Below, in pieces: positions 1 to 64,000 of a stretch of 64,000 nt of DNA. The stretch lies in the NCBI GenBank assembly GCA_048569615.1, contig JBLIRK010000005.1, positions 2,036-66,035 of the forward strand, given 5' to 3'. Numbering within the stretch: the stretch's first letter is position 1; every line of letters begins with the position of its first letter. This DNA is from Thermoplasmatota archaeon. GTDB taxonomy: Archaea; Thermoplasmatota; Penumbrarchaeia; Penumbrarchaeales; Penumbrarchaeaceae. A model generated the notes under the pieces. That model was not told the DNA's origin. It saw only the letters and a list, made by a program, of their open reading frames with translations, and did not search any database. The position numbers and the translations under genes are program-made.

Positions 1-1080
1 AGCACGGGAGCACACGAGGTCGCGGCTCTCCCGGAGGAGGGCATCGACAAGGCTATCGAGCTTTTCAGGGAGGAGATCGTGCCGATGGTGATAGGCTTTG
101 ACTCCCTGGAGCAGGAAGAGATGGATACCCTCCTCTCAGAGATCGACGGCACCGACAACCTCTCCAGGATAGGAGGCAACCTCATCGTTGCCCTTTCGAT
201 CGCAAACGCAAAGGCGGCGGCGGATGCCCTCGGACTCCCCCTGTATCATTACATCGGAGGCATGGTGAGCAGGGACCTGCCCTATCCGATGGGCAACGTC
301 CTCGGTGGTGGAAAACACGCTATCGGCGGGACCGACATACAGGAGTTCCTGGTGATCCCCCAGGGTGAGACCTTCGTAGATTCCGTGTTCGCCGGGGCCA
401 AGGTCCACAAGAAGGTGGCATCCATACTGAAGAAGAGATTCCCGGATACGGCCATCGGCAAGGGAGATGAGGGAGCCTGGGTGGCGAAGGTTTCCAATGA
501 CGAGGCTCTGGATATCGTCAACCAGGCCTGCGTGGAGATATCGGACGATGTGGGTTTCGAGATCCAGGCAGGACTGGATGTGGCCGCCTCGTCCTTCTTC
601 AAGGACGGCAAATACCACTACAAGCAGAAGAAACTGGACCAGGAAGGACAGGTCCAGTACATGGCTGAGTTGTTCGACAAGTACAATCTCTTCTCCATCG
701 AGGACCCCTTCGACGAGGAGGACTTCGAGGGTTTCACCGAGCTCACAAATCAGATAGGAGACCGCTGTCTGATAATTGGTGACGACCTCTTCGTCACAAA
801 TGAGGAGAGGTTGATGAAGGGGATAGAGGTGGGAGCGTGCAACGCCATACTGATTAAACCCAATCAGATAGGAACCCTCTCCAAAACCATAGACACGATC
901 AAGCTTTCCATGGAGGCGGGATATCAGAACGTAATATCACACAGGAGCGGCGAGACCACGGACCCGGCCATAGCACATCTCGGAGTGGCATTCTCGTCCA
1001 TATGCATAAAAACGGGAGCTGTGGGAGGGGAGCGCATCGCAAAGCTCAACGAGCTGATAAGGATCGAAGAGGAGCTCTAA
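1..1080 (+). CDS. eno: Enolase (phosphopyruvate hydratase), 5'-truncated at the window edge
   Basis: Frame 1 is open from nt 1 with no stop and reads S-T-G-A-H-E, the enolase signature, into ORF 79..1080. Conserved blocks NVLGGGKHA, DIQEFLVIP, DVAASSFF, EDPFDEEDFEG, IGDDLFVTNEERL, ILIKPNQIGTL, SHRSGETTD and C-terminal LIRIEEEL. Confidence 0.9.
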   Translation, partial: STGAHEVAALPEEGIDKAIELFREEIVPMVIGFDSLEQEEMDTLLSEIDGTDNLSRIGGNLIVALSIANAKAAADALGLPLYHYIGGMVSRDLPYPMGNVLGGGKHAIGGTDIQEFLVIPQGETFVDSVFAGAKVHKKVASILKKRFPDTAIGKGDEGAWVAKVSNDEALDIVNQACVEISDDVGFEIQAGLDVAASSFFKDGKYHYKQKKLDQEGQVQYMAELFDKYNLFSIEDPFDEEDFEGFTELTNQIGDRCLIIGDDLFVTNEERLMKGIEVGACNAILIKPNQIGTLSKTIDTIKLSMEAGYQNVISHRSGETTDPAIAHLGVAFSSICIKTGAVGGERIAKLNELIRIEEEL

Positions 1081-1168
1081 GCGGTGTTCCTGCCAAAAGA
1101 CAAGTAGGAAATCGGGAGCCTTCAAAACCTATTTTTAGATGTAATCAATCCGGATTCAAGGTGCTCCA

Positions 1169-2044
1169 ATGAGGATACTTCCCGGCAGCAGCAACAGGGC
1201 GCTCTCCGAAAATCTCTCCACCATGCTGGATGCCAGACTCGTCCAGGTCCAGATCGAGAGATTTCCCGACGGGGAGCTCTACTGCCGGCTGCTCGAGGAC
1301 ATCGATGGCGAGGATGTAATACTGGTCCAGTCCACGTATCCTGACAGCTCGATCGTGGAATTCCTCATCCTTGCCCAGCTCGCAAGGGACAGCGGAGCGG
1401 AGACGGTCACAGGGGTGATCCCTTATTACGGATACTCAAGGCAGGACAGGGTCTTCAAGGAGGGAGAATCCTTCACAGCCAGGACAATGGCCCTGCACCT
1501 CCAGAGGAACCTCGACAATGTCATCTGCGTGAACCTCCATAAGGAATCCGTCCTGTCCGAGTTCTCGGACGTGGAGAACGCCATTCACGTATCGGTAATG
1601 GGAGTTGTGGGGGAGTTCCTGGGCAACGCCGGAATCGACTATGTGCTGTCCCCGGACAAGGGAGCCATCGGATATGCGAGGGAGGCCGCCGGGGTCCTCG
1701 GCTGCCGTTTCGAGCATCTGGAAAAGACCAGGCTCAACGGGAGCACGGTCACGGTTGCCCCCAAGGACCTCCCGGTGAGGGGGCGAAAGGTGTGCATCGT
1801 GGATGACATAATAGCCACCGGGGGAACGATCCTCAAAGCCCAGGAATCGCTCAGGATCCAGGGAGCCCTGGAGGTCTACGCCTGCTGCGCCCATGGACTC
1901 TTCACCGGTGGAGGTCAGGACAGGCTGGAACCGGTTCTGGACGGTCTCTACTGCTCGGATACCATAGAGGGACCCTGCTCTTCGTTCTCCGCCGCGCGAC
2001 CTGTGGCCGAAGCTGTTGAGAAATTGTTCGGGGTGGATGAATGA
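1169..2044 (+). CDS. prs: Ribose-phosphate pyrophosphokinase (PRPP synthetase), short archaeal-type at 291 aa
   Basis: N-terminal MRILPGSSNRALSENLS...VQIERFPDGELYCRL is the Prs pattern. PRPP-binding loop CIVDDIIATGGT is present. Its stop overlaps the next start by ATGA. Confidence 0.9.
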   Translation: MRILPGSSNRALSENLSTMLDARLVQVQIERFPDGELYCRLLEDIDGEDVILVQSTYPDSSIVEFLILAQLARDSGAETVTGVIPYYGYSRQDRVFKEGESFTARTMALHLQRNLDNVICVNLHKESVLSEFSDVENAIHVSVMGVVGEFLGNAGIDYVLSPDKGAIGYAREAAGVLGCRFEHLEKTRLNGSTVTVAPKDLPVRGRKVCIVDDIIATGGTILKAQESLRIQGALEVYACCAHGLFTGGGQDRLEPVLDGLYCSDTIEGPCSSFSAARPVAEAVEKLFGVDE

Positions 2045-2970
2045 CCGATCTCCCGGACATACAGGGAAGGGCCCTCGAATCAAGCTTCATCATCAGCAGG
2101 GTGGGTATTTCCGGGGTCAAGAGACCGGTATCCATCAAGAGGAACGGAAGGACAGTGAGCCTCGTTCCTACATTTGACATCTCCGTCAACCTTCCGGCGG
2201 AACAGAAGGGGTCCCACATGTCAAGACATGTGGAGGTCATAAACAGGGCGATAGACCATGCGGTGGAAGACGAGAACCATTCCCTTGAAAAACTGGTCGA
2301 GAGGATTGCGGAGGAGCTATTGGAATCCCATGATTATGCAACCTATGCCGATGTCAGGCTCGAGGCGGATTACTTCCTGAAGAAGATATCCCCGGACAAG
2401 AGAGAGGTTACCGAGAACTACAAGATATTCGCTGAAGCAAAGATAACAAGGGGCGGAGGACCTCCGCACCGCTCCATAGGCGTCGAGGTGTCCGGCCTAT
2501 CGGCATGCCCCTGTGCAATGGAGAACGTGAGGGAGCTTCTGAAGTCGGAGCTGGAGGAGAAGGGATACGGGGACAAGGAGATCGCGCTGCTTGATTCCAT
2601 ACCCGTTCCCACGCACAATCAGAAGAACAGGTCCCTTCTCGAGGTCGGATGGAACAGCGACCTGGAGATAGAGGCCAACGACCTCATAGATCTGGTGGAA
2701 AGGAATCTGTCCTCCCCCACCTATGAGATATTGAAGAGGAAGGGGGAGGCCGAGCTTGTGCTAGCGGCCCACAGAAAGCCCAAGTTCGTCGAGGACATAG
2801 TAAGGGACATAATCGACGATTTCCTGGGTTCCTATCAGGATCTGCCGGGGGAAGTGACCATCCATGTCAGGTCGGTCTCCGAGGAATCCATTCACAAGCA
2901 CGACGCTTTCGCGGAGCGCATAGCGGACCTTGGCACGCTCAGGCAGGGATCAAGGCACGAAACGGGATGA
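2041..2970 (+). CDS. mptA: GTP cyclohydrolase of the MptA/FolE2 (COG1469) family
   Basis: KGSHMSRH motif, Cys pair CPCAMENV and size of 309 aa. ATGA overlap with prs. Confidence 0.75.
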   Translation: MTDLPDIQGRALESSFIISRVGISGVKRPVSIKRNGRTVSLVPTFDISVNLPAEQKGSHMSRHVEVINRAIDHAVEDENHSLEKLVERIAEELLESHDYATYADVRLEADYFLKKISPDKREVTENYKIFAEAKITRGGGPPHRSIGVEVSGLSACPCAMENVRELLKSELEEKGYGDKEIALLDSIPVPTHNQKNRSLLEVGWNSDLEIEANDLIDLVERNLSSPTYEILKRKGEAELVLAAHRKPKFVEDIVRDIIDDFLGSYQDLPGEVTIHVRSVSEESIHKHDAFAERIADLGTLRQGSRHETG

Positions 2971-2977
2971 AAAAATA

Positions 2978-2995
2978 TATCGTAAAGAAAGAAGG
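2978..2995 (+). promoter_or_regulatory. Conserved 5'-leader motif TATCGTAAAGAAAGAAGG, followed by GGGAGAG (SD-like) and ATG 3007. A near-identical copy lies at 12601..12618.
   Basis: 17 of 18 nt are identical to 12601-12618. Both copies lie immediately upstream of a gene start. The preceding A/T-rich stretch AAAAATATAT at 2971-2980 is TATA-like. Confidence 0.35.
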
Positions 2996-3006
2996 TAGGG
3001 AGAGCC

Positions 3007-3417
3007 ATGTCAGAGGGTATGAAGAAGATCCTGGTCCCCACGTCGGGATACTTTGCTGCCAAAGAGAGGGGAGACTACATCATTGAGGTTGCCAAGAGGC
3101 TCAACGCCGAGGTGCTGGTGGTCCACGTAAGGGATCCAAGGTACCTCATAGCCACCAACAAGGAAAGCGAAGGGTGGGCGGCACTGAGGTACTTCGAGGA
3201 GCTGGGGAAGCAGGCCGGTATCCCGGTCCAGTCCTTCTTCACCAGCGGTGATCTCGTGGATACGCTGAAGAGGTTCGCGGTGGACCACAATGTTGATATG
3301 ATACTGGTCGGAGCATCCGCCAACAGGCTGATCGCCGAATGGGTGACCTTCGAGCTCATGTGCGACTGCGACATTCCGATCCTGGTGGTCCCACAGGACC
3401 TTTCTGACCTTATCTGA
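3007..3417 (+). CDS. Universal stress protein (UspA family)
   Basis: 136 aa. KILVPTSG...EVLVVHV...DMILVGASANRLIAEW... matches the USP alpha/beta fold pattern. Confidence 0.85.
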   Translation: MSEGMKKILVPTSGYFAAKERGDYIIEVAKRLNAEVLVVHVRDPRYLIATNKESEGWAALRYFEELGKQAGIPVQSFFTSGDLVDTLKRFAVDHNVDMILVGASANRLIAEWVTFELMCDCDIPILVVPQDLSDLI

Positions 3418-3450
3418 ACCGATACTTTTGGTCCGCCCTCCGCCGCCTCC

Positions 3451-3458
3451 TTTATTAA
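3451..3458 (+). promoter_or_regulatory. TATA-box-like element TTTATTAA upstream of the AddB-like gene
   Basis: A/T octamer in an otherwise GC-rich intergenic region. It sits about 40 nt upstream of ATG 3497, which is preceded by an SD-like GAGAGGA. Confidence 0.35.
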
Positions 3459-3496
3459 TGCACACTTCGTTCCTCCGCTCTCTGAGAGGACGCTCC

Positions 3497-6400
3497 ATGG
3501 ATTTCAAATGGGTTGTGAGCTGCGATGGGGGAATTGACCTCATCAAGGAGACATTGAAGGGCTGCATGGAGGACCATTCCGACCGTATGGTCATACTCCC
3601 CACCGAGAGGATGTGCCAGGAGGCCAAGCTATGTCTGGCCGAGGATGGAGGAGCGCTCACGGGCTCGATCCTTACTATAAGGGGAGCGGCTGGGAAGCTA
3701 TACGACGAGCTCAAGGGCAAGCTCCCGGTTGCTGACCTGACATACAGGGAGATGCTGGTAGGCAAATATATGGCCGGAATGAAATTGAAACACCTGGCAA
3801 GAGGCGAGAACGTGAGGCCGGGCATGGTACGGAACGTGGCGGTCTCCATCGGTGAGCTGATCAAATGGGGGATCGGTCCGGACGTTCTCGAAGGAGCGGC
3901 CTCGACACCGAGGTCCGGGGAGCTATCGGTCATCTACAGATCGTATCTGGATGGGATGAAAAGTTCAGGTGTGCTTGATCCCGACATGCTGTTTGCGGCT
4001 TCAGGAGATCTTCTGTCGGGAAGCGGTAAGAGGCTCTCAGGGCTCGGTATATACCTGCCCGGGGCCCTTCCCGGAACCCAGGCGGAACTCATGAAGCACC
4101 TCATCGAAAGATCGGATCATGTATCTGTGATGGAGCATACTTCCCGCGACCTTCCTTGGTTCATAAAGGCGGAAGACGCTCCCCCTCGACCTCCCTCCAA
4201 GGTCGATGTTCCTCCAAGGGAGGCCATGGAGCCCCTGTGCCTGAGGATGGAAGGAGAGCTCGGCCTTGTAACTGCCATGGATCCCATGGAGGAGTTCAGG
4301 TCCCTGTTCAGGGAAATTAAGAGGAGGGCTGCCGAAGGCGAAGATGACCTGGCCGACTTCAGGCTTGTGCTCCCCGGGAAGAAGGACCTTGAGATGATGG
4401 TCAGGTCCGCTGCTTCGGAGCTTGGAATACCCATCGATCTCGGCGAGGACATGGACCTTGCTGAGGTGCCTGTCGTTGCATCAATAATGGGCCTACTTCG
4501 GACTCCGATCGAGGGATTTCCCCGCTCATCTGTCTTAAGGCCGATCACAAGCCCATTTCTGACCCTGAAGGATGAAAAGGGCATCTCTCTGCGGAGCGAA
4601 GAGCTTGAAAAGGTCACGAGGGAGGCCGGGATAGGACATGGCATCACCGATGCGGGTTCGGGATGGATCGATCCCCTCTCGAGGCTGCTGGAATTGGAAA
4701 GCACATCCGAAGCCCTGAAGGAGCAGATCCCCGGGGTCAAATACGCCCTGGAGTTCCTCTTCAGGGAGCTTGAAAACCTGTCCTCCTCGGGGCGGACGCT
4801 GGAGGAGCACTTCTCCAGGGTGATCGGATTATTGAGGAGCTTGGACCTCCAAGGCAATCTGGAATCCCTGGTGGTCAGGGGGGAAGAGAGGACGGGATCC
4901 CAGCCAGGCGAGGGCCCCTATCAGATGAATGTTTTCGGCCTCCGGTCCTTCTATTCCGCCCTCGGTGTGCTTTGCGAGAGGAGCAGGACACTGCCGCTTG
5001 GAAAGGTCGCCTACGGGGACATGATCCATTACCTGGAACTCGAGATCGCAAAAAGGAGGGTCAGGTCCTCACCCAGGAGACCGGGCCTCCGTGTGATGGG
5101 ATTGAAAGAGGCTTCGGGGCTCGGGGGAAAGAACGTTTTCATGTCCTGCATGGTCGAAGGAAGGATGCCTCCCCTCGGAGGTGGTTTCGAGCTGCTCTCC
5201 GAGGCGGAAAGGGAGAAGCTCTCTATGCCCAGGGAGGGGGACAGGCGCGAATACCTTGAGTATGCGGCGATGCTGCTGTCATCGTGCGGCTCCGCCGTTC
5301 TCGGTACCCACAAGACCGACGGAGGCCGCCCCGTTCAGCTCTCTCCATTCCTTGACGGGGTGAAGCTTGCTCCACTTGAGATCGGCTCGGATCCCAGGTC
5401 CCGCTGCGAGCTCCATCGTCTCATAGGCGAGCTGACCGATCCCAATTATTCCCTTTATCGAGGCCGGAAGGACCAGCTGGAGATCATTCCGCTTTCCTCC
5501 CTGCTTGCCAATTCAGGTAACCATGCGGACCATATAAGAAGGGGGTTGGATTCCCTCCGAAGGAGGCGCCAGGGAGAGGCGGACCAGTTCAGGGGCAGGC
5601 TCGTGGATGAGGATATCCTGACCCTTTTAAGGGAGAATTTCGGATCCGACCATGTCTGGTCCGTGTCGCAGTTCGAGACCTACAGAAAGTGTCCGTACTC
5701 TTTCCTGGTAAGTTACATCCTCCATCTGAAGGAACTGGAGGACCTCGAGCCGGGACTGCCGCCCGAGAAGAAGGGACTGATCTTCCACGAGGTTGTGGAC
5801 AGATTCTACAGGGAATGGCTTTCCATGGGCAACCGAAGGATCCTCCGGAAGGACCTCGGGAGGGCTGTCACTCTGATGAGGGCAACTGCAAAGAGCGTTA
5901 TGTGCGACCATCCTTACAAGGGTCCTTTCTGGGATGCGCTTGGGGAGGAGCTTCTGGGAACGGACAGGGAGAAAGGCCTTCTGGAGGAGTTCCTGGAAAC
6001 GGAGGCAGGATACCCGGGCCCCTTCCTTGTTTTCAGGACGGAGATGGGTTTCGGCAGAGTTAGGGGAGAATATTCCCTTCCGGCCTCGATCTCCCTTCCG
6101 GGGAAGGAGGAAGGCCCTGACAGCTTCCTGCTCCAGGGATCCATCGACAGGGCCGACAGGTTCGAAACACCCTTCGGTTCCCTTGATTTCATCTGGGACT
6201 ACAAGACTGGCAACTACGATGTAGACAGCGGGTCCCTCCAGGTCCCGCTCTACCTGGCCGCCCTGAGGAGGCTCCACCAGGAAGGATTCCCGGCAGGTGG
6301 TGGCTACTATTATGTCAGAAGACGCGGCCATATAAGGAGGGCGCCGGTGCTAGGGGAGAAGGTCTGGGACGGAGAGAGTTGCACCAGGGAGGAGCTCCAG

Positions 6401-6556
6401 ACGCAGATAGATGAAATGGAGGCCTCCATTGAAACTGCCGTTGAGGAGTGCCTCTCTTTCAGAGATGCAATTAGGTCCGGTGAGCTCGCCCCGGACCCCA
6501 AATGCGGGGTCAGGGACTGCCCCTCCAGGAACATGTGCAGAAAGGGGGACCTCTGA
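3497..6556 (+). CDS. addB: AddB/RexB-like PD-(D/E)XK nuclease subunit with a C-terminal Fe-S Cys cluster. The ORF could start at TTG 3428, but ATG 3497 is preferred because it follows the TATA-like box.
   Basis: No Walker A motif. C-terminal RecB-type nuclease motif GSIDRADRF...LDFIWDYKTGNY. Cys before the nuclease domain (KCPYSF) and CGVRDCPSRNMC after it resemble the AddB iron-staple arrangement. Stop TGA overlaps the start of the next gene (TGATG). Confidence 0.65.
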   Translation: MDFKWVVSCDGGIDLIKETLKGCMEDHSDRMVILPTERMCQEAKLCLAEDGGALTGSILTIRGAAGKLYDELKGKLPVADLTYREMLVGKYMAGMKLKHLARGENVRPGMVRNVAVSIGELIKWGIGPDVLEGAASTPRSGELSVIYRSYLDGMKSSGVLDPDMLFAASGDLLSGSGKRLSGLGIYLPGALPGTQAELMKHLIERSDHVSVMEHTSRDLPWFIKAEDAPPRPPSKVDVPPREAMEPLCLRMEGELGLVTAMDPMEEFRSLFREIKRRAAEGEDDLADFRLVLPGKKDLEMMVRSAASELGIPIDLGEDMDLAEVPVVASIMGLLRTPIEGFPRSSVLRPITSPFLTLKDEKGISLRSEELEKVTREAGIGHGITDAGSGWIDPLSRLLELESTSEALKEQIPGVKYALEFLFRELENLSSSGRTLEEHFSRVIGLLRSLDLQGNLESLVVRGEERTGSQPGEGPYQMNVFGLRSFYSALGVLCERSRTLPLGKVAYGDMIHYLELEIAKRRVRSSPRRPGLRVMGLKEASGLGGKNVFMSCMVEGRMPPLGGGFELLSEAEREKLSMPREGDRREYLEYAAMLLSSCGSAVLGTHKTDGGRPVQLSPFLDGVKLAPLEIGSDPRSRCELHRLIGELTDPNYSLYRGRKDQLEIIPLSSLLANSGNHADHIRRGLDSLRRRRQGEADQFRGRLVDEDILTLLRENFGSDHVWSVSQFETYRKCPYSFLVSYILHLKELEDLEPGLPPEKKGLIFHEVVDRFYREWLSMGNRRILRKDLGRAVTLMRATAKSVMCDHPYKGPFWDALGEELLGTDREKGLLEEFLETEAGYPGPFLVFRTEMGFGRVRGEYSLPASISLPGKEEGPDSFLLQGSIDRADRFETPFGSLDFIWDYKTGNYDVDSGSLQVPLYLAALRRLHQEGFPAGGGYYYVRRRGHIRRAPVLGEKVWDGESCTREELQTQIDEMEASIETAVEECLSFRDAIRSGELAPDPKCGVRDCPSRNMCRKGDL

Positions 6557-9500
6557 TGGAGCTCACCAGGATGCAGGAGCTCGCCCTGGACATCAACAGG
6601 AATATAGCCGTCACAGCCGGGGCCGGTTCCGGGAAGACAAGGGTTCTGGTGGAGAGGTATATCTCCATACTGGAGAAGGACCCGGGGATACGACCGAAGA
6701 ACATACTGGCCTTGACCTTCACGGAGAAGGCAGCATCGGAGATGAAGGAGAGGATAAGAAAGTCGATAAGGGAGAGGTACCGTGATGACCCCGTAAGATG
6801 GTTCCCTGTGATGGAAGAGCTCGACAGTGCGGACATATCCACGATCCATTCCTTCTGCACTAGGATTGTGAGGACCGAACCTGTTCCCTGCGGTGTCGAC
6901 CCGGACTTCAGGGTGATCACGGAGACGGAATCCGCCGAGCTGCTCAGGGATACCATCAACTCCCTTCTTACCACGGACGGGCCGGAATCCCCATCGCTCA
7001 GGAGGCTCCTGGTTGATTACGGACTATACAACACCACAAGGACCCTGAAGGAGCTTATGAAGGAGCGGGCGAGGTCCCGCCTCGACATGGGATCCGCCGA
7101 ATTCGCCAGAAGGTCCCTGGAGAAGCTGGATATGGACCATGAAAGGAAGTTGTCGGAGGCCATTTCCGGTCTGGAGGAGATCCTTCCGGGACTGATTTCG
7201 ATAAAGGATATTCCCGTCCCCGATGTCCCCAGGGATACCGCGGTCCCGCTCATGAAAGCGCTTCAACCATTATTCAGGAAGTTGGATGGCCATAGGGAAG
7301 GCGCCGGATGGAGAAAGGAGCTGCTTGGGCTCCTGTGGGATGCGAGGGACCACATGCTGACCGCGAGAGGTAATGTCAGGGGGGTGGCGAGACTAGGCAA
7401 CAGCTCGGTTTGGAAGGAGAACCACGGCAGGTTGAAGGAATGCTTCGGCATGCTATTTCCCTTCGTTCGCGGCAGCAAGGAGATACTGCCTTTCGTTACC
7501 GATCCCTCCCTCTTGGAAAGGACCCGTGAGAGATTGATGGACCTCCTGATGGTATTCTCGGTCATGGTGGAGAGGTTCCAGGAGAGGAAGAGGGAGCATA
7601 ACGGACTGGATTTCGACGACCAGATATCCCTGGCCCTTGAGCTGTTGAGGACGAACGAGGGCTCCATGCTGGAATCCCTCAGACGGCGCTACCGTCATCT
7701 TCTGGTGGACGAGTTCCAGGACACCGATCCGCGGCAGTGGGAGCTTGTGAACCTCCTCTGGGACGGGGGGAGCGGCTCCAGGCTCTTCATCGTTGGCGAT
7801 CCCAAGCAGTCGATCTACGGATTCCGTTCGGCCGATGTGAGGCTCTTCCTTGAGGCCAAGGAGCGGATAGACGAACATGGGGACGGTTCCGATGTGGTAC
7901 TGGACCTCAATTTCAGGTCCAGGGAAGAGATTATAGAGCTCGTGAACCACATATTCCCGGACATAATGGAGGAGGGATCCAAAAGATGGGGAGTCCCGTT
8001 CGATCCCCTGGATGCATGCAGGCCGGGGGGAGGCACCGTGACCCTGGTCGGGGTCCTGGGTGCGAGGGGAGCCGAGGCCAGGGAGGGAAGGAAGGCGGCG
8101 GAGCTGATTAAGAGAGCCGTCCGCAATTGGACGGTCAGTGACGGGGAAGGGGAAAGGCCGGTCTGCTTCGGGGATATTGCCATACTTCTCCCCACACGGA
8201 ACGGGATCCGCCACTACGAGGACGCCCTGAGGTTGGGATCGGTGCCTTATCAGATATACAAGGGAAAGGGCCTTTTCGAAAGGCAGGAGGTGTCGGATAT
8301 CATGTCCCTTCTCTCCTTCTGCTCTGATCCCACCGACGACCTTTCCCTGGCCTCCCTGTTGAAAGGTCCTTTTTTCGGATTGAGCGATGAGGACCTCATT
8401 AGGATCTCGAGGCAGAGCGGTTCGGGTCTCCTCGAGAAATTGGGAGGGCTGGAGGAGTTCCGGGACGACCATGGTCTGGTCAGGGCAATGCTCGAGGTCT
8501 CGGGAGCGCTTCCGCCTCATATTGCACTTAGGGAGATCTTCGAGATGACCGCCGTATATGCTTCTCTCGGTGGTGCAAGGGAGGCCAGGAACTTCGACCG
8601 GATGCTAAATTGGGCAATGGATGAGAGCTCGGCCGCTACGACGGGAGAGCTTGCTGAAAGGCTCAGAAGGGTGGTAACGGAGCCCCCTAAGGAGGGAGAG
8701 CCTCCCATGGATTTCTCGGAGGATTCCGTTACCGTCATGACCATCCACTCAGCCAAGGGACTGGAATGGCCGGTTGTCCTCGTGCTTGGTATGAACCACG
8801 AGATGAAGGGAGGGGGATGGACGCCCCCATACATCCTGGACCCCGATGCGGGACTATCCCTGAAGGTGATGGATACTAGGAACGGCGAGCTAGTTCCCAG
8901 CCCCTCCTTCTCCCATTCCAGGGAGGATGCTGAGCAAAAGGAGACCGAGGAGCTCAAGAGGTTGCTCTATGTGGCCTGCACCAGGGCGAAGGACCATCTA
9001 GTACTCAGCGGAGCCGTCAAGATCCGAAGCAGGGACGATTCGGGGGAGCTCAGCGGCATGTTCAAACTTCTCTGGAACTCCCTTGATCTCTCGATCCCGG
9101 ACCTGCAGGAAGGTGTGAAGCTTGCAGGGAGTGTAACTGTGAACCTGGTAGAGGTCAAGCAGGAGGACCTTGCCGAACTGGTCGAGGAGGAGGAAGAAGC
9201 CTCCCCGGTTGCTCAGGTGCCTTCCGGTTCCCATGAGCTGCCTCTTCTTCTCCCCCTGGTCTCTGGTAAGCATACGTTCCTTAGCTCCCCTTCGAGGATC
9301 CTTAAGGACGGTATGGAGAAAAGGGAGCTCGACTTCGACTATCCCGATCTCTTGGAAGGTCCGGGCATGGATGTGATGGGGGATATGGTCCACGCTGTTC
9401 TCCAGGGCATCCCGCTCGAAAGGGTCCTTGCGGAGAGGGGAGCTTATGACAGAAAGGGTGAAGTGGAGCTGATGGTAAGGGAGTTCGGAAAGAAACTGGA

Positions 9501-9744
9501 GGAGGAGGGAATAGAGAGGATCGGTTCCGAGGTGGAGGTGGTAGGGGTGGAAAAGGAGCCCATGCTTGGGAGGATAGATCTCCTGGGAAGGGACAGGGAA
9601 GGTCTTCTTGTCGTCGTGGATTTCAAGACCGGTCGTCAAAGGGAGGAGCACCTTGAACAGGTGAAGCTCTACAGCTCACTGCTTGAGAAGGTACTGAAGG
9701 AAAGGGTCCGGGAAAAGGTCCTCTATCTGGACGGGTCCGGCTGA
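6556..9744 (+). CDS. addA: AddA/RexA-like UvrD-family helicase with C-terminal PD-(D/E)XK nuclease domain
   Basis: Walker A GAGSGKT, UvrD motif ALTFTEKAASEMKERI, helicase motifs LLVDEFQDTDP and IVGDPKQSIYGFRSAD, and C-terminal nuclease motif GRIDLLGRD...LLVVVDFKTGRQ. The ORF track starts at 6502, but ATG 6556 overlaps the upstream stop. Confidence 0.8.
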   Translation: MELTRMQELALDINRNIAVTAGAGSGKTRVLVERYISILEKDPGIRPKNILALTFTEKAASEMKERIRKSIRERYRDDPVRWFPVMEELDSADISTIHSFCTRIVRTEPVPCGVDPDFRVITETESAELLRDTINSLLTTDGPESPSLRRLLVDYGLYNTTRTLKELMKERARSRLDMGSAEFARRSLEKLDMDHERKLSEAISGLEEILPGLISIKDIPVPDVPRDTAVPLMKALQPLFRKLDGHREGAGWRKELLGLLWDARDHMLTARGNVRGVARLGNSSVWKENHGRLKECFGMLFPFVRGSKEILPFVTDPSLLERTRERLMDLLMVFSVMVERFQERKREHNGLDFDDQISLALELLRTNEGSMLESLRRRYRHLLVDEFQDTDPRQWELVNLLWDGGSGSRLFIVGDPKQSIYGFRSADVRLFLEAKERIDEHGDGSDVVLDLNFRSREEIIELVNHIFPDIMEEGSKRWGVPFDPLDACRPGGGTVTLVGVLGARGAEAREGRKAAELIKRAVRNWTVSDGEGERPVCFGDIAILLPTRNGIRHYEDALRLGSVPYQIYKGKGLFERQEVSDIMSLLSFCSDPTDDLSLASLLKGPFFGLSDEDLIRISRQSGSGLLEKLGGLEEFRDDHGLVRAMLEVSGALPPHIALREIFEMTAVYASLGGAREARNFDRMLNWAMDESSAATTGELAERLRRVVTEPPKEGEPPMDFSEDSVTVMTIHSAKGLEWPVVLVLGMNHEMKGGGWTPPYILDPDAGLSLKVMDTRNGELVPSPSFSHSREDAEQKETEELKRLLYVACTRAKDHLVLSGAVKIRSRDDSGELSGMFKLLWNSLDLSIPDLQEGVKLAGSVTVNLVEVKQEDLAELVEEEEEASPVAQVPSGSHELPLLLPLVSGKHTFLSSPSRILKDGMEKRELDFDYPDLLEGPGMDVMGDMVHAVLQGIPLERVLAERGAYDRKGEVELMVREFGKKLEEEGIERIGSEVEVVGVEKEPMLGRIDLLGRDREGLLVVVDFKTGRQREEHLEQVKLYSSLLEKVLKERVREKVLYLDGSG

Positions 9745-9857
9745 TGATCAGCGTTGAACTGTAACAATGTTGTGGAAACCCTTATGTACCAGTTTCTTTT
9801 AGGCGACCCGTCCAGGGATGCTTGGCACTCTGCTTAAAAATACTGTAAAAAGGTGCA

Positions 9858-10772
9858 TTGATGATAGAGCCGTACATGGAGAAGAAGATCCAGAATGTCT
9901 TCCAACGATCACCCGTCTTCAAGCTGGGTGAGAGGGATAGGATGGTGGTCGTGTCGGACCTCCATATGGGAGACGGCTCGGTGAATGATGACTTCAAGAG
10001 GACCTCCCGTCTGTTCTCCGATGTTTTCAGCGGATATTACCTGGATAACGGCTTCGACCTTCTGCTGAATGGGGATGTCGAGGAGCTCCACAAGTTCGTC
10101 CTCCACGGGATCAGGAAGAGATGGGCTTCGATCTACGAGCTTTTTCAGAGGTTCCAGGACGAACTATCCCTTATGAAGATCATCGGGAACCACGACATGG
10201 ACATCTGGTCGAAGCGCTCCGAGGACATCATAAACGAGCATTACAGATCGGCAAGGATGAAGTTCAGGGACGCGGAACTCTTCTTCCTCCACGGCCACCA
10301 GGCATCCAACTACCTTGAGAGACTGCATAACACCCAGAGGGTCATGCTAAGGACCGTCGGGAATTCCTTCAAACTGAAGAATTTCACACTGGACCTTGGA
10401 AAGAAAGGCGTAACCAGGAAGGAGGAGCGGCTCAGCTCCTATTCGCTGCGAAAGGGTATAATGACCTTCATGGGGCACACGCACAGACCGCTCTTCGGGA
10501 GCGATTCCAGGACACCGCTGCTATACAATTCCGGGGCGGCAATAGGAAAGAAGGGGATAACCACCATCGAGATCGACAGGGGGAGGCTGAACCTCGTACA
10601 CTGGTGGGACAAGAAGGTGGTAAAGAGATACCTGAATCCCGACCGCTTCGACCCTGAGAGGCTTGGCAGGAGGGACGTGTACAGGGTTGTGCTCAAGAGC
10701 AGAAAACTTCAGGACATCTTCGACACCTGGTCCCTCCCCTCACGGGAAAGGATGCTCACCATGCATGTGTAG
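9858..10772 (+). CDS. Calcineurin-like metallophosphoesterase
   Basis: Motifs VVVSDLHMGDG, LLNGDVEE, IIGNHD, LHGHQ and GHTHRP. An A/T-rich TTAAAAATA lies upstream. Confidence 0.75.
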   Translation: MMIEPYMEKKIQNVFQRSPVFKLGERDRMVVVSDLHMGDGSVNDDFKRTSRLFSDVFSGYYLDNGFDLLLNGDVEELHKFVLHGIRKRWASIYELFQRFQDELSLMKIIGNHDMDIWSKRSEDIINEHYRSARMKFRDAELFFLHGHQASNYLERLHNTQRVMLRTVGNSFKLKNFTLDLGKKGVTRKEERLSSYSLRKGIMTFMGHTHRPLFGSDSRTPLLYNSGAAIGKKGITTIEIDRGRLNLVHWWDKKVVKRYLNPDRFDPERLGRRDVYRVVLKSRKLQDIFDTWSLPSRERMLTMHV

Positions 10773-11344
10773 CCGTCGAATCCCAGATGTTTGGAGAACC
10801 TCCTCATGGAATAGGATTCAATACCTGCCGTCTCCGGATTTGCAATCTTAACCTTCTTCGAGTCCATTTCCACTACAACGACCCAGTGCGGGATCGGCAC
10901 GATCTCCCTCATCAGCCTCGTGGAGATAAGGACGATGGGAAAGAAGCCTCGGTCCAGATCCTCCCTGATCCCTGCAGTTGTTGTCGTGCCCCTCTCCTCC
11001 AGGACGCCAAGCCTTCTTGCCTCTTCCTTTTTTGTTTCATAGAGCCTCTCCATTCTCTCCGCATCTATGGCGGGAAAATGGTCCTTGAGCCTTTTCGTGA
11101 ACCCGATCTCCTCGCCGCTCGCCCTTACCTTGACCTTGAAGCCTCTCCTCAGTGCCGCAAGAGCGAGACCGTAGGAACTGGTCGCCCTCGATTCCCCGAG
11201 GTTTGCATCCTCCCAGATTGAGACCTCCGTTCCAAGGCCGAGAGCTGTGTTCTCATCCATGGCTCCCATCACCATCAGGAGCGAGGCGGGGCCGCATGAA
11301 TAACCGAACGACTGCTTGTAAAGTGGAAATTTTCCCTTCACCAT
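10709..11344 (-). CDS. Peptidase C39-like (papain-fold) domain protein, orphan
   Basis: The N-terminus YKQSFGYSCGPASLLMV places the catalytic-Cys motif of C39 bacteriocin-processing peptidases. A downstream HWVVVVEMD matches the expected His. No ABC transporter lies adjacent. Confidence 0.5.
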   Translation of the reverse strand: MVKGKFPLYKQSFGYSCGPASLLMVMGAMDENTALGLGTEVSIWEDANLGESRATSSYGLALAALRRGFKVKVRASGEEIGFTKRLKDHFPAIDAERMERLYETKKEEARRLGVLEERGTTTTAGIREDLDRGFFPIVLISTRLMREIVPIPHWVVVVEMDSKKVKIANPETAGIESYSMRRFSKHLGFDGYTCMVSILSREGRDQVSKMS

Positions 11345-11592
11345 GGAACCAAGTATAAGAGTGTATTTAACCGATGTTCCTGAAAACTTATCATGGAAGG
11401 TGAAAAGGAGATATTTTCCGTTTTCATCCGATATCCGGTGACCGGATGTCCTTCAGGAATGCGGCGGAACTCAATATCGAACACGGGGACTCATCGAGGA
11501 AGAAGGGCCTTTGAGAGAAAGGTTAAATCCCCTTTTCCCCAATACTTCCAGGGGAGCTCAAGAAAATATTTCATGATCGGGGGAGCCTTAAT

Positions 11593-12531
11593 TTGAAAGA
11601 AGAGGTCAGGATATCCTGTATTTTCAATCCGGAGGCAGGCAGGGGGAGGTTCCGGATCGGTCCGTCGGAACTGGAGAAAATGCTGAAGGACAAGGCCAGG
11701 GAGAAGAACAAGGAGCTCCGGCTGGAGATGTCGGTCACCGAAAGGACAGGGGATGCCGAGAGGATTGCGAGGAAGCTCTCCAAGAAAGATACCGACACAA
11801 TCGTGGCCTGCGGCGGTGACGGGACCATTTATGAGGCGGCCAACGGCATGGTGGACAGCGGTAAGGCGCTTGGTATAATTCCGATCGGTTCGGGAAACGA
11901 TACGATGACCTCCATAAACGGCGGCCCCAGGCCCATGGACGACTGCATATCGGACATAATCAGGGGGATCAGACATTCGGTGGACGTAGGCATGATGAAC
12001 GACCGCTACTTCATGAACGTGGTGGGCGTGGGCATGGATGCAGCGATCAATCACGAAGTGGCAAAGAGGAGGGGAATGGTCCTCAGGTTCGGTCCCACGT
12101 TCCAGTATTTCTTCTGCACCTTCAGGGTGATACCGACCTGGAGGGACATGGAGATGCTGCTGACCATAGACGGCACCGGTGAGGTGAAGAGGGAGATAAA
12201 GATGCTCACCGTAGGGAACGGAACGACCTGCGGCGGCGGTTTCCGATTGACGCCGCTTGCCAGAATGGACGACGGCCTTTTGGACGTTGGTATAATCAAC
12301 AAGGCTGGAACTCTCAGAACGCTGACTAGCGTACCGAAGGCCTTCAAGGGAAAGCATCTGGACCTGGACCTGACGGATTACAGGAAGATGAGGTCTCTCA
12401 AGGTTAGGACCGAGGACGACAGGGAGCTGCCTTACCACATCGATGGGGAGAAGGGATTTGCCAGGTCCTTCGAGTTCCAGGTATTTCAGGGGAAGATGTG
12501 GACCGTCCATCCACTCAAGGGAGTGAATTGA
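11593..12531 (+). CDS. Lipid kinase of the YegS/BmrU (DAGK catalytic domain) family; TTG start
   Basis: NPEAGRG..., VACGGDGTIYEAANGM and GIIPIGSGND. An SD-like GGGGGAG lies 9 nt upstream of the TTG. Confidence 0.8.
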   Translation: MKEEVRISCIFNPEAGRGRFRIGPSELEKMLKDKAREKNKELRLEMSVTERTGDAERIARKLSKKDTDTIVACGGDGTIYEAANGMVDSGKALGIIPIGSGNDTMTSINGGPRPMDDCISDIIRGIRHSVDVGMMNDRYFMNVVGVGMDAAINHEVAKRRGMVLRFGPTFQYFFCTFRVIPTWRDMEMLLTIDGTGEVKREIKMLTVGNGTTCGGGFRLTPLARMDDGLLDVGIINKAGTLRTLTSVPKAFKGKHLDLDLTDYRKMRSLKVRTEDDRELPYHIDGEKGFARSFEFQVFQGKMWTVHPLKGVN

Positions 12532-12600
12532 ATTTTACCTTCAACTTATGGAGTTATCATTGTACAGATTGATATGAATATAATTTAATATGCGTCTCAA

Positions 12601-12618
12601 TATCGTAAAGAAAGACGG
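12601..12618 (+). promoter_or_regulatory. Second copy of the leader motif TATCGTAAAGAAAGACGG, followed by GGGAGGG (SD-like)
   Basis: See 2978..2995. The A/T-rich ATATAATTTAATAT lies just upstream. Confidence 0.35.
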
Positions 12619-12651
12619 GAGGGAATAACTCTGAAGAACCTCAAGATCCTC

Positions 12652-15594
12652 TTGCCCGCACTGTTGCTGCTGACCTCAACGGCTTTTCTATTCTCATTTG
12701 GGGCTGATCCGGCCCCCACCAGGGACATAACCGGGAACACCAAGGTATCAACCGGTCTGATGCAGTCCGCTTCCTTTTCGACTGTGGAGGTCTCCGATTT
12801 CGACGATGACGGTCAGGACGAGATCTTCCTGGGCGGGGCCGGGAGGAGCAACCCGAGGACCAGGGGCATCAGCGCTTATACGTTCCACACCAACAACAAC
12901 ACCTGGTCATCCTTCGGTTCGGGGCTCCCGGGTCCGGGCACGGGCGAGTACTACGGAGCCCTGGGTCTGGGCGACGTCAACAAGGACGGCAACATGGATA
13001 TTGCGGCCCCGATCCCGACTGCCTGGTATGCGACCTCCACGAACGAGGTCCACATCTACACTAGCACCTCCCAGGGAGCCTTCTCAAAGGCTCATACCTT
13101 TTCACTGGGCAAGTCCAGCAACGAGGCGGAGATAGCCGACCTTGACGGGGACGGGAACATGGATGTGATCGTCTCCTACGTTGGCGGTCTGAAGACCTAT
13201 TTCGGCTCGGGCTCCGCAACCTCATGGACAGATAAAAGTCCGAGTTCCAACGGCTACGAGATGGACGGCGTGGCGGTCGGGGACCTGAACCATGATGATC
13301 TTCTCGACCTGGTTGCCACACCGTATTTCTCGACCACCAAGGTCTTCATGTACATCCAGGGGAGCTCAAGGTCCTGGTCCGAGGTCACCTTCAAGAACAC
13401 AAGGAACGAGGCCTTCGGCATAAAGATAGCGGACGTCAACGGCGACGGGGACAACGACGTTATCTTCGGCTCCAGGGGAGAGGGTATAAAACTGTACTGC
13501 GGCAACGGAGGCGGCTCATCGGGAGGAACGTCCTTCTCATGGACCGATAACTCGACCGGTCTTCCGACCAGCGGCGGGGATTGGGGACAGGTGGAGCTCG
13601 GAGATGTGGATGGGGACGGCGACCTGGATGTTATAGCTTCTTCAAGCGGGTCCGACAGGGCGAGGATATTCCTCAACAATCTTCCCGGCTCATGGACCGA
13701 GCTGTTCACACAGTCCGCAGATTACCTCACCGTGGGCGGTTCGGCCTACGGCGCTAATTTCGGCGACTGGGACGGTGACGGGAGGCTGGATGCCACAGCC
13801 TGCTCATGGGGAGGGGGGGTCGATGCCTATCTTATCGACAGGAGCGGCTCTCCACCTCCTCCCCCGGTGAACCAGAGGCCCACCCCTGATGCGGGGGAGG
13901 ACCAGGAGGTAATGCTCGGAGATATCGTTTACCTCGATGGGAGAGACAGCTTCGACCCGGAGGATGCCCCCGACGGAGACGCCGCGGGCTCCGCGCTTAC
14001 CTATGACTGGAACGTAACCTCGTATCCATCGGGCTCGATCATAAGGGCCGCTTCCCTGCAACCGGGCGACTCCTCGTCACAGATCAGCTTTCAGCCGGAC
14101 AAGGCGGGTATCTATAAGCTGACCTTGAGCGTCAGGGACAGCGACGGCGCCTGGTCCAACCTATCCGACGAGGACGAGGTGATGATAAGGGTCCTGAAGC
14201 CGAACGATCCCCCTGTTGCCGATGCAGGAACGGACCTGTCAGGGTATGTAGGCAGCGAGATCAGGCTCAACGGGGCCGCTTCCTTCGACGTTGACGGCTC
14301 CATCGAAACATGGGAATGGACCTGCACCTCCCACACTTTGACCCTGAGCGATCAGGGCACCTCCAGTCCGTCTTTCGTTCCGGATACTCCCGGCGTCTAC
14401 ACTTTCAGACTCAGGGTCAGGGATGACAACGATACCTGGTCGGAGCCGGACACGGTGGATGCAACTGTGCTTGAGGTCGGTCAGAACCTTCCCCCTGTGG
14501 CCAATGCCGGACCCGACAAGAGCGCTCAGGTGGGAGAAACTGTGACACTTGACGGCTCCGGTTCCTATGACCTCGACGGATCGATAGTCACCTGGGATTG
14601 GACCTGCTCCTCCCATACGGTCGCGTTCCAGAGCCGAAACAGCTCCTCTCCTTCCTTCACGCCTGACCAGGCAGGTCCGCACTCCATCTCCCTCAGGGTC
14701 AGGGACGATAACGGAACGTGGTCCTCCTCAGACGGAGTGATCGTAAACGTGGATGAGCCCTATGTCAACCGGGCCCCCACGGCGGTCGCGGGAGAGGATA
14801 GAGAGGTACTGGTCGGCGACCTTGTCGTTCTGGACGGCAGGGATTCCATAGATCCTGACGGTATCGTGGTTCAGTACAACTGGACATGCACATCGCACTC
14901 CATCACGCTGAACGGAGCCCTAACAGCGACCCCATCCTTCGTTCCGGAAACGCCGGGTACCTATGTCTTCACCCTTTCTGTCTCGGACGACAGCGGGGCA
15001 TGGAGCGAGGAGGTCACGGTCACAATAACTGTCGATCCAGTTCCCGTGGTCCCAACCTTCGATATCCTTCTCGGCCCCTTCCTATATGACGACGGAAGCC
15101 CCATCTCCGGAGCCGAGGTGAAGCTCATCATCGGCGTCACCGAGTTCGTTAGAACGACGGACGGGACGGGAAAGGCCTCCTTTTCCGGCATAAAGGCGGG
15201 GGAGCACAAGGTGAAGGTATCCCTCGATGGAAAGGAGATCATCTCGCTTTTCGATATCGTCGTCACTGATGCGGGGTTAGTTAATGTGGAAGGGGGATAT
15301 CCCACAGCCTCGAGGGATGTTCAGCCCCAGCCGGATGACGATGATGAGATCCAGGATGATGACGGCGACACGGGATCGAGCAATATCGGCCTGATAGTGG
15401 GTGTCGCTCTTGGAGTGACAGCGCTCGTCGCAGCAGCGGTGATCGGCCTCCTTGTATTCCTGACCAGGAGGAAGTCCGGGGATGAAGAGGAGGAAGGTGA
15501 AGCGAAAGATGTCTGTCCCCGCTGCGGATGGCATCTGGAGATGGACGAGGACTTCAACAGGCTCAAGTGCTCCCGGTGCGGGAGGTTCGGGTGA
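12652..15594 (+). CDS. Large cell-surface protein: FG-GAP/VCBS beta-propeller, about 4 PKD-like domains, a carboxypeptidase-regulatory-like domain, a TM anchor and a cytoplasmic zinc-ribbon tail. The true start is possibly an in-frame CTG at 12631.
   Basis: FG-GAP-like repeats DFDDDGQDEIFLGG, GDVNKDGNMDIA, ADLDGDGNMDVIV, ADVNGDGDNDVIF, GDVDGDGDLDVIA and GDWDGDGRLDA. Repeated PKD-like units TWEWTCTSHTLTLS, TWDWTCSSHTVAFQ and QYNWTCTSHSITLN. TM helix IGLIVGVALGVTALVAAAVIGLLVFL then RRK. C-terminal CPRCG...CSRCG. Confidence 0.75.
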   Translation: MPALLLLTSTAFLFSFGADPAPTRDITGNTKVSTGLMQSASFSTVEVSDFDDDGQDEIFLGGAGRSNPRTRGISAYTFHTNNNTWSSFGSGLPGPGTGEYYGALGLGDVNKDGNMDIAAPIPTAWYATSTNEVHIYTSTSQGAFSKAHTFSLGKSSNEAEIADLDGDGNMDVIVSYVGGLKTYFGSGSATSWTDKSPSSNGYEMDGVAVGDLNHDDLLDLVATPYFSTTKVFMYIQGSSRSWSEVTFKNTRNEAFGIKIADVNGDGDNDVIFGSRGEGIKLYCGNGGGSSGGTSFSWTDNSTGLPTSGGDWGQVELGDVDGDGDLDVIASSSGSDRARIFLNNLPGSWTELFTQSADYLTVGGSAYGANFGDWDGDGRLDATACSWGGGVDAYLIDRSGSPPPPPVNQRPTPDAGEDQEVMLGDIVYLDGRDSFDPEDAPDGDAAGSALTYDWNVTSYPSGSIIRAASLQPGDSSSQISFQPDKAGIYKLTLSVRDSDGAWSNLSDEDEVMIRVLKPNDPPVADAGTDLSGYVGSEIRLNGAASFDVDGSIETWEWTCTSHTLTLSDQGTSSPSFVPDTPGVYTFRLRVRDDNDTWSEPDTVDATVLEVGQNLPPVANAGPDKSAQVGETVTLDGSGSYDLDGSIVTWDWTCSSHTVAFQSRNSSSPSFTPDQAGPHSISLRVRDDNGTWSSSDGVIVNVDEPYVNRAPTAVAGEDREVLVGDLVVLDGRDSIDPDGIVVQYNWTCTSHSITLNGALTATPSFVPETPGTYVFTLSVSDDSGAWSEEVTVTITVDPVPVVPTFDILLGPFLYDDGSPISGAEVKLIIGVTEFVRTTDGTGKASFSGIKAGEHKVKVSLDGKEIISLFDIVVTDAGLVNVEGGYPTASRDVQPQPDDDDEIQDDDGDTGSSNIGLIVGVALGVTALVAAAVIGLLVFLTRRKSGDEEEEGEAKDVCPRCGWHLEMDEDFNRLKCSRCGRFG

Positions 15595-16866
15595 ATGAGG
15601 GGAGCATTCCTCCTCTTTCTGTTTGCACTGCTTCTGTTCTCAGCAGCATATGTCCAGGGTTCCCATGAAGAGTTCGGCTCAGTGGAGCTCGTGAGGGAGC
15701 TCACGGGCCCCAGGTTCAATCACACGGCTACGCTTCTCAAGGATGGATGCGTACTGATCGCCGGAGGAACGGAGGATGGTCAGGCTTCGCTCTCCTCAGC
15801 GGAGATCTACTGCCCCGATGACAGGATCTGGCTTCCTTCCGGCGAGATGCTTGAGAAGAGGCAGAGGCACACTGCGGACCTGCTCCCGGACGGGCGCGTC
15901 CTGGCGGCCGGGGGTTTCAACGGGGAGGGGCATCCTTCGCTGATGAAGGATCTATCCCCCACCGGCAGCTTTTCGCTCTCCTCCACGGAGATCTACAATT
16001 CCTACAGGGAAGCGTGGGAAACCGGTCCCCCGCTTTCCACTGGCAGGTTCTGGCATCGGGCAGTGGTGTTAGGGGACGGCAATATCGTTGTCATCGGCGG
16101 TATCAATATCACCGAGGGAGCCCTTGCCTCCTGCGAGCTTTTCGATGTCCGGGCCTTCACATGGAAGGCATTTCCCTCCTTGAACGTCGGAAGGGCACGG
16201 TTCACTGCGGTCCTCCTCAGGGACGGAAGGATACTTGTTGCGGGGGGGCACGACGGTGCGGCAAAGAAACCCTACAGCTCCTGCGAGGTCTACGATCCTG
16301 CCCTGGGAAGGTGGGAGTTTACGGCTCCCATGAACAGGGCAAGGGGCTATCATGCAGGTGTTCTTCTTCCGGACGGCAGATACCTGGTGAGCGGGGGTTT
16401 TTCAGCTCCCGACAGACCCGACTGGTCTGATTCGGAGGTCTTCGATCCCTACGACGGGACCTGGACCATGTCAGGGGAGATGTCCTTTCCCCGGCACAAT
16501 CATGAGCTTGTGTCAACCGGGGGAGCGTATGTGGTCGTCATCGGAGGATCCAACTGTCTTACAGGGGGTTGCCACAGCACCATGGAGGTCTTCGAATCGG
16601 AGTCCATGGAATTCAGGGAGAGCTATCTTTCGTTGTTGGGAAGGAAATGGAGCACCGCAACGATGCTTACGGACGGGTCCGTTCTCATAGCCGGGGGACG
16701 GTCCTGCGGGGAGCCCACATCGATCACTGAGCTTTACGTACCCCCGGCGGAGGCTGAGGAAAATTATGAATTCTGGGGCAGCGATGCATCGATAATGCTC
16801 GTCGTCGGAGCGGTTCTGCTGGCAGCGGTCTCGCTTCTATGCAGGGCCCACGGAGGCAGTGGATAG
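15595..16866 (+). CDS. Kelch-repeat beta-propeller protein with signal peptide and C-terminal TM anchor
   Basis: The start is immediately after the upstream stop (TGAATG). Repeated Kelch-like LIAGG / VLAAGG / ILVAGG / YLVSGG blades. Hydrophobic N-terminus LLFLFALLLFSAAYVQG. C-terminal MLVVGAVLLAAVSLL. Confidence 0.75.
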   Translation: MRGAFLLFLFALLLFSAAYVQGSHEEFGSVELVRELTGPRFNHTATLLKDGCVLIAGGTEDGQASLSSAEIYCPDDRIWLPSGEMLEKRQRHTADLLPDGRVLAAGGFNGEGHPSLMKDLSPTGSFSLSSTEIYNSYREAWETGPPLSTGRFWHRAVVLGDGNIVVIGGINITEGALASCELFDVRAFTWKAFPSLNVGRARFTAVLLRDGRILVAGGHDGAAKKPYSSCEVYDPALGRWEFTAPMNRARGYHAGVLLPDGRYLVSGGFSAPDRPDWSDSEVFDPYDGTWTMSGEMSFPRHNHELVSTGGAYVVVIGGSNCLTGGCHSTMEVFESESMEFRESYLSLLGRKWSTATMLTDGSVLIAGGRSCGEPTSITELYVPPAEAEENYEFWGSDASIMLVVGAVLLAAVSLLCRAHGGSG

Positions 16867-17332
16867 GATGCCCGATAAGGGAATTCGTTGGTTCACGGAC
16901 ACCATTCCCCACTTGTTAACAGTGCTGACGGGAGCACTCGTGATGTTCTCCTGCTCGATATGGTTCGGGATCGCTTACATTGTGGTGGTCATCCTGGGTA
17001 TGCTTTGGTTCTGGGGGGCGATCTGCACGGCATGCAGGGCATACGGTTCCCGGAGCTGTCCAAGCGGTTACGGGATGATATCCTCGAGACTGTTCAAGAG
17101 GACCTCCGGTGATTTCAGGCGTGCATTCAAGTACCATATATTCTCGGTCGCGGTCCAGTGGTTCTTCCCGCTCCTTGCCGTCCCCTTCTGCCTCTATCTG
17201 CGTTTTTCTTGGCTCACACTGGTCCTGTACGGAATGTTCATTGTGATCGCCTTCGTATATCTTCCCTTTGCCTCGAAGGGAAAAGGCTGCTCCAGATGCC
17301 CGCAGAGAGGGGAATGCCCCTGGAAGCGGTGA
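16859..17332 (+). CDS. Small 4-TM membrane protein with a C-terminal Cys motif (CSRCPQRGECPW)
   Basis: Four hydrophobic segments. Overlaps the Kelch gene by 8 nt, so it is probably co-transcribed. No family recognised. Confidence 0.45.
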   Translation: MDRMPDKGIRWFTDTIPHLLTVLTGALVMFSCSIWFGIAYIVVVILGMLWFWGAICTACRAYGSRSCPSGYGMISSRLFKRTSGDFRRAFKYHIFSVAVQWFFPLLAVPFCLYLRFSWLTLVLYGMFIVIAFVYLPFASKGKGCSRCPQRGECPWKR

Positions 17333-17338
17333 TCCGGC

Positions 17339-20300
17339 TCACTGCTGTGGATCGGGTAATTCCAAGTTCTCAACCGCTTCCACCTGGGTTGGATCGTATT
17401 CCACATCCATCTGCGGTCCCTCCATGCTTGCCGGCACTGCCTCCTGCGGATGGATGTTCTGGGGGGAAGGCTCCTGGGCAGGTTCCATAGGAGCACTCCA
17501 TGGCTGATCATACTGGTTGAGGGAAGCGGCAGCCGGCTGAAGTTGGGCCGTTTGCTCCCGCGGTGGGAACTGCTGCTGTGGAGGGTAGGTCTGCTGCGGC
17601 GGGAACTGGTATTGGTAGGGCTGCTGGGGGGGAAGAGCCCCCTGGCTGACACCCTGCAATCCAGGCTGTTGGGCCTCCTGCTGCTGTGGATACTGCTGGA
17701 TGTCCTGGGGCGGTACTGTCTTCTTCTTCCTTCTGATGAGCAGGAATATCACAGCCCCCGCGGCGATCAATACCGCTGCGACGGCAGCGGATATGCCGAT
17801 TACGGCGCCGATTCCCATGCCTTCCTCTTCCTTGCCGAGCTTCATCACGGCGGGTTCAGAATCAGGTCCCGCTCCAACTCCGTTCACTGCCTTCACGGTG
17901 TATGCGTAGGAGCTGCCGGGTTTGACATCGTTATCCACATAGGACGTTATCTCGTTGCTGACCGAGTGGATATTCGCCGGGTCTCCGCCGTCCTCGGACC
18001 TGTGGATCGTATACGAGGTGATCTCGGAGCCTCCGTCATCCTCCGGCTCATCCCAGGTGAGGACTATGGAATCTCCCTTTCTCTCGGCTTTCAGGTTCCT
18101 GGGGCTTGACGGAGGTCCCTTCGGAACGGCAGGGATGAAAAGGGCCTTCGCCGAGGCTCCCCTGATGTTCAAAGCTGAGATCCCGTAGTAATACTCGACT
18201 CCGTTCGTGACGTTCGGATCGATGTAGCTGCGGATGTCCGCACCCAGGTCCGCTATCTTCTCCATGTTATCGGGGGAATCTCCCCTGAACAATCTGTACC
18301 CCATAACCGGAGAGCCTCCGTCGTTGTCGGGGGCTTCCCAGGACAGATCGATCCTACCGTCCCGTTCAACTATGTCGAGGTCCTTCGGACCATCCGGAAC
18401 CCTCATGGGGACCGCGGAAACCTCGATGCTTTTGGCGGATTCGCTGAATTCGGTCACCGATGTGACGACGTAGAAGTACTCCACACCGTTGGTGACCTCG
18501 GAATCATTGACGCTCATCGTATCGCTGTACCCCAGGAGCTTGTGCTCCCCGGAAACGGTTCCCTTGTAGATATTGTAGTATAGGATGGGAAGCCCGCCGT
18601 CATTATCGGGTGCCTCCCATGTAATGACTATGAATTCGTCACCCGTGGTCAATACAGGACTCTTCGGAGGGCCCGGTCTGGCAATCGGCATCAATGCGAG
18701 GCTGTTGCTCCTTTCGGACTCACCCGCGGTGTTGAAGGCGGTTACCTGGTATTCGTACAGCATACCGTTGGTCAAGCCCGAGTGAAGGAAGAAATTCCCC
18801 GGGGCATCGACATCAAAGGTCCTTTCCTCTTCGAATATGACGCTGCTGCAGTAGATACGGTATAGGGAGATGGGATCTCCCCCCGTATTGCTCGGCGGTA
18901 TCCAGCTGATGTTCACGAACGAATTTCCCACCTCCTGATCGAAGATATGGGGGGCATCCGGGATCGTCATTGGGGTGGCGGACCTGTTCTCCGTGGGTTT
19001 GGATTCCCCCGCTTCGTTGAAGGCCGTCACATTGTAAACGTAGGTCATTCCGTTCACAACCGCGGTGTCGTTGTAAAAGAGCACGTGGGATCCCACGGTT
19101 GCGTGGAGCTTCCTGATACCGACCCCGTCCTCCTTGTAGATCCTGAATCCGAGGACGGGGAGGCCTCCATCCTCAAGGGGGGCCGACCACTCCAGCCTGA
19201 CCCATCTGTTGCCAGAGGCAATGGTGAGCTCCGGGGGTGCTGAAGGGACATCGGGAACGGATGCGTTGACGATCAGGGACGGGGGCGATTCCCCTACCTG
19301 ATTGAGCGCCGTCAATCTGTAGAAGTATATCCCGCCGAATTCGACATCCTTATCCTGATACTTCAACATCTGCGGCTCGACATCGGTAAGGGCATCAAGC
19401 TCGTTTGAAGCACTGCCCCTGTAGATCCTGTATCCCGTCAATGGGGATCCGCCGTTCTTCTCCGGAGCTTTCCATGTCAGGTTCACACATCCTATGCCCC
19501 TCTCGGCCGCCAGGTCCTTCGGCGGCCCGGTGATGCCTATGCTCATGCCGCTCTTTGCCGGGCTCCTCACGCTCTCCCCTATGCTGTTGTTCGCCGATAC
19601 GCTGTAGAAATACGGTACGCCGTTTTCGACATCCGGATCCGTGAAGGAGAGGTCAGTCAGCTTAGCATACCTATGCTGGTCAGCTGCGCTGCTTCCCCTG
19701 TAGATCGTATAATGGGTAACCGCCATCCCGCTGTCGAACAAGGGTTTTTCGAAGGAGATATTGATGCGGCCGACACCTCCCTGGACGACCAGGTTCCGTG
19801 GCTGGGAAGGGGGCGTGGAGAGATTCATCACTGTCACGAACCCGTCAAGCGCTCCCCTGCTGGAGGGATAAACAGTTCCGCTCGTTGTGGGGAAGTTGGA
19901 AGAATACGTGTATCCGGAAACGAAAGCCTCTCCGTTGCTGTCCACATGTACCGATGCAGCCTCTTCTGTATCGGACCCGCCCAGGTAGGATGAGAAAGCA
20001 AGGAATGAGCCAGCGTCTGACAATTTGAAGATGAAACAGTCCTCATCCCCTCCCTGGAAGGTCGTATAATCCGCGGTTGGGGTTGTTGGGAACCCCGAGC
20101 TGTCGGTATATCCCACAACATGTGCGAACTTATTCTCATCGATCCGTACGAATGTACCCCTTTCATTGCTGCCCGAGCCCACGTAGGTGGAGTATATTAG
20201 ATTGGAGCCCTGCGGGCCCAGTTTGGTGACGAAAACATCGTAATCTCCGCCGTTGAAGCTTGTGTCGTAGGCCCCGGCGGTTGTCGGGAAGTTCGATCCC

Positions 20301-21991
20301 GATCCGCCAGAGGTATATCCTGTGATGTAGGCGTTACCCTGCTTGTCGGCGGTTATCGAATACCCCTCATCATTCAGGTCCCCGCCCAACATCGTGCTGT
20401 AGATTAGGCTGTTCCCGTCAATATCGAACTTGAAGGCGATCACGTCCTCCGAACCCTGGAGTGATGCGCTGGTTGTTACCGGGAAATCCCTGGAATCCGT
20501 GAAACCCGTAACATAAACATCGTCCCCACTGTCCAGCCACAAAGAGTATCCGATCTCCGATTGGAAACCCCCCATATATGTGGAGTATTCCATTGACGAT
20601 CCCGTACTGGAAAGTCTGAATAGTATTATGTCCAACCACCCCTTGAGTTCCTCGCTGTATGCCCCGGATGTGGTTGGGAATTCGGTGGAGAATGTGTATC
20701 CCACAACGTAAGGTCTTCCACTGCTGTCAACGGCGATGTCCATCCCGACATCGTCGTCCTCGCCTGCCACATAGGTGGAGAATACGATATCTGTTCCCGC
20801 CGGATTGAACTTGGTGACAAACACATCATAGTACCATGTTTCGTTCCAGTGTGTCGAGTTGAAGGCGTTCTTCACGGGGAAGTCCTGGGAGGAAGTTTCT
20901 CCGGTGACGTAAACGTTCCCGCCGGTATCGAAGCATATGCCGTACCCCCAGTCGTAATCGCTTCCGCCCAGGTAGGTGCTGAACGCTATCGAGGTCAGAT
21001 CCTTGTTCAGCTTGAAGGCGAATGCATCGATCCAGTCCAACATGGAGGTCTTGTAGGCACCTGAAGTGACCGGAAAGTTCATGGATACGGTGACCCCCGT
21101 GCAATAGGTGTTCCCCGAAGCGTCAAGACAGCTCTTGGATATCAGCTCCTCGCTCGATCCCCCGTAATAGGTCGATGATACCAGAGGATCGATCACTATC
21201 CTCCTTTCCGGGTCACGACCGGACACCAGGAATCCGTAGGTATTTTGGTCCACCTTCCTGAAGTGTACCGGAAGGCTTTCCTTACCTCCGTCCCCGTACC
21301 AGGCAGCCGGGCTGTCCTCGGTCAGTGCTTCTCCGATGGGGGTGGATATGACCAGCCTTCCATCCGTGATGCCCAGGCCGGAGTGGCCTTCGACATCGAA
21401 GAGGATAGCTTCCGTATCCGCCCCGGGACCTAAGATGATATCGTATTTCAGGGAACCTCCGTGCAGGGAGAAAATGATGTCCGTATCTTCCCAAACGCCT
21501 GTATATTGAACCTTTTCGAAGCTCCCCACCCCACAGCTGTATCTTGACGGGTCGTTCCCAAGAATGAAGTTGGTATTGGAGGATACCTTCGATATCCCAG
21601 AAGGCCTGACGCAGCTTGAAGAGCGGAAAGAGACCTTCAGGACAGCGCCGTCGATAGAGGTGTCCGCCTCTTCTCCGGATCTCGCGGGGAGCCGGTCCTT
21701 CATTTCGGTCATGAATGAGGCCATTTTCGACCTGTCCATCAGGTTGTAGTATATGCTGCTCTCCCCGAGTGCCACGTGACCGAAATCGGTTGAGGCCACG
21801 AAACAGAACTCTTCGCTCCACTGACCCAGGTTCTCCATGAAAATCCCATATGCGCCGCTGTAATCCCGATCCTGATGATCCGTTCCGGTCCCAGTGAGGA
21901 CGTCGGAAACAACCGGTCCGCTCCATGGTCCGCAGATCATGCCTGCAAGAAGGAATAGCGACATGCTGACAACAGCAAATTCATTTCTCAT
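17339..21991 (-). CDS. Giant surface protein (1550 aa): signal peptide, SBBP-type beta-propeller repeats, about 7 fibronectin-III-like domains, a TM anchor and a 135-aa Pro/Gln-rich cytoplasmic tail
   Basis: N-terminal MSLFLLAGMICG. Repeats of the type YLGGSDYDWGYGI..., YVAGEDDDVGMDIAVD and MLGGDLNDEGYSITAD are SBBP-like. FN3-like units end in ...YFYRLTALNQVGES and ...YEYQVTAFNTAGES. TM helix GIGAVIGISAAVAAVLIAAGAVIFLLI then RRKKK. Tail PQQ/PPQQ-rich. Confidence 0.75.
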   Translation of the reverse strand: MRNEFAVVSMSLFLLAGMICGPWSGPVVSDVLTGTGTDHQDRDYSGAYGIFMENLGQWSEEFCFVASTDFGHVALGESSIYYNLMDRSKMASFMTEMKDRLPARSGEEADTSIDGAVLKVSFRSSSCVRPSGISKVSSNTNFILGNDPSRYSCGVGSFEKVQYTGVWEDTDIIFSLHGGSLKYDIILGPGADTEAILFDVEGHSGLGITDGRLVISTPIGEALTEDSPAAWYGDGGKESLPVHFRKVDQNTYGFLVSGRDPERRIVIDPLVSSTYYGGSSEELISKSCLDASGNTYCTGVTVSMNFPVTSGAYKTSMLDWIDAFAFKLNKDLTSIAFSTYLGGSDYDWGYGICFDTGGNVYVTGETSSQDFPVKNAFNSTHWNETWYYDVFVTKFNPAGTDIVFSTYVAGEDDDVGMDIAVDSSGRPYVVGYTFSTEFPTTSGAYSEELKGWLDIILFRLSSTGSSMEYSTYMGGFQSEIGYSLWLDSGDDVYVTGFTDSRDFPVTTSASLQGSEDVIAFKFDIDGNSLIYSTMLGGDLNDEGYSITADKQGNAYITGYTSGGSGSNFPTTAGAYDTSFNGGDYDVFVTKLGPQGSNLIYSTYVGSGSNERGTFVRIDENKFAHVVGYTDSSGFPTTPTADYTTFQGGDEDCFIFKLSDAGSFLAFSSYLGGSDTEEAASVHVDSNGEAFVSGYTYSSNFPTTSGTVYPSSRGALDGFVTVMNLSTPPSQPRNLVVQGGVGRINISFEKPLFDSGMAVTHYTIYRGSSAADQHRYAKLTDLSFTDPDVENGVPYFYSVSANNSIGESVRSPAKSGMSIGITGPPKDLAAERGIGCVNLTWKAPEKNGGSPLTGYRIYRGSASNELDALTDVEPQMLKYQDKDVEFGGIYFYRLTALNQVGESPPSLIVNASVPDVPSAPPELTIASGNRWVRLEWSAPLEDGGLPVLGFRIYKEDGVGIRKLHATVGSHVLFYNDTAVVNGMTYVYNVTAFNEAGESKPTENRSATPMTIPDAPHIFDQEVGNSFVNISWIPPSNTGGDPISLYRIYCSSVIFEEERTFDVDAPGNFFLHSGLTNGMLYEYQVTAFNTAGESERSNSLALMPIARPGPPKSPVLTTGDEFIVITWEAPDNDGGLPILYYNIYKGTVSGEHKLLGYSDTMSVNDSEVTNGVEYFYVVTSVTEFSESAKSIEVSAVPMRVPDGPKDLDIVERDGRIDLSWEAPDNDGGSPVMGYRLFRGDSPDNMEKIADLGADIRSYIDPNVTNGVEYYYGISALNIRGASAKALFIPAVPKGPPSSPRNLKAERKGDSIVLTWDEPEDDGGSEITSYTIHRSEDGGDPANIHSVSNEITSYVDNDVKPGSSYAYTVKAVNGVGAGPDSEPAVMKLGKEEEGMGIGAVIGISAAVAAVLIAAGAVIFLLIRRKKKTVPPQDIQQYPQQQEAQQPGLQGVSQGALPPQQPYQYQFPPQQTYPPQQQFPPREQTAQLQPAAASLNQYDQPWSAPMEPAQEPSPQNIHPQEAVPASMEGPQMDVEYDPTQVEAVENLELPDPQQ

Positions 21992-22095
21992 TTTGGCTCC
22001 CCCCTCCGTTCGGTGTGCCGGGCAATAATTCTATGTTGTAGTATTTCTCTCTTTCCGGAAATAGCGTAGAATTGTGGGACTTAGGCTGATCCCTG

Positions 22096-23664
22096 CTAAT
22101 GATCTAGGATGGAAAGCCGATAAGCGATTATTCCCATAGCCGTTGCGGTTTCAAGGGGGATGTTCCTTCCGGTGAGCTCCATGTGATATTCCACCCAGTT
22201 CAGGACGGTTTTGGGGAGCCCTTGCTTGCCCAGGCCCATGATCAGAAGAAGACGATATCTGTTAGAACCTCCGGGGACGCCTCCCTCCTCCATCTGCCTC
22301 AAGGTTTTTTCAGGGTCCGGCCTGGATGTGGTTGCCACTGGCAGCCATCCCTTATCGATCCGGACGGGGACCCCGTTCATCTCGGTATGGATCAGATGTA
22401 TCCTTCCCCGTTCGAATAGGGCTCTGAGATATCTGCCTCCCTCCCCGATATTGGTCTCCTTTGATGCCTTCTTCACCAGAGCTCCCAGGTCCTCGGTTGG
22501 AAAGCCGATCAGGGCGAGGTCCAGGTCGAATCCGTAACAGAGGGGAGCCGCCCTGGAAAGGGCCCTGATGTGCGTCTGCTTGACGGCTCCTTCGTAGGAG
22601 TCGTAAAGGCCCAGGATATGCCTCCTAACGGGAGTTTGTATTTTTTCCGATCCGGTCCTGTTTTGGATCTTTTTTTGGGCTTCTTTCTTTTTTTCATTAT
22701 CTTCTTGGGGTAATTTTCTCCCTCCTCCCGCATGCAGACGCTCCATGTCCCTGGCAAGATGAGCTTCGAGCTCCCTTCTGAGGGCCTCGTCGGTGCATCT
22801 TTTCGTATCTGATGCAGCCTTTTCGATCAGGTCCAATGCGGTTTCACGCTCCCCTAGCCTGTCGCGGGCCGATGAGAGATATGAAAGTACCTTCACCCTG
22901 TCCCCGGTATCTTCCAGGTCGGCCGCTCCGGTGGAGATGAAATCAAGAAATTCCGTGCTCCCCGCGTTGGAGCACAAGTAGGAGAGGCAGCCGGTCCTGT
23001 CCTCTTTCCCGCATTTCATGGCGGCATCCACTGCTTCTTTGAACACATCGTGATCGGGCTCCCTGGACCTGTCTCTAAGTAGCTGGATATGGAGATAGCC
23101 GAGTGTGAGAGCCCTGATCCTCGGGGATCCGATACCCTTCAGGATACCTGAGATCTCCCCGAGGATCGATGGATCCCCGGGGCATCCGGTGGCCCAGGTC
23201 CGTATGATCACCTTGCTGTCCTCCAGCTCGAAACCTCTGTTGGAAACGATCCTCCGTAGCATTCCGGGGAGAGCATGGCAGGGGAGCCGGGGGGCGCACC
23301 TCTTCGTCACCTCCGAGAGGTCCTTTCCCCCGGGAAATCCAAGGACCATTTCCGTGATGCTCTCCTGAAAGTACCCTTTAGCATCCCCTTCCAGCCTGTC
23401 GGACATTTTCATGAGTTCGGAGAGGACCTCCGCCCTTCTCCAGAGGGGCTCTACGGTTCCCGCTTCTTGTATGATCTCGTCGGGGTCCGCTTCCCATCCG
23501 TTGAGAATGAAAAGCATCCTGGATTGAGATCTGAAGTAGGGGTCGCCGATATCCCCGAGGCTGTAGGTGAGCCTGCTCCTTTCGAACCCTTTCTTGATCT
23601 CCCTTCGCACGGTCCTGAACTTGACGGCATCGTTCGGTCCGGTCTTGGCTCCCATGGGGCTCAA
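22096..23664 (-). CDS. Hypothetical cytoplasmic protein, 522 aa, no recognisable domain
   Basis: Long ORF on the coding-dense minus strand with normal amino-acid composition and no TM. No known motif identified by eye. Confidence 0.5.
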   Translation of the reverse strand: MSPMGAKTGPNDAVKFRTVRREIKKGFERSRLTYSLGDIGDPYFRSQSRMLFILNGWEADPDEIIQEAGTVEPLWRRAEVLSELMKMSDRLEGDAKGYFQESITEMVLGFPGGKDLSEVTKRCAPRLPCHALPGMLRRIVSNRGFELEDSKVIIRTWATGCPGDPSILGEISGILKGIGSPRIRALTLGYLHIQLLRDRSREPDHDVFKEAVDAAMKCGKEDRTGCLSYLCSNAGSTEFLDFISTGAADLEDTGDRVKVLSYLSSARDRLGERETALDLIEKAASDTKRCTDEALRRELEAHLARDMERLHAGGGRKLPQEDNEKKKEAQKKIQNRTGSEKIQTPVRRHILGLYDSYEGAVKQTHIRALSRAAPLCYGFDLDLALIGFPTEDLGALVKKASKETNIGEGGRYLRALFERGRIHLIHTEMNGVPVRIDKGWLPVATTSRPDPEKTLRQMEEGGVPGGSNRYRLLLIMGLGKQGLPKTVLNWVEYHMELTGRNIPLETATAMGIIAYRLSILDH

Positions 23665-23699
23665 TGGGGCGGGGTAATTAAATCATTTCACAGGTGAAC

Positions 23700-24548
23700 T
23701 CAGTCCTCATCGGTGGGGTCCCATCCGGTGCGGAGGTCCTCGTCGAGACCGTCCAGAGCGGTCCTCTGCTCAATGCCGAGCTCGAAATCGAAGATCCGGG
23801 AGTTCTCTCTGATCCTCTCTTGTTTTGTGGATTTGGGTATGGCGACGACCTCGGTTTCCAGGACCCATCTGAGAAGAACCTGGGCTGGTGTCCTTCCAAG
23901 CTCGTCCGCTATTCCAACGACCGCGGGATCATCCAGTCTCTGGCCCTTTGTCAGCGGGCTGTAGGATTCAAGCTGGATACCATTCTTCCTGCAGAATTCC
24001 AGGAGATCTTTCTGGATTGTGAAGGGGCTGTATTCGACCTGGTTCACCGCCGGGACGATGTCCGAGCTGTCCATGAGCTCCTCCAGGTGCTTTATGGTGT
24101 AATTGGAAACTCCGATGGACCTCGCATACCCTTCCCTGTTCAGCTCCACCATGGCTCTCCAGCTCTCCTTCCTCAGACCCTTCACGGGCCAGTGCTGGAG
24201 GTAGAGGTCGACGTAATCGGTCCCGAGCATCTCGAGGCTCTTGCGGAGCGCCTTCCCGGCTTTCTCGTAACCATGGTCCGCGTTCCAGAGCTTTGTTGAT
24301 ATGAACACCTCGGATCGGTCCCTGTCGCTCTCCCTTATCCCGGCAGCGACATCCCTCTCATTGCCGTAGATAGTGGCCGTGTCCACCATCCTGTACCCGA
24401 GGTCAACTGCGGTCCTGACGGCTTCCCTCGTCTGCCTCCCTATGCCGGACCTGTAGGTGCCCAGGCCGAAGACGGGCATCTTCTCACCGTTGTTCAGCCT
24501 TATCCGCGAATCTATCCGTAGGTCCTTCCACTGCGCTCCCATATCCAT
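23700..24548 (-). CDS. Aldo/keto reductase. The ORF track extends to 24746, but the AKR fold starts at internal Met 24548.
   Basis: LNNGEKMPVFGLGTY, TATIYGNE, ISTKLWN, VDLYLQHWP, IGVSNY and the C-terminal AKR motif IPKS...RIREN. Confidence 0.85.
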   Translation of the reverse strand: MDMGAQWKDLRIDSRIRLNNGEKMPVFGLGTYRSGIGRQTREAVRTAVDLGYRMVDTATIYGNERDVAAGIRESDRDRSEVFISTKLWNADHGYEKAGKALRKSLEMLGTDYVDLYLQHWPVKGLRKESWRAMVELNREGYARSIGVSNYTIKHLEELMDSSDIVPAVNQVEYSPFTIQKDLLEFCRKNGIQLESYSPLTKGQRLDDPAVVGIADELGRTPAQVLLRWVLETEVVAIPKSTKQERIRENSRIFDFELGIEQRTALDGLDEDLRTGWDPTDED

Positions 24549-24604
24549 GTGTATCGATGTGCATTGTATATAAGTAATCCATGAACCTTTAGAACCGCTG
24601 AATC

Positions 24605-25246
24605 TCACATCCGAGGTCTTCTGACATTTTCGGTCTCCACCTTCATGATGCCGTATTCGTATTCTCCCCCGAAGTTCATCCTGGTCTGATATCCTGTTGT
24701 CTCCGCTTTCATCTCCTTTGAAGATCTGGACAGCTCGTCGATCCATCTCTTATGGGTTTTATCATCAATGTATTCTATACCTAGAGTGGCAAGTGCTCTG
24801 CATATCAGGTCCTCCTTCCTTTCGAGTTCCTTGTCACCCGGTTTTATCCTGACCAGATAGACCCTGTATCTGGATTCATCGACAATGTGTATTCCCTTCA
24901 TATAAGGATATGAGTACCTTGCCTTTTCCAAAGAATATATGACCTTTACGAAATCATGTACCCTGAAGGTATTCCGCTTGATGACCTCGATCCGATCCTG
25001 ATAGACCAGAAGATAATAGGGGTAGAAATCGCTGATCATCATCAGGGGAATGAAAAGGAAGAAGGTGACGGCAACGAACAAGAGTATGAAGAATGCAATC
25101 CCCTGACCGCTTCCCAACAGGATCCATACGATCGATAGCCCGGCGGCGGCTCCCCACATCAGTATAAAAAGTGAAACGGTCAATGCGAAATAGAGGGGAT
25201 GGTTCAAACTCATCTCCAGAGCCAGAATGGGTTCCTCTTTTTTCAC
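24605..25246 (-). CDS. Membrane protein (2 N-terminal TM helices) with a possible bacterial-PH-like cytoplasmic domain
   Basis: Hydrophobic segments, then YLLVYQDRIEVIKRNTFRV...IHIVDESRYRVYLV, a pattern reminiscent of YdbT/bPH_2. Weak. Confidence 0.4.
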   Translation of the reverse strand: MKKEEPILALEMSLNHPLYFALTVSLFILMWGAAAGLSIVWILLGSGQGIAFFILLFVAVTFFLFIPLMMISDFYPYYLLVYQDRIEVIKRNTFRVHDFVKVIYSLEKARYSYPYMKGIHIVDESRYRVYLVRIKPGDKELERKEDLICRALATLGIEYIDDKTHKRWIDELSRSSKEMKAETTGYQTRMNFGGEYEYGIMKVETENVRRPRM

Positions 25247-25277
25247 ATCCGCTCCCCCGTATTCCGGGCTGGGAGGT

Positions 25278-25595
25278 CTATGATAATAGAATTATTAAAA
25301 AGGTCACGACACCGATGACCAGCAGTCCTGTGCCGACACCCAGACCAATATTCTTCATCTTCTTCTCTTTCCGGTTCAAGGGCCGGATCCTTCCCTCCTT
25401 CCTGTACTTGGCCTCAATGGAGGATCCTATGACAGTTCCTATTGAAACTCCGATGGCGGGACCGAATGAAAAGAAGACCGGATTGCCGGTAGAGACTACA
25501 AGTGGAATGCCCACGGCCAAGAAAATGGCCGTGCCTATAACCATCCATAAACCGATGAAATGTCCCTCCGGGTAAAGGGCTCTCCTCTCCTCCAT
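25278..25595 (-). CDS. Small membrane protein (105 aa, about 3 TM)
   Basis: ORF with three hydrophobic helices. No family recognised. Confidence 0.35.
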   Translation of the reverse strand: MEERRALYPEGHFIGLWMVIGTAIFLAVGIPLVVSTGNPVFFSFGPAIGVSIGTVIGSSIEAKYRKEGRIRPLNRKEKKMKNIGLGVGTGLLVIGVVTFLIILLS

Positions 25596-25735
25596 GATAA
25601 TTCAACCACGGAGGCATGGATATAAATGTTTTATTGTACAGTAGTGAAAACTAACTGGATTCCGGATCTCCCTTATCCAAATCTGGCCTAGAAATAGAAA
25701 AATAGTTTAAGCCACATTCCACAACGGGAAGGGAT

Positions 25736-26284
25736 ATGAGAATGGAGAATGATTTGAGATCAACACGATCCAGACATAGGGTCGCTAAAATGGACAGACC
25801 CGAATATGACGATCCCAAGGAGATCGAAAGGTTCCGGAGGATAAAGACCATTCTGAAGGCAGTGGGATTTCCTCTGCTCATAATAGGGGTAATCGTAGAG
25901 CTTACGGGGCTGATATTGTTCTTCAGCCTCTTCTTCATGGACGATCCGATACCTTTCTGGAGAGCTCCCGTTGGCATTATATTGATGGCAGCTGGGGGTT
26001 TCATGACAATGATCGGATTGGTCATGCTGTGGAACGCCTATATCGGGAAGTTCGCGAAATACTATTCAACCGAGATGAAGGGAGCTTATTCCAAAGCAGG
26101 CGACGGACTGGGTTACGGATTCGCACACGGTGCGAGGAGGGCAGGAGCCTTCAATTTGGGCTCTCCTGCCAACTCCAGGGGGGGTTATGGCAGCAGAGAA
26201 GTCGTGAAAGTGAGGTGCAGAAGCTGCGGTTACCTTGATTCCGAGGATGCGAGGTTCTGCAGTAAATGCGGCAAAAGGCTTTGA
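25736..26284 (+). CDS. Membrane protein (2 TM) with a C-terminal zinc-ribbon (CRSCG...CSKCG)
   Basis: Two TM helices followed by a Gly-rich linker and C-x2-C-x13-C-x2-C. Confidence 0.45.
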   Translation: MRMENDLRSTRSRHRVAKMDRPEYDDPKEIERFRRIKTILKAVGFPLLIIGVIVELTGLILFFSLFFMDDPIPFWRAPVGIILMAAGGFMTMIGLVMLWNAYIGKFAKYYSTEMKGAYSKAGDGLGYGFAHGARRAGAFNLGSPANSRGGYGSREVVKVRCRSCGYLDSEDARFCSKCGKRL

Positions 26285-26514
26285 TCCCATCATTTGATCC
26301 TAGGATATCTCAGCAGGATAACGGTCCTGCATGGTTTGGCGGTGCATTCTTTCGGTTCGAGCGAATCCAATTCGAACAGGTCATTTCCAATCATTTTCCT
26401 CTCCGGCAACGTTACACCCTTGCTTTTCATGATGATTACCAATATGTTGTAATACATTACTATATTAGTAATTGTAGCTTAACAATATTATTACCCCCTG
26501 TGTTTTCCTCCTCC

Positions 26515-26769
26515 ATGGTCTGGACATCTGCGATAGGTTTCATTGCGGCCGTGCTTACAACATCATCCTTCGTGCCCCAGGTGGTCAAGGTGGTAAGGAC
26601 CAAGCATACGAAGGATATCTCACTTTTAATGTATGTCATCATCACCTTGGGCATTTCGATGTGGCTTGCCTACGGAATATTTATCCACGACCTGCCGGTT
26701 ATCGCCGCCAATGCTGTGACCCTCGTATTCGTTCTTCTCGTCCTGTTCTTCAAGATCAGATACAGGTAG
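26515..26769 (+). CDS. SemiSWEET / PQ-loop (MtN3-like) 3-TM sugar transporter, 84 aa. It is the 3' part of ORF 26266..26769, starting at internal ATG 26515.
   Basis: MVWTSAIGFIAAVLTTSSFVPQVVKVVRTKHTKDISLLMYVI... carries the PQ-loop motif and three TM helices. The 5' 83 codons of the ORF run through an A/T-rich, promoter-like region. Confidence 0.7.
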   Translation: MVWTSAIGFIAAVLTTSSFVPQVVKVVRTKHTKDISLLMYVIITLGISMWLAYGIFIHDLPVIAANAVTLVFVLLVLFFKIRYR

Positions 26770-26777
26770 GAACCGTT

Positions 26778-27119
26778 TCAATCTCCCCTTGGTTTCACGG
26801 TATTCCCTTCGACCATGAGGACGACAGTTCTTTCCTCCGCCCTCGTTCGATGCTCCACCCCCCTGGGTACAGTGAAACCCTGATGGGGGAGCAGCTCCAC
26901 GGTACCTTCGGGAAGGTCCAGAAGCAGCCTTCCGCTGAGTACAAGGAAGAACTCATCCTCCCTGTCGTGATGGTGCCAGTGGAACTCGCCCTCGAAAATG
27001 CCCATCCTGACGAGGCAGTCGTTGACCTCGGAAAAGGAGAAATTGGTCCATTTCTCCCGGGTCCTTTCCACCATGGTGTCGATATCGATGACCTTCATTT
27101 GACCCTTATTTTCAAGCAC
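26778..27119 (-). CDS. Cupin-domain protein
   Basis: 113 aa. G(F)TVPRGVEHRTRAEERTVVLMVE matches the cupin metal-site motifs. Confidence 0.65.
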   Translation of the reverse strand: MLENKGQMKVIDIDTMVERTREKWTNFSFSEVNDCLVRMGIFEGEFHWHHHDREDEFFLVLSGRLLLDLPEGTVELLPHQGFTVPRGVEHRTRAEERTVVLMVEGNTVKPRGD

Positions 27120-27165
27120 CAGCTCACTTCCTGACCTTAAGAGAAGTCTTCGTATTTCATGGATC

Positions 27166-27672
27166 TCAGATTATCAGCTGATAGGAGACTATAGGGGAAA
27201 CTACGATCCCTTCCCAACAGGGTGTGAGCGACCAGGATTCATCTATGGAATGGAGCATCCCCTTCAACCTGCTGGTCCCGTTGCTCCAAGGGGTGAACTG
27301 GATGTGGCTGAACTTCATCTCGTATGACCTCGTTTCCCCGGGATCGAGGCATTCGATATCGTCGATATTTATCTGATAATGGTCGTTGTGCGTGAGCCAT
27401 ATCGTTTCGTTGTTCGTCAGGTTGTGACTCTCGAGGAAGAGCATGAGATATCCCGAATAGAGCAGCGGAGTCTCCGCGTTGTTGGTAAGTTCGAAATTGA
27501 CCGTTATCTCCTCCCCGGGACGGATCGCATCATCGCCAAGAACGATCTCAAGCTTCACATCGTGTTCGGATATCCATATCTCGCTCCTCACGGCGAAGAG
27601 GTAAATGTTGACAAGTATCAGCAGAAGGGTGATGCCGATGAGGATGCCCAGCAGAAGCCTTCTCCTTTTCAC
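27166..27672 (-). CDS. Hypothetical membrane-anchored extracellular protein (N-terminal TM plus beta-rich domain)
   Basis: MKRRRLLLGILIGITLLLILVNIYLF signal anchor. Several N-x-T sequons. No family recognised. Confidence 0.4.
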   Translation of the reverse strand: MKRRRLLLGILIGITLLLILVNIYLFAVRSEIWISEHDVKLEIVLGDDAIRPGEEITVNFELTNNAETPLLYSGYLMLFLESHNLTNNETIWLTHNDHYQINIDDIECLDPGETRSYEMKFSHIQFTPWSNGTSRLKGMLHSIDESWSLTPCWEGIVVSPIVSYQLII

Positions 27673-27784
27673 TGCACCACCTTGTAATCCTGGATATTCC
27701 CCACTCTATCAAGTAATGGGAATTTAGATCGGGGAGCTCCCCATCGTCAACAGTTCTGTTAAAGATTGTGGTCGTCCATGTCAC

Positions 27785-28687
27785 TTATCTCTTGACGAGA
27801 AGTGCCTTTGTCATCTTTCCGTGGTAGTGGCAGATTATGTTTGACAGATGCAGCGTCCATGTGAGCATCACGAATCCCAGGAGAAATCCGAGAGGTATGA
27901 GGACCAATCGAGCCTTAACAGGCACCGGCAAACCCATGGGGAGCCCGGTAATTGTCCCAAGCAACGAGGGTATTGGAAGCAGCACCAGCGAAATGGATAA
28001 TGCCAGGAAGGTGATGAATATGGTGAAGTATATTATTCCCAGGGGAAACATCAGGAACATGTAGAGTAAAGAGGAGTACATCCTCGGGTCCTTGAACAGA
28101 GCCTTGAGCCTCTGCCAAATGGTTCCCTTCACCCTCAATTTCCTCTGTTTCTTCGGCATTCTGATACCGAGCATGAACTCCGTGAACCTTCCATGGACCC
28201 ATGCGAGTCCGTAATTGCTCACGAGGAAAAGTGCTGCGATGAAGATGCCGAATACGAAGATTATCAGTGAAAGGCTTACGGAGATCATGGTGACCAGGTA
28301 CGTGAAGTATATGATCCCTATGGGGAACATGAGAAGGAGGTACAGAAGTCCCGTATATGTCCTAGGATCCCTGTAGATACCGAAGATCTCTGCAAGAAAT
28401 GATCTTCTCTCCTTCGTTTCCTTTATGACCTTGGTCTTTTCCCTGACCTTTTCATCAAGCTTGACGTATGCTTTAGCGACCTCTTTCGGAGAGCCGTAAT
28501 CCCTCGCTGCAAGGGCAACTGCCTTTTCCTTGCTCTTTGCCCTTCCGCTGTCGAGAATCTCCTCCACCATGACGCTCAGATGCTCCTCCGCATCATCCAT
28601 GGCATCCGAGATAATGGCCTCGTCTATGCCCTTGAGCTCCCTTTTGAGGTCTTGGATATAATCCTTGATGGAAACGTATCTAACCAT
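27785..28687 (-). CDS. DUF1700/HAAS-like PadR-associated membrane sensor (internally duplicated TM module)
   Basis: Soluble N-terminal helix bundle (MVRYVSIKDYIQDLKRELKGIDEA...). Two repeats of (R/K)DPR(T/M)Y..LLY..LMFP.GIIYFT. Overlaps padR. Confidence 0.6.
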   Translation of the reverse strand: MVRYVSIKDYIQDLKRELKGIDEAIISDAMDDAEEHLSVMVEEILDSGRAKSKEKAVALAARDYGSPKEVAKAYVKLDEKVREKTKVIKETKERRSFLAEIFGIYRDPRTYTGLLYLLLMFPIGIIYFTYLVTMISVSLSLIIFVFGIFIAALFLVSNYGLAWVHGRFTEFMLGIRMPKKQRKLRVKGTIWQRLKALFKDPRMYSSLLYMFLMFPLGIIYFTIFITFLALSISLVLLPIPSLLGTITGLPMGLPVPVKARLVLIPLGFLLGFVMLTWTLHLSNIICHYHGKMTKALLVKR

Positions 28688-29063
28688 CGATCTTCCCCCT
28701 GAGGATCTTGTTCACGAACTCAGTTGTATCTTCCCAGGTCCTGGACCAGACCTCGAGTTTGTCCTTCCCCTTCTTTGTTATTCTGTAGTATTTCCTCGGA
28801 GGTCCCGATTCCGAGGCCTTTATCTCGCTTTTAAGGTAGCCTTTCTTCTCCATCGCCCGAAGCACCGGATATATGGTTCCCTGCTTCATCTGGACACCTG
28901 TCAAGTTCATTTCCTCCATCTGCTTGGCGATCTGGTAGCCGTAAAGTGGCTCCTTCGAGTTGTCGCAGATGGCCAGAAGTATCAGTGAGATGAGCCCCGT
29001 AACAAGCTCCTTCTCGAACTTCTCGTCCCGCTTTATCTTTTCATCTTTCTTCATGGGGATCAC
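28680..29063 (-). CDS. padR: PadR-family transcriptional regulator
   Basis: YGYQIAKQMEEMNLTGVQMKQGTIYPVLRAMEKKGYLKSE is a winged-helix PadR signature. 127 aa. Confidence 0.85.
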   Translation of the reverse strand: MIPMKKDEKIKRDEKFEKELVTGLISLILLAICDNSKEPLYGYQIAKQMEEMNLTGVQMKQGTIYPVLRAMEKKGYLKSEIKASESGPPRKYYRITKKGKDKLEVWSRTWEDTTEFVNKILRGKIDG

Positions 29064-30145
29064 CCCTTTCCTTCCAGAGTGATGTCCCCCGAATCTGTCT
29101 CCAGTCTGACCAAGGGGCCTCCTTCGTTCACCTGACCCCTCTTCTCCTTGTCCCTAGGATATCTAAATGTGACATTGTCCTCATAAAAGCCGGTGATCCT
29201 CAGATCACCGGCATCGGTATAAAGCTCGAAATCAAAGGAGCTGTTAACCGGAAATGATACCTTGATGTCTCCCGCGCTGTTGCGGACATCCAATCCGTTC
29301 TCATCCAGTTCCATCAGGTCGAGATCGATATCTCCCGCCTCGGCATCGACCCTTGAGATGATGCCGCAGTTCTCGCATTTCACGTTGCCCGCATCGGCCC
29401 TCACGTAGTCGATGTGGCCGATGTTGGTCAATTTGATGTCTCCAGCATCGCTTCTGACGTCTCCGACGAATTCCACTTGGGTGATTTCGATGTCGCCGAC
29501 ATCCGATTCCAGACTCTCGATCCTCTGAACATTCTTGATCCTGACATCTCCGGCGTTGGACCTGACCCTCGTGAGGTTCTCCGAATCGTAGACCAGGATC
29601 CTCCCGGCTCTGTTCGTCAACGAAATGTTTCCCTCTGCACCTTCGAGCCTGAGAATCCCAAAGTTCACTTCTATCCTCTTGACCGTCATTTCGGCCGGGA
29701 TGTAGACCGTCAGGTCCATCCATACCCAGGGGGAGTCCTTGTCCCTCTTCGTCGTGATCCTGAAGGTGTCCTGTTTCTCCACGTGAAGGTCGATCTTGTC
29801 CAGCTCCTCCGCCCCGAAGAGGGTCTTCTTCGTCCCTTTGATCTCGATCTTGCTCTCATCCCATGAGTAGACCTTCACATCGCCCATGTCGTTTATGACC
29901 TCCAGCTCGAGATCTTTGTCCCAGGGGTGGGTTTCGACCACCTCCTTCCGGTCCATCTGGAAATAACCCATACCTGCCCAGTATGTGGTTATGGCCAGCA
30001 TGAGCGCTATCATGACCACTGTGAGGACAAGGAACGCTCTCCAGCTGTGCTTCAGGATGACACCCCCCCGAACCTGCCTTCGGGATAGGTGATGGACCTT
30101 CCCGCCGGCATTATTGTAGAGTGCATAGTAGTGTAAAGTGCACAA
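29060..30145 (-). CDS. DUF4097-like beta-helix protein (toastrack/putative adhesin fold) with an N-terminal TM; true start probably internal
   Basis: Repeated 18-20-aa beta-helix rungs containing AGD(V/I)... motifs (NAGDVRIKN, DAGDIKLTN, DAGNVKCEN, EAGDIDLD, SAGDIKVSF, DAGDLRITG, DSGDITLEG). ATGA overlap with padR. Confidence 0.6.
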   Translation of the reverse strand: MCTLHYYALYNNAGGKVHHLSRRQVRGGVILKHSWRAFLVLTVVMIALMLAITTYWAGMGYFQMDRKEVVETHPWDKDLELEVINDMGDVKVYSWDESKIEIKGTKKTLFGAEELDKIDLHVEKQDTFRITTKRDKDSPWVWMDLTVYIPAEMTVKRIEVNFGILRLEGAEGNISLTNRAGRILVYDSENLTRVRSNAGDVRIKNVQRIESLESDVGDIEITQVEFVGDVRSDAGDIKLTNIGHIDYVRADAGNVKCENCGIISRVDAEAGDIDLDLMELDENGLDVRNSAGDIKVSFPVNSSFDFELYTDAGDLRITGFYEDNVTFRYPRDKEKRGQVNEGGPLVRLETDSGDITLEGKG

Positions 30146-30205
30146 TAGTATATATAGGTTTCCCGGATCGGAAAATGGCTGATATGCATTTGTGTTGACT
30201 AGATC

Positions 30206-30865
30206 TCAACCATACATCGGTCCCGGTTCCGAATGGGGACCTTCCGCTTCCTCCTTTGCCCGTTGCTCCAGCAAACTGTTGGTCTGCTGGAGGAGGTTCT
30301 TGGCGGATTCTTCGTCGAGGCCTCCCCGATGGACAAGGAAATCCAGGATGGATTCCTCACTCTCTCCCGATTGCAGTTTCACCGCAACAATGGCCAGGAA
30401 CCTGTTGGCCATGAACTCCTGCATCTCCTCCGTCAGTCCGAGTATCTTTATCAGGTTGTGGGCTCCGACGATAAGAAGCGTCAGGGCGTCGTTGAACTCT
30501 TCCTTCCCCAGTGAGTTGAGGTCAAGGTCCACCTGGATGATGGGATTGTCCTCGTAGCCGATCAGTCCTGCCTTCATCAGGTTCAGGTCGGAGTTAAGGT
30601 GGAGCAGCTTCTTGTAGATCCTCATCCTCTCCGTTGCTTCCATGGCATCGGTCGGAATGATGGGATTTATCACAAGATTGGCAAAGTGCTTCCCGACTAC
30701 AACCTCCACGTTGAATGGTATCTTGGGATGGGAGGCGGTTATGAGCGTCTTGTCCGGCTGCCCCTCTATGCCGCTGGTCTGGATGTCCCACGGATAATCT
30801 ATGAGCAGTTCGGCGCCATCCTTCCCTTCTGTAAGCCATTTGGATATCTTCTCTGTCCATTCCAT
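30206..30865 (-). CDS. Hypothetical cytoplasmic protein, possibly YbjN-like. The ORF track extends to 30967, but the internal Met is preferred.
   Basis: Composition and length resemble YbjN-type putative sensory/chaperone-like proteins. Weak. Confidence 0.35.
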   Translation of the reverse strand: MEWTEKISKWLTEGKDGAELLIDYPWDIQTSGIEGQPDKTLITASHPKIPFNVEVVVGKHFANLVINPIIPTDAMEATERMRIYKKLLHLNSDLNLMKAGLIGYEDNPIIQVDLDLNSLGKEEFNDALTLLIVGAHNLIKILGLTEEMQEFMANRFLAIVAVKLQSGESEESILDFLVHRGGLDEESAKNLLQQTNSLLEQRAKEEAEGPHSEPGPMYG

Positions 30866-30989
30866 ATTAATCCACACTCCTATCATATCTCGGTTAATAA
30901 ACATTGTCAAGGGAATATGTGTTGTTCTTTGAATCGGTACATCAGGTACGGGAATGCATGAAGACATTATTAGATTTAGACCTCACATT

Positions 30990-31562
30990 TCAGTCCTTGC
31001 TCAGGATGGAATACACCCTTCCGTCAACCGGACCATCCTCGAGGATGTACCTGTCCCTGAGGGTACCTTCCATGAAGAAACCGCATTTCTCCATGACCCT
31101 GGATGATCTGATGTTGGGGGCAAAGATGACCGCTGATATCCTGTGGAGTTTCAATTTATCGAAACCGTAGGCCACAAGTCCTCTGACAGCTTCGGGCATT
31201 ATGCCCTGACCCCAGTGCTTCCTTCCCAGCCAGTAGCCGATCTCGCAGGCCCTATTCTGCCATTCGATGTTCATAAGGCCGATCCCGCCGATGACCCTGT
31301 CGAAATCCTTTTCCGCTATTGCAAGATTGAGTGCGCTTCCCTCATCGAACCATTTCATGTTCTTATCTATGAAGTTTATGGCATCATCCGGGCCGTACGG
31401 ATGAGGGATATTGAGGGTATATCTCGAGATGCCCCGATCGTTGATCTGTTCCGCGATATCATCCACATCCTCCATCCTGAACCTTCTCAGGACCACGATA
31501 CCGCAGTCAATCGTTATGTCTTCCTCGAACGGCTCCTCTTCCATGCTCCCGCCTTCTTCCAT
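30990..31562 (-). CDS. GNAT N-acetyltransferase (RimJ/RimL-like). The ORF could extend to 31610, but Met 31562 avoids overlap with the upstream gene.
   Basis: VVLRRFRMEDVDDI...GGIGLMNIEWQNRACEIGYWLGRKHWGQGIMPEAV...RISAVIFAPNIRSSRVMEKCGF is the acetyl-CoA-binding GNAT core. Confidence 0.85.
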   Translation of the reverse strand: MEEGGSMEEEPFEEDITIDCGIVVLRRFRMEDVDDIAEQINDRGISRYTLNIPHPYGPDDAINFIDKNMKWFDEGSALNLAIAEKDFDRVIGGIGLMNIEWQNRACEIGYWLGRKHWGQGIMPEAVRGLVAYGFDKLKLHRISAVIFAPNIRSSRVMEKCGFFMEGTLRDRYILEDGPVDGRVYSILSKD

Positions 31563-31566
31563 GGAA

Positions 31567-34500
31567 CTATCTTCTGTGATTAGTAATCTGTGATGGTGAT
31601 TCTGTATCATCCTTTCTCTTAATGAAGAACAGGTAGACCAAAACGGATAGTATCAGAAGGGAGATGATCAATGCAATTATTGCCATGATCACGGAAAGGG
31701 AAACGGAGCCCTTTGTTTCGGACTGCTCCTCCTCCACATTGGAGAGGCTCTCTTCAAGATCTTCCAGCAGCGTAAGGTCTTCCTCAATGTTCTGCAACCT
31801 TGACGAGAGCAGGAATAGATCTTGCCTAGTGGACATCAGTCCGGATATGTTTTCGAGCCTTTCCTTCAATGCAATGTCGAAATCGGAAATCCTGGATCCA
31901 AGTTCGTTGATGGTTTCCAGAATGAGGGTGTCGTTTGTCATTATCTGGTCCGACAGATGCTCCAGCCTCAAGCTTATACCTGCCAGGGAAAGGTCCTGGA
32001 TCCCGTTCAGAAGGTCCTCGATCTCCGTAATCGAGGAAGAGAGATTGGTCTCGGATCTGGCCATCATATCCCTCAATCCTGATAGTCCTACAAAAAGTTC
32101 CGAGCGGAAGAGCCGGATATCGCTGTCCATGCCGAGCAGTTCCTGATGCAGGGAAGAGTTGACAGCCTCGAGCTGAAGTGCCAATGATAGGAGCCCGCTC
32201 TCGAACCTCAGTCTTAGCATATCTATCTCGTTCTGTATCGTTTCGTTGAACCCGCTTAGGTCGGCCACCATGGTGCTCAATATCGCAGTGATATCGTTGC
32301 CAAGGGAGGTCATTCCGTGTGTCAGCGTGGTTATGTTCATGTCCACGGCCGAAAGCAGAACGAGGATCTCCATGAATCCCATGTCCATATCACCGGAAAG
32401 GATGTTGAGATCTGAGGCGGCATTGGTAACATTTACGTCCACAGCCCGAAGCAGAGCGATCATGGTTGCAGTATGCAGGTCGTAGGTCCCCTTGAAGCTG
32501 CCGAACTCGGTCCTGTGGGCGTTGAGCTCGCTTATTATGGTATCCAGGTCGGTCAGGACCTCGTCTATGTCCAGACCAAGTGCTGAAAGATCGGCTTTCA
32601 ATGATGAGTTCACACCATGCAGTTCGGAGCGAAGTTCTGTCAATCCCGAGATGACATCACTTATCGACCCGTTGAGGAAGGCGAGATCGTTGCTGTTGAC
32701 GTTTACGATGTTCAATATGGATGCGAGACTGAGGGTGATCGTGCCGTTGAAGAAGTCAACATCCGCTCCGGTGGAATTTATATCGTCCCAGATGTCCTCG
32801 AGCATAACCTTTATCCAGCCGGTCTCCGAAGTGTCCAGCAGTCCCACTGTTCCGTTCACATATCCAAGGATGACCTTCATCGTATCGATGTCAAGGGTGA
32901 TGTTCGTCTCGAAGGAGAGGAATTCGTCCCTGTGCGAGCGGAGGTTCGAGGAAAGGTCCTGAAGTTCGGCAAGAATGGAGGCGTTTGCTCCGTCAAGTGA
33001 TTTCGAGAGAAGTGTGATCCTGTATATGATGCCATCAAGTGTGTCGTTGAGGGAATCGACACCGCCAGATGTGCTTCCGAGCAGGGTGATGATCGTAGCG
33101 AGGTCAGTGCTGAATGTGTTGTTGATGAAATCTATGTCTGCGCTCCCCCGCTCCACAAGGTCGAAGAGGTCCGAGAGGTCCGAGAAGAGGGATAAGTTCA
33201 GGTAATCCAGGTCGAGGGCGATGTCCGCCAACAGGTTGGATATCAATGATAGTTCGGTATTGAAGCTTCCATTGACGTATTTGAGGTGGTTGTTGTTCTC
33301 GATCACGAAGTTTAGCAGTTCGGAAAGGTCCGTGCTCAAGGATGTGTTGAGATACCCGAGGCCGTCTTTGTTGTCCTTGGCGTATTGGAGAAGTTCGTAG
33401 AGTTCGGATTCTACCGTCATGTTGAGATATGTGAGCTTCTGGTTGATCATTGTGGCATAGAACAATAATGTGTTCAGGTCGGTGTCGATGGAGTTGTTCA
33501 TGAACTTCAGGTGGTTGTTGTTCTCTATGACGAAGGAGAGCAATGCCGATAGGTCCCCTTCTATCGACGAATTCATGTATTTCAGGAAGTTGTTGTTCTC
33601 GATAACGAATGAGAGCATTCCTGAGAGGTCGGAGCTTATGGTCCCGTTCATCGAATCCAGTTTGTTGTTCAAAGCTATCAGATAGTTCATCAGGGATGTG
33701 AGGTCGGAATCTATGGAATTGTTCATGTATTTGAGGTGGTTGTTGTTCTCGATGAGGAAGTCCAGAATATCGGCCAGGTCGGAATCTATGGAGGAGTTCA
33801 TGTATTTGAGGTGGTTGTTGTTCTCAACGATGAAGTCCCGGAGCTCTGTCAGGTCGGCTTGGATGGATGCGTTCATGTATTTCAGGTGGTTGCTGTTCTC
33901 GATGAGGAAGGTCAGAAGCTCGGAGAGATCGGAATCAATGGAGTTGTTCATGTATTTCAGGTAGTTGTTGTTCTGGACCAGGAACGAAAGTATTGTGGCG
34001 AGGTCTGAATCAATGGAGTTGTTCATGTATTTGAGGTGGTTGTTGTTCTGGATGAGGAACGTCAAGACCGTAGTGAGTCCCCCTCCGAAGCTCGCGTTGG
34101 TATATTTCAGAATATTGTTATTCTCCACGATGAAGTCCCGGAGCTCCGTCAATTCGGATCGGATGGATGTGTTCATGAACTTCAGGTGGTTGTTGTTCTC
34201 CACGACGAAATCCAGCAGCTCCGTGAGGTCCGAATCTATCGAGGCATTCATGTACTTCAGGTGGTTGTTGTTCTCCACGATGAAGGTCCTCAATTCGGTG
34301 AGGTCGCTCCAAATAGTGTCGTTCATGAACTCCAGGTGAGCGTTGTGTGCTATGAGATAATCGAGGATATCCGTTATATCGGAACCAAGGGAGGAGTTGA
34401 GGTATTTCAGTCGGTTATTGTTCTCCACGATGAAGGTTAAAAGATCCGCGAGGTCCGAATCTATCGAGGCGTTCATGTGCTTCAGGTGATTGTTGTTCTC

Positions 34501-37500
34501 GATGAGGAAGGTGAGTATATCGGAGAGCTCCGAATGGACGGAAGCGTTCATTCCCTTCAGGTAGTTGTTGCTGCCGATCACATAGGACAGGATATTGTCG
34601 AGGTCCGTGGAGAAGGAGATGTTCATGTACTTCAGTATGTTGTTGCTGTCTCCCACCATGGAGTAGATGTTTGAAAGAGAGGGGAGCACCGTGGAATTCA
34701 TGTACGTCAGATTGCCTAGGATGTTGTAAAGGAGCTGTTTGATGGCGGAATTATCCGTCCCGATGGTGTCGTTGATGGACGTTGCAAGGGCGAGAAGAGC
34801 GGAGAGCTGGGTGTGTTGTGTTCTGTTCATGTAATCCGCTATGTTCCAGGTCTTGAGCACCGTGGAGTTGATGTAATCGATATCCATCGCCAGGGCGTCT
34901 ATGGCCGCCTCGAGGGCCGACAGGTCCACGGATCCCGAACCGGAGGAGGATGGACTTTTATCGATCTTTACGGCATCCGTGATAACTATCGTGCTCTCCC
35001 CTCCGAGGGGCTCGACGGTAACAACGCCGTAATAGTAGGTGAGATTCCACTGAATATCAATGTCCTTGTAGTCATTATCGGTCGTTGAGTTGAGTCTGTA
35101 AAGGGCGTGCGGATCAGTCCCTCGGTAGATACCGTAAATGTAGGTGGAGTTCCCTACATCGTCCCAGGTCAGGTTCATGGAGCTCTGGAGAGCTGTCGCC
35201 GACAGGTTCCGGATGGTTACTGGACCGATATGGTCGATGAGATAGACCTTTCCCGCACCCGTTCCACCTTTGTCATTGCCATAGGCTCCGATGAGGATAT
35301 CATCGAGACCATCACGGTCGACGTCCCCTGCCCCGGAAACGGACCAACCCGAATAATCTGAGGTCTTTTCCCCGTAGAACGAAGCATCCGCTTCCGAAAG
35401 GTCCACATCCCTCCTCCATCCCGCCGGTTTTCCGTAGAAGATGTATGATTGGCCGGCATCCGTCGCCCCTTCATCGTTCGCATACGCTCCGATGAGGATA
35501 TCATCGAATCCGTCACCGTTGACATCTCCCGCTCCGGAAACAGATACACCTGACCTGTCGCTTGCGGATTCTCCCCAGAAAGATCCATCCGCTTCCGAAA
35601 GGTCGGTGTCGATCTTGAGCCCCGAAGACCTTCCAAGGATAAGGTAGGTCTGTCCGGCATCGGTCCCGCCGTCATCATCACTGTTTGCTCCTATGAGGAT
35701 GTCGTCATATCCGTCGCCATTGACGTCACCGGCTCCGGAGACGCTCTGCCCGGCGAGGTCTCCGGCATCCTCCCCCCAGAACGACGCATCGGCCTTGGAA
35801 AGGTCGGTGTCAATACTCCATCCGCTCCTCTTCCCGTAAACGAGGTAAACCTGGCCGGCATTCGCTCCCCCGTCATCATCCTGGACGGCTCCTATGAGGA
35901 TGTCATCGAATCCATCTCCATTGACATCTCCCGCACCGGAGATGGATTGACCCGACCTGTCATCTGCATCCTCGCCTATGAATGAAGCATCGGCATCAGA
36001 GAGGTCCGCATCCATCTTCCATCCGGTCGGTTTACCAAGTATGAGATAGGTCTGGCCAGAGTTGCTCCCGCCGTCCTCATCGAGAAGGGCGTTGATCAGG
36101 AAATCATCGTATCCGTCGGCATTCACGTCTCCTGCCCCTGAAACTGCGTAGCCGGAATAATCGCCCGAATCCTCGCCGATGAACGAAGCATCCGCTTCCG
36201 AAAGATCAGTGTCTCTGCTCCATCCCGCCGGTTTTCCAAGTATGAGATATGTCTGCCCGGCCGTAGTCCCTCCATCATCATCGCCGATGGCTCCTATCAG
36301 GAAATCATCATATCCGTCACCGTTGACATCCCCCGCACCCGACACAGCTCGTCCCGAATTATCGTCTGCATCCTCGCCAAGAAACGATGCGTCGGCATTT
36401 GAAAGATCGAAGTTCGTATCCATTCCCGTTCCATTTCCGAAGATCAGGTAGGTCTGCCCCGAATTGCTGCCTCCGTCATCGTCCTGGTAGGCACCAATTA
36501 GTATGTCATCATATCCGTCTCCGTTGACATCCCCCGCTCCGGATACGCAATACCCCGCGAAATCAGAGCCGTCCTCTCCGATATAACCCGAATAGTTCCC
36601 CGTCAGGTCCACGTCGATCTTCCCCCAGCGGACCGGGTCCGGATGTTCGGGATTGAGGTCCATCTCGTTCAGTATGTTGTCATTGTCCAGGTCCGGATCG
36701 AAGCTGTCTCCGATCCCATCCCTGTCATCGTCATGATCGCAGTAGATGGACACCGGGTGGGAATGGCCGGATTCAATACCTGAACCGTCAATGGTCCTTA
36801 TCGAGTAGTAGTAGGTCTTATGAAGTTCCACTTCCCGGTCGATATACTCCCTGAAGAAAAGGCCCGTGGCGGAAACCTCCTCGTAATCCCTCCCATCCAT
36901 GGACCTGTAAACGGTATAACCTGAAAGGGGCTTCCAGTATCGTGGATTCTTCCAGGATAATCCTACCTCCCTTTTATCCGGATCATAGGATACATCTATG
37001 AACTTGGGGGATGGAGGTCCGCTCATGTAGAACCATAGATAGGTCTGTCCTGCATAGGATGCTCCCTCTTCGTCATCCGGTGATGAGATGAGCAGATCGT
37101 CATATCCGTCTCCATTGACATCCCCCGCTCCCGAAACATGTTTGCCAGCGTGATCCCCCGCATCCTCCCCCCAGAAGGAAGATGTTGCATTGGACAGGTC
37201 GGTATCCATGCTCCAGCCCGTTGACTTTCCCGTTATCAGATAGACCTGGCCTGCATCGGATCCTCCGTCATCGTCGTAATATGCGCCTATCAGAAAATCA
37301 TCGTATCCATCCCCGTTGACGTCTCCGGTTCCGGAGACTGAAACACCGGAGGAATCGTTCGCATCCTCCCCCCAGAACGAAGCATCCGAGTTTGAGAGGT
37401 CCCGGTCCGTTTTCCAACCTGAAGGTCTGCCGAGGATCAGGTAGGTCTGACCGGCATTTGATCCTCCGTCATCATCCCCCAATGCGGAGATCAGCACATC

Positions 37501-38517
37501 ATCGAATCCATCTCCGTTCACATCCCCAGCACCGGAAACGCTCCAACCCGCAACATCGCCTCCATCCTCCCCCCAGAACGAAGCATCCGCATTGGATAGA
37601 TCGGTGTTCATTGTCCAGCCTGAAGGCTTACCAAGTATGATGTAAACCTGTCCGGCGCTTGTTCCACCGTCATCATCATAGGGGGATGCGACCACAATGT
37701 CGTCATATCCGTCTCCGTTCAAATCGCCTGCTCCGGCGATCGAATATCCTGCGTAATCACCGGCATCTTCGCCTATGAAGGATGCATCCACGTTGGAGAG
37801 GGCCGTATTGGATGACCATCCGGTCCTTTTCCCTAGAACAAGGTACGCCTGGCCTGCATTGCCCCCTCCTTCATCGTTGCCATAGGCACCTATGAGGAAG
37901 TCGTCGTAACCGTCTCCGTTCACATCTCCAGCTCCCGCCACCGAAAATCCCGAATCATCACTTGAGGATTCACCCTTGAAGGAAGCATCGGCGGTTGACA
38001 GACTCGTATCCATTTTCCATCCATCTTCCTTGCCGAATATGATATAGGTCTTTCCCACGGAGCTGGAGAAGCCGTCATCCCATCCGAAGGCCCCGATGGC
38101 GATATCATCGAATCCGTCACCGTTGACATCTCCCACCCCGGCCACACTGTATCCCGCCTCATCGTTGGAGTATTCTCCCCTGAAGGAAGCATCGGAATCG
38201 GAAAGGTCCGCATCCGGTGACCATCCGGAAGGCTTTCCGAAAATGATATATGTTTGTCCGGCGTAGGAACCGGTCTCGCTGTTCTGGGCAGCACCTATTA
38301 TGATATCATCATATCCGTCGCCGTTCACATCCCCTGCGCTGTCGGTGGATATTCCTGACATGTCCGAGGCGCTCTCCCCCCAGAATGATGCATGGGAATC
38401 GCTGAGGTCCATATCCATGTATCTCATCGCGGAGCCCTCATCATTGTTGAGAACGATGAGGGAGCACAGCATCAGGGCCGCCAGAGATACGGCCAGTGAT
38501 TTATTTTTCATCTGCAA
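31567..38517 (-). CDS. Giant surface protein (2316 aa): signal peptide, more than 25 FG-GAP/VCBS repeats in two blocks, FN3-like inserts, a TSP3-like Asp-rich segment, about 22 tandem 25-aa Asn-rich repeats and a C-terminal TM anchor
   Basis: N-terminal MQMKNKSLAVSLAALMLCSLIV. Reiterated GDVNGDGYDD(I/F)(L/I)IGA units. DHDDDRDGIGDSFDPDLDND. Repeats of consensus LKYMN(A/N)SIDSDL(T/S)ELL(T/D)F(L/V)IENNNH. TM helix VSLSVIMAIIALIISLLILSVLVYLFFI then KRKDD. Confidence 0.8.
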   Translation of the reverse strand: MQMKNKSLAVSLAALMLCSLIVLNNDEGSAMRYMDMDLSDSHASFWGESASDMSGISTDSAGDVNGDGYDDIIIGAAQNSETGSYAGQTYIIFGKPSGWSPDADLSDSDASFRGEYSNDEAGYSVAGVGDVNGDGFDDIAIGAFGWDDGFSSSVGKTYIIFGKEDGWKMDTSLSTADASFKGESSSDDSGFSVAGAGDVNGDGYDDFLIGAYGNDEGGGNAGQAYLVLGKRTGWSSNTALSNVDASFIGEDAGDYAGYSIAGAGDLNGDGYDDIVVASPYDDDGGTSAGQVYIILGKPSGWTMNTDLSNADASFWGEDGGDVAGWSVSGAGDVNGDGFDDVLISALGDDDGGSNAGQTYLILGRPSGWKTDRDLSNSDASFWGEDANDSSGVSVSGTGDVNGDGYDDFLIGAYYDDDGGSDAGQVYLITGKSTGWSMDTDLSNATSSFWGEDAGDHAGKHVSGAGDVNGDGYDDLLISSPDDEEGASYAGQTYLWFYMSGPPSPKFIDVSYDPDKREVGLSWKNPRYWKPLSGYTVYRSMDGRDYEEVSATGLFFREYIDREVELHKTYYYSIRTIDGSGIESGHSHPVSIYCDHDDDRDGIGDSFDPDLDNDNILNEMDLNPEHPDPVRWGKIDVDLTGNYSGYIGEDGSDFAGYCVSGAGDVNGDGYDDILIGAYQDDDGGSNSGQTYLIFGNGTGMDTNFDLSNADASFLGEDADDNSGRAVSGAGDVNGDGYDDFLIGAIGDDDGGTTAGQTYLILGKPAGWSRDTDLSEADASFIGEDSGDYSGYAVSGAGDVNADGYDDFLINALLDEDGGSNSGQTYLILGKPTGWKMDADLSDADASFIGEDADDRSGQSISGAGDVNGDGFDDILIGAVQDDDGGANAGQVYLVYGKRSGWSIDTDLSKADASFWGEDAGDLAGQSVSGAGDVNGDGYDDILIGANSDDDGGTDAGQTYLILGRSSGLKIDTDLSEADGSFWGESASDRSGVSVSGAGDVNGDGFDDILIGAYANDEGATDAGQSYIFYGKPAGWRRDVDLSEADASFYGEKTSDYSGWSVSGAGDVDRDGLDDILIGAYGNDKGGTGAGKVYLIDHIGPVTIRNLSATALQSSMNLTWDDVGNSTYIYGIYRGTDPHALYRLNSTTDNDYKDIDIQWNLTYYYGVVTVEPLGGESTIVITDAVKIDKSPSSSGSGSVDLSALEAAIDALAMDIDYINSTVLKTWNIADYMNRTQHTQLSALLALATSINDTIGTDNSAIKQLLYNILGNLTYMNSTVLPSLSNIYSMVGDSNNILKYMNISFSTDLDNILSYVIGSNNYLKGMNASVHSELSDILTFLIENNNHLKHMNASIDSDLADLLTFIVENNNRLKYLNSSLGSDITDILDYLIAHNAHLEFMNDTIWSDLTELRTFIVENNNHLKYMNASIDSDLTELLDFVVENNNHLKFMNTSIRSELTELRDFIVENNNILKYTNASFGGGLTTVLTFLIQNNNHLKYMNNSIDSDLATILSFLVQNNNYLKYMNNSIDSDLSELLTFLIENSNHLKYMNASIQADLTELRDFIVENNNHLKYMNSSIDSDLADILDFLIENNNHLKYMNNSIDSDLTSLMNYLIALNNKLDSMNGTISSDLSGMLSFVIENNNFLKYMNSSIEGDLSALLSFVIENNNHLKFMNNSIDTDLNTLLFYATMINQKLTYLNMTVESELYELLQYAKDNKDGLGYLNTSLSTDLSELLNFVIENNNHLKYVNGSFNTELSLISNLLADIALDLDYLNLSLFSDLSDLFDLVERGSADIDFINNTFSTDLATIITLLGSTSGGVDSLNDTLDGIIYRITLLSKSLDGANASILAELQDLSSNLRSHRDEFLSFETNITLDIDTMKVILGYVNGTVGLLDTSETGWIKVMLEDIWDDINSTGADVDFFNGTITLSLASILNIVNVNSNDLAFLNGSISDVISGLTELRSELHGVNSSLKADLSALGLDIDEVLTDLDTIISELNAHRTEFGSFKGTYDLHTATMIALLRAVDVNVTNAASDLNILSGDMDMGFMEILVLLSAVDMNITTLTHGMTSLGNDITAILSTMVADLSGFNETIQNEIDMLRLRFESGLLSLALQLEAVNSSLHQELLGMDSDIRLFRSELFVGLSGLRDMMARSETNLSSSITEIEDLLNGIQDLSLAGISLRLEHLSDQIMTNDTLILETINELGSRISDFDIALKERLENISGLMSTRQDLFLLSSRLQNIEEDLTLLEDLEESLSNVEEEQSETKGSVSLSVIMAIIALIISLLILSVLVYLFFIKRKDDTESPSQITNHRR
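33050..34700 (-). repeat. About 22 tandem 75-bp repeats inside the giant gene, each encoding a 25-aa unit with an N-x-S/T sequon; boundaries approximate
   Basis: The protein shows consecutive 25-residue units ...NNNHLKYMNASIDSDLTELL(T/D)F(L/V)IE.... Antisense + strand ORFs at 33470-34674 read as reiterated VVLDEE / FMYFRWLLFSM, the reverse complement of the same repeat. The repeat degenerates toward the 3' end. Confidence 0.7.
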
Positions 38518-38622
38518 AACGGCTCCCCCTGGGACGCCAATAACATCGAGTGCGGCTTATTTAATGATTATTTCATTACTATTGCCCTGGGAAATGATCC
38601 CATTTTGAATTATGCGTAATAA

Positions 38623-38943
38623 ATGGAGGATGTCCCTTCAATATGTTTAAAACGTAGCGGTCCATGGATGTTCATGGAATTCTCTACGATAATCGGTTCT
38701 GTCGGGGTCGGCCTGCTGCTTCTGGCCTTTCTCCTGAACCTCTTCAAATTCGTATCCCAGGAGAGCAAGCTGTACATCATTCTGAACATCCTTGGGGCCG
38801 GGGTGGCGATGATCGCTTCCGTAATGATATGGTTCGTTCCCTTCATAGTCCTGGAGCTCATATGGGTCATGGTCGGCATAGCAGGTCTGATCAGAGTGCT
38901 TGGAAAAAGGAAAGAGGAGGCTCCCGCTTTTATTATAAGATAA
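38623..38943 (+). CDS. Small 3-TM membrane protein, hypothetical
   Basis: Hydrophobic ORF in the intergenic space between the giant gene and the next block. Overlapping alternative ORFs exist. Confidence 0.3.
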   Translation: MEDVPSICLKRSGPWMFMEFSTIIGSVGVGLLLLAFLLNLFKFVSQESKLYIILNILGAGVAMIASVMIWFVPFIVLELIWVMVGIAGLIRVLGKRKEEAPAFIIR

Positions 38944-39001
38944 CATTTGCCAAGCGGAAATAGATTGGAATGGCTTCCGCTGAATGTTATTGTATCATCA
39001 T

Positions 39002-39310
39002 TCAATAATCGGAAGGGGGATGCTGGAAACCTCTGTAGACAGGGAACGGTATATTTATGGGATATTTTTTATGAACGATTGTCTTCTTCGATATCTCGAA
39101 CTTATTTCCTATCAGGTTCTTCTTTAAAAGTTCGAAAGGTGTGCAGGTCCTTTCCTCGAAATGCCAGAAGGAAACCTTTCCATTCCTTTTCACCTCCTCG
39201 ATGACCTCATCGGTCATGTATATGAAATAGGAGCCGTCTTCTTCCACTATCCTGATATCGATCTGGGTCTCGAAAATCGGTATCACGTTCTTTACTCTCT
39301 GCGTCATCAT
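39002..39310 (-). CDS. Hypothetical small protein
   Basis: 102-aa ORF in a lower-GC stretch. No motif. Confidence 0.2.
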   Translation of the reverse strand: MMTQRVKNVIPIFETQIDIRIVEEDGSYFIYMTDEVIEEVKRNGKVSFWHFEERTCTPFELLKKNLIGNKFEISKKTIVHKKYPINIPFPVYRGFQHPPSDY

Positions 39311-39571
39311 ATCCCGAGACAGATATCTGCGAGAGCGTTCATAAGCGTTTCCAATTTCGGGGGTTGACGTAAATAGCGAAATTCCACCTTCCTATTCCGG
39401 CAAGGAATGATTTTCATGTGATAATGCAACTTCAGCATTGACCAATTTATCCTCATGGGTCCTGTTCGAAGATCTCGATCAAGAGGTTTCCGGAAGAGTT
39501 CCGATTTGGCATCTTATAATTCTAAACACCCGAATATGGGATGCTAAGTGGGATCCGGAGTCCGGATGAAA

Positions 39572-39808
39572 TTACCCTTTCTTTATCATCAGAACATCCC
39601 TGGCTATCTTTTCCGGATGGTCCTCGACCTTTTCAAGATATTTCTCTATCTGCTTGTCATCCTCTATCTTGAAATGAAAGAATGATTTGCACTTGCTGCA
39701 TACGAAATCGATCTTCAGCATGTCCTGACCGATATCGTGGTTCATCTGTTTGATCTCCATCAACTCGTTAAAATTACAAATAGGACAAGGACCAGTAAGC
39801 ATCTTCAA
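39572..39808 (-). CDS. Small zinc-ribbon protein (CPICN...CSKCKSF)
   Basis: 78 aa, with C-x2-C near the N-terminus and C-x2-C mid-protein. Confidence 0.35.
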   Translation of the reverse strand: MKMLTGPCPICNFNELMEIKQMNHDIGQDMLKIDFVCSKCKSFFHFKIEDDKQIEKYLEKVEDHPEKIARDVLMIKKG

Positions 39809-39954
39809 AACATCACCGTCCTTATTATAACATCCTTTCAGATATTAAGTGTTTTCATTGAATTCTGCGATGGGGAGATTCAAGGATAATTCCACTTGTC
39901 CGTTTTGTTAGATTCAGTATCACATTAAATACGATCGGGGCATTATTCACTTTC

Positions 39955-40491
39955 ATGAAGGAAGGGGAGCTCGAAGCGTTTTTCATAGAGAGCGGATTTT
40001 CGGATTTCAAGTGGATCGATCCGAAGACGATCGTTCTTGCCCAGTGGGTCAGAATGAAATGCATGTACGGATGCGGCAGTTACGGTACGATCTCCACCTG
40101 TCCCCCGAACGTTCCATCGGTCACGGAATGTGAACGGTTCGTTAAGGAGTATTCCAGATGCGCGGTCTTCCATTTCGAGAAGAAGATGGACCACCCCGAG
40201 GACAGACATGAGTGGACCAGGGAGGTCAACCGGAAGCTCTATGAACTCGAATTGTTCCTTTTCAAATCAGGATATGTGAAGGCATTCCTGCTCCCGATGG
40301 ACACATGCGAGCTGTGCGGGTCCTGCGTTCCCACCAGACAGGACTGCAGACATCTGGAGCAGGCAAGGCCCACTCCGGACGCCCTCGGCATCGATGTCTA
40401 TTCGACCGTCCGGACCATCGGATACCCGATACAGGTGCTCTCCGATTACGATCAGACGATGAACAGGTACGCCTTTCTGCTGGTAGAATGA
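39955..40491 (+). CDS. DUF2284-like predicted metal-binding (Cys-rich) protein
   Basis: CMYGCGSYGTISTCPP and CELCGSCVPTRQDCRH motifs, 178 aa. Confidence 0.6.
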   Translation: MKEGELEAFFIESGFSDFKWIDPKTIVLAQWVRMKCMYGCGSYGTISTCPPNVPSVTECERFVKEYSRCAVFHFEKKMDHPEDRHEWTREVNRKLYELELFLFKSGYVKAFLLPMDTCELCGSCVPTRQDCRHLEQARPTPDALGIDVYSTVRTIGYPIQVLSDYDQTMNRYAFLLVE

Positions 40492-40523
40492 GACCTTCAA
40501 AAGATTTACTGTATAGGGACCGG

Positions 40524-41096
40524 TCAACCCAATATCTTCTTTAGCTCGATGAGATCGCCTGACCTTCCATCGATCCTTGCCAGCAGTTCGGTCGGGTCGT
40601 CGTAATAGGGCATTATTCCGATGTTCCATTCACATCCACCATTATCGGACTTGTCTCCTAGGAGATAGAGGAACGTAAGATGGATGTCCTTTCCCTTTTC
40701 GATATAATCCCTGTTCGTTAGCTCCTGTCTTGCAGTTGACACTGCACTGGTGGAATCCACCGACCAGTTCCTCACGGGAGCCTTCGAGAGCGGCTCCCCT
40801 GTCTCCTCCTCTATGCTCCCGTCTCCTGAGACAGTGAAGGCGACCGAGCCCAGAGGGAAGCCCGATGTGACATCGTTGTAGGCGAACTTCCACTTAACCG
40901 CTCTCCCGTCGCTTCCGGGCTCAACCGCAGTGACGACGACAAGAGATAGCTCCTTTCCGGTCTGCTCAACCCTCGTCCTCACAGTGGGATGATGTTTGAA
41001 AGCGGACATGCCCTCTTCTTCCCCGGAGCTCCCCAGGCATCCGCATATGAAAAGAATTACCGCGGCTCCAGCGAAGAGAATTGGAATTCTATTCAT
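40524..41096 (-). CDS. Putative lipoprotein (signal peptide plus lipobox-like ICGCLG), last gene of the coupled cluster
   Basis: MNRIPILFAGAAVILFICGCLGSSGEE. ATGA overlap with the upstream activase gene. Confidence 0.5.
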   Translation of the reverse strand: MNRIPILFAGAAVILFICGCLGSSGEEEGMSAFKHHPTVRTRVEQTGKELSLVVVTAVEPGSDGRAVKWKFAYNDVTSGFPLGSVAFTVSGDGSIEEETGEPLSKAPVRNWSVDSTSAVSTARQELTNRDYIEKGKDIHLTFLYLLGDKSDNGGCEWNIGIMPYYDDPTELLARIDGRSGDLIELKKILG

Positions 41097-41896
41097 TTTT
41101 TCGCTTCGCCTCCGTGCTTTTCAAGATACTCGGCGGCAAGGATCGCCGCCCCTGTGGCTGTAACTATCTGAGGGTTCTCTGGAACGTGCATCTTCCTTCC
41201 CAGCTCCTTCTCCATCGCATGCACCATGCCTATGTTCTTCGCGGGCCCCCCGTCGAAGAATATCACATCCCTTATCCCAACCTTCTTGGCCATGGCTACA
41301 AGCCTTCTAGCCACGGCCTTGTGTATGCCCATGATTATATCCTCCTTGGGATGGCCCTGGAAGATGAGGTTCGCAACCTCGGACTTGGCGAATACCAGGC
41401 ATGTGGTTGTTATGTCCACAGGGTCCCTGCTGGTGAGCGAGATCGGACCGAGGTCGTCGAGGGGAACCTCAAGCACCTTTGCAAGCACCTCCAGGAACCT
41501 TCCCGTCCCGGCCGCGCACTTGTCGTTCATGGCGAAGTTGATCATCTGCAGGTCGTCGTCCAGTGCTATGACCTTTGTGTCCTGGCCCCCGATATCTATT
41601 ATGGTCCGGACATTCAGTTCGGAGCCCAGCCACTGGACCCCTCTTGCATTAGCAGAGATCTCGCTGATGTTGTGTTCAGCGAGGGAGGTCACCCTCCGAC
41701 CGTAACCTGTGGACATGATCATCTCGATCTCCTCCCTCCTGACACCAGCCATTGCCATGGCCTCGTCAAGGACCTTCCTCGATGTGATGTCGTGGTCGTG
41801 GCCTGTGGGAGCGACGCCGTGCCCAATCCTCTTCCCGTCCATGACTATGGCGGATTTCACGTAGGTGGATCCCAGGTCCACTCCGGCGGTCATCAT
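41093..41896 (-). CDS. HgdC/BcrA/BcrD-type ATPase (CoA-substrate-specific enzyme activase), copy B. ORF 41093..42382 is trimmed to Met at 41896.
   Basis: MMTAGVDLGSTYVKSAIV is the ASKHA phosphate-1 motif. NDKCAAGTGRF and TTTCLVFAKSE preserve the two Cys that bridge the [4Fe-4S] cluster in HgdC. TGATG overlap with the upstream gene. The 162 upstream codons of the ORF are Arg/Gly-rich low complexity overlapping the neighbour, so they are read-through. Confidence 0.85.
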   Translation of the reverse strand: MMTAGVDLGSTYVKSAIVMDGKRIGHGVAPTGHDHDITSRKVLDEAMAMAGVRREEIEMIMSTGYGRRVTSLAEHNISEISANARGVQWLGSELNVRTIIDIGGQDTKVIALDDDLQMINFAMNDKCAAGTGRFLEVLAKVLEVPLDDLGPISLTSRDPVDITTTCLVFAKSEVANLIFQGHPKEDIIMGIHKAVARRLVAMAKKVGIRDVIFFDGGPAKNIGMVHAMEKELGRKMHVPENPQIVTATGAAILAAEYLEKHGGEAKK

Positions 41897-42783
41897 CACT
41901 TCCACCTCAGCAGTCTGTCCAGCAGTTTTGTTCTCTCCACCTTCACTTCTCCCTTGTCGTTCTCCCTCAATTTCAACGGTGAGCTCCGGGGTCTGGGAGC
42001 CGATAAAGCAGCCCCCAGGGCCCCTACTAAATGCGGCTCCTCGGGCACCATCATCTCCCTGTTTATGTCCTTCCTTATTTCCTCCACCACTCCCTTGTTC
42101 CTGGCGACACCCCCGCAGATCATGACCTTCCCCTTGCTCTGCGTCGAATTCACCAGGGCGATAATCTTCCTTGCCACCATCTGGTGGAGGCCCGCAAGTA
42201 TGTCGTCGGTCCTCTTTCCCTTGGCGATCAAGGACACGACCTCCGATTCCGCGAACACCGTGCAGGTGGCGTTCACGTGCTCCGCCAGCTTCGAGTGCAG
42301 GGATCGCTCGCCGACGTCGCCGATCTCCATCTCCAGGGCCATCGCCAAGGTGTCCATGAAGCAGCCTGTCCCCGTGGAGCACTTGTCGTTGGTCCTGAAA
42401 TCCGAAATGATCCCCATATCTCCCATCCTCATGGCCCTTACTCCGTGCCCCCCAATGTCAACGACGATCTCAACGTCCGGAACTAGAAAGAACGCGCCCT
42501 TGGCGAAGGAGGTGATATCCGTACGGGCCATGTCGGCGAAATCCAGGGACCTCCTGCCCTGACCGGTCGCCACGATGTAGCCGATATCGTTTCTCTTCAA
42601 TCCTTTCTGTTCGAGGAGCTGCTCCATGAGCCCCGAGGCGAGCTTTCCGGGCTCCATGGTGGTGTTTCCCAATACCGAACCCGCCACCTCCTTCCCGTTC
42701 TCAAGGAGGAGCACTTTGGTGGAGATCGCGCCGACATCTATGCCCAGGTCGTAGGGCTTCCCGGAAATAATTTCCCCGCTCAT
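41896..42783 (-). CDS. HgdC/BcrA/BcrD-type ATPase (activase), copy A
   Basis: YDLGIDVGAISTKVLLL, NDKCSTGTGCF and VNATCTVFAESEV. ATGA overlap with the upstream HgdB-like gene. Confidence 0.85.
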   Translation of the reverse strand: MSGEIISGKPYDLGIDVGAISTKVLLLENGKEVAGSVLGNTTMEPGKLASGLMEQLLEQKGLKRNDIGYIVATGQGRRSLDFADMARTDITSFAKGAFFLVPDVEIVVDIGGHGVRAMRMGDMGIISDFRTNDKCSTGTGCFMDTLAMALEMEIGDVGERSLHSKLAEHVNATCTVFAESEVVSLIAKGKRTDDILAGLHQMVARKIIALVNSTQSKGKVMICGGVARNKGVVEEIRKDINREMMVPEEPHLVGALGAALSAPRPRSSPLKLRENDKGEVKVERTKLLDRLLRWK

Positions 42784-44099
42784 CTGCCTGCCTCTTTGAA
42801 CTCCCTTCTAGCCTTGATCATCTCGACGAAGGCCTCCACCCTCGTCCTTACCTGCTCTATGTCGCCTTCGTCGTATTCGGATTCCAGCTTCACCATTGGG
42901 ATGCCCATCTCCCTGAGCTCCAGCTCGATCTTCGTCGCTTCCAGATTGTTCAGGTGGCACCCCCTCAATGTATGGAACACGACCCCCTCGATGCCGTAGG
43001 CCTTGATGGAGGTCTTGAGCCTCCTTAGCCTGTCCTCGTTGGGGCTGAAACATGGACAGGTACACGGAAAGAAATACCTCTCCGCTATTGCCTGAAGCAT
43101 CTCCTTCATGGTCCATCCCTCCAGCATCACGGGATCGGACATCAGCCTGAAACCGGTGCAAAGCTCGTCCGTCACGATGGTCCCGCCGGATTCCTCTATG
43201 ACGGTGGGGATCTTGAAGTTGGGGTACATCATGGGAGAGCCCGCAAGGAGTATCCTGGCCGCGCCCTCCTCCCCCGCCTGTATCGCCTTATCCTGCATCC
43301 CGTTCAGTTCGGATAAGAGCTCCCTTACCTTCTTGTTCCATCTGTCTATCCGGTCTATCTGGGAAGCCTGGACCACGAGCATGGCATCCCTGCCGGAGAT
43401 GGGGGGCTTATCTTTCCTTCGGATCTCCAGGAGCTTTGTCCAGAGCTCATTGGACTCGTTCCATTTCTCCACTTCCCTTCTGAGCTTCCGTTTGGTTATC
43501 TTATTCCCTGTTAGCTCCTCCAGCCTCTTCTTCAGATAGACTATCTCCGATACCCATAGCTTCGATGAGGTCTCCCCGATCTTGACCCTGGGTATGTTCA
43601 TCATAACAACGGGGACGAAATCCTCCAGGATCTCGGCCAGCTTCATCTTGCCGTCGCAGGTCGCGGGTCCCGCGACCATGTCCACCAGGTCCGCCACCGG
43701 ATTGGAGGAAACCATCTTCGTTCCCAGGGTGGCCTTTACCATGGGGCACAATCCCGCATCCCCCAGGAGCTCGTTGGCCGGATGGACAGGCTCGTAATAA
43801 CCGGAGCACAACCTAAGCCCCTGGGCGCCTGCGGCGCTTATCAGCTCGTAGGGGACCATCACGCATAACGTGCCGACGACCTTCCCTCCCTTCTCCCTGA
43901 ACTCCTTGAGCTCCAGGTACCTTACGCCTCCGTAGCGGTGAACCTCGTCGAAGTAGTTCATGGCCTTTGCCCTGTTCTTCTGGGCCTTCAGGTTCTTCCG
44001 GGAGGCCTCCTCCATCTGCTCGGACCTCTTCCTGGTCCTCGTCCGCTGCTCCTCCGAGAAGTATCCTTCCTTGTCCTTGAGGTACCTGCTGGGCATCAT
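42780..44099 (-). CDS. 2-hydroxyacyl-CoA dehydratase / benzoyl-CoA reductase D-component-like protein (HgdB/BcrC/BadD family). The ORF track extends to 44240, but the start is at the Met overlapping the upstream stop.
   Basis: Family-typical length of about 440 aa. N-terminal LKEFREKGGKVVGTLCVMVPYELI. Cys-containing blocks LCPMVKATLG, ELCTGFR and FPCTCPCFSPNED. C-terminal GIEGVVFHTLRGCH. ATGA overlaps on both sides. Confidence 0.6.
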   Translation of the reverse strand: MMPSRYLKDKEGYFSEEQRTRTRKRSEQMEEASRKNLKAQKNRAKAMNYFDEVHRYGGVRYLELKEFREKGGKVVGTLCVMVPYELISAAGAQGLRLCSGYYEPVHPANELLGDAGLCPMVKATLGTKMVSSNPVADLVDMVAGPATCDGKMKLAEILEDFVPVVMMNIPRVKIGETSSKLWVSEIVYLKKRLEELTGNKITKRKLRREVEKWNESNELWTKLLEIRRKDKPPISGRDAMLVVQASQIDRIDRWNKKVRELLSELNGMQDKAIQAGEEGAARILLAGSPMMYPNFKIPTVIEESGGTIVTDELCTGFRLMSDPVMLEGWTMKEMLQAIAERYFFPCTCPCFSPNEDRLRRLKTSIKAYGIEGVVFHTLRGCHLNNLEATKIELELREMGIPMVKLESEYDEGDIEQVRTRVEAFVEMIKARREFKEAGR

Positions 44100-45088
44100 C
44101 CTCCTCCTTTTCTGCTCGTATCCTTCTTCTTCTTGTTGATGAGGCCGAGAGCGGTCCTCTTCGGCCTCTTCGAGCTCACGATCCCGAAGGGACCATACAT
44201 CAGGGACAGGCAGTCCTTCTCGGGGCAGAGCTCCACGCATCTGCCGCAGAGTGTGCAGTCCTCCCCGGCGACATCGTCCTTCTCCATGTCCTCGTACACC
44301 TTATCGTGGTCCAGGGGGCAGACCCTGAGGCAGACGCGGCATCTTGTGCATTTCTCCGGGTCCTTCTTCAGCCAGGCAAGGGACGCACCGCTCAGAAGCG
44401 CCATCGCCCCGCCCATGGGGCAGATGCGGCAGAATGCCATCTTGATGAAGAAGGACGCCACCAGGAACAGCACCAGAATGACCAGTGCAAGGACGGGAAG
44501 CGTCGTCGTCCACGGCTCCAGACCGAATATCTGCTGGGTGACCGTAAAGAAACCCTTTGCGGGACAGACCTGACAGAAGGGGAGCGCCAGCGTTGACTGG
44601 CAGCCCATGATACCAAGGGCGGATATGCCGATGGGAATCGAAAGAAGGATCGTAAGGAAGATTATCACGTACTTGATCCGCCGGAGAACGACCCTGTGGC
44701 TCCATCTCAGCTTGTATGCGGGGATACCTGTCCTCTCCCGGAGCCACCCCATGAACTCCTGGACCATCCCGAAGGGGCAGAGCCAGGAGCACCAGAGCCT
44801 TCCCAGAAGGATGATCAGTATCAGGACCACCATGACCATGATCAGCACGTCAACGTAGCTGTTGTAGTAGCCCTGTGTGAGCCCGTCCTGGAGCTGATAA
44901 TAGAAGCAGGATGTCGGTGTGGTGTTGATATACCTGCAGGAGGCGTTGGGAAGGAATATCCTGCGGAGAAGGGGATATGTTCCAAAAGGGGGGAGACCGA
45001 GGAGCTGGCTTAGAATGAAACCCAGGGCAAGCCCCTGGACCGCGAACCTCCAAGGCCTGATCCTTGTCCCCTTGAACTCCCCCTTCAC
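44096..45088 (-). CDS. NapH/MauN-like membrane polyferredoxin: TM helices, a CSWLCPFG motif and two C-terminal 4Fe-4S ferredoxin motifs. The start is uncertain; GTG 45088 is proposed.
   Basis: LWCSWLCPFGMVQEF is the NapH/FixG-type motif. CQVCPAKG, CRICPMG, CTRCRVCLRVCP and CTLCGRCVELCP are present. The first 105 codons of ORF 44096..45403 are Arg/Gly-rich and overlap the upstream gene, so they are rejected. GTG at 45088 abuts the upstream stop (GTGA). Confidence 0.65.
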   Translation of the reverse strand: MKGEFKGTRIRPWRFAVQGLALGFILSQLLGLPPFGTYPLLRRIFLPNASCRYINTTPTSCFYYQLQDGLTQGYYNSYVDVLIMVMVVLILIILLGRLWCSWLCPFGMVQEFMGWLRERTGIPAYKLRWSHRVVLRRIKYVIIFLTILLSIPIGISALGIMGCQSTLALPFCQVCPAKGFFTVTQQIFGLEPWTTTLPVLALVILVLFLVASFFIKMAFCRICPMGGAMALLSGASLAWLKKDPEKCTRCRVCLRVCPLDHDKVYEDMEKDDVAGEDCTLCGRCVELCPEKDCLSLMYGPFGIVSSKRPKRTALGLINKKKKDTSRKGGG

Positions 45089-46380
45089 CCCCGTGCCCTC
45101 CTTTTCCTGATATGGTGTATCCAGAGCCTTGAAAGGACGGCAAGCTGGGCGATGAGGACAGCCACCAGCGCAAGCTGTACCACCTTCATCCACTGGACCA
45201 GGTCGTCGATCTCGCCGAGCACCGCCTCCGTCCTCTTGGTCTTTCCGTCGATAATATATACGTGGGGGGTGACGTAGCCCGATGTGTAATCGCCTTTGCC
45301 TATGTATCCGCCCTGTCCGGCGATTATCTCCATTTCCCCGTCCCTGTCCGGATCGGCGATCACGACACCCAGCACATCCCTTCCGAGCTCCCCGGAGGTC
45401 CATTCCAGGACCCTTGTCTCGGCATCGTAGACCCTGATGTAACCCGCCATGTTCGAAACGACGATCTCCAACGTCCCGTCGTCATCGACGTCCCCGATAT
45501 CGAGCCCGTAGGCCTTCGGGCCGATGTTCCCGCTCTTCCATACCTGGACGAAGTCATTGCCGTCGTAGGTGAAGATGAAGCACCATCCGTCCCTGTACCT
45601 GTACCCGTTTGAAACCACCATCTCCAGGACTCCGTCGCCGTCGAGGTCCACGACCTTCAAACCTTCAACACATCCTCCGAGATCGGGGCTCTTCCATTTC
45701 AGATCCCCAGTTTCCAGGTCGAATATCCTGATGTAGCCCTCTCCCCGGATATCTCCGAGCGACACTCCGGATGTGACGATCAGCTCCTCCTTCCCGTCCT
45801 GGTCAAGGTCGGCGATATCGATCTCCCTCAGCCTCGAATCGAAGGGCTCGAGCTCCCTGTAGGGATCGGATGAATTGTGCTCGAAGAAGTAGACCTGCCC
45901 CCATCCCTGGTCCGTCTTGAAACCCGACCCTACGATGAGCTCGTTCTCGCCGTCCCCGTCGACATCATGGAGGAGCAGGCCGTGGGCATCCCTGACTAGA
46001 GTCACTGATTCCCATTCGATCTCCTTCGTCCGTCCGTCCAGTGCCCTGACGTTCCCGTCACCGTCCCCGATGATGATCTCCATGGAATCGTCATTGTCGA
46101 ACTGGCCGGCCCTGAGGCCCCAGCACCGGGTCCCGAACCTGGGTGAGGTCCAGTCAACGGAGTAATCACCCCCGGCATATTCGACGGAGGTCACGTATCC
46201 GTCGTAAGAGCCGAAAAGTATCTCGTCCCTTCCGTCTCCGTCAACATCCTCGCATATGATGGACTGGAACCTTCCGATGCCGGAGGTGAGCTCCCTGGGC
46301 TCCACCACGGCTGATGCGGGCTGAAAGAATATCATCATCATCAGCAGGATGCAAAGGAAGTGAGGGAACCGCCCCTTCAT
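45085..46380 (-). CDS. FG-GAP/VCBS beta-propeller protein with signal peptide and C-terminal TM anchor. ORF 45085..46581 is trimmed to Met 46380.
   Basis: MKGRFPHFLCILLMMMIFFQPASA is a signal peptide. Blades EDVDGDGRDEILFGS, HDVDGDGENELIVGS, ADLDQDGKEELIVTS, VDLDGDGVLEMVVSN, GDVDDDGTLEIVVSN and ADPDRDGEMEIIAG. C-terminal LALVAVLIAQLAVL then RKRRARG. The trimmed start gives an ATGA overlap with the upstream stop. Confidence 0.7.
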   Translation of the reverse strand: MKGRFPHFLCILLMMMIFFQPASAVVEPRELTSGIGRFQSIICEDVDGDGRDEILFGSYDGYVTSVEYAGGDYSVDWTSPRFGTRCWGLRAGQFDNDDSMEIIIGDGDGNVRALDGRTKEIEWESVTLVRDAHGLLLHDVDGDGENELIVGSGFKTDQGWGQVYFFEHNSSDPYRELEPFDSRLREIDIADLDQDGKEELIVTSGVSLGDIRGEGYIRIFDLETGDLKWKSPDLGGCVEGLKVVDLDGDGVLEMVVSNGYRYRDGWCFIFTYDGNDFVQVWKSGNIGPKAYGLDIGDVDDDGTLEIVVSNMAGYIRVYDAETRVLEWTSGELGRDVLGVVIADPDRDGEMEIIAGQGGYIGKGDYTSGYVTPHVYIIDGKTKRTEAVLGEIDDLVQWMKVVQLALVAVLIAQLAVLSRLWIHHIRKRRARG

Positions 46381-47573
46381 CCCCTGGACCTCCGGATCTC
46401 CCTGTATGCGGGATAGAAGAATGCGACCAAGGCAGCTGCCCCGATAATGATGAGGGATACGGCGGTGATGGTCCCGATGGGAAGTCCGTCCCCCTCTCCC
46501 GCTTCGCCGCCGAATCCGTAGAGTATGACGGTATGGCTCTTTCCCAGTCCAGAGGCCAGGAACCTGCCGTCCGGGGACCACCTTGACATCATCACCATGG
46601 CATGCTGCTCCATACCGTCCTTGATCACTTTCAGTTCGGTACCGGTCACGGAATCCCTTATCTTCAGAGTGAGGTCAACACCGGAGGTGGCAGCTATCTC
46701 CTGAAAGGGGTGGAAATCGACGGACCTGACGCAGTTGTTGTCGGACCATGTGGCGAGGATCTCGCCGGTGGATGAGTTCCAGACCTTGATCTTGTAATCC
46801 CTGGAGCCGGTGATGAGCCTTGAATCATCCGGAGACCAGTCGATGTCCAGAACACCTGTGGTATGCCCGGTCGCGTTCATCACCTCGGTCCTTGTGGAGA
46901 ACTCCATGATCCTTATCATCCTGTCATCGGATGCGGATGCGAGCCTGTCACCCTCGTTCGACCATCTCACTGCGAGCACTCCATCCCTGTGCCAGTTGAG
47001 GGTGTGGTAGAGCCTGCCTGTCTGCATGTCCCATATGCGGACAGCGTTCTCCTCCTGGTTCTGCGGGATGACCTTGTCCCTCCCCGAGCCGGACGCCAAG
47101 TATCTGCTGTCAGGGGAGAAATCGAGGCAGAGGATGGAGCCGGAGTGCCCCCTCAGCATGTACTTCTCCTCCCAGGTCGCCGTATCGAACACGGTTATAA
47201 TGCGGTCGTCCCCGCCCACAGCCAGGAGCTTTCCGTCGGGGGAGAAGCAGCAGGCGCGGAGCGGATTCGTCCCCTCGGGGGAGAACCCGTCGCATCTCGT
47301 ATCCTCCGGGACGAGGTCGAGCACGGTCCTGATCCCACCGTCAGTGGCGTTCAGAACCACGCATTTATCGTCGAAGAACGTGGCGGCGATCATCGATCCG
47401 TCGGGGGACCACGACAGCTTCCAGAATGTCGCCTCGCTGTCCTCCTTGGTGTACATCCAGATGACCTCCGCCCTTGCCGGATCTATTTCCGCTACCTGGG
47501 CTGCTGCGGGATTCAAGGGCAGAAGGAGGATGAGCAGTCCGAATGCTGTCGCCGGAATGACGGCTATTTTCAT
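46377..47573 (-). CDS. WD40-repeat beta-propeller protein with signal peptide and C-terminal TM anchor
   Basis: LRGHSGSILCLDFSPDSRYLASGS, VRIWDMQTGRLYHTLNWHRDGVLAVRWS and TGHTTGVLDIDWSPDDSRLITGSRDYKIKVWN. N-terminal MKIAVIPATAFGLLILLLPLNPAAAQ. C-terminal AVSLIIIGAAALVAFF then REIRRSRG. Confidence 0.8.
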   Translation of the reverse strand: MKIAVIPATAFGLLILLLPLNPAAAQVAEIDPARAEVIWMYTKEDSEATFWKLSWSPDGSMIAATFFDDKCVVLNATDGGIRTVLDLVPEDTRCDGFSPEGTNPLRACCFSPDGKLLAVGGDDRIITVFDTATWEEKYMLRGHSGSILCLDFSPDSRYLASGSGRDKVIPQNQEENAVRIWDMQTGRLYHTLNWHRDGVLAVRWSNEGDRLASASDDRMIRIMEFSTRTEVMNATGHTTGVLDIDWSPDDSRLITGSRDYKIKVWNSSTGEILATWSDNNCVRSVDFHPFQEIAATSGVDLTLKIRDSVTGTELKVIKDGMEQHAMVMMSRWSPDGRFLASGLGKSHTVILYGFGGEAGEGDGLPIGTITAVSLIIIGAAALVAFFYPAYREIRRSRG

Positions 47574-49231
47574 GTAAGCACCTCCCTCTCCTCGTTCCGG
47601 TTCCTCAAGTAAACAACTAAGGTGACGAATCCGGTTAGCAAGTTCAGGCCGGCGATCACCGCTATTATGATACCGTTGCTCAAGCGACCGCTTTTATCGA
47701 CTGTTGACGAAGCTGTTTCGTCATCTGCCTCCTCCCCGGGCTCCACGATTACATTGGCGGAGGCCGTTCCCGGCTCCAACCCTTCCTTCACGACTTCCAA
47801 TTCGATATTGACCGTCGACCTCGAGCTGACCCTGATGGGGAAGTAGAATACCTCGACCTCCCCCTCCTCGTTGGTCAAGTATTTCAACCTCGTATTGCCA
47901 TCCTTGTCAAAGGCAATGTACCCAGCGGAAATGGAGAAGGTGACCTCAGCTCCCTCGACGGGGGAGCCCTCGTTATCGGTCACCCTTACGATCATGGATG
48001 TGGAATTGTCGGAGGTTATCTCCTTATCCGTTGTGTTGATGGCCGCAGACAGACCGGGCGGGCGGACCCCAACGCAGTAAACGGACCGGTCCGAGGAGCC
48101 GAAATATACCCTTTCCAGGTAGATGACGGGTGATGAATAGACATAACCCCCGGTCGAGAAGGTCCATACCAGGTCCCCGTTGGTCTCGTTGAAGCAGTAG
48201 AGGTTGTAGTCGTCGGAGCCGATGAACAATTTCCCATCCGAGACCACGGGGGACGAGCCCCCCTGGAAATCATGGGTGGGGGAGGACCAGATCACCTCGT
48301 CTTCGGAGATGTTGCCGTCCGAATCAGGGTCATCGATCGGAAGGCACCATGTGTACTCGAAGGACCCGAAGAATACCCTGTCATCTCTGACGATCGGTGT
48401 GGAATAGGTATCGTGGCCAGTGAAGAAGGACCATTTAATATCCATGGTATCCGGGTCCACATTGTAGATCCTCTGGTCCATCCCTGCGGTCAGCAGCAGA
48501 TTATCATCATGGAGCACTCCGGAGGAATACACCTCGGCATACTCCCCGAACTCCACCTTGTCCAGTACCTCTCCGTCGTCCAGCGATAGCCTGTAGAGGC
48601 TCCTTCCGGTGTCCCCGATGAAGAGCACCCCCCTTTCCTCGTCTACGATCCCCGAGGCCCAAATGGGAAGGTCGGATATCGGAGACCTCCAGATCTCCTG
48701 TCCCTCCTTAGATAATCTGTACACGATCCCGGCCAGGTCCGAGAAGATGACCGAATCCCCGAAGGCGTGGGCCGAGGATTTGATCTCTCCCTCGGTCTCG
48801 AAGGACCAGAGGGTCTCAGGTTCGGAGGTCGATCCCTCCGGTGGAAGCGAGATGCAGTAGAAATTGCGGTCAAGTGATCCGAAATATCCCCTGCCATTCT
48901 CCAGAAGGACCGTTGCTTGTACATCGTCCCCCGACTTGAACTTCCAGTTCATACTCCCGGTCACGGGGTCCAGGCAGTAGACCCAGTCGTCCTCCGAGCC
49001 AATGACCAGACCGCCTGGGTAGAAAGTGGGAGAGGAGAGAACCTGACTCCCGGTGTCGAAGGACCATATCAATTCGCCCTTCTCAGGAGCATCCCCGTCT
49101 TCAAGGGCCAGGTGCAGGGGGTCCCCCCTCCACTGGCTCCATGCGCCCTCTGAGGGATCCGAACCCGTGAAGGATATAAAGAGGAGGAGAACTAGGATGG
49201 CCGCCGCTGTGATCTTGGAAATAGAGCTCAT
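47570..49231 (-). CDS. PQQ-like (BamB/YxaL-type) beta-propeller repeat protein with a C-terminal Ig-like domain and TM anchor
   Basis: Repeats of the type (W/Y)(S/K)F.TG..(V/I).SSP. and the linker GDLVWTFSTGGYVYSSPVIY. Signal peptide MSSISKITAAAILVLLLFISF. C-terminal IIIAVIAGLNLLTGFVTLVVYL then RNRNEE. Confidence 0.7.
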   Translation of the reverse strand: MSSISKITAAAILVLLLFISFTGSDPSEGAWSQWRGDPLHLALEDGDAPEKGELIWSFDTGSQVLSSPTFYPGGLVIGSEDDWVYCLDPVTGSMNWKFKSGDDVQATVLLENGRGYFGSLDRNFYCISLPPEGSTSEPETLWSFETEGEIKSSAHAFGDSVIFSDLAGIVYRLSKEGQEIWRSPISDLPIWASGIVDEERGVLFIGDTGRSLYRLSLDDGEVLDKVEFGEYAEVYSSGVLHDDNLLLTAGMDQRIYNVDPDTMDIKWSFFTGHDTYSTPIVRDDRVFFGSFEYTWCLPIDDPDSDGNISEDEVIWSSPTHDFQGGSSPVVSDGKLFIGSDDYNLYCFNETNGDLVWTFSTGGYVYSSPVIYLERVYFGSSDRSVYCVGVRPPGLSAAINTTDKEITSDNSTSMIVRVTDNEGSPVEGAEVTFSISAGYIAFDKDGNTRLKYLTNEEGEVEVFYFPIRVSSRSTVNIELEVVKEGLEPGTASANVIVEPGEEADDETASSTVDKSGRLSNGIIIAVIAGLNLLTGFVTLVVYLRNRNEEREVLT

Positions 49232-49339
49232 CCCAACGGTTATTTCAGACCCTCCCGAACGATCGCCATTTGCCAGGCTCTCCGGAACATTGCGGGTCTG
49301 CGGTTATAATAGTTATGGGGGGCTCCCCGAATCTGTAAC

Positions 49340-50626
49340 CTATCCCTTTCTTATCCTCCTGTATCTCTTCCAGAATACGGCGAGGATGACACCGATGATG
49401 ATCGCGACTGCAAGGGCGAGGAAGAGCATATCCCTGTTTGCGCTCACCTCCCGCCCGATATCGAATGCGTCGTCCCCATCATCATCATCGGTAACCGGAA
49501 TGTTCTGCCTGAGGCATCTTACATACCCGTTCCTGTCCCCGAAGAAGACCTTGGAGCCGTATGCCGACGGGGAGACCTCGCTGGCATCCCCGTATTCGAA
49601 GCTCCGGTAGATGCTTCCGTTCCCCATATGGACCATGACCAGCCCCTGTTCACAGGTCGCATATACGAGCTTCCCGCCTATTACGGGGGATGTCTCAAGC
49701 TGGGAAGGACCGAGGTCAAGGGTCCATTCTATCGAACCATATTCTGCATCCAGGCAGTAGAGGAGCCCGTCATTGGCCCCGACCATAACCTTCTCGGCGT
49801 TTACGGCAGGTGAGGATTGGATGTCGCCTCCCAGGGCGGTGCTCCAGATGAGCTCCCCGTCCCCGGCGTCAAGGCAGTACATGTTGCTGTCGTAGGAGCC
49901 GAAATATATCCTTCCTTCCATGATCGCGGGTGAGGATGGAATGTAAGCAGCGGAGAAGTTCCATTTATGCTCCCCGGTCAATGCATCCAGACATCTCAGC
50001 ATCCCGTCGCAGGAACCGAAATATAGGTTGTTGTCATGGACGGCAGGGGTTGTGTGTATCCATCCCTGGCATCCGATGTAATCCCAAGAGGGGGTCCCAT
50101 CCGGTTTCAGGCTGTAGAACTTAGAATCATAGGATCCGAAATAGATCATGTCGCCGGGTCCGTTGGGGGAGGAAATGATCTCCTTCCCCGATCCCGTATC
50201 AAAGGTCCATAGCTGCGCTCCTTCTTCCATGGAGAGCGCCGTCACCATACCAGAACTGTCGCACACTGCGAGATCGTTCGTTTCCTCGATATACAGGGGT
50301 GTCGAGAATATAGGTGCTCCGACGTTGTAGCTCCATTCCAGGCTCCCGAACTCCGAATTCAGCTTGTAAACCGTCCCGTTGGAGGTGCCGAACACGCACC
50401 AGCCTTCCTCAGCGATGACTGCGGTGCCGATGGATGAATCCGCCCGGAACTCCCAGGACAGGAAGACCTCTCCCTTCAACGGATCTGAAAGGTCGGTGGT
50501 GGTTCTTCCCGTATTCGACGGATCTCCCCTGAAGCTGTTCCAGCCTAGCGCAGCGGGACCCGCAACCATCAATATCGACAGGAGAATCGAAAGGATCGCC
50601 CCTGTCCTTCCAGGGGAGCACTTCAT
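49340..50626 (-). CDS. Second PQQ-like beta-propeller repeat protein with signal peptide and C-terminal TM anchor; the ORF could extend to 50698
   Basis: MKCSPGRTGAILSILLSILMVAGPAALG is a signal peptide. Repeats LEWSYNVGAPIFSTPLY, QLWTFDTGSGKEIISSP, HKWNFSAAYIPSSPAI and LIWSTALGGDIQSSPAV. C-terminal LALAVAIIIGVILAVFW then KRYRRIRKG. Confidence 0.7.
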   Translation of the reverse strand: MKCSPGRTGAILSILLSILMVAGPAALGWNSFRGDPSNTGRTTTDLSDPLKGEVFLSWEFRADSSIGTAVIAEEGWCVFGTSNGTVYKLNSEFGSLEWSYNVGAPIFSTPLYIEETNDLAVCDSSGMVTALSMEEGAQLWTFDTGSGKEIISSPNGPGDMIYFGSYDSKFYSLKPDGTPSWDYIGCQGWIHTTPAVHDNNLYFGSCDGMLRCLDALTGEHKWNFSAAYIPSSPAIMEGRIYFGSYDSNMYCLDAGDGELIWSTALGGDIQSSPAVNAEKVMVGANDGLLYCLDAEYGSIEWTLDLGPSQLETSPVIGGKLVYATCEQGLVMVHMGNGSIYRSFEYGDASEVSPSAYGSKVFFGDRNGYVRCLRQNIPVTDDDDGDDAFDIGREVSANRDMLFLALAVAIIIGVILAVFWKRYRRIRKG

Positions 50627-50678
50627 GGAGATAGAACCAGTTCGACTGGGATTAAAAGCTTGCGCTCTCATAAGTTCG

Positions 50679-53600
50679 TCACCTTCTGAATACCGCATCG
50701 TATCCCTTCACCGCCCACATCGAGGAGGCGATGCCTATTACGAGGGAGGCCAGAAGAAAACCTCCGGGGATCAGGATTATGGGTGCCGCCATATCGGGGG
50801 TCAGGAAGGCAGAATCGGACATGGTGAAAAAGACGAGTGCTCCCGCCGCCGATCCCGCAATCGCACCTAGCAGAGCGATCATGAAGACCGCCAGGTTCTC
50901 CAGCAGGAAATACATGACGGATCTTCCTTTGGGGGCCCCTATTGTCCTCAGCAGGGAGATCTCCTTTCTCATGTCCACGGCCCTCGCATGGGTGAAAACA
51001 ACAGCCGAGGCGAGGGAGAGTATCACGCCCAGCAAGAGGAAGTCCCGGAACAGGTAAAGGTACGAGAGCTCGTACCTGGCATTTTCCAGGGCAAGGTCCC
51101 TGACCGGCGTTATCAGGGGAGAGAAATCCTCGAAGATCCCCTCAACGGCTTCCTTGCCCCCTCCGTTCGCCCTGACTAGGAAATAATCCGGTGCGGCCGT
51201 GGAGGGGAAGAGGTCCTTCAGAAAGGTAGAAGAGAGAACGAAGCTCCCGGTGAACACGGAGGACTCCAGGACACCCACGACAACAAGGGTCACCCTCTCT
51301 CCGTTCTCGGTGTCCAGCTTGAACTCCGAACCCAGCTTCTCGTAGTATATCCATGCAAGTGTGTTCTGATCCACGAGGATGGGTATCCTTCCGTCGATCT
51401 TCGAATGGAGCATCTCCCAAGCTTCCTTATCGCTTCCCATGCCCTTTCTTCTCTCCATAAGCCCGAAGCCCGATACGTTCGAGAAGCCCTCCCGGACACC
51501 AAGGAGCCTGGGAGGATAGACGGCATTGACGTTGGAGCAGGTCCCCCCCTCCGAGCCGACGGAGAGCAAGGATTCAACATCCATTGCTCCGGACCGCAGC
51601 TCTCCCCTGAAGGGAACCGGGAGCTCCACCACGTAATCGAATCCGCCCCCGTAATCGCCTATCCCATCCTCCGCATCCGCTTCTAGCATGGCACCGATAA
51701 CGGTCAGTGAGAGTGAAATGGTGAGAGCCATGGCAAGGATGGAGATGGTAAGCGGATGCTTCCTCGGCCTTCTCGTGATATTGGCGCTCACAATGAGAAG
51801 CAGATCGCTTCTTCTGGACACCCTTGACGCAATAAGGTAGATAAGGAGAGCGGTCCCGGCTGAAAACACGATGGAGCCCAGTGTGAACAATAGTCCCTTC
51901 GCATAGATATCATCGGAACCGGAGCCAGACACAAGCAGGGCAATACCAATTATGATGGATGCCCCCGAAGCTCCGAAGTGGAGAAGCCTGCCTCTCATTG
52001 TCGGGCTTCCCACGGAGATGTCCTCTTCCCTCAGGTTGACCGCGGGAACACTGCCGGTCTCCCTCCAGACCGCAATGAGGGACAGGACCATGGATGAGAT
52101 CACTCCGATCGATATCGAGATGAGGACAGTGCCTGCCGAGACCGAGAAGGGGACGGAGGAGTTCTCAACGGAATCAGACCAGGCCGAGGAGAGCCCCGCG
52201 TTCAGGACGAAGGAGAATACGAATCCCACCGGCAGTCCGATAAGGCTTCCCGCCACGATGCTCCAGGCGGATTCGACCAAGGCCGCCTGGAACAGCCCTC
52301 TCCTTCCGGCCCCTATCGAGCGGAGTATCCCCCACTCATGTGACCGTCTAGCCGCCATATCCTTGATCACGGCATACAGCGTAAGGAGGGCACCGGCGAT
52401 CATTACCGTTCCGAATGAAAGGAACATTCCCGGAAAGATGAGCATGGCGCGGGATGATTCCAGAGCCCTTTCCCGGACGGGGACCAGGCTGATACCCATC
52501 GAAGAGTGGTCAAGCCCGTCCCCAATATTATCTAATTCTCCTTGGACATCCTCTCCCCGGACCAAGAGAGCGTTTGAATCACCGTAGCTTCCCGCCCACA
52601 TCTCCCTTGCGTCCTCCAGGCTCACGAAGCATTTTGGGGTTGTCCTGTAAATGTCCCAGTATTCGAGGTCTGCCTCCCCGAGAGAATCGAGGTCTAGGTC
52701 GAATGATGGATCCCACTCGTTGCAGGACGGGGCATCAGTCACCCCCTCGATCGGGGGCAGGAATCCCGGCTCCATACCGATTCCGGTCATGTTGTAGACG
52801 GCGGCGACCCTGAACGTCCTTTCCTCCTCCCGCAGCTCCCCGAGGAGGGTCACCTTCCTGTAGGAGACCACGATATCATCACCGATGGAAAGCCCCATCC
52901 TTTCGGCGGTCCAGTTGTTGACCGCTATTTCGCCGGTTCCCGGCAGGGGGCCGGATCCTTGAGGTCCAATCATCTCGAGCTCCTCCATCAGACCGGGCCG
53001 GACCCCGGAGACAACGGAATACGAGAGCTCCCCGTTCCCGGATGCCAGTGAATCAACGAAATACGAGAGCGAGAGCCCTTCATTCCCTTCTTCCGTCAGG
53101 TCCGTCTCGTCGAAGAACAGGCCGTCGCTGTAGATGAAGGAGCCTCCGCTGGATAGGGATCCCACCACCCTGAAGCCCGCCTCATCTAGACCCACGGCGT
53201 CGTCAAGAAGGGACATTATGGAATCCATGATCTTTCCCGAGCCGCCGTCCGATACGGTATCTATCAGTACCGTGTTCACCTTCCCGACGATCCCCAGCCT
53301 CTCCTGAACGAGTCCGATATCGACCACCAGGATCGGCTCCACCTTTGCGAGGGAATCCGTCCTGAACCTTCCGATACCCCGGTTCTCGATCACAGCCTCC
53401 ACCGTAAGGTTCAGGGTGATCCTGTCGGACCTGTCAAAACCGAGAAGGCTCTCCTCCCTGGTGGAAAAGGAGGGTACCGATATCCTGATGCCTCCGCCGC
53501 TGCCCTCTTCCAATTTCTTCGAGAGCTCCCTGTTGACGTAGCACCCGTACCTCGGTGGAGCACCCAAGTTATCGGATGATTCCGCCTCTACGGCACCCAG

Positions 53601-54086
53601 CATTTCTAGGTCGTCGTCATCGACGGCCATCAACTTGATGCCGACCGACGATCCCCCTTCCAATTCAGTCCCGATTCCATCGAGGAGGATCAGCGAGCAG
53701 AATGAGTCCACACCCTCGATATCCCCTATTCCTGCCCTTTCCATGAGGGCCTCCGGGACGTACCCCGGGGCCGAGATCATGATGTCAACGCCGGACAGGT
53801 TTGCAGCGGTGTTCTCCTCCACCATCTTCAGAAGGCCGTCGCCGACCGAGAGGGATGCAAGGAATATGCCTACCAGAAGAGCAACAGGAAGCCCCCTGGC
53901 TATACCGGGGCCGAGAGACCGCATTGCGAATTTCATGCCAACGCCCGAAGCCGCTCTGCCCTGCCTTGTCAGCGATCCCGCGATCGCCATAATGAAAAGA
54001 AGGAATACCGCGGCGGAAATCGTAAGGATCGGTATCCAGCCCGGCACCAACTCCATGTTTTTCAATCGGCAAGCGGATATATCCAA
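50679..54086 (-). CDS. Double-module FtsX/MacB-family ABC-type permease (1135 aa) with two large extracytoplasmic domains; no ATPase gene adjacent
   Basis: Two FtsX-like 3-TM bundles are each preceded by a conserved amphipathic segment, (I)LRSIGAGRRGLFQAALVES.. and (L)LRTIGAPKGRSVMYFLLENL... An N-terminal TM is followed by a roughly 450-aa extracellular region. Confidence 0.75.
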   Translation of the reverse strand: MDISACRLKNMELVPGWIPILTISAAVFLLFIMAIAGSLTRQGRAASGVGMKFAMRSLGPGIARGLPVALLVGIFLASLSVGDGLLKMVEENTAANLSGVDIMISAPGYVPEALMERAGIGDIEGVDSFCSLILLDGIGTELEGGSSVGIKLMAVDDDDLEMLGAVEAESSDNLGAPPRYGCYVNRELSKKLEEGSGGGIRISVPSFSTREESLLGFDRSDRITLNLTVEAVIENRGIGRFRTDSLAKVEPILVVDIGLVQERLGIVGKVNTVLIDTVSDGGSGKIMDSIMSLLDDAVGLDEAGFRVVGSLSSGGSFIYSDGLFFDETDLTEEGNEGLSLSYFVDSLASGNGELSYSVVSGVRPGLMEELEMIGPQGSGPLPGTGEIAVNNWTAERMGLSIGDDIVVSYRKVTLLGELREEERTFRVAAVYNMTGIGMEPGFLPPIEGVTDAPSCNEWDPSFDLDLDSLGEADLEYWDIYRTTPKCFVSLEDAREMWAGSYGDSNALLVRGEDVQGELDNIGDGLDHSSMGISLVPVRERALESSRAMLIFPGMFLSFGTVMIAGALLTLYAVIKDMAARRSHEWGILRSIGAGRRGLFQAALVESAWSIVAGSLIGLPVGFVFSFVLNAGLSSAWSDSVENSSVPFSVSAGTVLISISIGVISSMVLSLIAVWRETGSVPAVNLREEDISVGSPTMRGRLLHFGASGASIIIGIALLVSGSGSDDIYAKGLLFTLGSIVFSAGTALLIYLIASRVSRRSDLLLIVSANITRRPRKHPLTISILAMALTISLSLTVIGAMLEADAEDGIGDYGGGFDYVVELPVPFRGELRSGAMDVESLLSVGSEGGTCSNVNAVYPPRLLGVREGFSNVSGFGLMERRKGMGSDKEAWEMLHSKIDGRIPILVDQNTLAWIYYEKLGSEFKLDTENGERVTLVVVGVLESSVFTGSFVLSSTFLKDLFPSTAAPDYFLVRANGGGKEAVEGIFEDFSPLITPVRDLALENARYELSYLYLFRDFLLLGVILSLASAVVFTHARAVDMRKEISLLRTIGAPKGRSVMYFLLENLAVFMIALLGAIAGSAAGALVFFTMSDSAFLTPDMAAPIILIPGGFLLASLVIGIASSMWAVKGYDAVFRR

Positions 54087-54254
54087 TTTGGGGAAATGGC
54101 GGTAAGCAGGATGTATTATTCAGTAATCATGAACTGCTGGCCATTGAAAGCACCCCTTTCCAAGAGATTCAACGAAGAGTGTAGGAACTCTTGAAAATCG
54201 TTATATATAAGTGATGATTACAACGGCAATCCGCCCCTGAGCCTTTCGCCGGAA
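54087..54254. promoter_or_regulatory. Divergent intergenic/promoter region between the permease cluster (-) and the acd-etfBA operon (+)
   Basis: 168-nt non-coding gap with TATA-like TTATATATAAG about 40-60 nt upstream of the + strand start. Confidence 0.3.
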
Positions 54255-54293
54255 GTGAAATGTTCATTTTGGGGTGAAGAGAGCCGTGGGACC

Positions 54294-55952
54294 ATGACGG
54301 GATTCGAAAGGGAGACAAGGGAACTGATCCTTGAGAGCATCAGGGAATATGCCAGGAGGAACCTCTCGGAGGAGAGGCTCCTCGAGGTGGACGAGAACGG
54401 CCTGTTCCCGGCCGAGGACCTGAGAAAGATGTACGAGCACGACGAGCTCGGCATACACCTGCTCCTGATACCAAGGGAGTACGGAGGTCTGGGAGCTTCA
54501 AATTACGATGCTTACAGGGTCTGCGAGTTCCTGGCAAGGATAGACCTCGGTATAGCCACCGGCATATTCGCCACCTTCCTGGGCCTCGATCCCATCAGGG
54601 TCGGAGGCACACCGGAGCAGAAGGAGAAATGGATGAGGATGGTGGCGGACCGGAACCTCCTTGTGGCCTATGCCGCCACCGAGGCCGAGGCAGGCTCGGA
54701 CCTGGGGGCCCTGAAAACCAAAGCGGTCAGGGTGGTTGAGGACGGCAAGCTTGCAGGCTACCGGATCAGCGGATCGAAGCAGTGGATATCCAACGGCGGG
54801 ATAGCCGATATCTATCTTGTCCTCGCCCTGGTGGAGAACGGCGTCAGCTGGTTCATAGTCCCAGGCGATGCCGAAGGCTTGATAAAGGGCTCCCCCGAGG
54901 ACAAGCACGGGATCAGGGCCGCCGACACCGTTGCCTTCACCATGGACGATGTCTTCGTCCCCGCGGAGAACCTTGTAGGGGAAGTTGAAGGCCTCGGCCT
55001 GTCACAGGCCCAGGCCGTATTCGGATATACCAGACTGATGGTCGCGGCCTTCGGACTTGGAGCGGGATCGGAGGCCCTTGAAAGGGCTGTGAGATATTCC
55101 CAGGACAGGGTGCAGGCCGGAAGCCCGCTGTGCGACAAGCAGGGCTACACCCACAAGCTTATAGTACCCCATGCAGTGAAACTTGCAGCCGCAAGGGCCT
55201 ACATCGAGCATGTGGCCCACCTGCTGGACGAGGGGAGCGAGGACCTCCAGACTGAAGGGGCGATTGCGAAGTATTTCTCCACCAATGCTGGAAATGGAGC
55301 GGCCGAGGACGCCATTCAGGCCCTCGGCGGTTACGGCTACGTCAGGGAATACATGGTGGAGAAGATAAAGCGGGACGTCAAGATAACCCAGATATACGAG
55401 GGGACCAACGAGATAATGGAGATGACCATTGCCAGGAACCGGTGGCAGGACCATCTCAAGAGCAGGTCCACGTATTATCACGACCTGTCCAGGGAGATGC
55501 GGGACCTGCATGAGAAGTCCCCGTCCGTCGGGGCCTCCCAGATGGCCCAGGCCCTGGACGCCTTGAACGTAATATTCGAGAGGTGCAAGAGGCAGAAGCT
55601 CACGAGGAACCAGCATACGCTGTTCAAGCTGGGCGAGCTCTCCGCAGAAGCCGAGGTTTCGATGATATTCTGCAGAACAGCGGCTCTTGACCGATACAGT
55701 GAGGCCTTCCCGTACGACAGAGAGATGATGAGGGCCATGTCGAGGATACAGGCAAGATGGGCGGCCCACAGGATCGTCCACGAGGGCATCGAGCTCGTTC
55801 TCGGCGGGGGGAGCGGCGATGTCTCCTCGATGCTTGAGGAGACCGGACTCGAATCCATTATCTCGGCCCAGAGGGGCCTCCTCCAGGACATGGACCTTGT
55901 CGCTACCATGATCAAGGATGTGTACAGGTCCAGGGCAGGTGGTGCCAAATGA
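54294..55952 (+). CDS. Acyl-CoA dehydrogenase (long form with C-terminal extension); the ORF could start at 54255
   Basis: ACAD N-terminal helical, middle beta and C-terminal helical blocks. YAATEAEAGSDLGALKT, GSKQWISNGG and QALGGYGYVREYMVEKIKRDVKITQIYEGTNEI (ACAD C-terminal signature). ATGA overlap with etfB. Confidence 0.85.
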   Translation: MTGFERETRELILESIREYARRNLSEERLLEVDENGLFPAEDLRKMYEHDELGIHLLLIPREYGGLGASNYDAYRVCEFLARIDLGIATGIFATFLGLDPIRVGGTPEQKEKWMRMVADRNLLVAYAATEAEAGSDLGALKTKAVRVVEDGKLAGYRISGSKQWISNGGIADIYLVLALVENGVSWFIVPGDAEGLIKGSPEDKHGIRAADTVAFTMDDVFVPAENLVGEVEGLGLSQAQAVFGYTRLMVAAFGLGAGSEALERAVRYSQDRVQAGSPLCDKQGYTHKLIVPHAVKLAAARAYIEHVAHLLDEGSEDLQTEGAIAKYFSTNAGNGAAEDAIQALGGYGYVREYMVEKIKRDVKITQIYEGTNEIMEMTIARNRWQDHLKSRSTYYHDLSREMRDLHEKSPSVGASQMAQALDALNVIFERCKRQKLTRNQHTLFKLGELSAEAEVSMIFCRTAALDRYSEAFPYDREMMRAMSRIQARWAAHRIVHEGIELVLGGGSGDVSSMLEETGLESIISAQRGLLQDMDLVATMIKDVYRSRAGGAK

Positions 55953-56749
55953 GGTTCCTGGTGCTCGTTAAACAGGTGCCTGACACAACCGAGGTGAGGA
56001 TAGATCCCAAGACCAATACCCTGATCAGGGAGGGCGTTGAGAGCATAATGAATCCCTACGACCAGTTCGCGCTCGAGGAAGCTCTAAGGCTCAAGGCCTC
56101 CAGGGAGGATGTCAGGGTCACGGTTCTTTCAATGGGCCCGCCCCAGGCAAGAAGGGTGCTCCTGAAGGCCCTTGCCCTGGGAGCGGACGATGCCGTGCTC
56201 CTTTCCGACAGGGCATTTGCGGGCTCTGACACCTGGGCTACATCCGTGGCCATTTCCAAGGCTATTAGGAAGATGGGAAAGGCGGATGTTGTATTCTGCG
56301 GGCTCCAGGCCATAGACGGGGACACCGCCCAGGTGGGACCAGAAACTGCCCAGCTGCTCGGGATTCCCCAGATAACATACGCGGAATCCGTCGAGGTCGA
56401 AAGCGGGAGCATCAGGGCAAGACAGCAGACGGAAGAGGGAGTAAGGATCTTGAAATGCATGATGCCGGTTCTCGTCACTTGCGTTCCTCCTCCTTCCTTT
56501 ATGCCCAGGATCGCTCCCTTGAAGGGCATCGTCGAGGCCGGTGATAAGCCCTACGAGGTCTGGGACATAAGACACATTGAAGGAGATCCGGCCGAGGTCG
56601 GTTTAAAGGGCTCCCCCACCCAGGTGAAAAGGACCTATTCCCCACCCGCCAGAGGTGGTGTCATGATTGTCGAAGGCTCTCCCAGGGAAGCGGCAGCCAG
56701 ACTTGCAGGCATCCTTTTCGATCGCAAGCTCATAGGGGAGGTGAGGTAG
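55949..56749 (+). CDS. etfB: Electron transfer flavoprotein beta subunit
   Basis: MRFLVLVKQVPDTTEVRIDPKTNTLIREGV...NPYD is the canonical EtfB N-terminus. Confidence 0.9.
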   Translation: MRFLVLVKQVPDTTEVRIDPKTNTLIREGVESIMNPYDQFALEEALRLKASREDVRVTVLSMGPPQARRVLLKALALGADDAVLLSDRAFAGSDTWATSVAISKAIRKMGKADVVFCGLQAIDGDTAQVGPETAQLLGIPQITYAESVEVESGSIRARQQTEEGVRILKCMMPVLVTCVPPPSFMPRIAPLKGIVEAGDKPYEVWDIRHIEGDPAEVGLKGSPTQVKRTYSPPARGGVMIVEGSPREAAARLAGILFDRKLIGEVR

Positions 56750-57940
56750 ATGGGGATCAGGATTGACGATGACAGGTGCGTGGGATGCCGGGTCTGCGTT
56801 CCGACATGCCCCTTTTCAGCGATAGGCATGGAGGACGGCAAGGCCGTGATCGGTCCCGAATGCACCATATGCGGGACCTGCGTGGACCACTGCAAGTTCG
56901 GCGCCATTATACTAGACGAGAAACCTGAGGTAAAGGCGGACCTGTCCGGCCACAGCGGGGTATGGGTCTTCTGCGAGGTGAGGGGAGCGAGATTGATGTC
57001 ATCCGCACTGGAGCTGCTGACAAGGGCCAGGAAGATAGCCGGTGAGCTTGACCAGAAGGTCAGCGCGGTTCTTATGGGGAATGGTGTCTCGAAGCACATC
57101 TCCACACTATCCGCCTACGGTGCCGAGAAAATTTACATCGCGGATTCCGTCCATATCGAGGAATATCTCACCGAGAAATATGGCCCAATCGTATCGAGGC
57201 TGATAAGCGAGTATCATCCATCGATCGTGATCTTCCCGGCATCCAGTACGGGAAGGGACCTGGCCCCTAGGGTCGCGGCCTCCATCGGTACGGGGCTCAC
57301 GGCCGACTGTACGGACCTATTGGTATCGGACGGCATGCTGGTCCAGTCCAGGCCCGCGTTCGGCGGTAACATAATGGCGGATATTCTCGCCCCCGAGCAC
57401 AGGCCGCAGATGGCCACCGTGCGCCCCAACGTCTTCAGGGCGGAGGAGCTTAAGGATGGAGGCAGGCAGCCCGAGGTCGTCAATGTCCCGGTGGATATAA
57501 GGGAGGATGATGTAAAGGTGAAGATCCTCGATATCATAAGGACCTCTGCATCCGCGGGAAAAGGTATCGAGGAGGCGGACATAGTCATTTCCGGCGGCGG
57601 GGCCATGGGTTCCGCCGAGAATTTCAGGATCCTCGAGGAGTTCGCGGAACAGGTGGGCGGGGCAGTCGGAGCATCCAGGGCCGCCGTGGATGCTGGATGG
57701 AGGCCGCGGTCGGACCAGGTGGGCCAGACCGGGAAGACGATATCACCCAGGCTGTACATCGCCTGCGGCATCTCCGGAAAGGTCCAGCACCAGGTGGGAA
57801 TGAAGGGCTCCAAGGTCATCGTGGCCGTGAACAAGGACCCCACCGCGCCGATATTCAGGATAGCGGATTACGGGATAGTCGGCGATCTGTTCCAGGTAGT
57901 TCCGGCACTCACTGAAGAGGTCAGAAGGCTCCTGAAATGA
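56750..57940 (+). CDS. etfA: Electron transfer flavoprotein alpha subunit with an N-terminal 2x[4Fe-4S] ferredoxin domain
   Basis: CVGCRVCVPTCP and CTICGTCVDHCKFG ferredoxin motifs, then the EtfA core (IVAVNKDPTAPIF..ADYGIVGDLF FAD-binding C-terminus). Confidence 0.9.
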   Translation: MGIRIDDDRCVGCRVCVPTCPFSAIGMEDGKAVIGPECTICGTCVDHCKFGAIILDEKPEVKADLSGHSGVWVFCEVRGARLMSSALELLTRARKIAGELDQKVSAVLMGNGVSKHISTLSAYGAEKIYIADSVHIEEYLTEKYGPIVSRLISEYHPSIVIFPASSTGRDLAPRVAASIGTGLTADCTDLLVSDGMLVQSRPAFGGNIMADILAPEHRPQMATVRPNVFRAEELKDGGRQPEVVNVPVDIREDDVKVKILDIIRTSASAGKGIEEADIVISGGGAMGSAENFRILEEFAEQVGGAVGASRAAVDAGWRPRSDQVGQTGKTISPRLYIACGISGKVQHQVGMKGSKVIVAVNKDPTAPIFRIADYGIVGDLFQVVPALTEEVRRLLK

Positions 57941-57951
57941 GAAGGTTCCCC

Positions 57952-60900
57952 TCAGGATGATCTCGCCCTCTTCCTGGCGAATAGGAAATAGATGGAGGAG
58001 GCTGCCAGGAAGGATGCTACCAGAAATATCAGTATCCAGACGAACAAAGGTATTCCTCCGTCATCTTCCTTCCAGTCCGGGTGGGAGGATGACCTCTTAG
58101 GATCCGTGCTGTCGTCGTTTCCCGGATCCCTGTCCATTCCCAGGTATTCCTCGTAGTTCGTGTAGCCGTCCCCGTCCGGATCTTGGTCAGAATCGAAGGT
58201 GAAGGGGTCGAACCCTTGCCCGTATTCCCAGAGATCGGGGATCCCGTCCCGGTCCGAATCCGTGTAGGCAGTGATGAAATTGATCTCCTTCTCTATCTCC
58301 GCAATGTTCCCTGCCGCATCCACGACACTGAACATCAACCTCCATATTCCGGGCCTTGCATCATTGGTGTCCAGGGAGATATCGAAGGAGCCTGTACCCG
58401 GATCTTGCGCCTGCCACGAATCTCCGTTCGATACTACGGAGAGTCCGTCGATCTCGTGGTCGTCCTCGACCTCGATACGGATGGAGAGCTTTTCACCGAT
58501 CAACGAAAACTCAGGCAGGTCGGTGAAGATGATGACGGGTGGCGATACATCGACGAAGATGCTCCATGCCACAGTGGTCCGATGACCCACGATATCCGTT
58601 ATTACTGCCTCGACCATGTTCTCACCCTCTCCGAGGTCCTCCGCGGGCGAGATGGTCATCTCAAAGAGGTCCACGTCAAGGTACCTTGTGGCATCCATCT
58701 CTACCTCCCCGTTAAATGTGATGCCTATGGAGGAGATCCCCGTGTCATCCGTGACCTGGAATACAAGGTCCAACAGGCTCTCCCTGTTGACCGCCAAATC
58801 CGTTGGAGCGCCTTTGAGATCGACATCCGGGTATGTCCCATCAAGATAGACCTCCACTGTCCCCCTTCCGAGGTTGTCACCGCGGTCGACGGCACTGACC
58901 GCGACATCGACATATCCCGTTCCCACCGAGCTGAAATTGGTACCGAGGCTGAAGGAGAAGCTCAGGTCCTCCAGTATCGTATCAGTGATATCGATGGAGG
59001 CCGAACCGTCTATGGAGACCAGGAGCTTTTCGATGCCTGATGGATCGTAGAGCTTTCCGGAGAGGTCTATGTTTTCTCCCTTCCTGTGGAAGCTTCCTCC
59101 TTGGGGCGATGTGATCCTGATGATCGGAGGATCCGCGTCGGTGACCTCGAAGTCCGCCCTTCTCCCGGCCGTATTTCCGGATGGATCCTCCGCAAATACT
59201 GTCAGATAATGGTCTCCCAGGTCGAGCTTGATCGTGGGTGTCGAGAGCGACCAGTCCCTGAGGTTCTCGCCAAGCTCCACTTCCGACATGTCCCCCGAAC
59301 CATCAACCGTGAAGTACATTCTCGACACCATGTGATCGTCGAAGACGGTTCCGGAGATCTCCAGCGGCTCTCCCTGCCTGGCCTTGTGCTCCGCTCCCTG
59401 GATCGAGATGCCGGGGGAGCTGTTGTCGTATACGTTAACCCGGGTCTTTACCTGGTACAGTACACCTGAGATGTTGACCCTCGCCCAGATGTTCATGGAC
59501 CCAGGTTCCACATCATCAAAGATATGGTGGAAATCCCAAGTGAAGTGGCTTGAGCCTGTGTAGTAGATATTATCCCTCATCTCCCATTCGCCGGTGTCCC
59601 CAATCCTTACCTCAACCTCCGGCTGATCATCCCTGGAATACAGCCTGCCGTTTATGATATAGCTGGATCCCAGCTCCAGTCCCTCATCCTCCGCCGGCCC
59701 GTCGATGGTGAGCCCGTTCTCGCCTATCAGGGTGACGGTAACATTGACGAGCTTTGATGTCCATTGGGAGAACTCGTTGCTGAGGATTATCCTCCAATTT
59801 GTGCCTCCGTAGAGGTAAGTCTCCAATTCGGATCCCTGGGACCTTTCCTGCAGATGAAAGCACTGGAACGGCGTCCCTGCCTGGTATGCGTTGAAGTTGA
59901 GCTCGTCGGTAATGAAGAGGTCCAGGTTCCCCGAGGTATTCCAGAGGTCGAAGCGCCCCGAGGCCACCGGGCTGCTGCCTCTGACGATGTTGTTACCCAC
60001 CTCGAAGCTGAGCCTCATCTTCACAGAGCCCGAGGCAGGCTCGATACCGCCCTGGTCGATGTATCTGGGGCTGTCGGCTTCCATCGGGAGCCGGAACCTC
60101 ACCTCGTATGTCCTCCCGGCCTCGCTGCCCATGACGATCTCCCTCGGGGGCAGTATTCCGGCAGGATCGCTCCCCAGGTCGCCGGAAGATGCCTTTCCCC
60201 AATAGTTCCTTCCGTCCCCGACCTCGATGACGAGCTTTCCGAGGTGGTCCGTTGATCCCCTTATTGTTGTTGTCTTGATATCCGGATTGTAGAAGTTCTC
60301 GGTCTGTATCTCGACGGTCGCGCCGTCAACCGGGAGCCCCGCCGAATCCACGACGGTGATGTCAAGGACGCAGATGTCGGAATATCTCGAAGTGACGGAC
60401 CATGTGTAGCCGTCCCCCCTGCAGTTCCAGACCGATGAGATGGTCTTCCCCCACCCTTTCTCGTACATCCTCGGATTGTTTATGGTACCGTCCCAGTGGT
60501 ACCACTGCAGGTCCCAGAACTCGTTCCATACGTGGTCCTCCGCGGAATTCGATGTGGCAACGACAGGGATCAGAGCGGCCCTTGCGGCAGCGCTCCTCAT
60601 GTCCTGGTACTCTCCGCATCTTCCGATCCCTTTTTCATAGATCCTTACCGGCTGGACTGGCCGCTCCTGGTCCGATGTGAACTGCATGGAATTCGATATC
60701 CATCCGTTAATTGCCTTGATTGCACTCAGCGTTGTGTTCTTTCCTTCAAGGGATTCGCTCAGGAGGGGCTGTCCGGTCTTGTTGTGGACGAAGAACCATT
60801 CTCTCCAGTATTTTCCCCCCGGAGGCGGAACTCCGTAGTTCCTGTCGAAGGGCGGGTCGCTGGTGTAATCGTATTCGGGGTCCACGTACGTCGGCAGCTC

Positions 60901-61518
60901 GTCCCCGAGCTTGGGATGCACAACGAACCAGTAGTAATCGTCCCTGTCCAGCTCCACCTCGCTCCCGTCCTCCTGGAGATAAGCAAGGGTAGTGTGGTCA
61001 TCTTTTTCCACTATGCGGACGTAATCCAGAAGAGCGTCGTGCTCGTAGATGAGGCGGGCATTGTCCGTGAGCAGCTGGGGGAAGAAGTACTGGTCCCTCA
61101 GGGTCTCCGGAGTGGAGTGGGCTATGCAGAAGGCGATCTCGTCCCTGTATCTCTCGTCGGGAGCGTTGATTATGAGGTTCGCAAAGGCGGTCTGGTCATC
61201 GCCGGGGAGCAGACGGAACTTGTGGGTCAGGTTCAGCCTGAGCCAATCCGCGACGAGGTCCAGGGCATTTTCGGCGGCCCGTGAGAGTGGGGGTTGGGAT
61301 TCTGGTTGCACCGTGAGCGTGTTGGGATCAACGGCCAGGAAGATATCGTCTCCCGGCCCCACAAGGGCTTCCATGTTGAATCTTGTGAGCTCCACCTCTG
61401 AGATGTCGGAAGTTCCCGCATCCTCCCCGGATGCGGTGATCTCACTTTCATGATGCAGGACGAACCCGGCCCCGATCAATGAAAGTAACGCAATGATCAC
61501 AATGTACCTGCTCCCCAT
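57952..61518 (-). CDS. Secreted transglutaminase-like (Cys-His-Asp) superfamily protein (1188 aa) with Ig-like domains, an Asp-rich Ca-binding-like stalk and a C-terminal TM anchor
   Basis: Signal peptide MGSRYIVIIALLSLIGAGFVL. TGase-like core GIGRCGEYQ (Cys301) ... DHVWNEFW (His329) ... D. C-terminal DSDRDGIPDLWEY...DSDQDPDGDGYTNYEEYLG, then IPLFVWILIFLVASFLAASSIYFLFA and RKRARSS. Confidence 0.7.
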   Translation of the reverse strand: MGSRYIVIIALLSLIGAGFVLHHESEITASGEDAGTSDISEVELTRFNMEALVGPGDDIFLAVDPNTLTVQPESQPPLSRAAENALDLVADWLRLNLTHKFRLLPGDDQTAFANLIINAPDERYRDEIAFCIAHSTPETLRDQYFFPQLLTDNARLIYEHDALLDYVRIVEKDDHTTLAYLQEDGSEVELDRDDYYWFVVHPKLGDELPTYVDPEYDYTSDPPFDRNYGVPPPGGKYWREWFFVHNKTGQPLLSESLEGKNTTLSAIKAINGWISNSMQFTSDQERPVQPVRIYEKGIGRCGEYQDMRSAAARAALIPVVATSNSAEDHVWNEFWDLQWYHWDGTINNPRMYEKGWGKTISSVWNCRGDGYTWSVTSRYSDICVLDITVVDSAGLPVDGATVEIQTENFYNPDIKTTTIRGSTDHLGKLVIEVGDGRNYWGKASSGDLGSDPAGILPPREIVMGSEAGRTYEVRFRLPMEADSPRYIDQGGIEPASGSVKMRLSFEVGNNIVRGSSPVASGRFDLWNTSGNLDLFITDELNFNAYQAGTPFQCFHLQERSQGSELETYLYGGTNWRIILSNEFSQWTSKLVNVTVTLIGENGLTIDGPAEDEGLELGSSYIINGRLYSRDDQPEVEVRIGDTGEWEMRDNIYYTGSSHFTWDFHHIFDDVEPGSMNIWARVNISGVLYQVKTRVNVYDNSSPGISIQGAEHKARQGEPLEISGTVFDDHMVSRMYFTVDGSGDMSEVELGENLRDWSLSTPTIKLDLGDHYLTVFAEDPSGNTAGRRADFEVTDADPPIIRITSPQGGSFHRKGENIDLSGKLYDPSGIEKLLVSIDGSASIDITDTILEDLSFSFSLGTNFSSVGTGYVDVAVSAVDRGDNLGRGTVEVYLDGTYPDVDLKGAPTDLAVNRESLLDLVFQVTDDTGISSIGITFNGEVEMDATRYLDVDLFEMTISPAEDLGEGENMVEAVITDIVGHRTTVAWSIFVDVSPPVIIFTDLPEFSLIGEKLSIRIEVEDDHEIDGLSVVSNGDSWQAQDPGTGSFDISLDTNDARPGIWRLMFSVVDAAGNIAEIEKEINFITAYTDSDRDGIPDLWEYGQGFDPFTFDSDQDPDGDGYTNYEEYLGMDRDPGNDDSTDPKRSSSHPDWKEDDGGIPLFVWILIFLVASFLAASSIYFLFARKRARSS

Positions 61519-61593
61519 ATTAACAGCTCCGAAACCAACCTGAGTCCAATATCTTGGTGTATTATTAATCGTTTTAGGTAACGCCCAGTATGG

Positions 61594-64000
61594 TCAATTG
61601 CCGGGAGGGGCCGGGGGAGGAGGAAGCCGCTGCCTTGCCTGACCTTGCTGAAGCGGGAGCGGAGCAGCCGTCTGCACGGGAGGCATCCTCTGCACGGGTG
61701 GCGGGCTGGGGAGATTGTGAGCCCCGGGTTGCGGGGGTGCAGGCTGCGGGGGCGGCGCCCTCATTTTGAGCACGACCGCTCCCGCACCGGTCAATATCAG
61801 GATGACGGCGGTCCCGATCGCTATTACGAGCGGGAGCATTGCGGTGCTTCTCCTGGCGGCTTCCTCCTTCACCGGATGGGAATCGATATCGGTAGGGTCG
61901 GTGTACTCATCGTCCGCGATGCCGTTGTTTCCGAGGTACTCCTCGAGGTTGGTGAAACCGTCCCCGTCCCGGTCCTGGCCGCTGTCCGAGGTGTTATAGT
62001 CAAGTCCGAAGGTGTATTCCCAGATGTCCGGAATGCCGTCTCCGTCGATATCGGAATCAGGTGTGTAGAGGAATACCTCGGATATCACGGAGGTCCTGTG
62101 GCCGGCGAGGTCTATGACCCGGAGTTCGAAGGAATTCATCCCGGGATGGAACCCATCGGTATCGATCGATGCCTCAAAGGAACCGATCAAGCTCCGGACC
62201 GCCAGCTGGCGGGATCCGGGGCCGTTGATCCACACATGCCCTATCCCCAGGTTGTCGCTTATCGTGATCTCCGCCATCATGGGTTCCCCTATGACGGATG
62301 TTTCGGGCAGGACCATAGAGGCGATGGGATCCTCGGCATCGTAGGGAAGGCTGAAAGAATACCTCGTCTCCCATCCGGCCCTGTCAACGGCAATGATGGT
62401 GAACTGCACGTGCTTGGAGTTCGAGGGGATTAGGGCTGCCTCGATAAGGTAGTTGAACTGTGAGAGCGAAAGTACCCCCGTCATGTCGATGACCTTTGAT
62501 CCCTGGACCTCGACCTGCAGAATATCGATCATGTACGTGTCGTTCACCCATCCATCCAGCACCAGGTCAGTTTCCGGTTTGAGTATCGTGTTCTCCAACC
62601 GCGCCGGGACCTCTATGGTAGGCGGTGTTGTGTCGAGGGAAAATGTGACAACGTCAATACCGAAGTTATCATAGTAGTCTTCCCCGGCGACGACCAAGGT
62701 ATGTGAGCCCTCGATAAGCGCTGCCGTGTTGATATCTATCTCGAACAGGCCGTCCTCGACCTCTGACCTTATGCTCTCCGGCTCCTCATCGTCGATGTAC
62801 ATCTCCAGGTACCTGAATCCCGAGTCGTCCCGGGCGATCCCGCTGATCGTGACGAACCCTCCTCCCCGGAGGAGCGTCCCGCTTTCAGGGGACGTGATCT
62901 CGATGATCGGTGACTGGACCTCCGTGATCTCCAGATCGATGGTATCCTCCCCATGATTTCCACCCCTGTCCCATGCTTTTACGGTGAGTGTGTGTTCCCC
63001 CACGGAGAAGGGTGACATCCCTATCTCGGCCGAGTAATTCCCGTCCGGATCGGGCAAGGGTATCTCGACCGATTCGGAAAATAGGGAATCGAAGTAATAT
63101 TCCACGGTCCTGATCCTGTGGTCATCGGCGCAGGCGACTAGGAGTTCCAGCGTCCCGTTCTGTCTGATCCTCAATTTATCATCGGGCTTCTCAATGGTTA
63201 CGCTGGGAGGTGTCCTGTCCTCGATATTCAGGATACGACCTTCCGAATATTCCCTTTCACCATCCGTGGCACATACCGTGTAAAAGTACTGCCCCGGCCC
63301 CAGGTCAAGGCTGTCAATGACTATGATCCACTCGGCATACGGCGGATCTCCTTGATCCGAGACGTCCAGTGCCTCGAAACTGACATCCGTTTCCGCGATC
63401 GTCGCATTCACGCTCTTTACTCCCCAGGGGCTGAAGGAGGTCCCTGATATCGTGATCCGGTCCCCGTAGGCGAACTCGGCTCCCGATCCCGGCTCCAGGA
63501 TCTCGAGGTCCAGGTAGGAAGAGACCTTGGCCGTGATGTTGACGGTTTTCATGCCTCCGAGGGAGAAATCGTTGGAGATCACGCCGTACCAGATATCATC
63601 CTTCGGCGTCAGGAAGCTCTCCGATCCGCCCGTTACGCCGGTGCTGAGATCGTAACCGTGAAAATCCTCATTTTTGACGAAATGGTCGTAATCCAGCGAT
63701 CCGATCCAGAAGAAGTCCACGTAACCTCCCACATACTGCTCCATGGAGGTCTCCCCCGTAAAGAGGTTAGACCCATGGATCAGTGTGGATTCAACATTGA
63801 AGTCAAGGTCGATCTTGTATCTGTATTCTAGGTCGCTGGGAAGTGCAGCCTCCGAATACTTCAGTTCGGGCAGCCTGTTCGGAAGCTGGAAAGTGGTGGT
63901 GTAGTTCCTGCGGTCCGCGGAGTTTGTGATCACGGTATCCACGGAGCTGCCCGGCGGGTCCTTTCCAGCAGGGCCGCCGTCAGCCTGGGCCCAGAAGTTC
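61594..64000 (-). CDS. Large surface protein, N-terminus beyond the window end: Ig-like/CARDB-like beta-sandwich repeats, an Asp-rich Ca-binding-like stalk, a TM anchor and a Pro-rich cytoplasmic tail
   Basis: The reading frame is open to nt 64000. C-terminal DSDIDGDGIPDIWEY...DSGQDRDGDGFTNLEEYLG is paralogous to the neighbouring gene. TM helix LPLVIAIGTAVILILTGAGAVVL. The tail is PPPQPAPPQP-rich. Confidence 0.55.
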   Translation of the reverse strand, partial: NFWAQADGGPAGKDPPGSSVDTVITNSADRRNYTTTFQLPNRLPELKYSEAALPSDLEYRYKIDLDFNVESTLIHGSNLFTGETSMEQYVGGYVDFFWIGSLDYDHFVKNEDFHGYDLSTGVTGGSESFLTPKDDIWYGVISNDFSLGGMKTVNITAKVSSYLDLEILEPGSGAEFAYGDRITISGTSFSPWGVKSVNATIAETDVSFEALDVSDQGDPPYAEWIIVIDSLDLGPGQYFYTVCATDGEREYSEGRILNIEDRTPPSVTIEKPDDKLRIRQNGTLELLVACADDHRIRTVEYYFDSLFSESVEIPLPDPDGNYSAEIGMSPFSVGEHTLTVKAWDRGGNHGEDTIDLEITEVQSPIIEITSPESGTLLRGGGFVTISGIARDDSGFRYLEMYIDDEEPESIRSEVEDGLFEIDINTAALIEGSHTLVVAGEDYYDNFGIDVVTFSLDTTPPTIEVPARLENTILKPETDLVLDGWVNDTYMIDILQVEVQGSKVIDMTGVLSLSQFNYLIEAALIPSNSKHVQFTIIAVDRAGWETRYSFSLPYDAEDPIASMVLPETSVIGEPMMAEITISDNLGIGHVWINGPGSRQLAVRSLIGSFEASIDTDGFHPGMNSFELRVIDLAGHRTSVISEVFLYTPDSDIDGDGIPDIWEYTFGLDYNTSDSGQDRDGDGFTNLEEYLGNNGIADDEYTDPTDIDSHPVKEEAARRSTAMLPLVIAIGTAVILILTGAGAVVLKMRAPPPQPAPPQPGAHNLPSPPPVQRMPPVQTAAPLPLQQGQARQRLPPPPAPPGN

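Follow-up and report, generated by a model that had tools for sequence, protein, structure and literature searches.

Tetrabrachion, the S-layer glycoprotein found in the archaeon Staphylothermus marinus, carries β-rich distal arms on a very long α-helical coiled-coil stalk, which measures 70 nm and ends at the membrane (PMC5744192). The periodicity of this stalk is non-heptad, with 11-residue repeats in a right-handed tetramer. SlaB, the S-layer anchor of Sulfolobales, combines N-terminal β domains with a trimeric coiled-coil C-terminal helix and a TM anchor, and is part of a heavily N-glycosylated S-layer (PMC10903991). The oligosaccharyltransferase AglB is almost universal across Archaea, and membrane proteins of Thermoplasma bear N-glycans (PMC11407970). 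Coiled coils may further deviate from heptads by a stutter delocalized across two or three heptads (Lupas/Hartmann), so that units of 18 aa (7+7+4) or 25 aa (7+7+7+4) yield 3.60 or 3.57 residues per turn; the 18/5 periodicity is established (PMC4786415), and its application to 25/7 follows the same arithmetic as an extension made here. In bacterial adhesin stalks and eukaryotic mucin VNTRs, the spacer between anchor and binding head is extended by amplifying a short unit in tandem. Mucin repeat units each bear glycan acceptor sites; they are disordered, Pro/Thr/Ser-rich O-glycan carriers and often polymorphic.

Here, we analyze a repeat array in a surface protein encoded in 64,000 nt of a Thermoplasmatota archaeon genome (the window, meaning the whole stretch of DNA analyzed). 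The ORF on the reverse strand (31567..38517) comprises 2316 codons when counted from TTG, in line with the 2316 aa given in a first-pass annotation, and encodes 2314 aa when read from the ATG at 38511; the 2314-aa protein has the same sequence as NCBI [quoted passage not shown]. Its features are, from N- to C-terminus:

31567..38511, (-) strand: whole gene of a type-I surface protein, 2314 aa from ATG 38511, stop at 31567-31569
38428..38511, (-) strand: predicted Sec signal peptide (MKNKSLAVSLAALMLCSLIVLNNDEGSA), judged from its n/h/c-region pattern
37030..38406, (-) strand: FG-GAP block 1, 7 repeats with a 67-aa period, integrin-alpha-like beta-propeller
36739..37029, (-) strand: fn3-like domain 1, assigned by analogy with precomputed fn3/TSP_3 matches of relatives
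36601-36738, (-) strand: Asp-rich linker after fn3-like domain 1, resembling TSP3-type repeats of relatives
35233..36600, (-) strand: FG-GAP block 2, 7 repeats, second propeller
34960..35232, (-) strand: fn3-like domain 2, weak fn3_SORL1 match at aa 1105-1171, under the cut-off
34711..34932, (-) strand: pre-array stalk of degenerate, sequon-bearing helical units, with sequon spacings of 14, 18 and 20 aa
32986..34710, (-) strand: array, 23 units in register, each 25 aa / 75 bp with N5-x-S/T7, ORF aa 1270-1844
33211..34635, (-) strand: well-conserved core of the array, units 1-19, scoring 25-54 bits against the unit HMM
31705..32985, (-) strand: post-array helical stalk, non-repetitive, 427 aa with 14 sequons
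31621..31704, (-) strand: C-terminal transmembrane anchor, read from the sequence
31570..31620, (-) strand: short cytoplasmic tail with a KRK basic motif at its start (KRKDDTESPSQITNHRR)

The protein thus shows the tetrabrachion/SlaB-type layout of a β-rich head, a C-terminal helical stalk (1074 aa in total) and a TM anchor. The signal peptide and the basic motif right behind the C-terminal TM segment predict an N-out topology. In the head, PF01839 matches 14 stretches over the whole protein, above the Pfam threshold (303 bits, E 1.3e-92); residue autocorrelation at lag 67 reaches 0.46, and the FG-GAP repeats carry DxNxDGxDD-type loops. The PLGGES motif of fn3-like domain 2 is conserved and collinear with relatives. 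With its 14 FG-GAP repeats the head resembles prokaryotic integrin-alpha-type proteins and matches thousands of FG-GAP proteins, both bacterial and archaeal. Among bacterial matches, those with inspected domain records join the head to RTX, cadherin or Ig-type tails; the combination with a sequon-rich helical stalk and a TM segment was seen in the 16 relatives examined, apparently of archaeal origin.

Several traits set the protein apart from the systems above. Compared with tetrabrachion it has FG-GAP propeller heads, a 25/7 period (3.57) and 23 units in tandem, each bearing one sequon; unlike the 132-aa non-repetitive helix of SlaB, its stalk spans 1074 aa and includes a 575-aa array. Relative to known delocalized-stutter coiled coils, each period adds a conserved sequon and an Asn-rich patch, and in contrast to mucin repeats the units are predicted to be helical, bear N-sequons, are essentially without Pro and have diverged at the DNA level. 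When the PDB was searched by sequence with the array, with the unit profile and with the C-terminal stalk, neither a tetrabrachion nor a SlaB chain came up; sequence similarity to tetrabrachion and homology to SlaB were not detected, and Pfam gave no match on the stalk.

The array is real. It had been described as about 22 tandem 75-bp repeats located between the FG-GAP ectodomain and the TM anchor; we count 23 units of exactly 25 aa without indels, and the position holds, with the 427-aa non-repetitive stalk still intervening before the membrane. The sequon Asn recurs every 25 residues over 22 consecutive intervals (ORF aa 1274...1824), and residue autocorrelation at lag 25 is 0.48, whereas lags other than multiples of 25 do not exceed 0.15. 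The consensus LKYMNxSIDSDLxELLxFLIENNNH agrees with the one proposed earlier, as does one sequon per unit: N5 and S/T7 are found in 23/23 units, L1 and L12 in 21/23. The overall description in the first-pass annotation therefore stands for array, consensus, sequons and location, but fails on two points, an NNN run in each unit (present in only 12/23) and near-identity of the units at the DNA level. Pairwise nucleotide identity averages 0.55 (0.65 within the core) with a maximum of 0.84, and third codon positions are 0.50 identical. Exact direct repeats reach 31 bp at most. Tandem Repeats Finder (TRF) recovers a period of 75, with only 10.9 copies at 67% matches, and a period of 225 at 72-75% matches. 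Among unit pairs, pS is 0.64, with 21% of pairs at or above 0.75, and pN is 0.27 (dN/dS ~0.23); synonymous sites are thus close to saturation. The copies are old and have diverged under purifying selection. Searches of genome and metagenome collections turned up no further copy of the locus.

Periodicity and modeling both point to an α-helix. In the array, hydrophobic periodicity is strongest at 3.56-3.58, with 25/7 (3.57) as the dominant harmonic. The pre-array stalk peaks at 3.58, a value that ranks second among the peaks of the post-array stalk. Coiled coils can adopt about 3.5-3.67 residues per turn, and the seam period falls inside these limits. On a helical net drawn at 25/7, positions 15, 8, 1, 19 and 12 line up as a seam between -23° and +34°, with N22 inside it, N23 beside it at +63°, N5 at +49° and S/T7 at -110°; M4, F18, L16 and I20 widen the hydrophobic face. 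Only one Pro occurs in 575 aa and a Gly run in a single unit (GGG, unit 8). AF2 modeling of consecutive units 9-13 gave one helix (residues 2-124, mean pLDDT 93.7, at least 88 in 4/5 models), a confidence that rests on a 5-row pseudo-alignment made of the array's own units. Without an alignment, 14 units were modeled as all-helical at low confidence (pLDDT 50, pTM 0.21), with helices 2-178 and 187-348 broken at FGGGL, the GGG of unit 8; pLDDT dips at the NNN(H) runs, and Asn-rich runs form helix poorly. Strands were absent from both the single-sequence and the pseudo-alignment models. With the proviso that AF2 is prone to drawing long helices from amphipathic repeats, we take the array unit to be α-helical, and the array to be a continuous helix free of breakers, as modeled.

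Sequons are enriched in this stalk. We counted 41 N-x-S/T motifs compared with 20.9 +/- 3.7 in shuffled sequences and with 10 reverse motifs (S/T-x-N), and a density of 3.8 per 100 aa versus 0.5-0.9 in the window's other surface proteins, in which sequon and reverse-motif counts are close to each other. Within the array, S/T7 is encoded by seven different codons (TCC, TCG, AGC, ACG, ACA, ACT, ACC); Thr and Ser interchange, and no other residue is found in the 23 units. Of the post-array stalk sequons, 8/14 align with sequons of the relative P0004 and 7/14 with those of P0002, versus 3/15 and 0/15 of the other Asn residues; sequons are preferentially kept in relatives that are ~30% identical. 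Across the family, 274 sequons from outside the array are accompanied by hydrophobic residues at -8, -4, -1, +3, +7 and +10, an h-N-x-S/T-h context that is partly forced because an amphipathic helix leaves polar triplets few places. Judged from sequence, enrichment and conservation in the stalk are clear. Together with the predicted topology, which places the sequons on the extracytoplasmic segment as in an N-glycosylated surface protein, they indirectly favor the glycosylated stalk proposed earlier, and the stalk sequons are probably N-glycosylated. No STT3/AglB-type family was present among the scanned ORFs of the window.

The head-stalk-TM architecture recurs in about 17 relatives, which come from Thermoplasmatota-type metagenomes. 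In most of them the stalk has a hydrophobic period of 3.54-3.69 and sequons at about 2-3.3x the shuffle expectation; sequons are several times denser in stalks than in heads, mostly flank the hydrophobic seam, and reverse motifs are mostly rarer. The unit HMM finds 22 matches in the window protein, 20 of them at 25-54 bits, versus 0-5 matches of 2-13 bits in each relative. The heads are collinear with those of P0012 and P0025, whose stalks are ~480-780 residues shorter, and the post-array stalk is collinear with P0004, P0002/P0006, P0012 and P0025. By these sequence comparisons the expanded 25-aa array is absent from the relatives, and a lineage-specific expansion is the best reading. P0011 and P0019 have independently amplified an Ala-rich 18-aa unit with the same sequon motif, 18 residues making 5 turns; in P0011 the DNA copies (period 108) are 88-92% identical.

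With moderate confidence, we favor the view that the array is an old, lineage-specific tandem amplification of a 25-residue segment in what is probably an N-glycosylated coiled-coil stalk. The array occupies the head-proximal end of the α-helical stalk of a membrane-anchored archaeal surface protein. Since 25 residues make 7 helical turns (7+11+7; three heptads plus a delocalized stutter), each added unit would extend in register a seam made by positions 1, 8, 12, 15 and 19, plus 4 and Asn22, and would put one N-x-S/T sequon at the same seam-flanking spot. The protein would be exported via Sec and remain tethered through its C-terminal TM helix, its stalk helices would oligomerize into an extended coiled coil, and an AglB-type oligosaccharyltransferase would glycosylate the sequon of each period, at intervals of about 3.7 nm along a chain. 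Such an array could serve as a stiff, hydrated, protease-shielded spacer that extends the reach by as much as ~85 nm (575 aa at ~0.15 nm each) and keeps both FG-GAP propeller heads, for which we suppose an adhesive or ligand-binding role, far from the membrane. As one sequon is kept per copy, the array resembles a long spacer that is probably coated with sugars, and not an unstable or phase-variable repeat.

The helices might instead fold back as antiparallel intramolecular hairpins or bundles, giving a compact helical domain with, for instance, a hinge at the unit-8 GGG. We judge this unlikely. In its favor, the stalk would measure ~160 nm if fully extended, more than twice the 70 nm of tetrabrachion (PMC5744192) and far beyond the archaeal stalks known so far, so that folding back is possible, and both the broadened hydrophobic face and the two long helices of the single-sequence model agree with it. 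That model is, however, the one of low confidence, the confident model runs across five units without a turn, Gly and Pro are as scarce as described, and unit periods of 18 and 25 aa, being whole helical turns, are consistent with a continuous seam. Folding back would still allow glycosylated sequons. A different doubt concerns the sequon residues themselves, which might act as polar zippers, register-setting layers or caps and resemble glycan acceptors only incidentally. N5 and N23 indeed adjoin the seam and N22 lies within it, and coiled-coil cores are known to contain polar Asn layers (PMC13580157). But N5 and S/T7 are ~160° apart on the helix, so their joint invariance is more easily explained by the N-x-S/T recognition rule, and a structural role is rendered improbable by the orientation bias of the stalk motifs, which are about equally frequent in both directions elsewhere in the genome, by the restriction of position 7 to Thr or Ser, and by relatives conserving sequons and not Asn in general.

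A solenoid that turns once per 25 residues and carries an Asn ladder, whether LRR-like α/β or a β-helix, is very improbable. The unit length and the conserved Leu/Asn pattern are superficially LRR-like, and single-sequence phmmer against the PDB retrieved variable lymphocyte receptor (VLR) and ALS LRR proteins (E 2.6e-4 to 0.013); yet no LRR, solenoid or other Pfam model matches the array even at E<=10, the position-specific unit profile finds no LRR structure in the PDB at E<=1, and the spacing F18-x-I20-x-x-N23-x-x-L1 deviates by one residue from LxLxxNxL. The 25/7 harmonic, the continuous strand-free AF2 helix, the near absence of Pro/Gly turn residues and the occurrence of the same motif on an Ala-rich 18-aa unit in relatives also speak against it. 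The LRR solenoid is not supported by these tests, nor is the β-helix or coiled solenoid raised in the first-pass annotation. The last alternative, a contingency repeat of hypervariable or phase-variable kind, or else an artefact of assembly, with a copy number changing fast by slippage or recombination, is hardly credible. The organization is tandem, and the recently amplified 108-bp units of P0011 indicate that expansion of stalk arrays does occur in this family. The earlier suggestion of slippage, phase variation and assembly collapse relied on near-identical copies, a premise that is false: units are 55-65% identical, and their divergence with synonymous sites near saturation argues against all three. 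A 75-bp unit preserves the reading frame, so its gain or loss cannot switch frame, the 6.9-kb ORF is open throughout in perfect register, and, as every unit is distinguishable, each can be assigned a unique place by short reads. The repeat also gives rise, as a by-product, to the reiterated antisense ORF motifs noted earlier, which are present as 'FRWLLFS(T)M' and 'VVVVL(H)DE'.

The window protein (P0007) is encoded by an open reading frame at 31567..38517 on the reverse strand, has a length of 2314 aa when translation starts at ATG 38511, and is 100% identical to the NCBI entry 'hypothetical protein ACMUIE_02135 [Thermoplasmatota archaeon]'. Pfam recognizes 14 FG-GAP stretches (E 1.3e-92) and no family matching its stalk above threshold. 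The stalk contains a single proline, and the tail following the TM helix starts with a basic KRK motif; the topology is type-I, N-out.

31567-38511 (-): window protein, in the order signal peptide, seven FG-GAP repeats, fn3-like domain, Asp-rich linker, seven FG-GAP repeats, fn3-like domain, 1074-aa stalk, TM helix, short tail
32986-34710 (-): array of 23 units within the stalk (aa 1270-1844)

Within the stalk, N-x-S/T sequons recur at ORF residues 1274, 1299 and onwards up to 1824, with a spacing of exactly 25 residues across 22 consecutive pairs. Cutting the sequence in sequon register yields gapless units with the consensus LKYMNxSIDSDLxELLxFLIENNNH, and residue autocorrelation reaches 0.48 at lag 25 and does not exceed 0.15 at any lag other than multiples of 25. 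N5 and S/T7 are present in 23/23 units, L1 and L12 in 21/23 each. These in-register units confirm the coordinates, unit length, copy number and consensus proposed by the first-pass annotation, which had also credited each unit with a sequon and an NNN run: the sequon is indeed found in every unit, the full NNN run in only 12 of the 23. The reiterated antisense ORFs reported for this region are present as well, as by-products of the repeat.

Tandem Repeats Finder (TRF) recovers the expected 75-bp periodicity with 67% matches (10.9 copies). A higher-order 225-bp period (72-75% matches) is marginal only, with an identity of 0.61 for blocks of three vs 0.60 for single units. The earlier description of the units as nearly identical at the DNA level is wrong: mean pairwise nucleotide identity is 55% for all units and 65% for core units 2-15, with a maximum of 84%, and third codon positions agree at 50%. 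Nei-Gojobori estimates for core units give a pS of 0.64 (21% of pairs reach or exceed the saturation limit of 0.75), a pN of 0.27 and a dN/dS of ~0.23, and the hydroxyl residue at position 7 is specified by seven different codons, drawn from both Ser codon families and Thr. Collectively, divergence, codon diversity and dN/dS identify the array as an old duplication series maintained by selection on the protein, without recent homogenisation. Slippage and phase variation in length, which had been suggested for the array, find little substrate in copies this diverged, which share no exact direct repeat longer than 31 bp, and a 75-bp unit preserves the reading frame and cannot shift it; we discard the proposed instability. 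Assembly collapse is likewise unlikely because every unit is distinguishable; in genome annotation, neither assembly nor variability is likely to cause trouble at this repeat.

In its hydrophobicity spectrum, the array has a peak at 3.56-3.58 residues, the 25/7 harmonic; a period of 3.58 is also the peak of the stalk preceding the array and the second-strongest peak of the stalk following it. Projection onto a 25-residue, 7-turn helical net brings positions 15, 8, 1, 19 and 12 together in a narrow hydrophobic seam between -23 and +34 degrees, flanked on one side by M4 and F18 and on the other by N5 (+49 degrees), N23 and L16, with S/T7 at -110 degrees and Asn22 inside the seam. The core spacing is 3-4-4-3-4-3-4, or 7+11+7, equalling three heptads and one stutter. 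The same heptad-plus-stutter logic underlies the documented 18/5 periodicity (PMC4786415). AlphaFold2 (AF2) without alignment predicted 14 units as all helix, interrupted at the GGG of unit 8, at a low pLDDT of 50, and we do not rely on this result. When supplied with an alignment built from the array itself as five 5-unit rows without overlap, AF2 predicted for units 9-13 a single unbroken helix spanning residues 2-124 at a mean pLDDT of 93.7, with four of five models at 88 or above. This model supports a helical unit, short of being decisive, because the alignment consists of the array's own units and AF2 is biased towards long helices in amphipathic repeats. A beta-helix or coiled solenoid had been considered as an alternative, and single sequences do give weak matches to VLR/ALS LRR structures in the PDB (E 2.6e-4). 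These matches are gone with a position-specific unit profile, neither LRR nor any other Pfam model matches the stalk at E<=10, the Leu/Asn spacing of the unit is one residue off the LRR signature, and together with the AF2 helix this led us to reject a solenoid. Below-threshold matches to NCBIfam CcmS (24.8 bits vs a cut-off of 125) and to Pfam V_ATPase_I_N and NDC80_loop were discarded as helical-repeat noise.

Sequons exceed shuffle expectation in the window protein stalk (41 observed vs 20.9 +/- 3.7) and in those of its relatives P0011 (32 vs 9.8) and P0017 (23 vs 6.6), the enrichment amounting to ~2-3.3x in most relatives. Sequon density per 100 aa is 2-9 in stalks vs 0.2-1.6 in heads, and in stalks sequons mostly far outnumber the reverse motif S/T-x-N; other surface proteins of the window contain 0.5-0.9 sequons per 100 aa, approximately equal to the reverse motif, and cytoplasmic ones 0-1. 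Around the 274 stalk sequons outside the array, hydrophobic residues are enriched at -8, -4, -1, +3, +7 and +10, placing the sequon usually on the flank of the seam, a placement that amphipathicity in part imposes. Of the 14 sequons in the post-array stalk of the window protein, 8 align with a sequon in P0004 and 7 with one in P0002, compared with only 3/15 and 0/15 conserved positions for other Asn, at overall identities of 33% and 27%, respectively. Nearly all Archaea N-glycosylate proteins by means of the oligosaccharyltransferase AglB, and membrane proteins of Thermoplasma bear N-glycans (PMC11407970), which makes putative N-glycosylation of the array the most economical reading. An aglB gene was not seen among the window ORFs scanned.

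A full-length search returned ~17 relatives at 38-53% identity, one of them labelled 'FG-GAP repeat protein [Thermoplasmata archaeon]', all having signal peptide, two propeller/fn3 modules, helical stalk and TM helix in the same order. A two-unit profile of the array retrieved five matches only from 1.84 billion representative proteins, two of which (P0004 and P0002) are relatives of the same architecture; P0003 and P0005, from the same search, are unrelated repeat proteins. With the array as query, genome and metagenome contig collections yielded no relative. The heads are collinear, with the fn3 end motif falling at residue 1170 in the window protein, 1171 in P0012 and 1172 in P0025, whereas stalk length is 233-647 aa in the relatives vs 1074 aa in the window protein, the longest, with ~480-780 extra residues located at its head-proximal end. 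An HMM of the 25-aa unit gives 22 matches in the window protein, 20 of them at 25-54 bits, compared with 0-5 matches of 2-13 bits in the relatives, including a single copy in P0012, 'MNLSIDSDLAQIL'. This distribution shows that the expanded array is specific to the lineage of the window protein.

Relatives P0011 and P0019 have independently amplified an 18-aa unit, AGMNATLRSDLANVLAGM, which has an MNxS/T-h-x-x-D-h core in common with the 25-aa unit and, at 18 residues, spans five helical turns.

Locus L022, 11871-12881: two stalk arrays of P0011, consisting of 54-bp (18-aa) sequon units as 108-bp higher-order repeats

The DNA of this locus shows 88-92% matches at the 108-bp period, hence the P0011 expansion is recent, unlike the old array of the window protein. 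A second, independent sequon-studded helical rod is P0001, an unrelated giant protein of 3933 aa from a 44 kb ENA metagenome contig, whose head is likewise unrelated. Its 2100-aa proline-free repeat region has an 81-aa period, a hydrophobic period of 3.69 and 149 sequons (212 in the whole protein). Units of whole helical turns are observed at 18 aa (5 turns), 25 aa (7), 36 aa (10) and 81 aa (22), each in a different protein.

Our conclusion is that the array lengthened a helical stalk long ago and in this lineage specifically. Most likely, this stalk oligomerises into a coiled coil with periodic N-glycosylation and keeps the two FG-GAP propeller heads, presumed to bind a ligand, off the membrane. 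If fully extended rather than folded back, the array (575 aa x ~0.15 nm) could add up to ~85 nm, with one potential glycan site per 3.7 nm per chain. The nearest analogues are tetrabrachion, with a 70-nm tetrameric glycoprotein coiled-coil stalk of 11-residue repeats (PMC5744192), and SlaB, with a 132-aa trimeric coiled coil and a TM anchor (PMC10903991). The window protein differs from both in periodicity, head domains and repeat array, and no homology to either was detected in PDB sequence searches or by Pfam on the stalk.

Stalked, glycosylated, TM-anchored archaeal surface proteins and repeat-extended stalks are already known. In the literature, we found no description of this FG-GAP family with sequon-enriched stalks, nor of the combination of a 25/7 unit carrying an invariant sequon beside the seam, a Thermoplasmatota-type FG-GAP family with such stalks, and independent amplification of units spanning whole helical turns. 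To our knowledge, the cell surface of these uncultured, possibly wall-less Thermoplasmatota has yet to be characterised by experiment. A bolder reading, in our estimate less likely than not, takes the window protein as the extreme of an undescribed archaeal design, in which proline-free coiled-coil rods with sequons in phase with the seam would grow by whole-turn units into a periodically glycosylated ~85-160 nm 'bottle-brush', an N-linked helical counterpart of mucin domains that could act as glycocalyx or long-reach adhesin. If the reading holds, the family would provide a simple sequence-level rule for building and lengthening glycosylated archaeal stalks, namely that each unit measures a whole number of helical turns and places a single sequon next to the seam. 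The 25-residue unit would also be a natural scaffold for N-glycans at a fixed ~3.7 nm spacing on a rigid rod, a tractable model for AglB-type enzymes acting on sequons in helix-forming sequence, and potentially a protein-engineering module.

Further observations concern the heads and the neighbourhood. TRF also detects 201-bp tandem repeats (70-74% matches) in FG-GAP blades of the window protein at 35650-36408 (-), and the FG-GAP blades of P0011 show 84-89% DNA identity. The precomputed Pfam list of the window protein contains PF26619.1, a family that neither a whole-protein Pfam scan (E<=0.1) nor one of the stalk alone (E<=10) returned. P0048, a paralogue (ACMUIE_00700) from the same MAG by locus-tag prefix, has FG-GAP repeats across approximately its first 900 residues and a C-terminal non-FG-GAP region with TM anchor, without helical sequon stalk; therefore, one genome mounts the same head type on different stalk types. 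A neighbouring 2-hydroxyglutaryl-CoA dehydratase (HGD-D) gene has 78% identity to genes of Thermoplasmatota MAGs, and neither tRNA nor Rfam families were found in the window.

30990-31610 (-): GNAT acetyltransferase ORF
45085-46581 (-): FG-GAP_3 beta-propeller protein
46377-47573 (-): WD40 beta-propeller protein
47570-49231 (-): PQQ beta-propeller protein
49340-50698 (-): PQQ beta-propeller protein
50679-54086 (-): 1135-aa FtsX-like permease ORF

Read from its first ATG, the GNAT ORF overlaps the 3' end of the window-protein gene by 44 nt; a start at an internal Met (MEEGGSMEE...) would abolish the overlap. At 45085-54086 (-), the four consecutive beta-propeller proteins, each carrying its TM anchor at the C-terminus, are encoded immediately downstream of the FtsX-like permease, and these genes may constitute a surface-propeller operon. 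The regions 12652-21991 and 57952-63942 are dense in further large surface proteins, among them PKD/FG-GAP (980 aa), Kelch (423 aa), fn3/SBBP (1550 aa), transglutaminase/Big (1188 aa) and Big_7 (782 aa) proteins; a C-terminal TM helix with a basic tail is present in at least the Kelch and the transglutaminase/Big protein.

Follow-up and report, generated by a model that had tools for sequence, protein, structure and literature searches.

Introduction

Double-cubane cluster proteins (DCCPs) are marked by an [8Fe-9S] cluster and by the ATP-dependent reduction of acetylene, hydrazine or azide. The closest described system to the locus reported here is DCCP/DCCP-R of Carboxydothermus hydrogenoformans (CHY_0487/CHY_0488; PDB 6ENO and 7YYL), which has two components, is soluble, and uses a homodimeric reductase (PMC7317905, PMC9351452). 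Its double cubane was described as a catalytic site for small molecules and not as a relay (PMC9351452, PMC7317905), and the physiological function of DCCP was stated as unknown (PMC7317905, PMC9351452, PMC11971306). Here we analyzed a Thermoplasmatota gene cluster in which a predicted DCCP and its ATPases are encoded together with a membrane Fe-S protein and a block of surface proteins.

Gene order and junctions

Ten co-directional ORFs (G1 to G10) were found on the minus strand at 40524-54086 of the window, the 64,000-nt stretch of DNA that was analyzed, where a sequence-only reading had placed ten head-to-tail genes. Profile searches with Pfam and NCBIfam bore out each family that it had called and refined G7 to a DCCP; G10 had no family. 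Stop/start overlaps of 4 nt were present at seven consecutive junctions, from G3/G4 through G9/G10, and GGAGG-like motifs lay 5' of most internal starts. The translational coupling proposed earlier was real, although its count of six overlaps was one short of its own list. It had also given gaps of 52 and 108 nt. The 108-nt spacing separated G2 from G3, whereas the 52 nt between G1 and G2 held only if G2 started at Met25, the first ATG giving a 20-nt overlap instead.

The divergent intergenic region (54087-54254) faced acyl-CoA dehydrogenase, EtfB, and ferredoxin-EtfA genes, which lay directly upstream of the cluster on the plus strand. A palindromic TATA-like TTATATATAA was read directly at 54201-54210, and the region probably holds the cluster promoter, with this element as a putative archaeal promoter signal. 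The window and the genome were rich in other large surface proteins, a richness that could make some adjacency generic and that we set down as a counterpoint to the functional reading given below.

The predicted redox core

G7 (42780-44099, minus strand) matched Pfam HGD-D with an E value of 2e-96 and passed the NCBIfam equivalog model NF040772 with 360.2 bits against a cut-off of 350. Its best PDB match was the C. hydrogenoformans DCCP (7yyl_C/6eno_A, E 6e-73), to which it aligned end to end, compared with about 1e-21 for benzoyl-CoA reductase and dehydratase (BCR/HAD) subunits, and a protein identical to G7 is named "double-cubane-cluster-containing anaerobic reductase" at NCBI. The DCCP motif CX19CX18-19CX29CX166-170CX32-34CX32C comprises six cluster ligands and one nearby Cys (PMC7317905). 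The G7 pattern, C79-X18-C98-X19-C118-X29-C148-X165-C314-X33-C348-X32-C381, contained all seven Cys with the spacing off by one residue at three places; all seven aligned with Cys of 7yyl_C, and the six ligand positions were invariant among 33 homologues. G7 was also extended at its N terminus by a basic stretch of about 40 aa. By homology G7 is a DCCP, a member of the described DCCP/DCCP-R system and the predicted catalytic [8Fe-9S] reductase of the cluster.

The redox module had been attributed earlier to the chemistry of 2-hydroxyacyl-CoA dehydratases and benzoyl-CoA reductases, and this attribution gave way to DCCP/DCCP-R. G7 was rejected as a dehydratase or class I benzoyl-CoA reductase in that the cluster encoded a single HGD-D gene, not two different subunits, and the family models failed (HadC 89.7 bits against a cut-off of 700, BzdN 82 against 454, BcrC 80 against 421).

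Directly downstream of the DCCP gene, again with 4-nt overlaps, were two archerase-type ATPase genes of the Pfam BcrAD_BadFG family, G8 (41896-42783) and G9 (41093-41899), both on the minus strand. They scored 195 and 242 bits respectively with TIGR00241 (cut-off 125), were 33% identical to each other, and both matched PDB archerases (best for G8, 4eht at 2.8e-56), their sequences resembling those of dehydratase activators and MbdQ more than that of DCCP-R. When 43 G8-type and 86 G9-type sequences were compared, the nucleotide-binding motifs of G9 were canonical (DLGST and DIGGQDTK) whereas those of the G8 type were degenerate across its 43 sequences (DVGaixTK and DiGGqGvR). The cluster-bridging Cys were C135/C174 in G8 and C128/C167 in G9, 38 residues apart in either pair. 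These comparisons suggested that G8 and G9 most likely form an asymmetric heterodimeric reductase with a canonical and a degenerate partner, each of which, by homology, would supply two Cys to bridge a shared [4Fe-4S] cluster. In bacterial versions the G9 type was the only ATPase type present, and in some relatives the G8 ATPase was fused to DCCP (P0051).

Upstream of G7, G6 (44096-45088, minus strand) combined Fer4_5 and dicluster ferredoxin domains in Pfam. Its AF2 model (pLDDT 83.4) had four TM helices and a ferredoxin domain, and its membrane part had no match among solved structures. The predicted cytoplasmic motifs were CX3CP (C100/C104), CX2CP (C220/C223), and two CxxCxxCxxxCP [4Fe-4S] motifs; four further conserved Cys (C51, C61, C172, and C175) were predicted on the outer face. 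The Cys motifs were conserved in 100% of sets of 67 and 48 sequences. By homology G6 is a predicted four-helix membrane protein with a cytoplasm-facing ferredoxin domain of two [4Fe-4S] clusters. The earlier label "NapH-like" stood as a resemblance, but G6 was rejected as a genuine NapH (95.6 bits against 234 for NF007013, 91.7 against 213 for TIGR02163); the NosR model gave 51 bits against 1000, and no nap genes were found in the window. As judged from these models, G6 is NapH-like in architecture only. In Firmicutes and some archaea the G6 homologue had its own N-terminal extracytoplasmic domain of about 160-230 aa.

Conservation of the gene order

In genome loci, the gene immediately upstream of DCCP was a G6 homologue in 36/37 archaeal and 38/39 bacterial cases. 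An ATPase lay downstream in 37/37 bacterial and 24/34 archaeal loci, about one third of the archaeal loci having no adjacent ATPase. Homology and synteny together indicate that G6, G7, and the ATPase constitute a conserved three-gene core of bacteria and archaea, in which the NapH-like membrane Fe-S protein appears as a new, conserved third partner of this DCCP subfamily.

We further compared the surroundings of this core in both directions. Starting from archaeal genome loci, G5 was present in 23/28 and G4 in 21/26. Starting from G5 in metagenome contigs, and counting only contigs that extended far enough to show the gene, G6 was present in 37/37, G7 in 24/24, G4 in 31/31, and G3 in 22/22; no G5 orthologue occurred apart from G6 and G7. 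G1 was the least constant member, lying upstream of the propeller block in 9 of the 13 metagenome contigs reaching far enough. The bit scores of the G4-G7 orthologues fell together, and the same order was retained in more than 60 independent contigs as DCCP identity went from 100% down to about 44%. Independent contigs sharing this order number in the dozens and differ in their flanks, and the arrangement is, on this synteny, far beyond chance. The earlier proposal of an Fe-S module hard-wired to a membrane ferredoxin and propellers was thereby strongly supported. In Thermoplasmatota the core is tied to a preceding block of membrane-anchored propellers (PQQ-like, WD40, and FG-GAP), in most cases together with an FtsX permease, and this linkage appears to be new.

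Other lineages carried different additions. In 30/37 metagenome loci a DsbD_2-like gene separated G5 from G6; the clade of the window lacked it. The proteobacterial core was flanked by DUF2946, a TonB-dependent receptor, a DUF4198-like protein, and DsbD_2, and in loci L044, L051, L053, and L059 a MacA-MacB ATPase-FtsX permease set lay beside it; this envelope setting appears to be a new bacterial parallel. Propellers were found in 0/33 loci of the bacterial versions. In a Dehalococcoidia locus a propeller was in use. The acyl-CoA dehydrogenase/ETF neighbor was present only in the closest relative, L087, and was not detected in any other locus examined; in L003 and L071 the FtsX gene was instead preceded by an fn3 gene.

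Envelope proteins and accessory genes

By hydropathy, every propeller protein had a hydrophobic segment at its N terminus and, at its C terminus, a TM with basic residues after it, in agreement with the anchors proposed earlier. G5 (45085-46380, minus strand) was a seven-repeat FG-GAP, integrin-alpha-like propeller (FG-GAP_3, 1.9e-22) with a signal peptide, a C-terminal TM, and near-invariant calcium-site-like DxDxDG..E loops. G4 (46377-47573, minus strand) was a WD40 beta-propeller (2.9e-47) with a signal peptide, a C-terminal TM anchor, and invariant C94 and C281. G3 (47570-49231, minus strand) joined a PQQ_2/BamB-like propeller to an Ig-like (Big_1) domain and ended in a TM anchor. G2 (49340-50698, minus strand; PQQ_2, 2.7e-32) was a second PQQ_2/BamB-like propeller, type-I anchored by a signal/TM at residues 33-51 and a C-terminal TM at 424-442; it too had an invariant extracytoplasmic Cys, and it was limited to "type A" clusters. 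Of the earlier label "PQQ-like" only the PQQ_2 fold survived. PQQ-dehydrogenase NCBIfam models gave 55 (G2) and 22 (G3) bits against 480, so both were rejected as quinoproteins, and conservation analysis made no metal-binding His/Cys cluster evident in them. The closest similarity was to BamB-type scaffolds, likewise below cut-off, and on these profiles G2 and G3 are BamB-like scaffolds. An electron conduit had been suggested for the cluster; no heme or other obvious outer-face redox cofactor was found in its proteins.

G1 (50679-54086, minus strand; 1135 aa from TTG, with an alternative ATG at 54056) contained two FtsX domains in Pfam, PF02687 scoring 56.8 bits over two stretches against a cut-off of 25.5. 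Hydropathy indicated a fused double FtsX/MacB-type permease that crosses the membrane about 10 times and bears two large extracytoplasmic domains, in which C455 and C850 were invariant among 24 orthologues. Similarity to ADOP/LolCE in NCBIfam was weak, and in Pfam MacB_PCD was not detected in G1 and was weak or faint in its orthologues. The permease had been called an orphan, and it was one: Pfam found no ATPase domain within the polypeptide, the 64-kb window yielded no ABC ATPase, either to Pfam on the scanned ORFs or to a phmmer search of all ORFs of at least 60 aa with a MacB-type ATPase as query, and none was detected beside G1 orthologues in archaeal metagenome loci.

G10 (40524-41096, minus strand), a small secreted protein with no Pfam or NCBIfam match, carried a conserved lipobox-like [LI][SC]GC, as its earlier designation as a lipoprotein implied. 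Its orthologues were confined to the closest relatives, and it is a clade-specific accessory. The AF2 model was of low confidence (pLDDT 57.7) and its best PDB matches were all PepSY-domain proteins, from which G10 was tentatively modeled as two PepSY-like alpha+beta4 repeats. On the plus strand, at 12589-17332, phmmer related an FG-GAP/PKD surface protein (12652-15594), a Kelch propeller (15595-16866), and a small Cys-rich membrane protein (16859-17332) to genes adjoining, or within a few kb of, other archaeal DCCP clusters (2e-138, 3e-153, and 4.5e-68), with such synteny in L005, L007, L020, L028, L094, L105, L111, L113, and L137. These genes are probable distal accessories of the DCCP cluster, and their membership is tentative.

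Proposed function and alternatives

The reading we favor, with confidence evenly poised, is that the cluster encodes a membrane-docked, ATP-driven, low-potential DCCP reductase together with envelope proteins whose task would be the capture or export of its substrate or product. G6 would hold the soluble enzyme at the membrane. Its two cytoplasmic clusters would relay electrons to the ATPase dimer, the donor perhaps being the quinol pool or something else on the membrane side. ATP hydrolysis would then drive them onto the [8Fe-9S] cluster of G7, where a small, hard-to-reduce substrate would be reduced. The propellers and the permease would take up substrate at the surface and pass it inward, or clear the product, and in this wall-less archaeon would be the counterpart of the proteobacterial TonB-dependent receptor, DUF4198-like protein, and MacAB pump. 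The outer-face Cys of G6, G1, G2, and G4, with the Cys-rich DsbD-like partner of sister lineages, point to a thiophilic substrate or product, which could be a compound of sulfur, selenium, a metal, or a metalloid. Acetobacterium or Clostridia was the label of some trio carriers; A. woodii is not known to contain quinones, so quinol would not be the universal donor for the trio. Against the favored reading, no ATPase partner of G1 was found in any locus examined, and the same side of the balance holds the missing DsbD_2-like gene of the window clade, the archaeal loci with no adjacent ATPase, and the lack of an evident metal-binding His/Cys cluster in the PQQ-like propellers. The linkage to a membrane ferredoxin, propellers, and a permease, repeated across numerous uncultured relatives, offers the first genomic clue to the function of the DCCP family.

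An unlikely alternative is that the core sends electrons outward through the outer Cys of G6 and activates, repairs, or keeps reduced the propellers, which would be the real catalysts, much as NosR supports NosZ and MauN supports methylamine dehydrogenase. The best-studied Fer4_5/NapH-like proteins (NapH, NosR, MauN, and RdhC) do serve extracytoplasmic redox enzymes, and the four conserved outer-face Cys predicted in G6, the invariant extracytoplasmic Cys of G1, G2, and G4, the DsbD_2-like partner, a nosRZDFYL-like parts list, and a conservation of G5 unusual for a mere adhesin are all consistent with such a role. However, neither the propellers nor G6 showed a motif for heme, flavin binding, or a copper site, the PQQ-dehydrogenase models were far under cut-off, bacteria keep the same core without any propeller, and the double cubane of DCCP is catalytic and not a relay (PMC9351452, PMC7317905).

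Less probable still is an envelope assembly or remodeling machine, in which the FtsX permease mechanically moves or activates the propellers and the DCCP core, instead of being a metabolic enzyme, senses or regulates redox or energy state. FtsEX and LolCDE offer models of acting on partners, G1 is a member of the MacB/FtsX mechanotransmission superfamily, propellers typically serve as scaffolds for interactions, and Kelch and FG-GAP/PKD surface proteins co-localize in other lineages. Yet G1 is the least constant member and has no ATPase, whereas the link of propellers, G6, and DCCP is the most constant; the bacterial core is accompanied by uptake genes (TonB-dependent receptor, ExbBD), not assembly genes, and an ATP-consuming [8Fe-9S] reductase would be implausibly costly as a sensor.

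It is very improbable that G7-G9 are a dehydratase or benzoyl-CoA reductase of acyl-CoA fermentation, working with the divergent acyl-CoA dehydrogenase/ETF genes and unrelated to the surface genes. The HGD-D and BcrAD_BadFG matches and the genes directly upstream on the opposite strand fit it, but a single HGD-D subunit does not, nor do the HadB, HadC, BcrC, BzdN, and BzdO models, at 20-90 bits against cut-offs of 420-750 where the DCCP model passes; the upstream neighbor recurred only in L087, and the obligate linkage of the surface genes already contradicts it. That a surface-protein operon and a DCCP operon met by chance, in a genome full of genes for surface proteins, is scarcely credible, for although the window holds many such genes, the order persists across varied flanks, 4-nt overlaps join G5/G6 and G6/G7, and the exclusive G5-DCCP association in the reciprocal synteny test contradicts it and makes generic surface-gene abundance insufficient as an explanation.

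Comparison with known systems

The sequence-only reading knew of no described system of this composition. The composite was not found described in the searchable literature; the redox module is the known DCCP system. With DCCP/DCCP-R the cluster shares the NF040772 match, the seven-Cys motif, adjacent archerase-type ATPase genes, and, as expected from these, ATP-driven small-molecule reduction at an [8Fe-9S] cluster. Unlike the DCCP-R homodimer, the reductase here comes from two genes that have diverged, the ATP motifs of one being degenerate, and the system has a constant NapH-like third partner and linked surface propellers and FtsX permease.

G7-G9 belong to the enzyme superfamily of BcrABCD, BzdNOPQ, MbdNOPQ, and the 2-hydroxyacyl-CoA dehydratases with their activators, in which BzdN likewise has an [8Fe-9S] cluster (PMC11971306). 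A heterodimeric ATPase module is shared with BcrAD, BzdPQ, and MbdPQ, whereas the benzoyl-CoA reductases and dehydratases use two different HGD-D subunits on CoA esters and the cluster has one DCCP-type subunit. G6 shares with NapH, NosR, MauN, RdhC, and CcoG four TM helices, CX3CP-type motifs at the cytoplasmic face, and a C-terminal two-[4Fe-4S] domain. Most Fer4_5 family members connect an electron supply in the membrane or cytoplasm with partners on the outside, which include the propeller enzymes NosZ and methylamine dehydrogenase; CcoG instead is reported as a cytoplasmic-side cupric reductase. G6 differs in scoring 92-96 bits against NapH/MauN cut-offs of 213-234, in having no nap, nos, or mau genes nearby and a cytoplasmic DCCP as its partner, and in its four extra conserved outer-face Cys.

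G1 shares two FtsX permease domains and large extracytoplasmic domains with MacAB-TolC, LolCDE, and FtsEX, but is one fused polypeptide of about 10 TM segments with no ATPase gene in the window or the orthologous clusters and no detected MacB periplasmic core; in several proteobacterial loci the DCCP core does lie beside a genuine MacA/MacB-ATPase/MacB-permease set. With nosRZDFYL the locus has in common a NapH-like membrane Fe-S protein, an outside beta-propeller, an ABC-type permease, and a small lipoprotein. Unlike in nos clusters, homology is limited to the NapH-like domain, copper-site histidines are lacking, and a predicted cytoplasmic ATP-driven reductase is present.

The ten-gene cluster and its protein families

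ORF calling in the window placed ten genes (G1 to G10, in order of transcription) head-to-tail on the minus strand between 40524 and 54086, which bore out the arrangement proposed by the sequence-only reading, and a Pfam profile search of each protein confirmed all of the family names given there. G1 (1135 aa) carried two FtsX permease domains, and was followed by two PQQ_2/BamB-like propellers (G2, and G3 with an additional Ig-like domain), a WD40 propeller (G4), an FG-GAP propeller (G5), a membrane protein with Fer4_5 and dicluster-ferredoxin domains (G6), an HGD-D protein (G7, E 2e-96), and two BcrAD_BadFG ATPases (G8, 41896-42783, and G9). The last gene, G10 (40524-41096, minus strand), encoded a 190-aa protein without a Pfam family. 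Seven successive junctions, from G3/G4 to G9/G10, were 4-nt stop/start overlaps. The gap between G2 and G3 was 108 nt, and G1 and G2 either overlapped by 20 nt or were separated by 52 nt, depending on the choice of G2 start. Most internal starts were preceded by a GGAGG-like motif. By hydropathy, every propeller possessed a hydrophobic N-terminal segment and a C-terminal transmembrane helix followed by basic residues, so that the propellers should lie outside the cell. True quinoprotein identity of the PQQ-like propellers was rejected on NCBIfam scores.

No ABC ATPase partner for the G1 permease was found in the window or in orthologous clusters. G10 contained a conserved lipobox-like motif and had only two database relatives; its low-confidence model consisted of two alpha+beta4 repeats, and the best PDB matches were all PepSY-domain proteins (vibriolysin propeptide, CD1622 lipoprotein, YpeB, and FoxB). 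Given the few relatives and the low model confidence, G10 is tentatively regarded as PepSY-like. A bacterial-type scan found terminator-like sites not above shuffled expectation, and its promoter-like sites were nominally enriched (14 versus 6.2 +/- 2.3 expected), though the sigma-70 consensus behind them has no bearing on an archaeon. An Rfam scan of the window and seven bacterial loci returned two tRNAs only and no riboswitch naming a ligand; a tRNA scan gave no match.

The redox module is a double-cubane cluster protein system

Double-cubane cluster proteins (DCCPs) were reportedly described in 2018 as nitrogenase-like ATP-driven [8Fe-9S] reductases. The sequence-only reading had treated the redox module as part of an undescribed system with the chemistry of 2-hydroxyacyl-CoA dehydratase or benzoyl-CoA reductase. 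Those enzymes were rejected, since G7 fell far under the cut-offs of their subunit models and both require two different HGD-D subunits, of which the cluster encodes a single one. G7 was 100% identical to a Thermoplasmatota MAG protein named by NCBI 'double-cubane-cluster-containing anaerobic reductase', and scored 360 bits against model NF040772 (curated cut-off 350). Its closest solved structure was the Carboxydothermus hydrogenoformans DCCP (7yyl_C/6eno_A, E 6e-73), with matches to BzdN or HadC at ~1e-21 in the PDB search. The published 7-Cys motif of DCCP (PMC7317905) was present as C79, C98, C118, C148, C314, C348, and C381, and the six ligand cysteines were invariant among 33 G7 homologues. 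G8 and G9 both passed the archerase/activase family model, their solved relatives being activators, MbdQ/MbdP, and the ATP-dependent DCCP reductase (DCCP-R), and each carried a pair of cysteines spaced 38 residues apart, as the bridging of one [4Fe-4S] cluster requires. Based on the model score, the PDB match, the cysteine motif, and the ATPase identities, the module is the described DCCP/DCCP-R system.

The described DCCP-R is homodimeric, whereas the cluster encodes two diverged ATPases sharing 33% identity. The nucleotide motifs of the G8 family were degenerate (DVGaixTK and DiGGqGvR versus DLGSTYVK and DIGGQDTK) while its cluster cysteines were kept, which together with the low identity points to an asymmetric heterodimer of G8 and G9. 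The degenerate positions fall in the ASKHA phosphate-binding motifs, and the bacterial systems possess the canonical G9 type only, which suggests that the heterodimeric reductase is half-active. In some relatives, DCCP was fused to a G8-type ATPase.

G6 is a membrane iron-sulfur protein distinct from NapH

Despite its resemblance to NapH, G6 scored far below the cut-offs of the NapH/MauN and NosR models, and true NapH identity was rejected. An AlphaFold model built from 48 homologues (pLDDT 83, pTM 0.79) contained four transmembrane helices and a C-terminal ferredoxin domain; a Foldseek search of the model against the PDB found no solved structure for the membrane part, the ferredoxin domain alone being matched. 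Invariant in 67 family members were CX3CP (C100/C104), CX2CP (C220/C223), and the eight ferredoxin cysteines. Four more cysteines, two in the TM1-TM2 loop (C51 and C61) and two in the TM3-TM4 loop (C172 and C175), were present in 97% of bacterial and ~73% of archaeal members, and both loops are predicted by the positive-inside rule to face outward. A second, divergent NapH-like (Fer4_5) paralogue was located ~6 kb downstream of the cluster in two homologous loci (L003 and L013).

The cluster is conserved in both directions of search

The linkage was examined from both ends. In the forward test, a G7-homologue alignment was scanned against one genome per species, and the gene neighbourhoods of 80 loci were then scored against the ten cluster proteins. 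A G6-type gene lay directly upstream of DCCP in 36/37 archaeal and 38/39 bacterial loci, and an ATPase gene downstream in 24/34 and 37/37, respectively. An FG-GAP propeller of G5 type was found upstream of DCCP in 23 of 28 archaeal and none of 33 bacterial loci, and a WD40 propeller of G4 type in 21 of 26 and none of 27; in this test, such propellers were confined to archaea, down to ~44% DCCP identity. The bacterial loci included Sedimenticolaceae, Thiodiazotropha, Magnetococcales, Hyphomicrobiales, Desulfovibrionales, Clostridia, and Dehalococcoidia. In the reverse test, a G5-orthologue alignment was scanned against metagenome contigs, yielding 61 true orthologue loci, and each partner was counted on contigs reaching far enough to show it. 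G5 was accompanied by G6 (37/37), G7 (24/24), G4 (31/31), and G3 (22/22) throughout, and by the ATPases and G1 on 15 of 19 and 9 of 13 contigs, respectively. The FG-GAP propeller family of G5 thus appears confined to the DCCP cluster context. Since the flanking genes varied between loci while these partners were retained, the cluster is a conserved unit. The gene order recurred across archaeal genome loci and metagenome contigs, and this synteny, conserved in both directions, indicates that the linkage is real and gives good support to the earlier proposal that the redox module is hard-wired to the surface proteins.

Archaeal variants and genes neighbouring the cluster

Two archaeal layouts were distinguished. 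Type A, that of the window, reads FtsX-PQQ-PQQ-WD40-FGGAP-NapH-like-DCCP-ATPase-ATPase. Type B has a single PQQ propeller and, between the FG-GAP and NapH-like genes, a gene for a Cys-rich DsbD_2-like membrane protein, which occupied that position in 30/37 metagenome loci. This protein was ~240 aa long (8284-9009 in L006, 6323-7045 in L152), and its Cys-rich loop in L006 contained C96, C101, C104, C117, C120, and C126. A search of the window found no DsbD_2-like gene; it was also missing in the window clade, where a second PQQ-like propeller is present instead. Genes for a Kelch propeller, a small Cys-rich membrane protein, and a giant FG-GAP/PKD protein often came after type B clusters. Orthologues of these three were encoded in the window at 12589-17332 (plus strand), ~23 kb from the cluster, and the three genes adjoined the DCCP cluster or sat a few kb off in L005, L007, L020, L028, L094, L105, L111, L113, and L137.

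Divergent from the cluster, at 54255-57940 (plus strand), lay genes for an acyl-CoA dehydrogenase, EtfB, and EtfA with an N-terminal ferredoxin domain, and a palindromic TATA-like element at 54201-54210 was common to these genes and the cluster. Very large predicted surface proteins crowded the window (17339-21991, 31567-38517, and 57952-63942, all minus strand), among them proteins of 1550 aa (SBBP-propeller/fn3), 2316 aa (13 FG-GAP repeats), 1188 aa (transglutaminase-like/Ig), and 782 aa (Big_7). At 3428-9744 (plus strand), two adjacent genes encode a 1042-aa PD-(D/E)XK nuclease protein and a 1080-aa helicase of UvrD type whose C-terminal domain is a nuclease; they look like a helicase-nuclease pair of the AddAB type, a mainly bacterial system that would in this case lie on a contig from Thermoplasmatota.

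Bacterial counterparts of the core

In Proteobacteria, the core (G6, G7, and ATPase) was flanked by DUF2946, a TonB-dependent receptor, a DUF4198-like protein, and a DsbD_2 protein, this bacterial DsbD_2 counterpart being placed after the ATPase; ExbBD/TonB was near the core in many of these loci, and a MacA/MacB-ATPase/MacB-permease set was added in L044, L051, L053, and L059. The flanking regulators and pump carried generic NCBIfam names (PhoPQ-like, MacAB-like) that gave no hint of a substrate. An N-terminal extracytoplasmic domain of ~160-230 aa formed part of the NapH-like protein in Clostridia and in some archaea. In seven loci from Clostridia and relatives (L073, L080, and L082-L086), the NapH-like proteins were ~400-600 aa long, the N-terminal domain was without a Pfam match, and a second, divergent HGD-D paralogue lay upstream of the NapH-like gene. 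A Dehalococcoidia bacterium MAG (L042) showed an archaeal-style arrangement of propeller, DsbD_2, NapH-like, DCCP, and two ATPase genes, which could reflect inter-domain transfer or convergence in cells lacking an outer membrane. In each lineage, an extracytoplasmic element was tied genetically or physically to the NapH-like/DCCP core, and an FtsX/MacB-type permease recurred in archaea and bacteria. Cultured bacteria possessing the core included Desulfobulbus rhabdoformis DSM 8777, Anaerosacchariphilus polymeriproducens, and Anaeromicropila populeti.

A possible route from DCCP to the cell surface

A mechanism can be proposed from the protein identities, conserved cofactor-binding residues, predicted topology, and obligate synteny. 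G6 would dock the enzyme at the membrane, with its two cytoplasmic clusters playing the part of a 'ferredoxin' for the G8/G9 cluster. Hydrolysis of ATP, mostly at G9, would then drive an electron onto the G7 double-cubane, where a small refractory substrate may be reduced in the way that the characterised DCCP reduces acetylene, hydrazine, and azide (PMC9351452). The propellers and G1 would fill the role of the diderm TonB-dependent receptor, DUF4198-like protein, and MacAB, in substrate capture and hand-over or in product export. A thiophilic substrate is hinted at by the conserved G6 cysteines predicted on the outer face, by extracytoplasmic cysteines that are invariant in G1, G2, and G4, and, in sister lineages, by the Cys-rich DsbD_2-like partner. 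A published statistical link between DCCPs and selD (bioRxiv 10.1101/2022.07.06.499078) makes a selenium or sulfur species one candidate.

A further-reaching reading, to which we assign a low probability, is that very low-potential, ATP-energised DCCP electrons are coupled through the NapH-like protein to surface chemistry, the four propellers and FtsX-type permease forming a platform outside the cell for the binding of a refractory thiophilic substrate such as elemental or mineral sulfur or selenium, a metal, or an organometal. The main rival of the proposed mechanism reverses the direction: low-potential reductant would be sent outward and keep the propellers functional as surface enzymes, on the model of NosR with NosZ and MauN with methylamine dehydrogenase. 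We consider this improbable, as no cofactor motifs were found in the propellers and the bacterial versions are propeller-free. A functional tie to the divergent acyl-CoA dehydrogenase/ETF genes was rejected, these neighbours being conserved in the closest relative (L087) only. Were coupling to surface chemistry correct, it would give DCCPs their first physiological role and amount to a novel kind of envelope-spanning, ATP-powered reductive machine whose outer-shell forms differ between archaea and bacteria.

The NapH-linked DCCP subfamily was consistently wired to the envelope, through propellers and FtsX in Thermoplasmatota versus a TonB-dependent receptor and DUF4198-like, DsbD-like, and MacAB proteins in Proteobacteria. 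This shifts the search for substrates away from metabolites of the cytoplasm and towards something dealt with at the envelope or moved across it, and offers a concrete, testable lead on the question of DCCP function, for which the cultured carriers could serve in genetics. A strongly conserved and previously unremarked archaeal surface-propeller set was also defined. Full-text literature searches, with coverage that lacked many subscription papers, did not find this gene combination, and an earlier mention of the neighbouring NapH-like gene is possible. Papers up to 2025 state the biological function of DCCP as unknown and treat it as a two-component soluble system (PMC7317905, PMC9351452, PMC11971306); our comparisons suggest that in one large DCCP subfamily the system has three components, the third being a membrane Fe-S protein. 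The redox module itself thus belongs to a known family, and what appears to be new is the NapH-like third component across two domains of life and the archaeal shell of surface propellers and FtsX.

Follow-up and report, generated by a model that had tools for sequence, protein, structure and literature searches.

A member of the double-cubane cluster protein family encoded with two different HgdC-like ATPase subunits in a Thermoplasmatota operon

Homodimeric double-cubane cluster proteins (DCCPs) form a family with exactly one type of HGD-D subunit (PDB 6ENO; NCBIfam NF040772). The known system has the composition DCCP2:DCCP-R2, with the ATPase cluster located on the twofold axis (PMC9351452). 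The corresponding loci of Carboxydothermus hydrogenoformans and C. maritimus have been described as a two-gene unit, to which a LysR regulator is added in C. maritimus. In the archaeal locus analysed here, the departure from the studied DCCP system is a pair of different ATPase subunits.

The window, a 64-kb stretch of DNA, carries on its minus strand between positions 41093 and 44099 one HGD-D gene (42780..44099; 439 aa) and two HgdC-like ATPase genes. The latter encode a divergent HgdC/DCCP-R-type ASKHA ATPase subunit, ATP1 (41896..42783; 295 aa), and a canonical subunit of the same type, ATP2 (41093..41896; 267 aa; ATG at 41896, alternative start at 41893). Profile searches of all six-frame ORFs revealed no HGD-D gene in the window beyond this one and no such ATPase gene beyond these two, and plus-strand ORFs within 41093-44099 gave no family match. 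The Pfam matches (HGD-D, E=2e-96; BcrAD_BadFG, E=4e-46 and 1e-48) and the junctions, ATGA with a 4 nt overlap between DCCP and ATP1 and TGATG with a 1 nt overlap between ATP1 and ATP2, bear out the gene trio with overlapping start and stop codons described in a sequence-only reading of this DNA.

That reading had taken the single D-component, where known enzymes use two, as a possible sign of a minimal or novel enzyme. This view does not hold, as the DCCP family uses exactly one. Judged by its sequence, the 439-aa protein is a DCCP, i.e. a member of a known single-subunit family: it scored 360.2 bits against NF040772 (cutoff 350), and an identical protein (P0001) is named double-cubane reductase at NCBI. 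Since DCCPs are homodimeric, a second D-component subunit is not expected. Residues 40-429 match PDB 7YYL_C (E=6e-73) and 6ENO_A (E=2.5e-72), and comparison of an AF2 model (pLDDT 85.7) with 7YZM_A/6ENO gave TM 0.87/0.90 and an rmsd of 2.1 Å. The cysteine pattern C79-X18-C98-X19-C118-X29-C148-X165-C314-X33-C348-X32-C381 is close to the published 7-Cys motif of DCCPs (PMC7317905). Predicted ligands of the [8Fe-9S] cluster are C79, C118, C148, C314, C348 and C381, and C98 would be the seventh, non-ligand cysteine. All six ligand positions are invariant in two alignments, of 23 and 31 homologues. Both half-sites retain Cys triads, which indicates a double cubane and not a substrate-binding [4Fe-4S]-OH2 site. 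The C-terminal RGCH motif, previously thought degenerate, is indeed present, but its C381 is an invariant cluster ligand in relatives, and the motif is therefore not degenerate.

Both ATPases exceeded the TIGR00241 cutoff of 125 bits (ATP1, 195; ATP2, 241). ATP1 matched HadI (PDB 4EHT) with E=3e-56, and ATP2 matched HadI with E=2e-62 and DCCP-R (7YYL_E) with E=7e-39. Alignment over 251 aa gave a mutual identity of 33%, near the 35% estimated by eye in the sequence-only reading, and the motifs quoted there were found: the ASKHA motifs DLGSTYVKS and DVGAISTKV, and in both subunits the cluster-Cys motifs (NDKCAAGTG / NDKCSTGTG and TTCLVFAKSE / ATCTVFAESE). The [4Fe-4S] ligands are C135 and C174 in ATP1, and C126 and C165 in ATP2 (C125/C164 with the start at 41893). 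All nucleotide motifs of ATP2 are intact, and all 29 orthologues show them in canonical form. In ATP1 the phosphate-binding loops are altered (DVGAISTK, DIGGHGVR, GTGCF), and a tail of some 30 aa extends the C-terminus. In each of its 32 non-identical orthologues the GST Thr is replaced by Ile, Leu or Val, the GGQD Asp by Gly, the Lys by Arg, and the GTGRF Arg by Cys, Thr or Ser, while both cluster cysteines are kept (32/32). In DCCP-R, the ATP phosphates are bound at S9-N11 and Q92-D94, the positions changed in ATP1. ATP2, for its part, has Lys in place of the cluster-helix Glu (VFAKSE). Paired loci of all three kinds have Glu at this position in one subunit and Lys, Arg or Gln in the other; the single-ATPase loci examined (n=4) retain Glu. 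ATP1 and ATP2 fall into two deep orthologue clades, with the ATP1 clade separate. Within the module, conservation is highest for ATP2 (65-87% identity).

The trio is the tail of a larger conserved archaeal operon, which was absent from the sequence-only reading and whose membrane polyferredoxin and four cell-surface propellers hint at the role of the enzyme. Its order is FtsX-like permease, four membrane-anchored β-propellers, NapH-like polyferredoxin, DCCP, ATP1 and ATP2, all on the minus strand, and overlaps of 1-4 nt link eight consecutive genes. The first gene encodes an FtsX-domain permease (50679..54086; about 1135 aa; Pfam FtsX) with many TM helices, which is syntenic at 24-44% identity. 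A TATA-like TTATATATAA is present in the 168-nt spacer upstream of it, and no ABC ATPase gene was found beside it. The propellers comprise two PQQ_2/BamB-like proteins, a (49340..50698; 452 aa; Pfam-assigned; N-terminal anchor) and b (47570..49231; 553 aa; Pfam PQQ_2, Beta-prop_ACSF4 and Big_1; Ig-like domain), a WD40 protein (46377..47573; 398 aa; Pfam WD40, E=3e-47) and an FG-GAP protein (45085..46380; 431 aa; Pfam FG-GAP_3, E=2.5e-22) that overlaps each neighbour by 4 nt. An N-terminal signal/anchor in the latter two and a C-terminal TM helix in all four were predicted, and all four genes are syntenic in related loci.

The NapH/MauN-like membrane polyferredoxin (44096..45088; 330 aa) begins with a GTG codon that overlaps the stop codon of the gene upstream, and is joined to DCCP by an ATGA overlap. 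Hydropathy and an N-terminal hydrophobic stretch suggest about four TM helices. The protein contains cytoplasmic CX3CP (C100/C104) and CX2CP (C220/C223) motifs, two CX2CX2CX3CP [4Fe-4S] motifs and outer-loop Cys pairs (C51/C61, C172/C175). It matches Pfam Fer4_5 (E=1e-17) and Fer4_10; NapH models scored 90-94 bits, below their cutoffs. Its gene immediately precedes DCCP in 33 of 34 close genome loci and in all 13 distant ones, and a NapH-seeded search found DCCP directly downstream in 34 of the 46 metagenome loci with room for it. At the other end of the operon, a 190-aa signal-peptide protein (40524..41096, minus strand) has a start codon that overlaps the ATP2 stop codon (ATGA). It had no Pfam or NCBIfam match and occurred in eight of the related loci retrieved (35-51% identity); given its confinement to close relatives, it is probably a lineage-specific accessory.

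Among the 30 related Thermoplasmatota loci with a DCCP at least 50% identical, 27 have ATP1 and ATP2 downstream of it. Fusion of ATP1 to the DCCP C-terminus occurs in some relatives (P0051-type proteins), where a free ATP2 gene comes next. Propellers, NapH and DCCP with no adjacent ATPase are seen in some related clades (DCCP 44-48% identical); in one of these genomes, the ATPase pair is located at a distance of about 20 kb.

On balance, we favour an ATP-driven low-potential reductase of the DCCP type, in which a DCCP homodimer and an ATP1-ATP2 heterodimer would operate with a NapH-like donor in a membrane-associated system. A BcrA/BcrD-like heterodimer had been proposed before: the two distinct cluster-binding ATPases are present, and the heterodimer as such is likely, being favoured by comparative evidence, namely the conserved pair, the asymmetric motifs, the fusions and the coupled genes. 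Our inferences on electron route, electron direction and type of substrate are as follows. Electrons would pass from the NapH-like protein, a co-translated partner, through its cytoplasmic 2x[4Fe-4S] domain to a [4Fe-4S] cluster bridging the ATPase dimer, with two cysteines from each subunit. ATP2 would be the catalytically canonical motor and ATP1 its specialised partner, whose phosphate-binding loops are altered and which is fused to DCCP in some lineages. ATP hydrolysis would then push electrons into the double cubane ([8Fe-9S]) of the presumably homodimeric DCCP, where a small substrate would be reduced. The trio would thus constitute the cytoplasmic end of a system with four surface propellers and an FtsX-like permease. 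Gene adjacency suggests the NapH-like protein as donor, and electrons could flow in reverse; proteins of the NapH family usually deal with electrons at the quinol level. The DCCP-ATP1 fusions have a 1:1:1 stoichiometry, which is hard to square with one ATPase dimer per DCCP dimer; they could instead pair two ATP1 domains.

These fusions are also one reason to consider two separate homodimers, with ATP2 as the true hydrolysing DCCP reductase and a hydrolysis-impaired ATP1 homodimer docked on DCCP as relay or regulator: DCCP dimerisation would set two ATP1 domains on the twofold axis, the DCCP-R2 site in 7YYL, and with both cysteines present, an ATP1 homodimer might bridge a cluster without ATP2. 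Every HgdC, HadI or DCCP-R protein characterised so far is homodimeric (PMC7317905, PMC9351452). However, two dimers would compete for one docking site, the two ATPases are strictly co-conserved and translationally coupled, the split between cluster-helix Glu and Lys/Gln is confined to paired systems, and MbdPQ and BcrAD set a precedent as heterodimeric ATPases in which one subunit has diverged, so that we regard this arrangement as unlikely. Benzoyl-CoA reductases (BCRs) and 2-hydroxyacyl-CoA dehydratases share the superfamily (Pfam HGD-D, BcrAD_BadFG), BcrAD likewise comprises two different ATPases, homologues are annotated 'BcrC/BadD/HgdB' by JGI, and 'bcrABCD' genes have been reported in Thermoplasmatota MAG studies. 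A minimal or novel CoA-ester radical enzyme of either type with one BcrC/HgdB-like subunit is nevertheless highly improbable because scores fell far below the family cutoffs (BcrC 80/421, BzdN 82/454, HadC 90/700), and neither ATPase is orthologous to BcrA, BcrD or BzdQ (123 vs 313; 183 vs 380). Moreover, the window contains no BcrB/BzdO/HgdA-type catalytic subunit, a tblastn survey of syntenic loci found no second HGD-D gene beside DCCP, and the Cys triads do not mark a [4Fe-4S]-OH2 site.

Electrons might instead flow outwards, with the ATPases and DCCP acting as an ATP-boosted electron store and relay that feeds the NapH-like protein and, through it, on the far side of the membrane, the outer Cys pairs and the four propellers, much as NosR, NapH and RdhC serve extracytoplasmic enzymes. 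The double cubane of BzdN serves both electron transfer and electron storage and is not an active site; the outer-loop Cys pairs, including a CxxCP, are conserved in 76-80% of 50 NapH-like sequences; propellers are tied to NapH-DCCP even without adjacent ATPases; and DsbD_2-type transmembrane thiol-electron carriers adjoin ATPase genes in two distant lineages. Yet no extracytoplasmic reaction is known to require electrons at potentials below about -600 mV, the DCCP has the N-terminal extension of the small-molecule-reducing C. hydrogenoformans enzyme, the propellers matched no known cofactor-binding family in Pfam, and they are absent from bacterial NapH-DCCP-ATPase loci. Outward flow thus appears quite doubtful.

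The NapH-like protein resembles NapH/MauN/NosR/RdhC-type proteins in its four TM helices, its cytoplasmic CX3CP-type motifs and the 2x[4Fe-4S] ferredoxin domain at its C-terminus. It differs in its linkage to DCCP, its extra outer-loop Cys pairs and its scores against NapH/MauN cutoffs (90 vs 213); no nap, nos or rdh genes were found nearby. Desulfobacterota modules (e.g. Desulfosarcina ovata AP021879.1) have the same order of NapH-like protein, DCCP and ATPase and conserved cluster ligands, but a single canonical ATPase with the cluster-helix Glu and neither propellers nor FtsX; their neighbours are TonB receptor, radical SAM, DsbD_2 and nitrogenase-like genes. Among 2-hydroxyacyl-CoA dehydratases and their activators (HgdAB/HgdC, HadBC/HadI; PDB 3O3M, 4EHT, 1HUX), HadI is the best PDB match of both ATPases and the helix-cluster-helix cysteines are conserved; these dehydratases, however, are α-β heterodimers that hold [4Fe-4S] and [4Fe-5S] clusters, and their activator, a homodimer, acts on them only transiently. 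Class I BCRs (BcrABCD, BzdNOPQ, MbdONPQ; PDB 8S02, 9GAI) have a heterodimeric ATPase module, and MbdP diverges at the same motif positions as ATP1 (GGQTMK, GTGMF). Since ATP1 and ATP2 are both closer to MbdQ and HadI than to MbdP, the asymmetry is a parallel development, not an inherited one. Like the DCCP, BzdN holds a double cubane, but BCRs have two different HGD-D subunits, with a substrate-binding [4Fe-4S]-OH2 cluster in BzdO, whereas here one subunit type has a double cubane per copy. Closest is DCCP/DCCP-R of C. hydrogenoformans (CHY_0487/0488; PDB 6ENO, 7YYL, 7YZM), with a single HGD-D subunit, the 7-Cys motif, six [8Fe-9S] ligands, 35% identity in DCCP, the same fold including the N-terminal helices, and a cluster-bridged ASKHA ATPase encoded directly downstream. 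There, a single gene gives a homodimeric reductase whose two ATP sites are equal; here, there are two paralogous genes, one with altered phosphate-binding loops, and the system also includes surface propellers and a NapH-like membrane polyferredoxin that is translationally coupled to it.

The sequence-only reading had described two HgdC-like ATPase genes with a single partner of the HgdB/BcrC type. Searches of all six-frame ORFs with profile HMMs bore out this inventory. Across the 64-kb window they identified one HGD-D gene (42780-44099, minus strand; 439 aa; Pfam HGD-D, E=2e-96) and two ATPase genes, ATP1 (41896-42783, minus strand; 295 aa; Pfam BcrAD_BadFG, E=4e-46) and ATP2 (41093-41896, minus strand; 267 aa; Pfam BcrAD_BadFG, E=1e-48), and no further HGD-D or ATPase genes were found among these ORFs. 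The trio is genuine, a chance match being excluded because of the Pfam E-values. Start and stop codons overlap within the trio (ATGA at DCCP/ATP1, TGATG at ATP1/ATP2), as had been noted, and an ATGA overlap also joins the DCCP gene to the NapH-like gene upstream; translation of these genes is coupled. On the plus strand, ORFs overlying the region, one of them 493 aa long, had no family match and were interpreted as antisense shadows, the DNA being GC-rich.

[quoted passage not shown] This identity is already known and annotated: the identical NCBI protein (P0001) is named 'double-cubane-cluster-containing anaerobic reductase [Thermoplasmatota archaeon]'. Against the NCBIfam equivalog NF040772 it scores narrowly above the threshold (360.2 bits, cutoff 350), with the next best family at only 90 bits. 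Its seven cysteines (C79, C98, C118, C148, C314, C348 and C381), spaced by X18, X19, X29, X165, X33 and X32, appear to form essentially the published seven-cysteine DCCP motif (X19, X18-19, X29, X166-170, X32-34, X32; PMC7317905). The six [8Fe-9S] ligand cysteines align with those of the Carboxydothermus hydrogenoformans DCCP structure 6ENO and are invariant in 23 homologues as well as in 31 more distant ones; the RGCH motif, previously regarded as degenerate, contains one of them, C381. The seventh, non-ligand cysteine C98 varies among homologues, and such variation of its equivalent has been described for some DCCP classes (PMC7317905). The best solved relatives are 7YYL and 6ENO from C. hydrogenoformans (E ~1e-72, residues 40-429). 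An AlphaFold (AF2) model of DCCP (pLDDT 85.7, pTM 0.88) matched 7YZM_A/6ENO with TM scores of 0.87/0.90 (rmsd 2.1 Å, 413 columns) and BzdN and HadC with scores of 0.72-0.76, and it showed the same two Rossmann-like domains as 6ENO together with the helical extension at the N-terminus. The protein has the DCCP fold and the complete set of ligands. Two cognate ATPase genes of the cluster-bridged type lie directly downstream. DCCPs are homodimers of one gene product (PMC7317905, PMC9351452); therefore, a missing second D-component is expected and does not point to a minimal or novel enzyme as had been proposed, and with the predicted identity the central puzzle dissolves.

The ATPase motifs quoted in the sequence-only reading were all recovered, and the identity between ATP1 and ATP2, put at about 35% by eye, was 33% over 251 aa by alignment. 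Both proteins exceed the cutoff of the activase domain model TIGR00241 (195 bits for ATP1 and 241 bits for ATP2, cutoff 125.4), and they share PDB matches to HadI, MbdQ, HgdC, MbdP and DCCP-R, the homodimeric ATPase partner of the C. hydrogenoformans DCCP. Orthologues from related loci split into two deep clades, ATP1 and ATP2. When motifs were counted in non-identical sequences only (ATP1, n=32; ATP2, n=29), ATP2 was canonical in 29/29 (DLGSTYxK, DIGGQDTK, NDKCAAGTGRF), and both [4Fe-4S] cysteines were kept in all 32 ATP1 and all 29 ATP2 sequences. In ATP1, the Asp of GGQD is replaced by Gly and the following Lys by Arg in 32/32 sequences; the Thr of GST is replaced by Ile, Leu or Val in 32/32 and its Ser by Ala in 27/32, and the Arg of GTGRF is always Cys, Thr or Ser (n=32). 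ATP phosphates are bound in DCCP-R by S9-N11 and Q92-D94 (PMC9351452), and the ATP1 substitutions fall on these positions (GST corresponding to S9-N11, GGQD to Q92-D94). ATP1 thus has altered predicted phosphate-binding loops beside a canonical ATP2, an asymmetry that is fixed in the sequences compared. ATP1 was rejected as an orthologue of MbdP or BcrD, since MbdQ and HadI give the higher scores with both ATPases; the resemblance to BcrA/BcrD is architectural and was acquired in parallel.

Related loci were retrieved by a contig scan seeded with a DCCP alignment, a single DCCP sequence as seed having given none. Locus counts are from tblastn on MAG and metagenome contigs, with a few loci representing one contig fetched twice. 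ATP1 and ATP2 follow DCCP in 27 of the 30 loci with sufficient room (DCCP at least 50% identical), and the pair is a real conserved unit. Across loci, conservation within the module is highest for ATP2 (65-87% identity) and, among the trio, lowest for ATP1 (45-76%). One subclade encodes DCCP-ATP1 fusion proteins of 732-765 aa followed by a free ATP2 gene. Two further kinds of ATPase pair adjoin more distant NapH-DCCP genes: in one (L040/L068 type) both subunits are canonical, and in the other (L077/L095 type) a degenerate subunit (DVGAEDAR) is paired with a canonical one. In all three kinds, one subunit has the cluster-helix Glu (VFAESE), where its partner has Lys, Arg or Gln; the Glu is kept in 4/4 single-ATPase loci examined. 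This split may be the signature of a heterodimer interface. In L002/L039 (9173-9953), ATP2 is split into ORFs of 147 and 111 aa, through a frameshift or pseudogene formation or an assembly error.

The trio forms the tail of a ten-gene operon in which eight consecutive junctions overlap by 1-4 nt. All genes with coordinates in this series lie on the minus strand: an FtsX-domain permease (50679-54086), two PQQ_2/BamB-like propellers (49340-50698 and 47570-49231), a WD40 propeller (46377-47573), an FG-GAP propeller (45085-46380) and a NapH-like membrane polyferredoxin (44096-45088) precede DCCP, and ATP2 is followed by a translationally coupled gene, also on the minus strand, for a 190-aa secreted protein. 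All four propellers have a predicted N-terminal signal or anchor and a C-terminal transmembrane helix. From FtsX to ATP2, the same gene order is found at about 30 loci from Thermoplasmatota MAGs; NapH lies upstream of DCCP in 33/34 loci, and WD40 plus FG-GAP genes do so in 24/25. Despite its coupling, the 190-aa protein was placed outside the core because it is restricted to close relatives. More distant clades keep propellers, NapH and DCCP without adjacent ATPases, and in one closed genome an ATP1-type/second ATPase pair lies about 20 kb from DCCP and adjoins a DsbD_2 gene.

That detached pair (L055; Thermoplasmata archaeon bin33, CP070751.1, 2420170-2436940), with DCCP about 20 kb downstream in L034, has as neighbours a DsbD_2/CcdA-like transmembrane thiol-electron carrier, a NosD-like beta-helix protein and CARDB surface proteins; L055 also has a second, longer NapH-like protein. 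An extra protein of 235-258 aa is encoded between FG-GAP and NapH-like genes in L004 (2916-3692), L006 (5323-6045) and L054 (5232-5939); it has no family match and is absent from the window. A second, paralogous NapH-DCCP-two-ATPase locus occurs in the MAG of L029 (L042, 2673-5990, minus strand), where NapH is directly preceded by the gene for a 656-aa WD40/PQQ-like propeller and a divergent gene (6068-8038, plus strand) encodes a 1105-aa protein with fn3 repeats and an EB_dh domain (ethylbenzene dehydrogenase type). EB_dh domains bind heme.

Several genes flank the operon in the window. Upstream of the FtsX-like gene, a divergent operon (54255-57940, plus strand) encodes a 565-aa acyl-CoA dehydrogenase, EtfB and an EtfA whose N-terminal part is a 2x[4Fe-4S] ferredoxin domain; it looks to be of the Bcd/Etf type and could supply or consume low-potential electrons. 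Envelope proteins are abundant throughout: a giant 2316-aa surface protein (31567-38517, minus strand) has many FG-GAP repeats in its N-terminal half (Pfam E=1e-92) and an array of ~30-aa repeats ('...NNNHLKYMN(A/S)SI(D/x)SDL...') with a terminal transmembrane helix in its C-terminal half, and of two large surface-type proteins (57952-61518 and 61594-63942, both minus strand) one has a transglutaminase-like core with Ig-like domains and the other Big_7. Just past the 3' end of the operon lies a divergent gene for a DUF2284 metal-binding protein (39955-40491, plus strand; Pfam E=7e-46), which is related to the Cys/Sec-rich DUF2284 modules found in proteins of the ArsM/MbdU type, with NCBIfam scores of 65-69 bits that fall far short of the cutoff. 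A connection with the selenocysteine-assisted organometallic (SAO)/DUF2284 systems described by Haft and Gwadz was rejected, and this gene is not considered part of the system because DUF2284 is missing at related loci, except at an unrelated position in L092.

The 330-aa polyferredoxin is predicted to be a relative of NapH rather than a NapH equivalog. It scores 90 against the NapH/MauN model TIGR02163 (cutoff 213) with the architecture and cysteine motifs present, namely about four predicted transmembrane helices and invariant cytoplasmic CX3CP, CX2CP and two CX2CX2CX3CP motifs; two outer-loop cysteine pairs are conserved in 76-80% of 50 sequences. Reciprocally, a metagenome scan was seeded with an alignment of NapH-like proteins. 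DCCP was found directly downstream in 34 of 46 loci with room, and among the 27 loci with room for ATPases, ten had two, 12 had one and five had none; the NapH-DCCP-ATPase module is therefore widespread. The single-ATPase form belongs to Desulfobacterota; Desulfosarcina ovata, strain NaphS2 and Syntrophotalea acetylenica are the named sources of homologues. The D. ovata genes run NapH-like, DCCP, ATPase, DsbD_2, in surroundings with TonB-receptor, radical-SAM and nitrogenase-like genes. The flanks of this module (L136; AP021879.1, 2634647-2647987) comprise a TonB-dependent receptor, radical SAM/SPASM, TPR and DUF4198 proteins, two Oxidored_nitro genes and a NifH-like gene, which may together make up a super-cluster concerned with a cofactor or metal in this cultured organism. 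A contig labelled [Eubacterium] cellulosolvens (L053, CDLUMC010000044.1) has a NapH-DCCP pair and agrees gene by gene in its order with the metagenome locus L054; it begins just upstream of NapH, so that propellers are visible in L054 only, and it is probably a contaminant or mis-binned. Characterised DCCP loci have been described as two-gene units (PMC7317905), and no paper linking DCCP with NapH was found in the literature searched.

With moderate confidence, we favour a mechanism in which ATP1 and ATP2 would pair as a heterodimer around one bridging [4Fe-4S] cluster, with ATP2 as the motor and ATP1 as a specialised partner tethered to DCCP. Electrons would be supplied by the NapH-like protein through its ferredoxin domain, and ATP hydrolysis would boost them and inject them into the [8Fe-9S] clusters, which in turn would reduce a small substrate. 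The window's DCCP has the N-terminal extension that closes the channel, as is typical of the small-molecule DCCP class. Two separate homodimers, ATP1:ATP1 and ATP2:ATP2, would be an alternative arrangement; the geometry of the DCCP-ATP1 fusions would favour ATP1:ATP1. Electrons might also flow outward, through NapH and on to the propellers at the surface, the double cubane then serving as a relay by analogy with BzdN. Going beyond the heterodimer mechanism, a so far undescribed archaeal envelope machine, in which a one-motor ATPase heterodimer and a double cubane are wired via the NapH-like iron-sulfur/thiol protein to four propellers and an FtsX-type permease, is a speculative and rather unlikely proposal.

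A CoA-ester enzyme of the benzoyl-CoA reductase (BCR) or 2-hydroxyacyl-CoA dehydratase (HAD) type was rejected as a rival on the scores of its subunit models and on subunit count. Pfam places the proteins in the same superfamily, but all subunit models remained far below their cutoffs: for the D-component, BcrC 80 (cutoff 421) and BzdN 82 (454); for the ATPases, BcrD 123 (313), BzdQ 183 (380) and BcrA 136 (578); and for HAD, HadC 89.7 (700) and HadB 21.8 (750). Further, the tblastn survey of syntenic loci found no second HGD-D gene beside any module. Class I BCR (BcrABCD/BzdNOPQ) was thus discarded on scores below the equivalog cutoffs and on one HGD-D type in the window in place of two, and HgdAB/HadBC dehydratases on sub-cutoff models and on the lack of a second gene for an alpha+beta pair in the window.

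The DCCP cofactor has been compared to nitrogenase clusters (PMC7317905, PMC9351452). The strictly conserved NapH-like partner and the conserved envelope context offer concrete, testable leads on the physiological function and the electron donor of DCCPs, and the related modules in cultured D. ovata make this biology accessible to experiment. Were the envelope machine real, it would tie very low-potential redox chemistry in the cytoplasm directly to a cell-surface process, and DCCPs would gain a first physiological context. A reductase with one canonical and one altered ATP site would constitute a natural experiment on the ATP spent per low-potential electron in archerase-type enzymes, and the asymmetry parallels the poorly understood ones of BcrAD and MbdPQ. 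Loci with one HGD-D and two BcrAD-type ATPase genes are easily taken for 'bcr' genes, and MAG studies may misread them as such. One study relied partly on bcrABCD annotations in proposing anaerobic aromatic degradation for Thermoplasmatota MAGs; that proposal would be weakened if such genes were recognised as DCCP systems.

What appears to be new here is a DCCP system with a putative two-gene, asymmetric reductase inside a conserved membrane/envelope operon. Relative to the Desulfobacterota module, the archaeal one is extended by a second ATPase and by the envelope genes. With class I BCR it shares two non-identical ATPase subunits (here 33% identical), a likeness of architecture only, whereas BCR combines BcrB/BzdO with BcrC/BzdN and the window holds one HGD-D gene.
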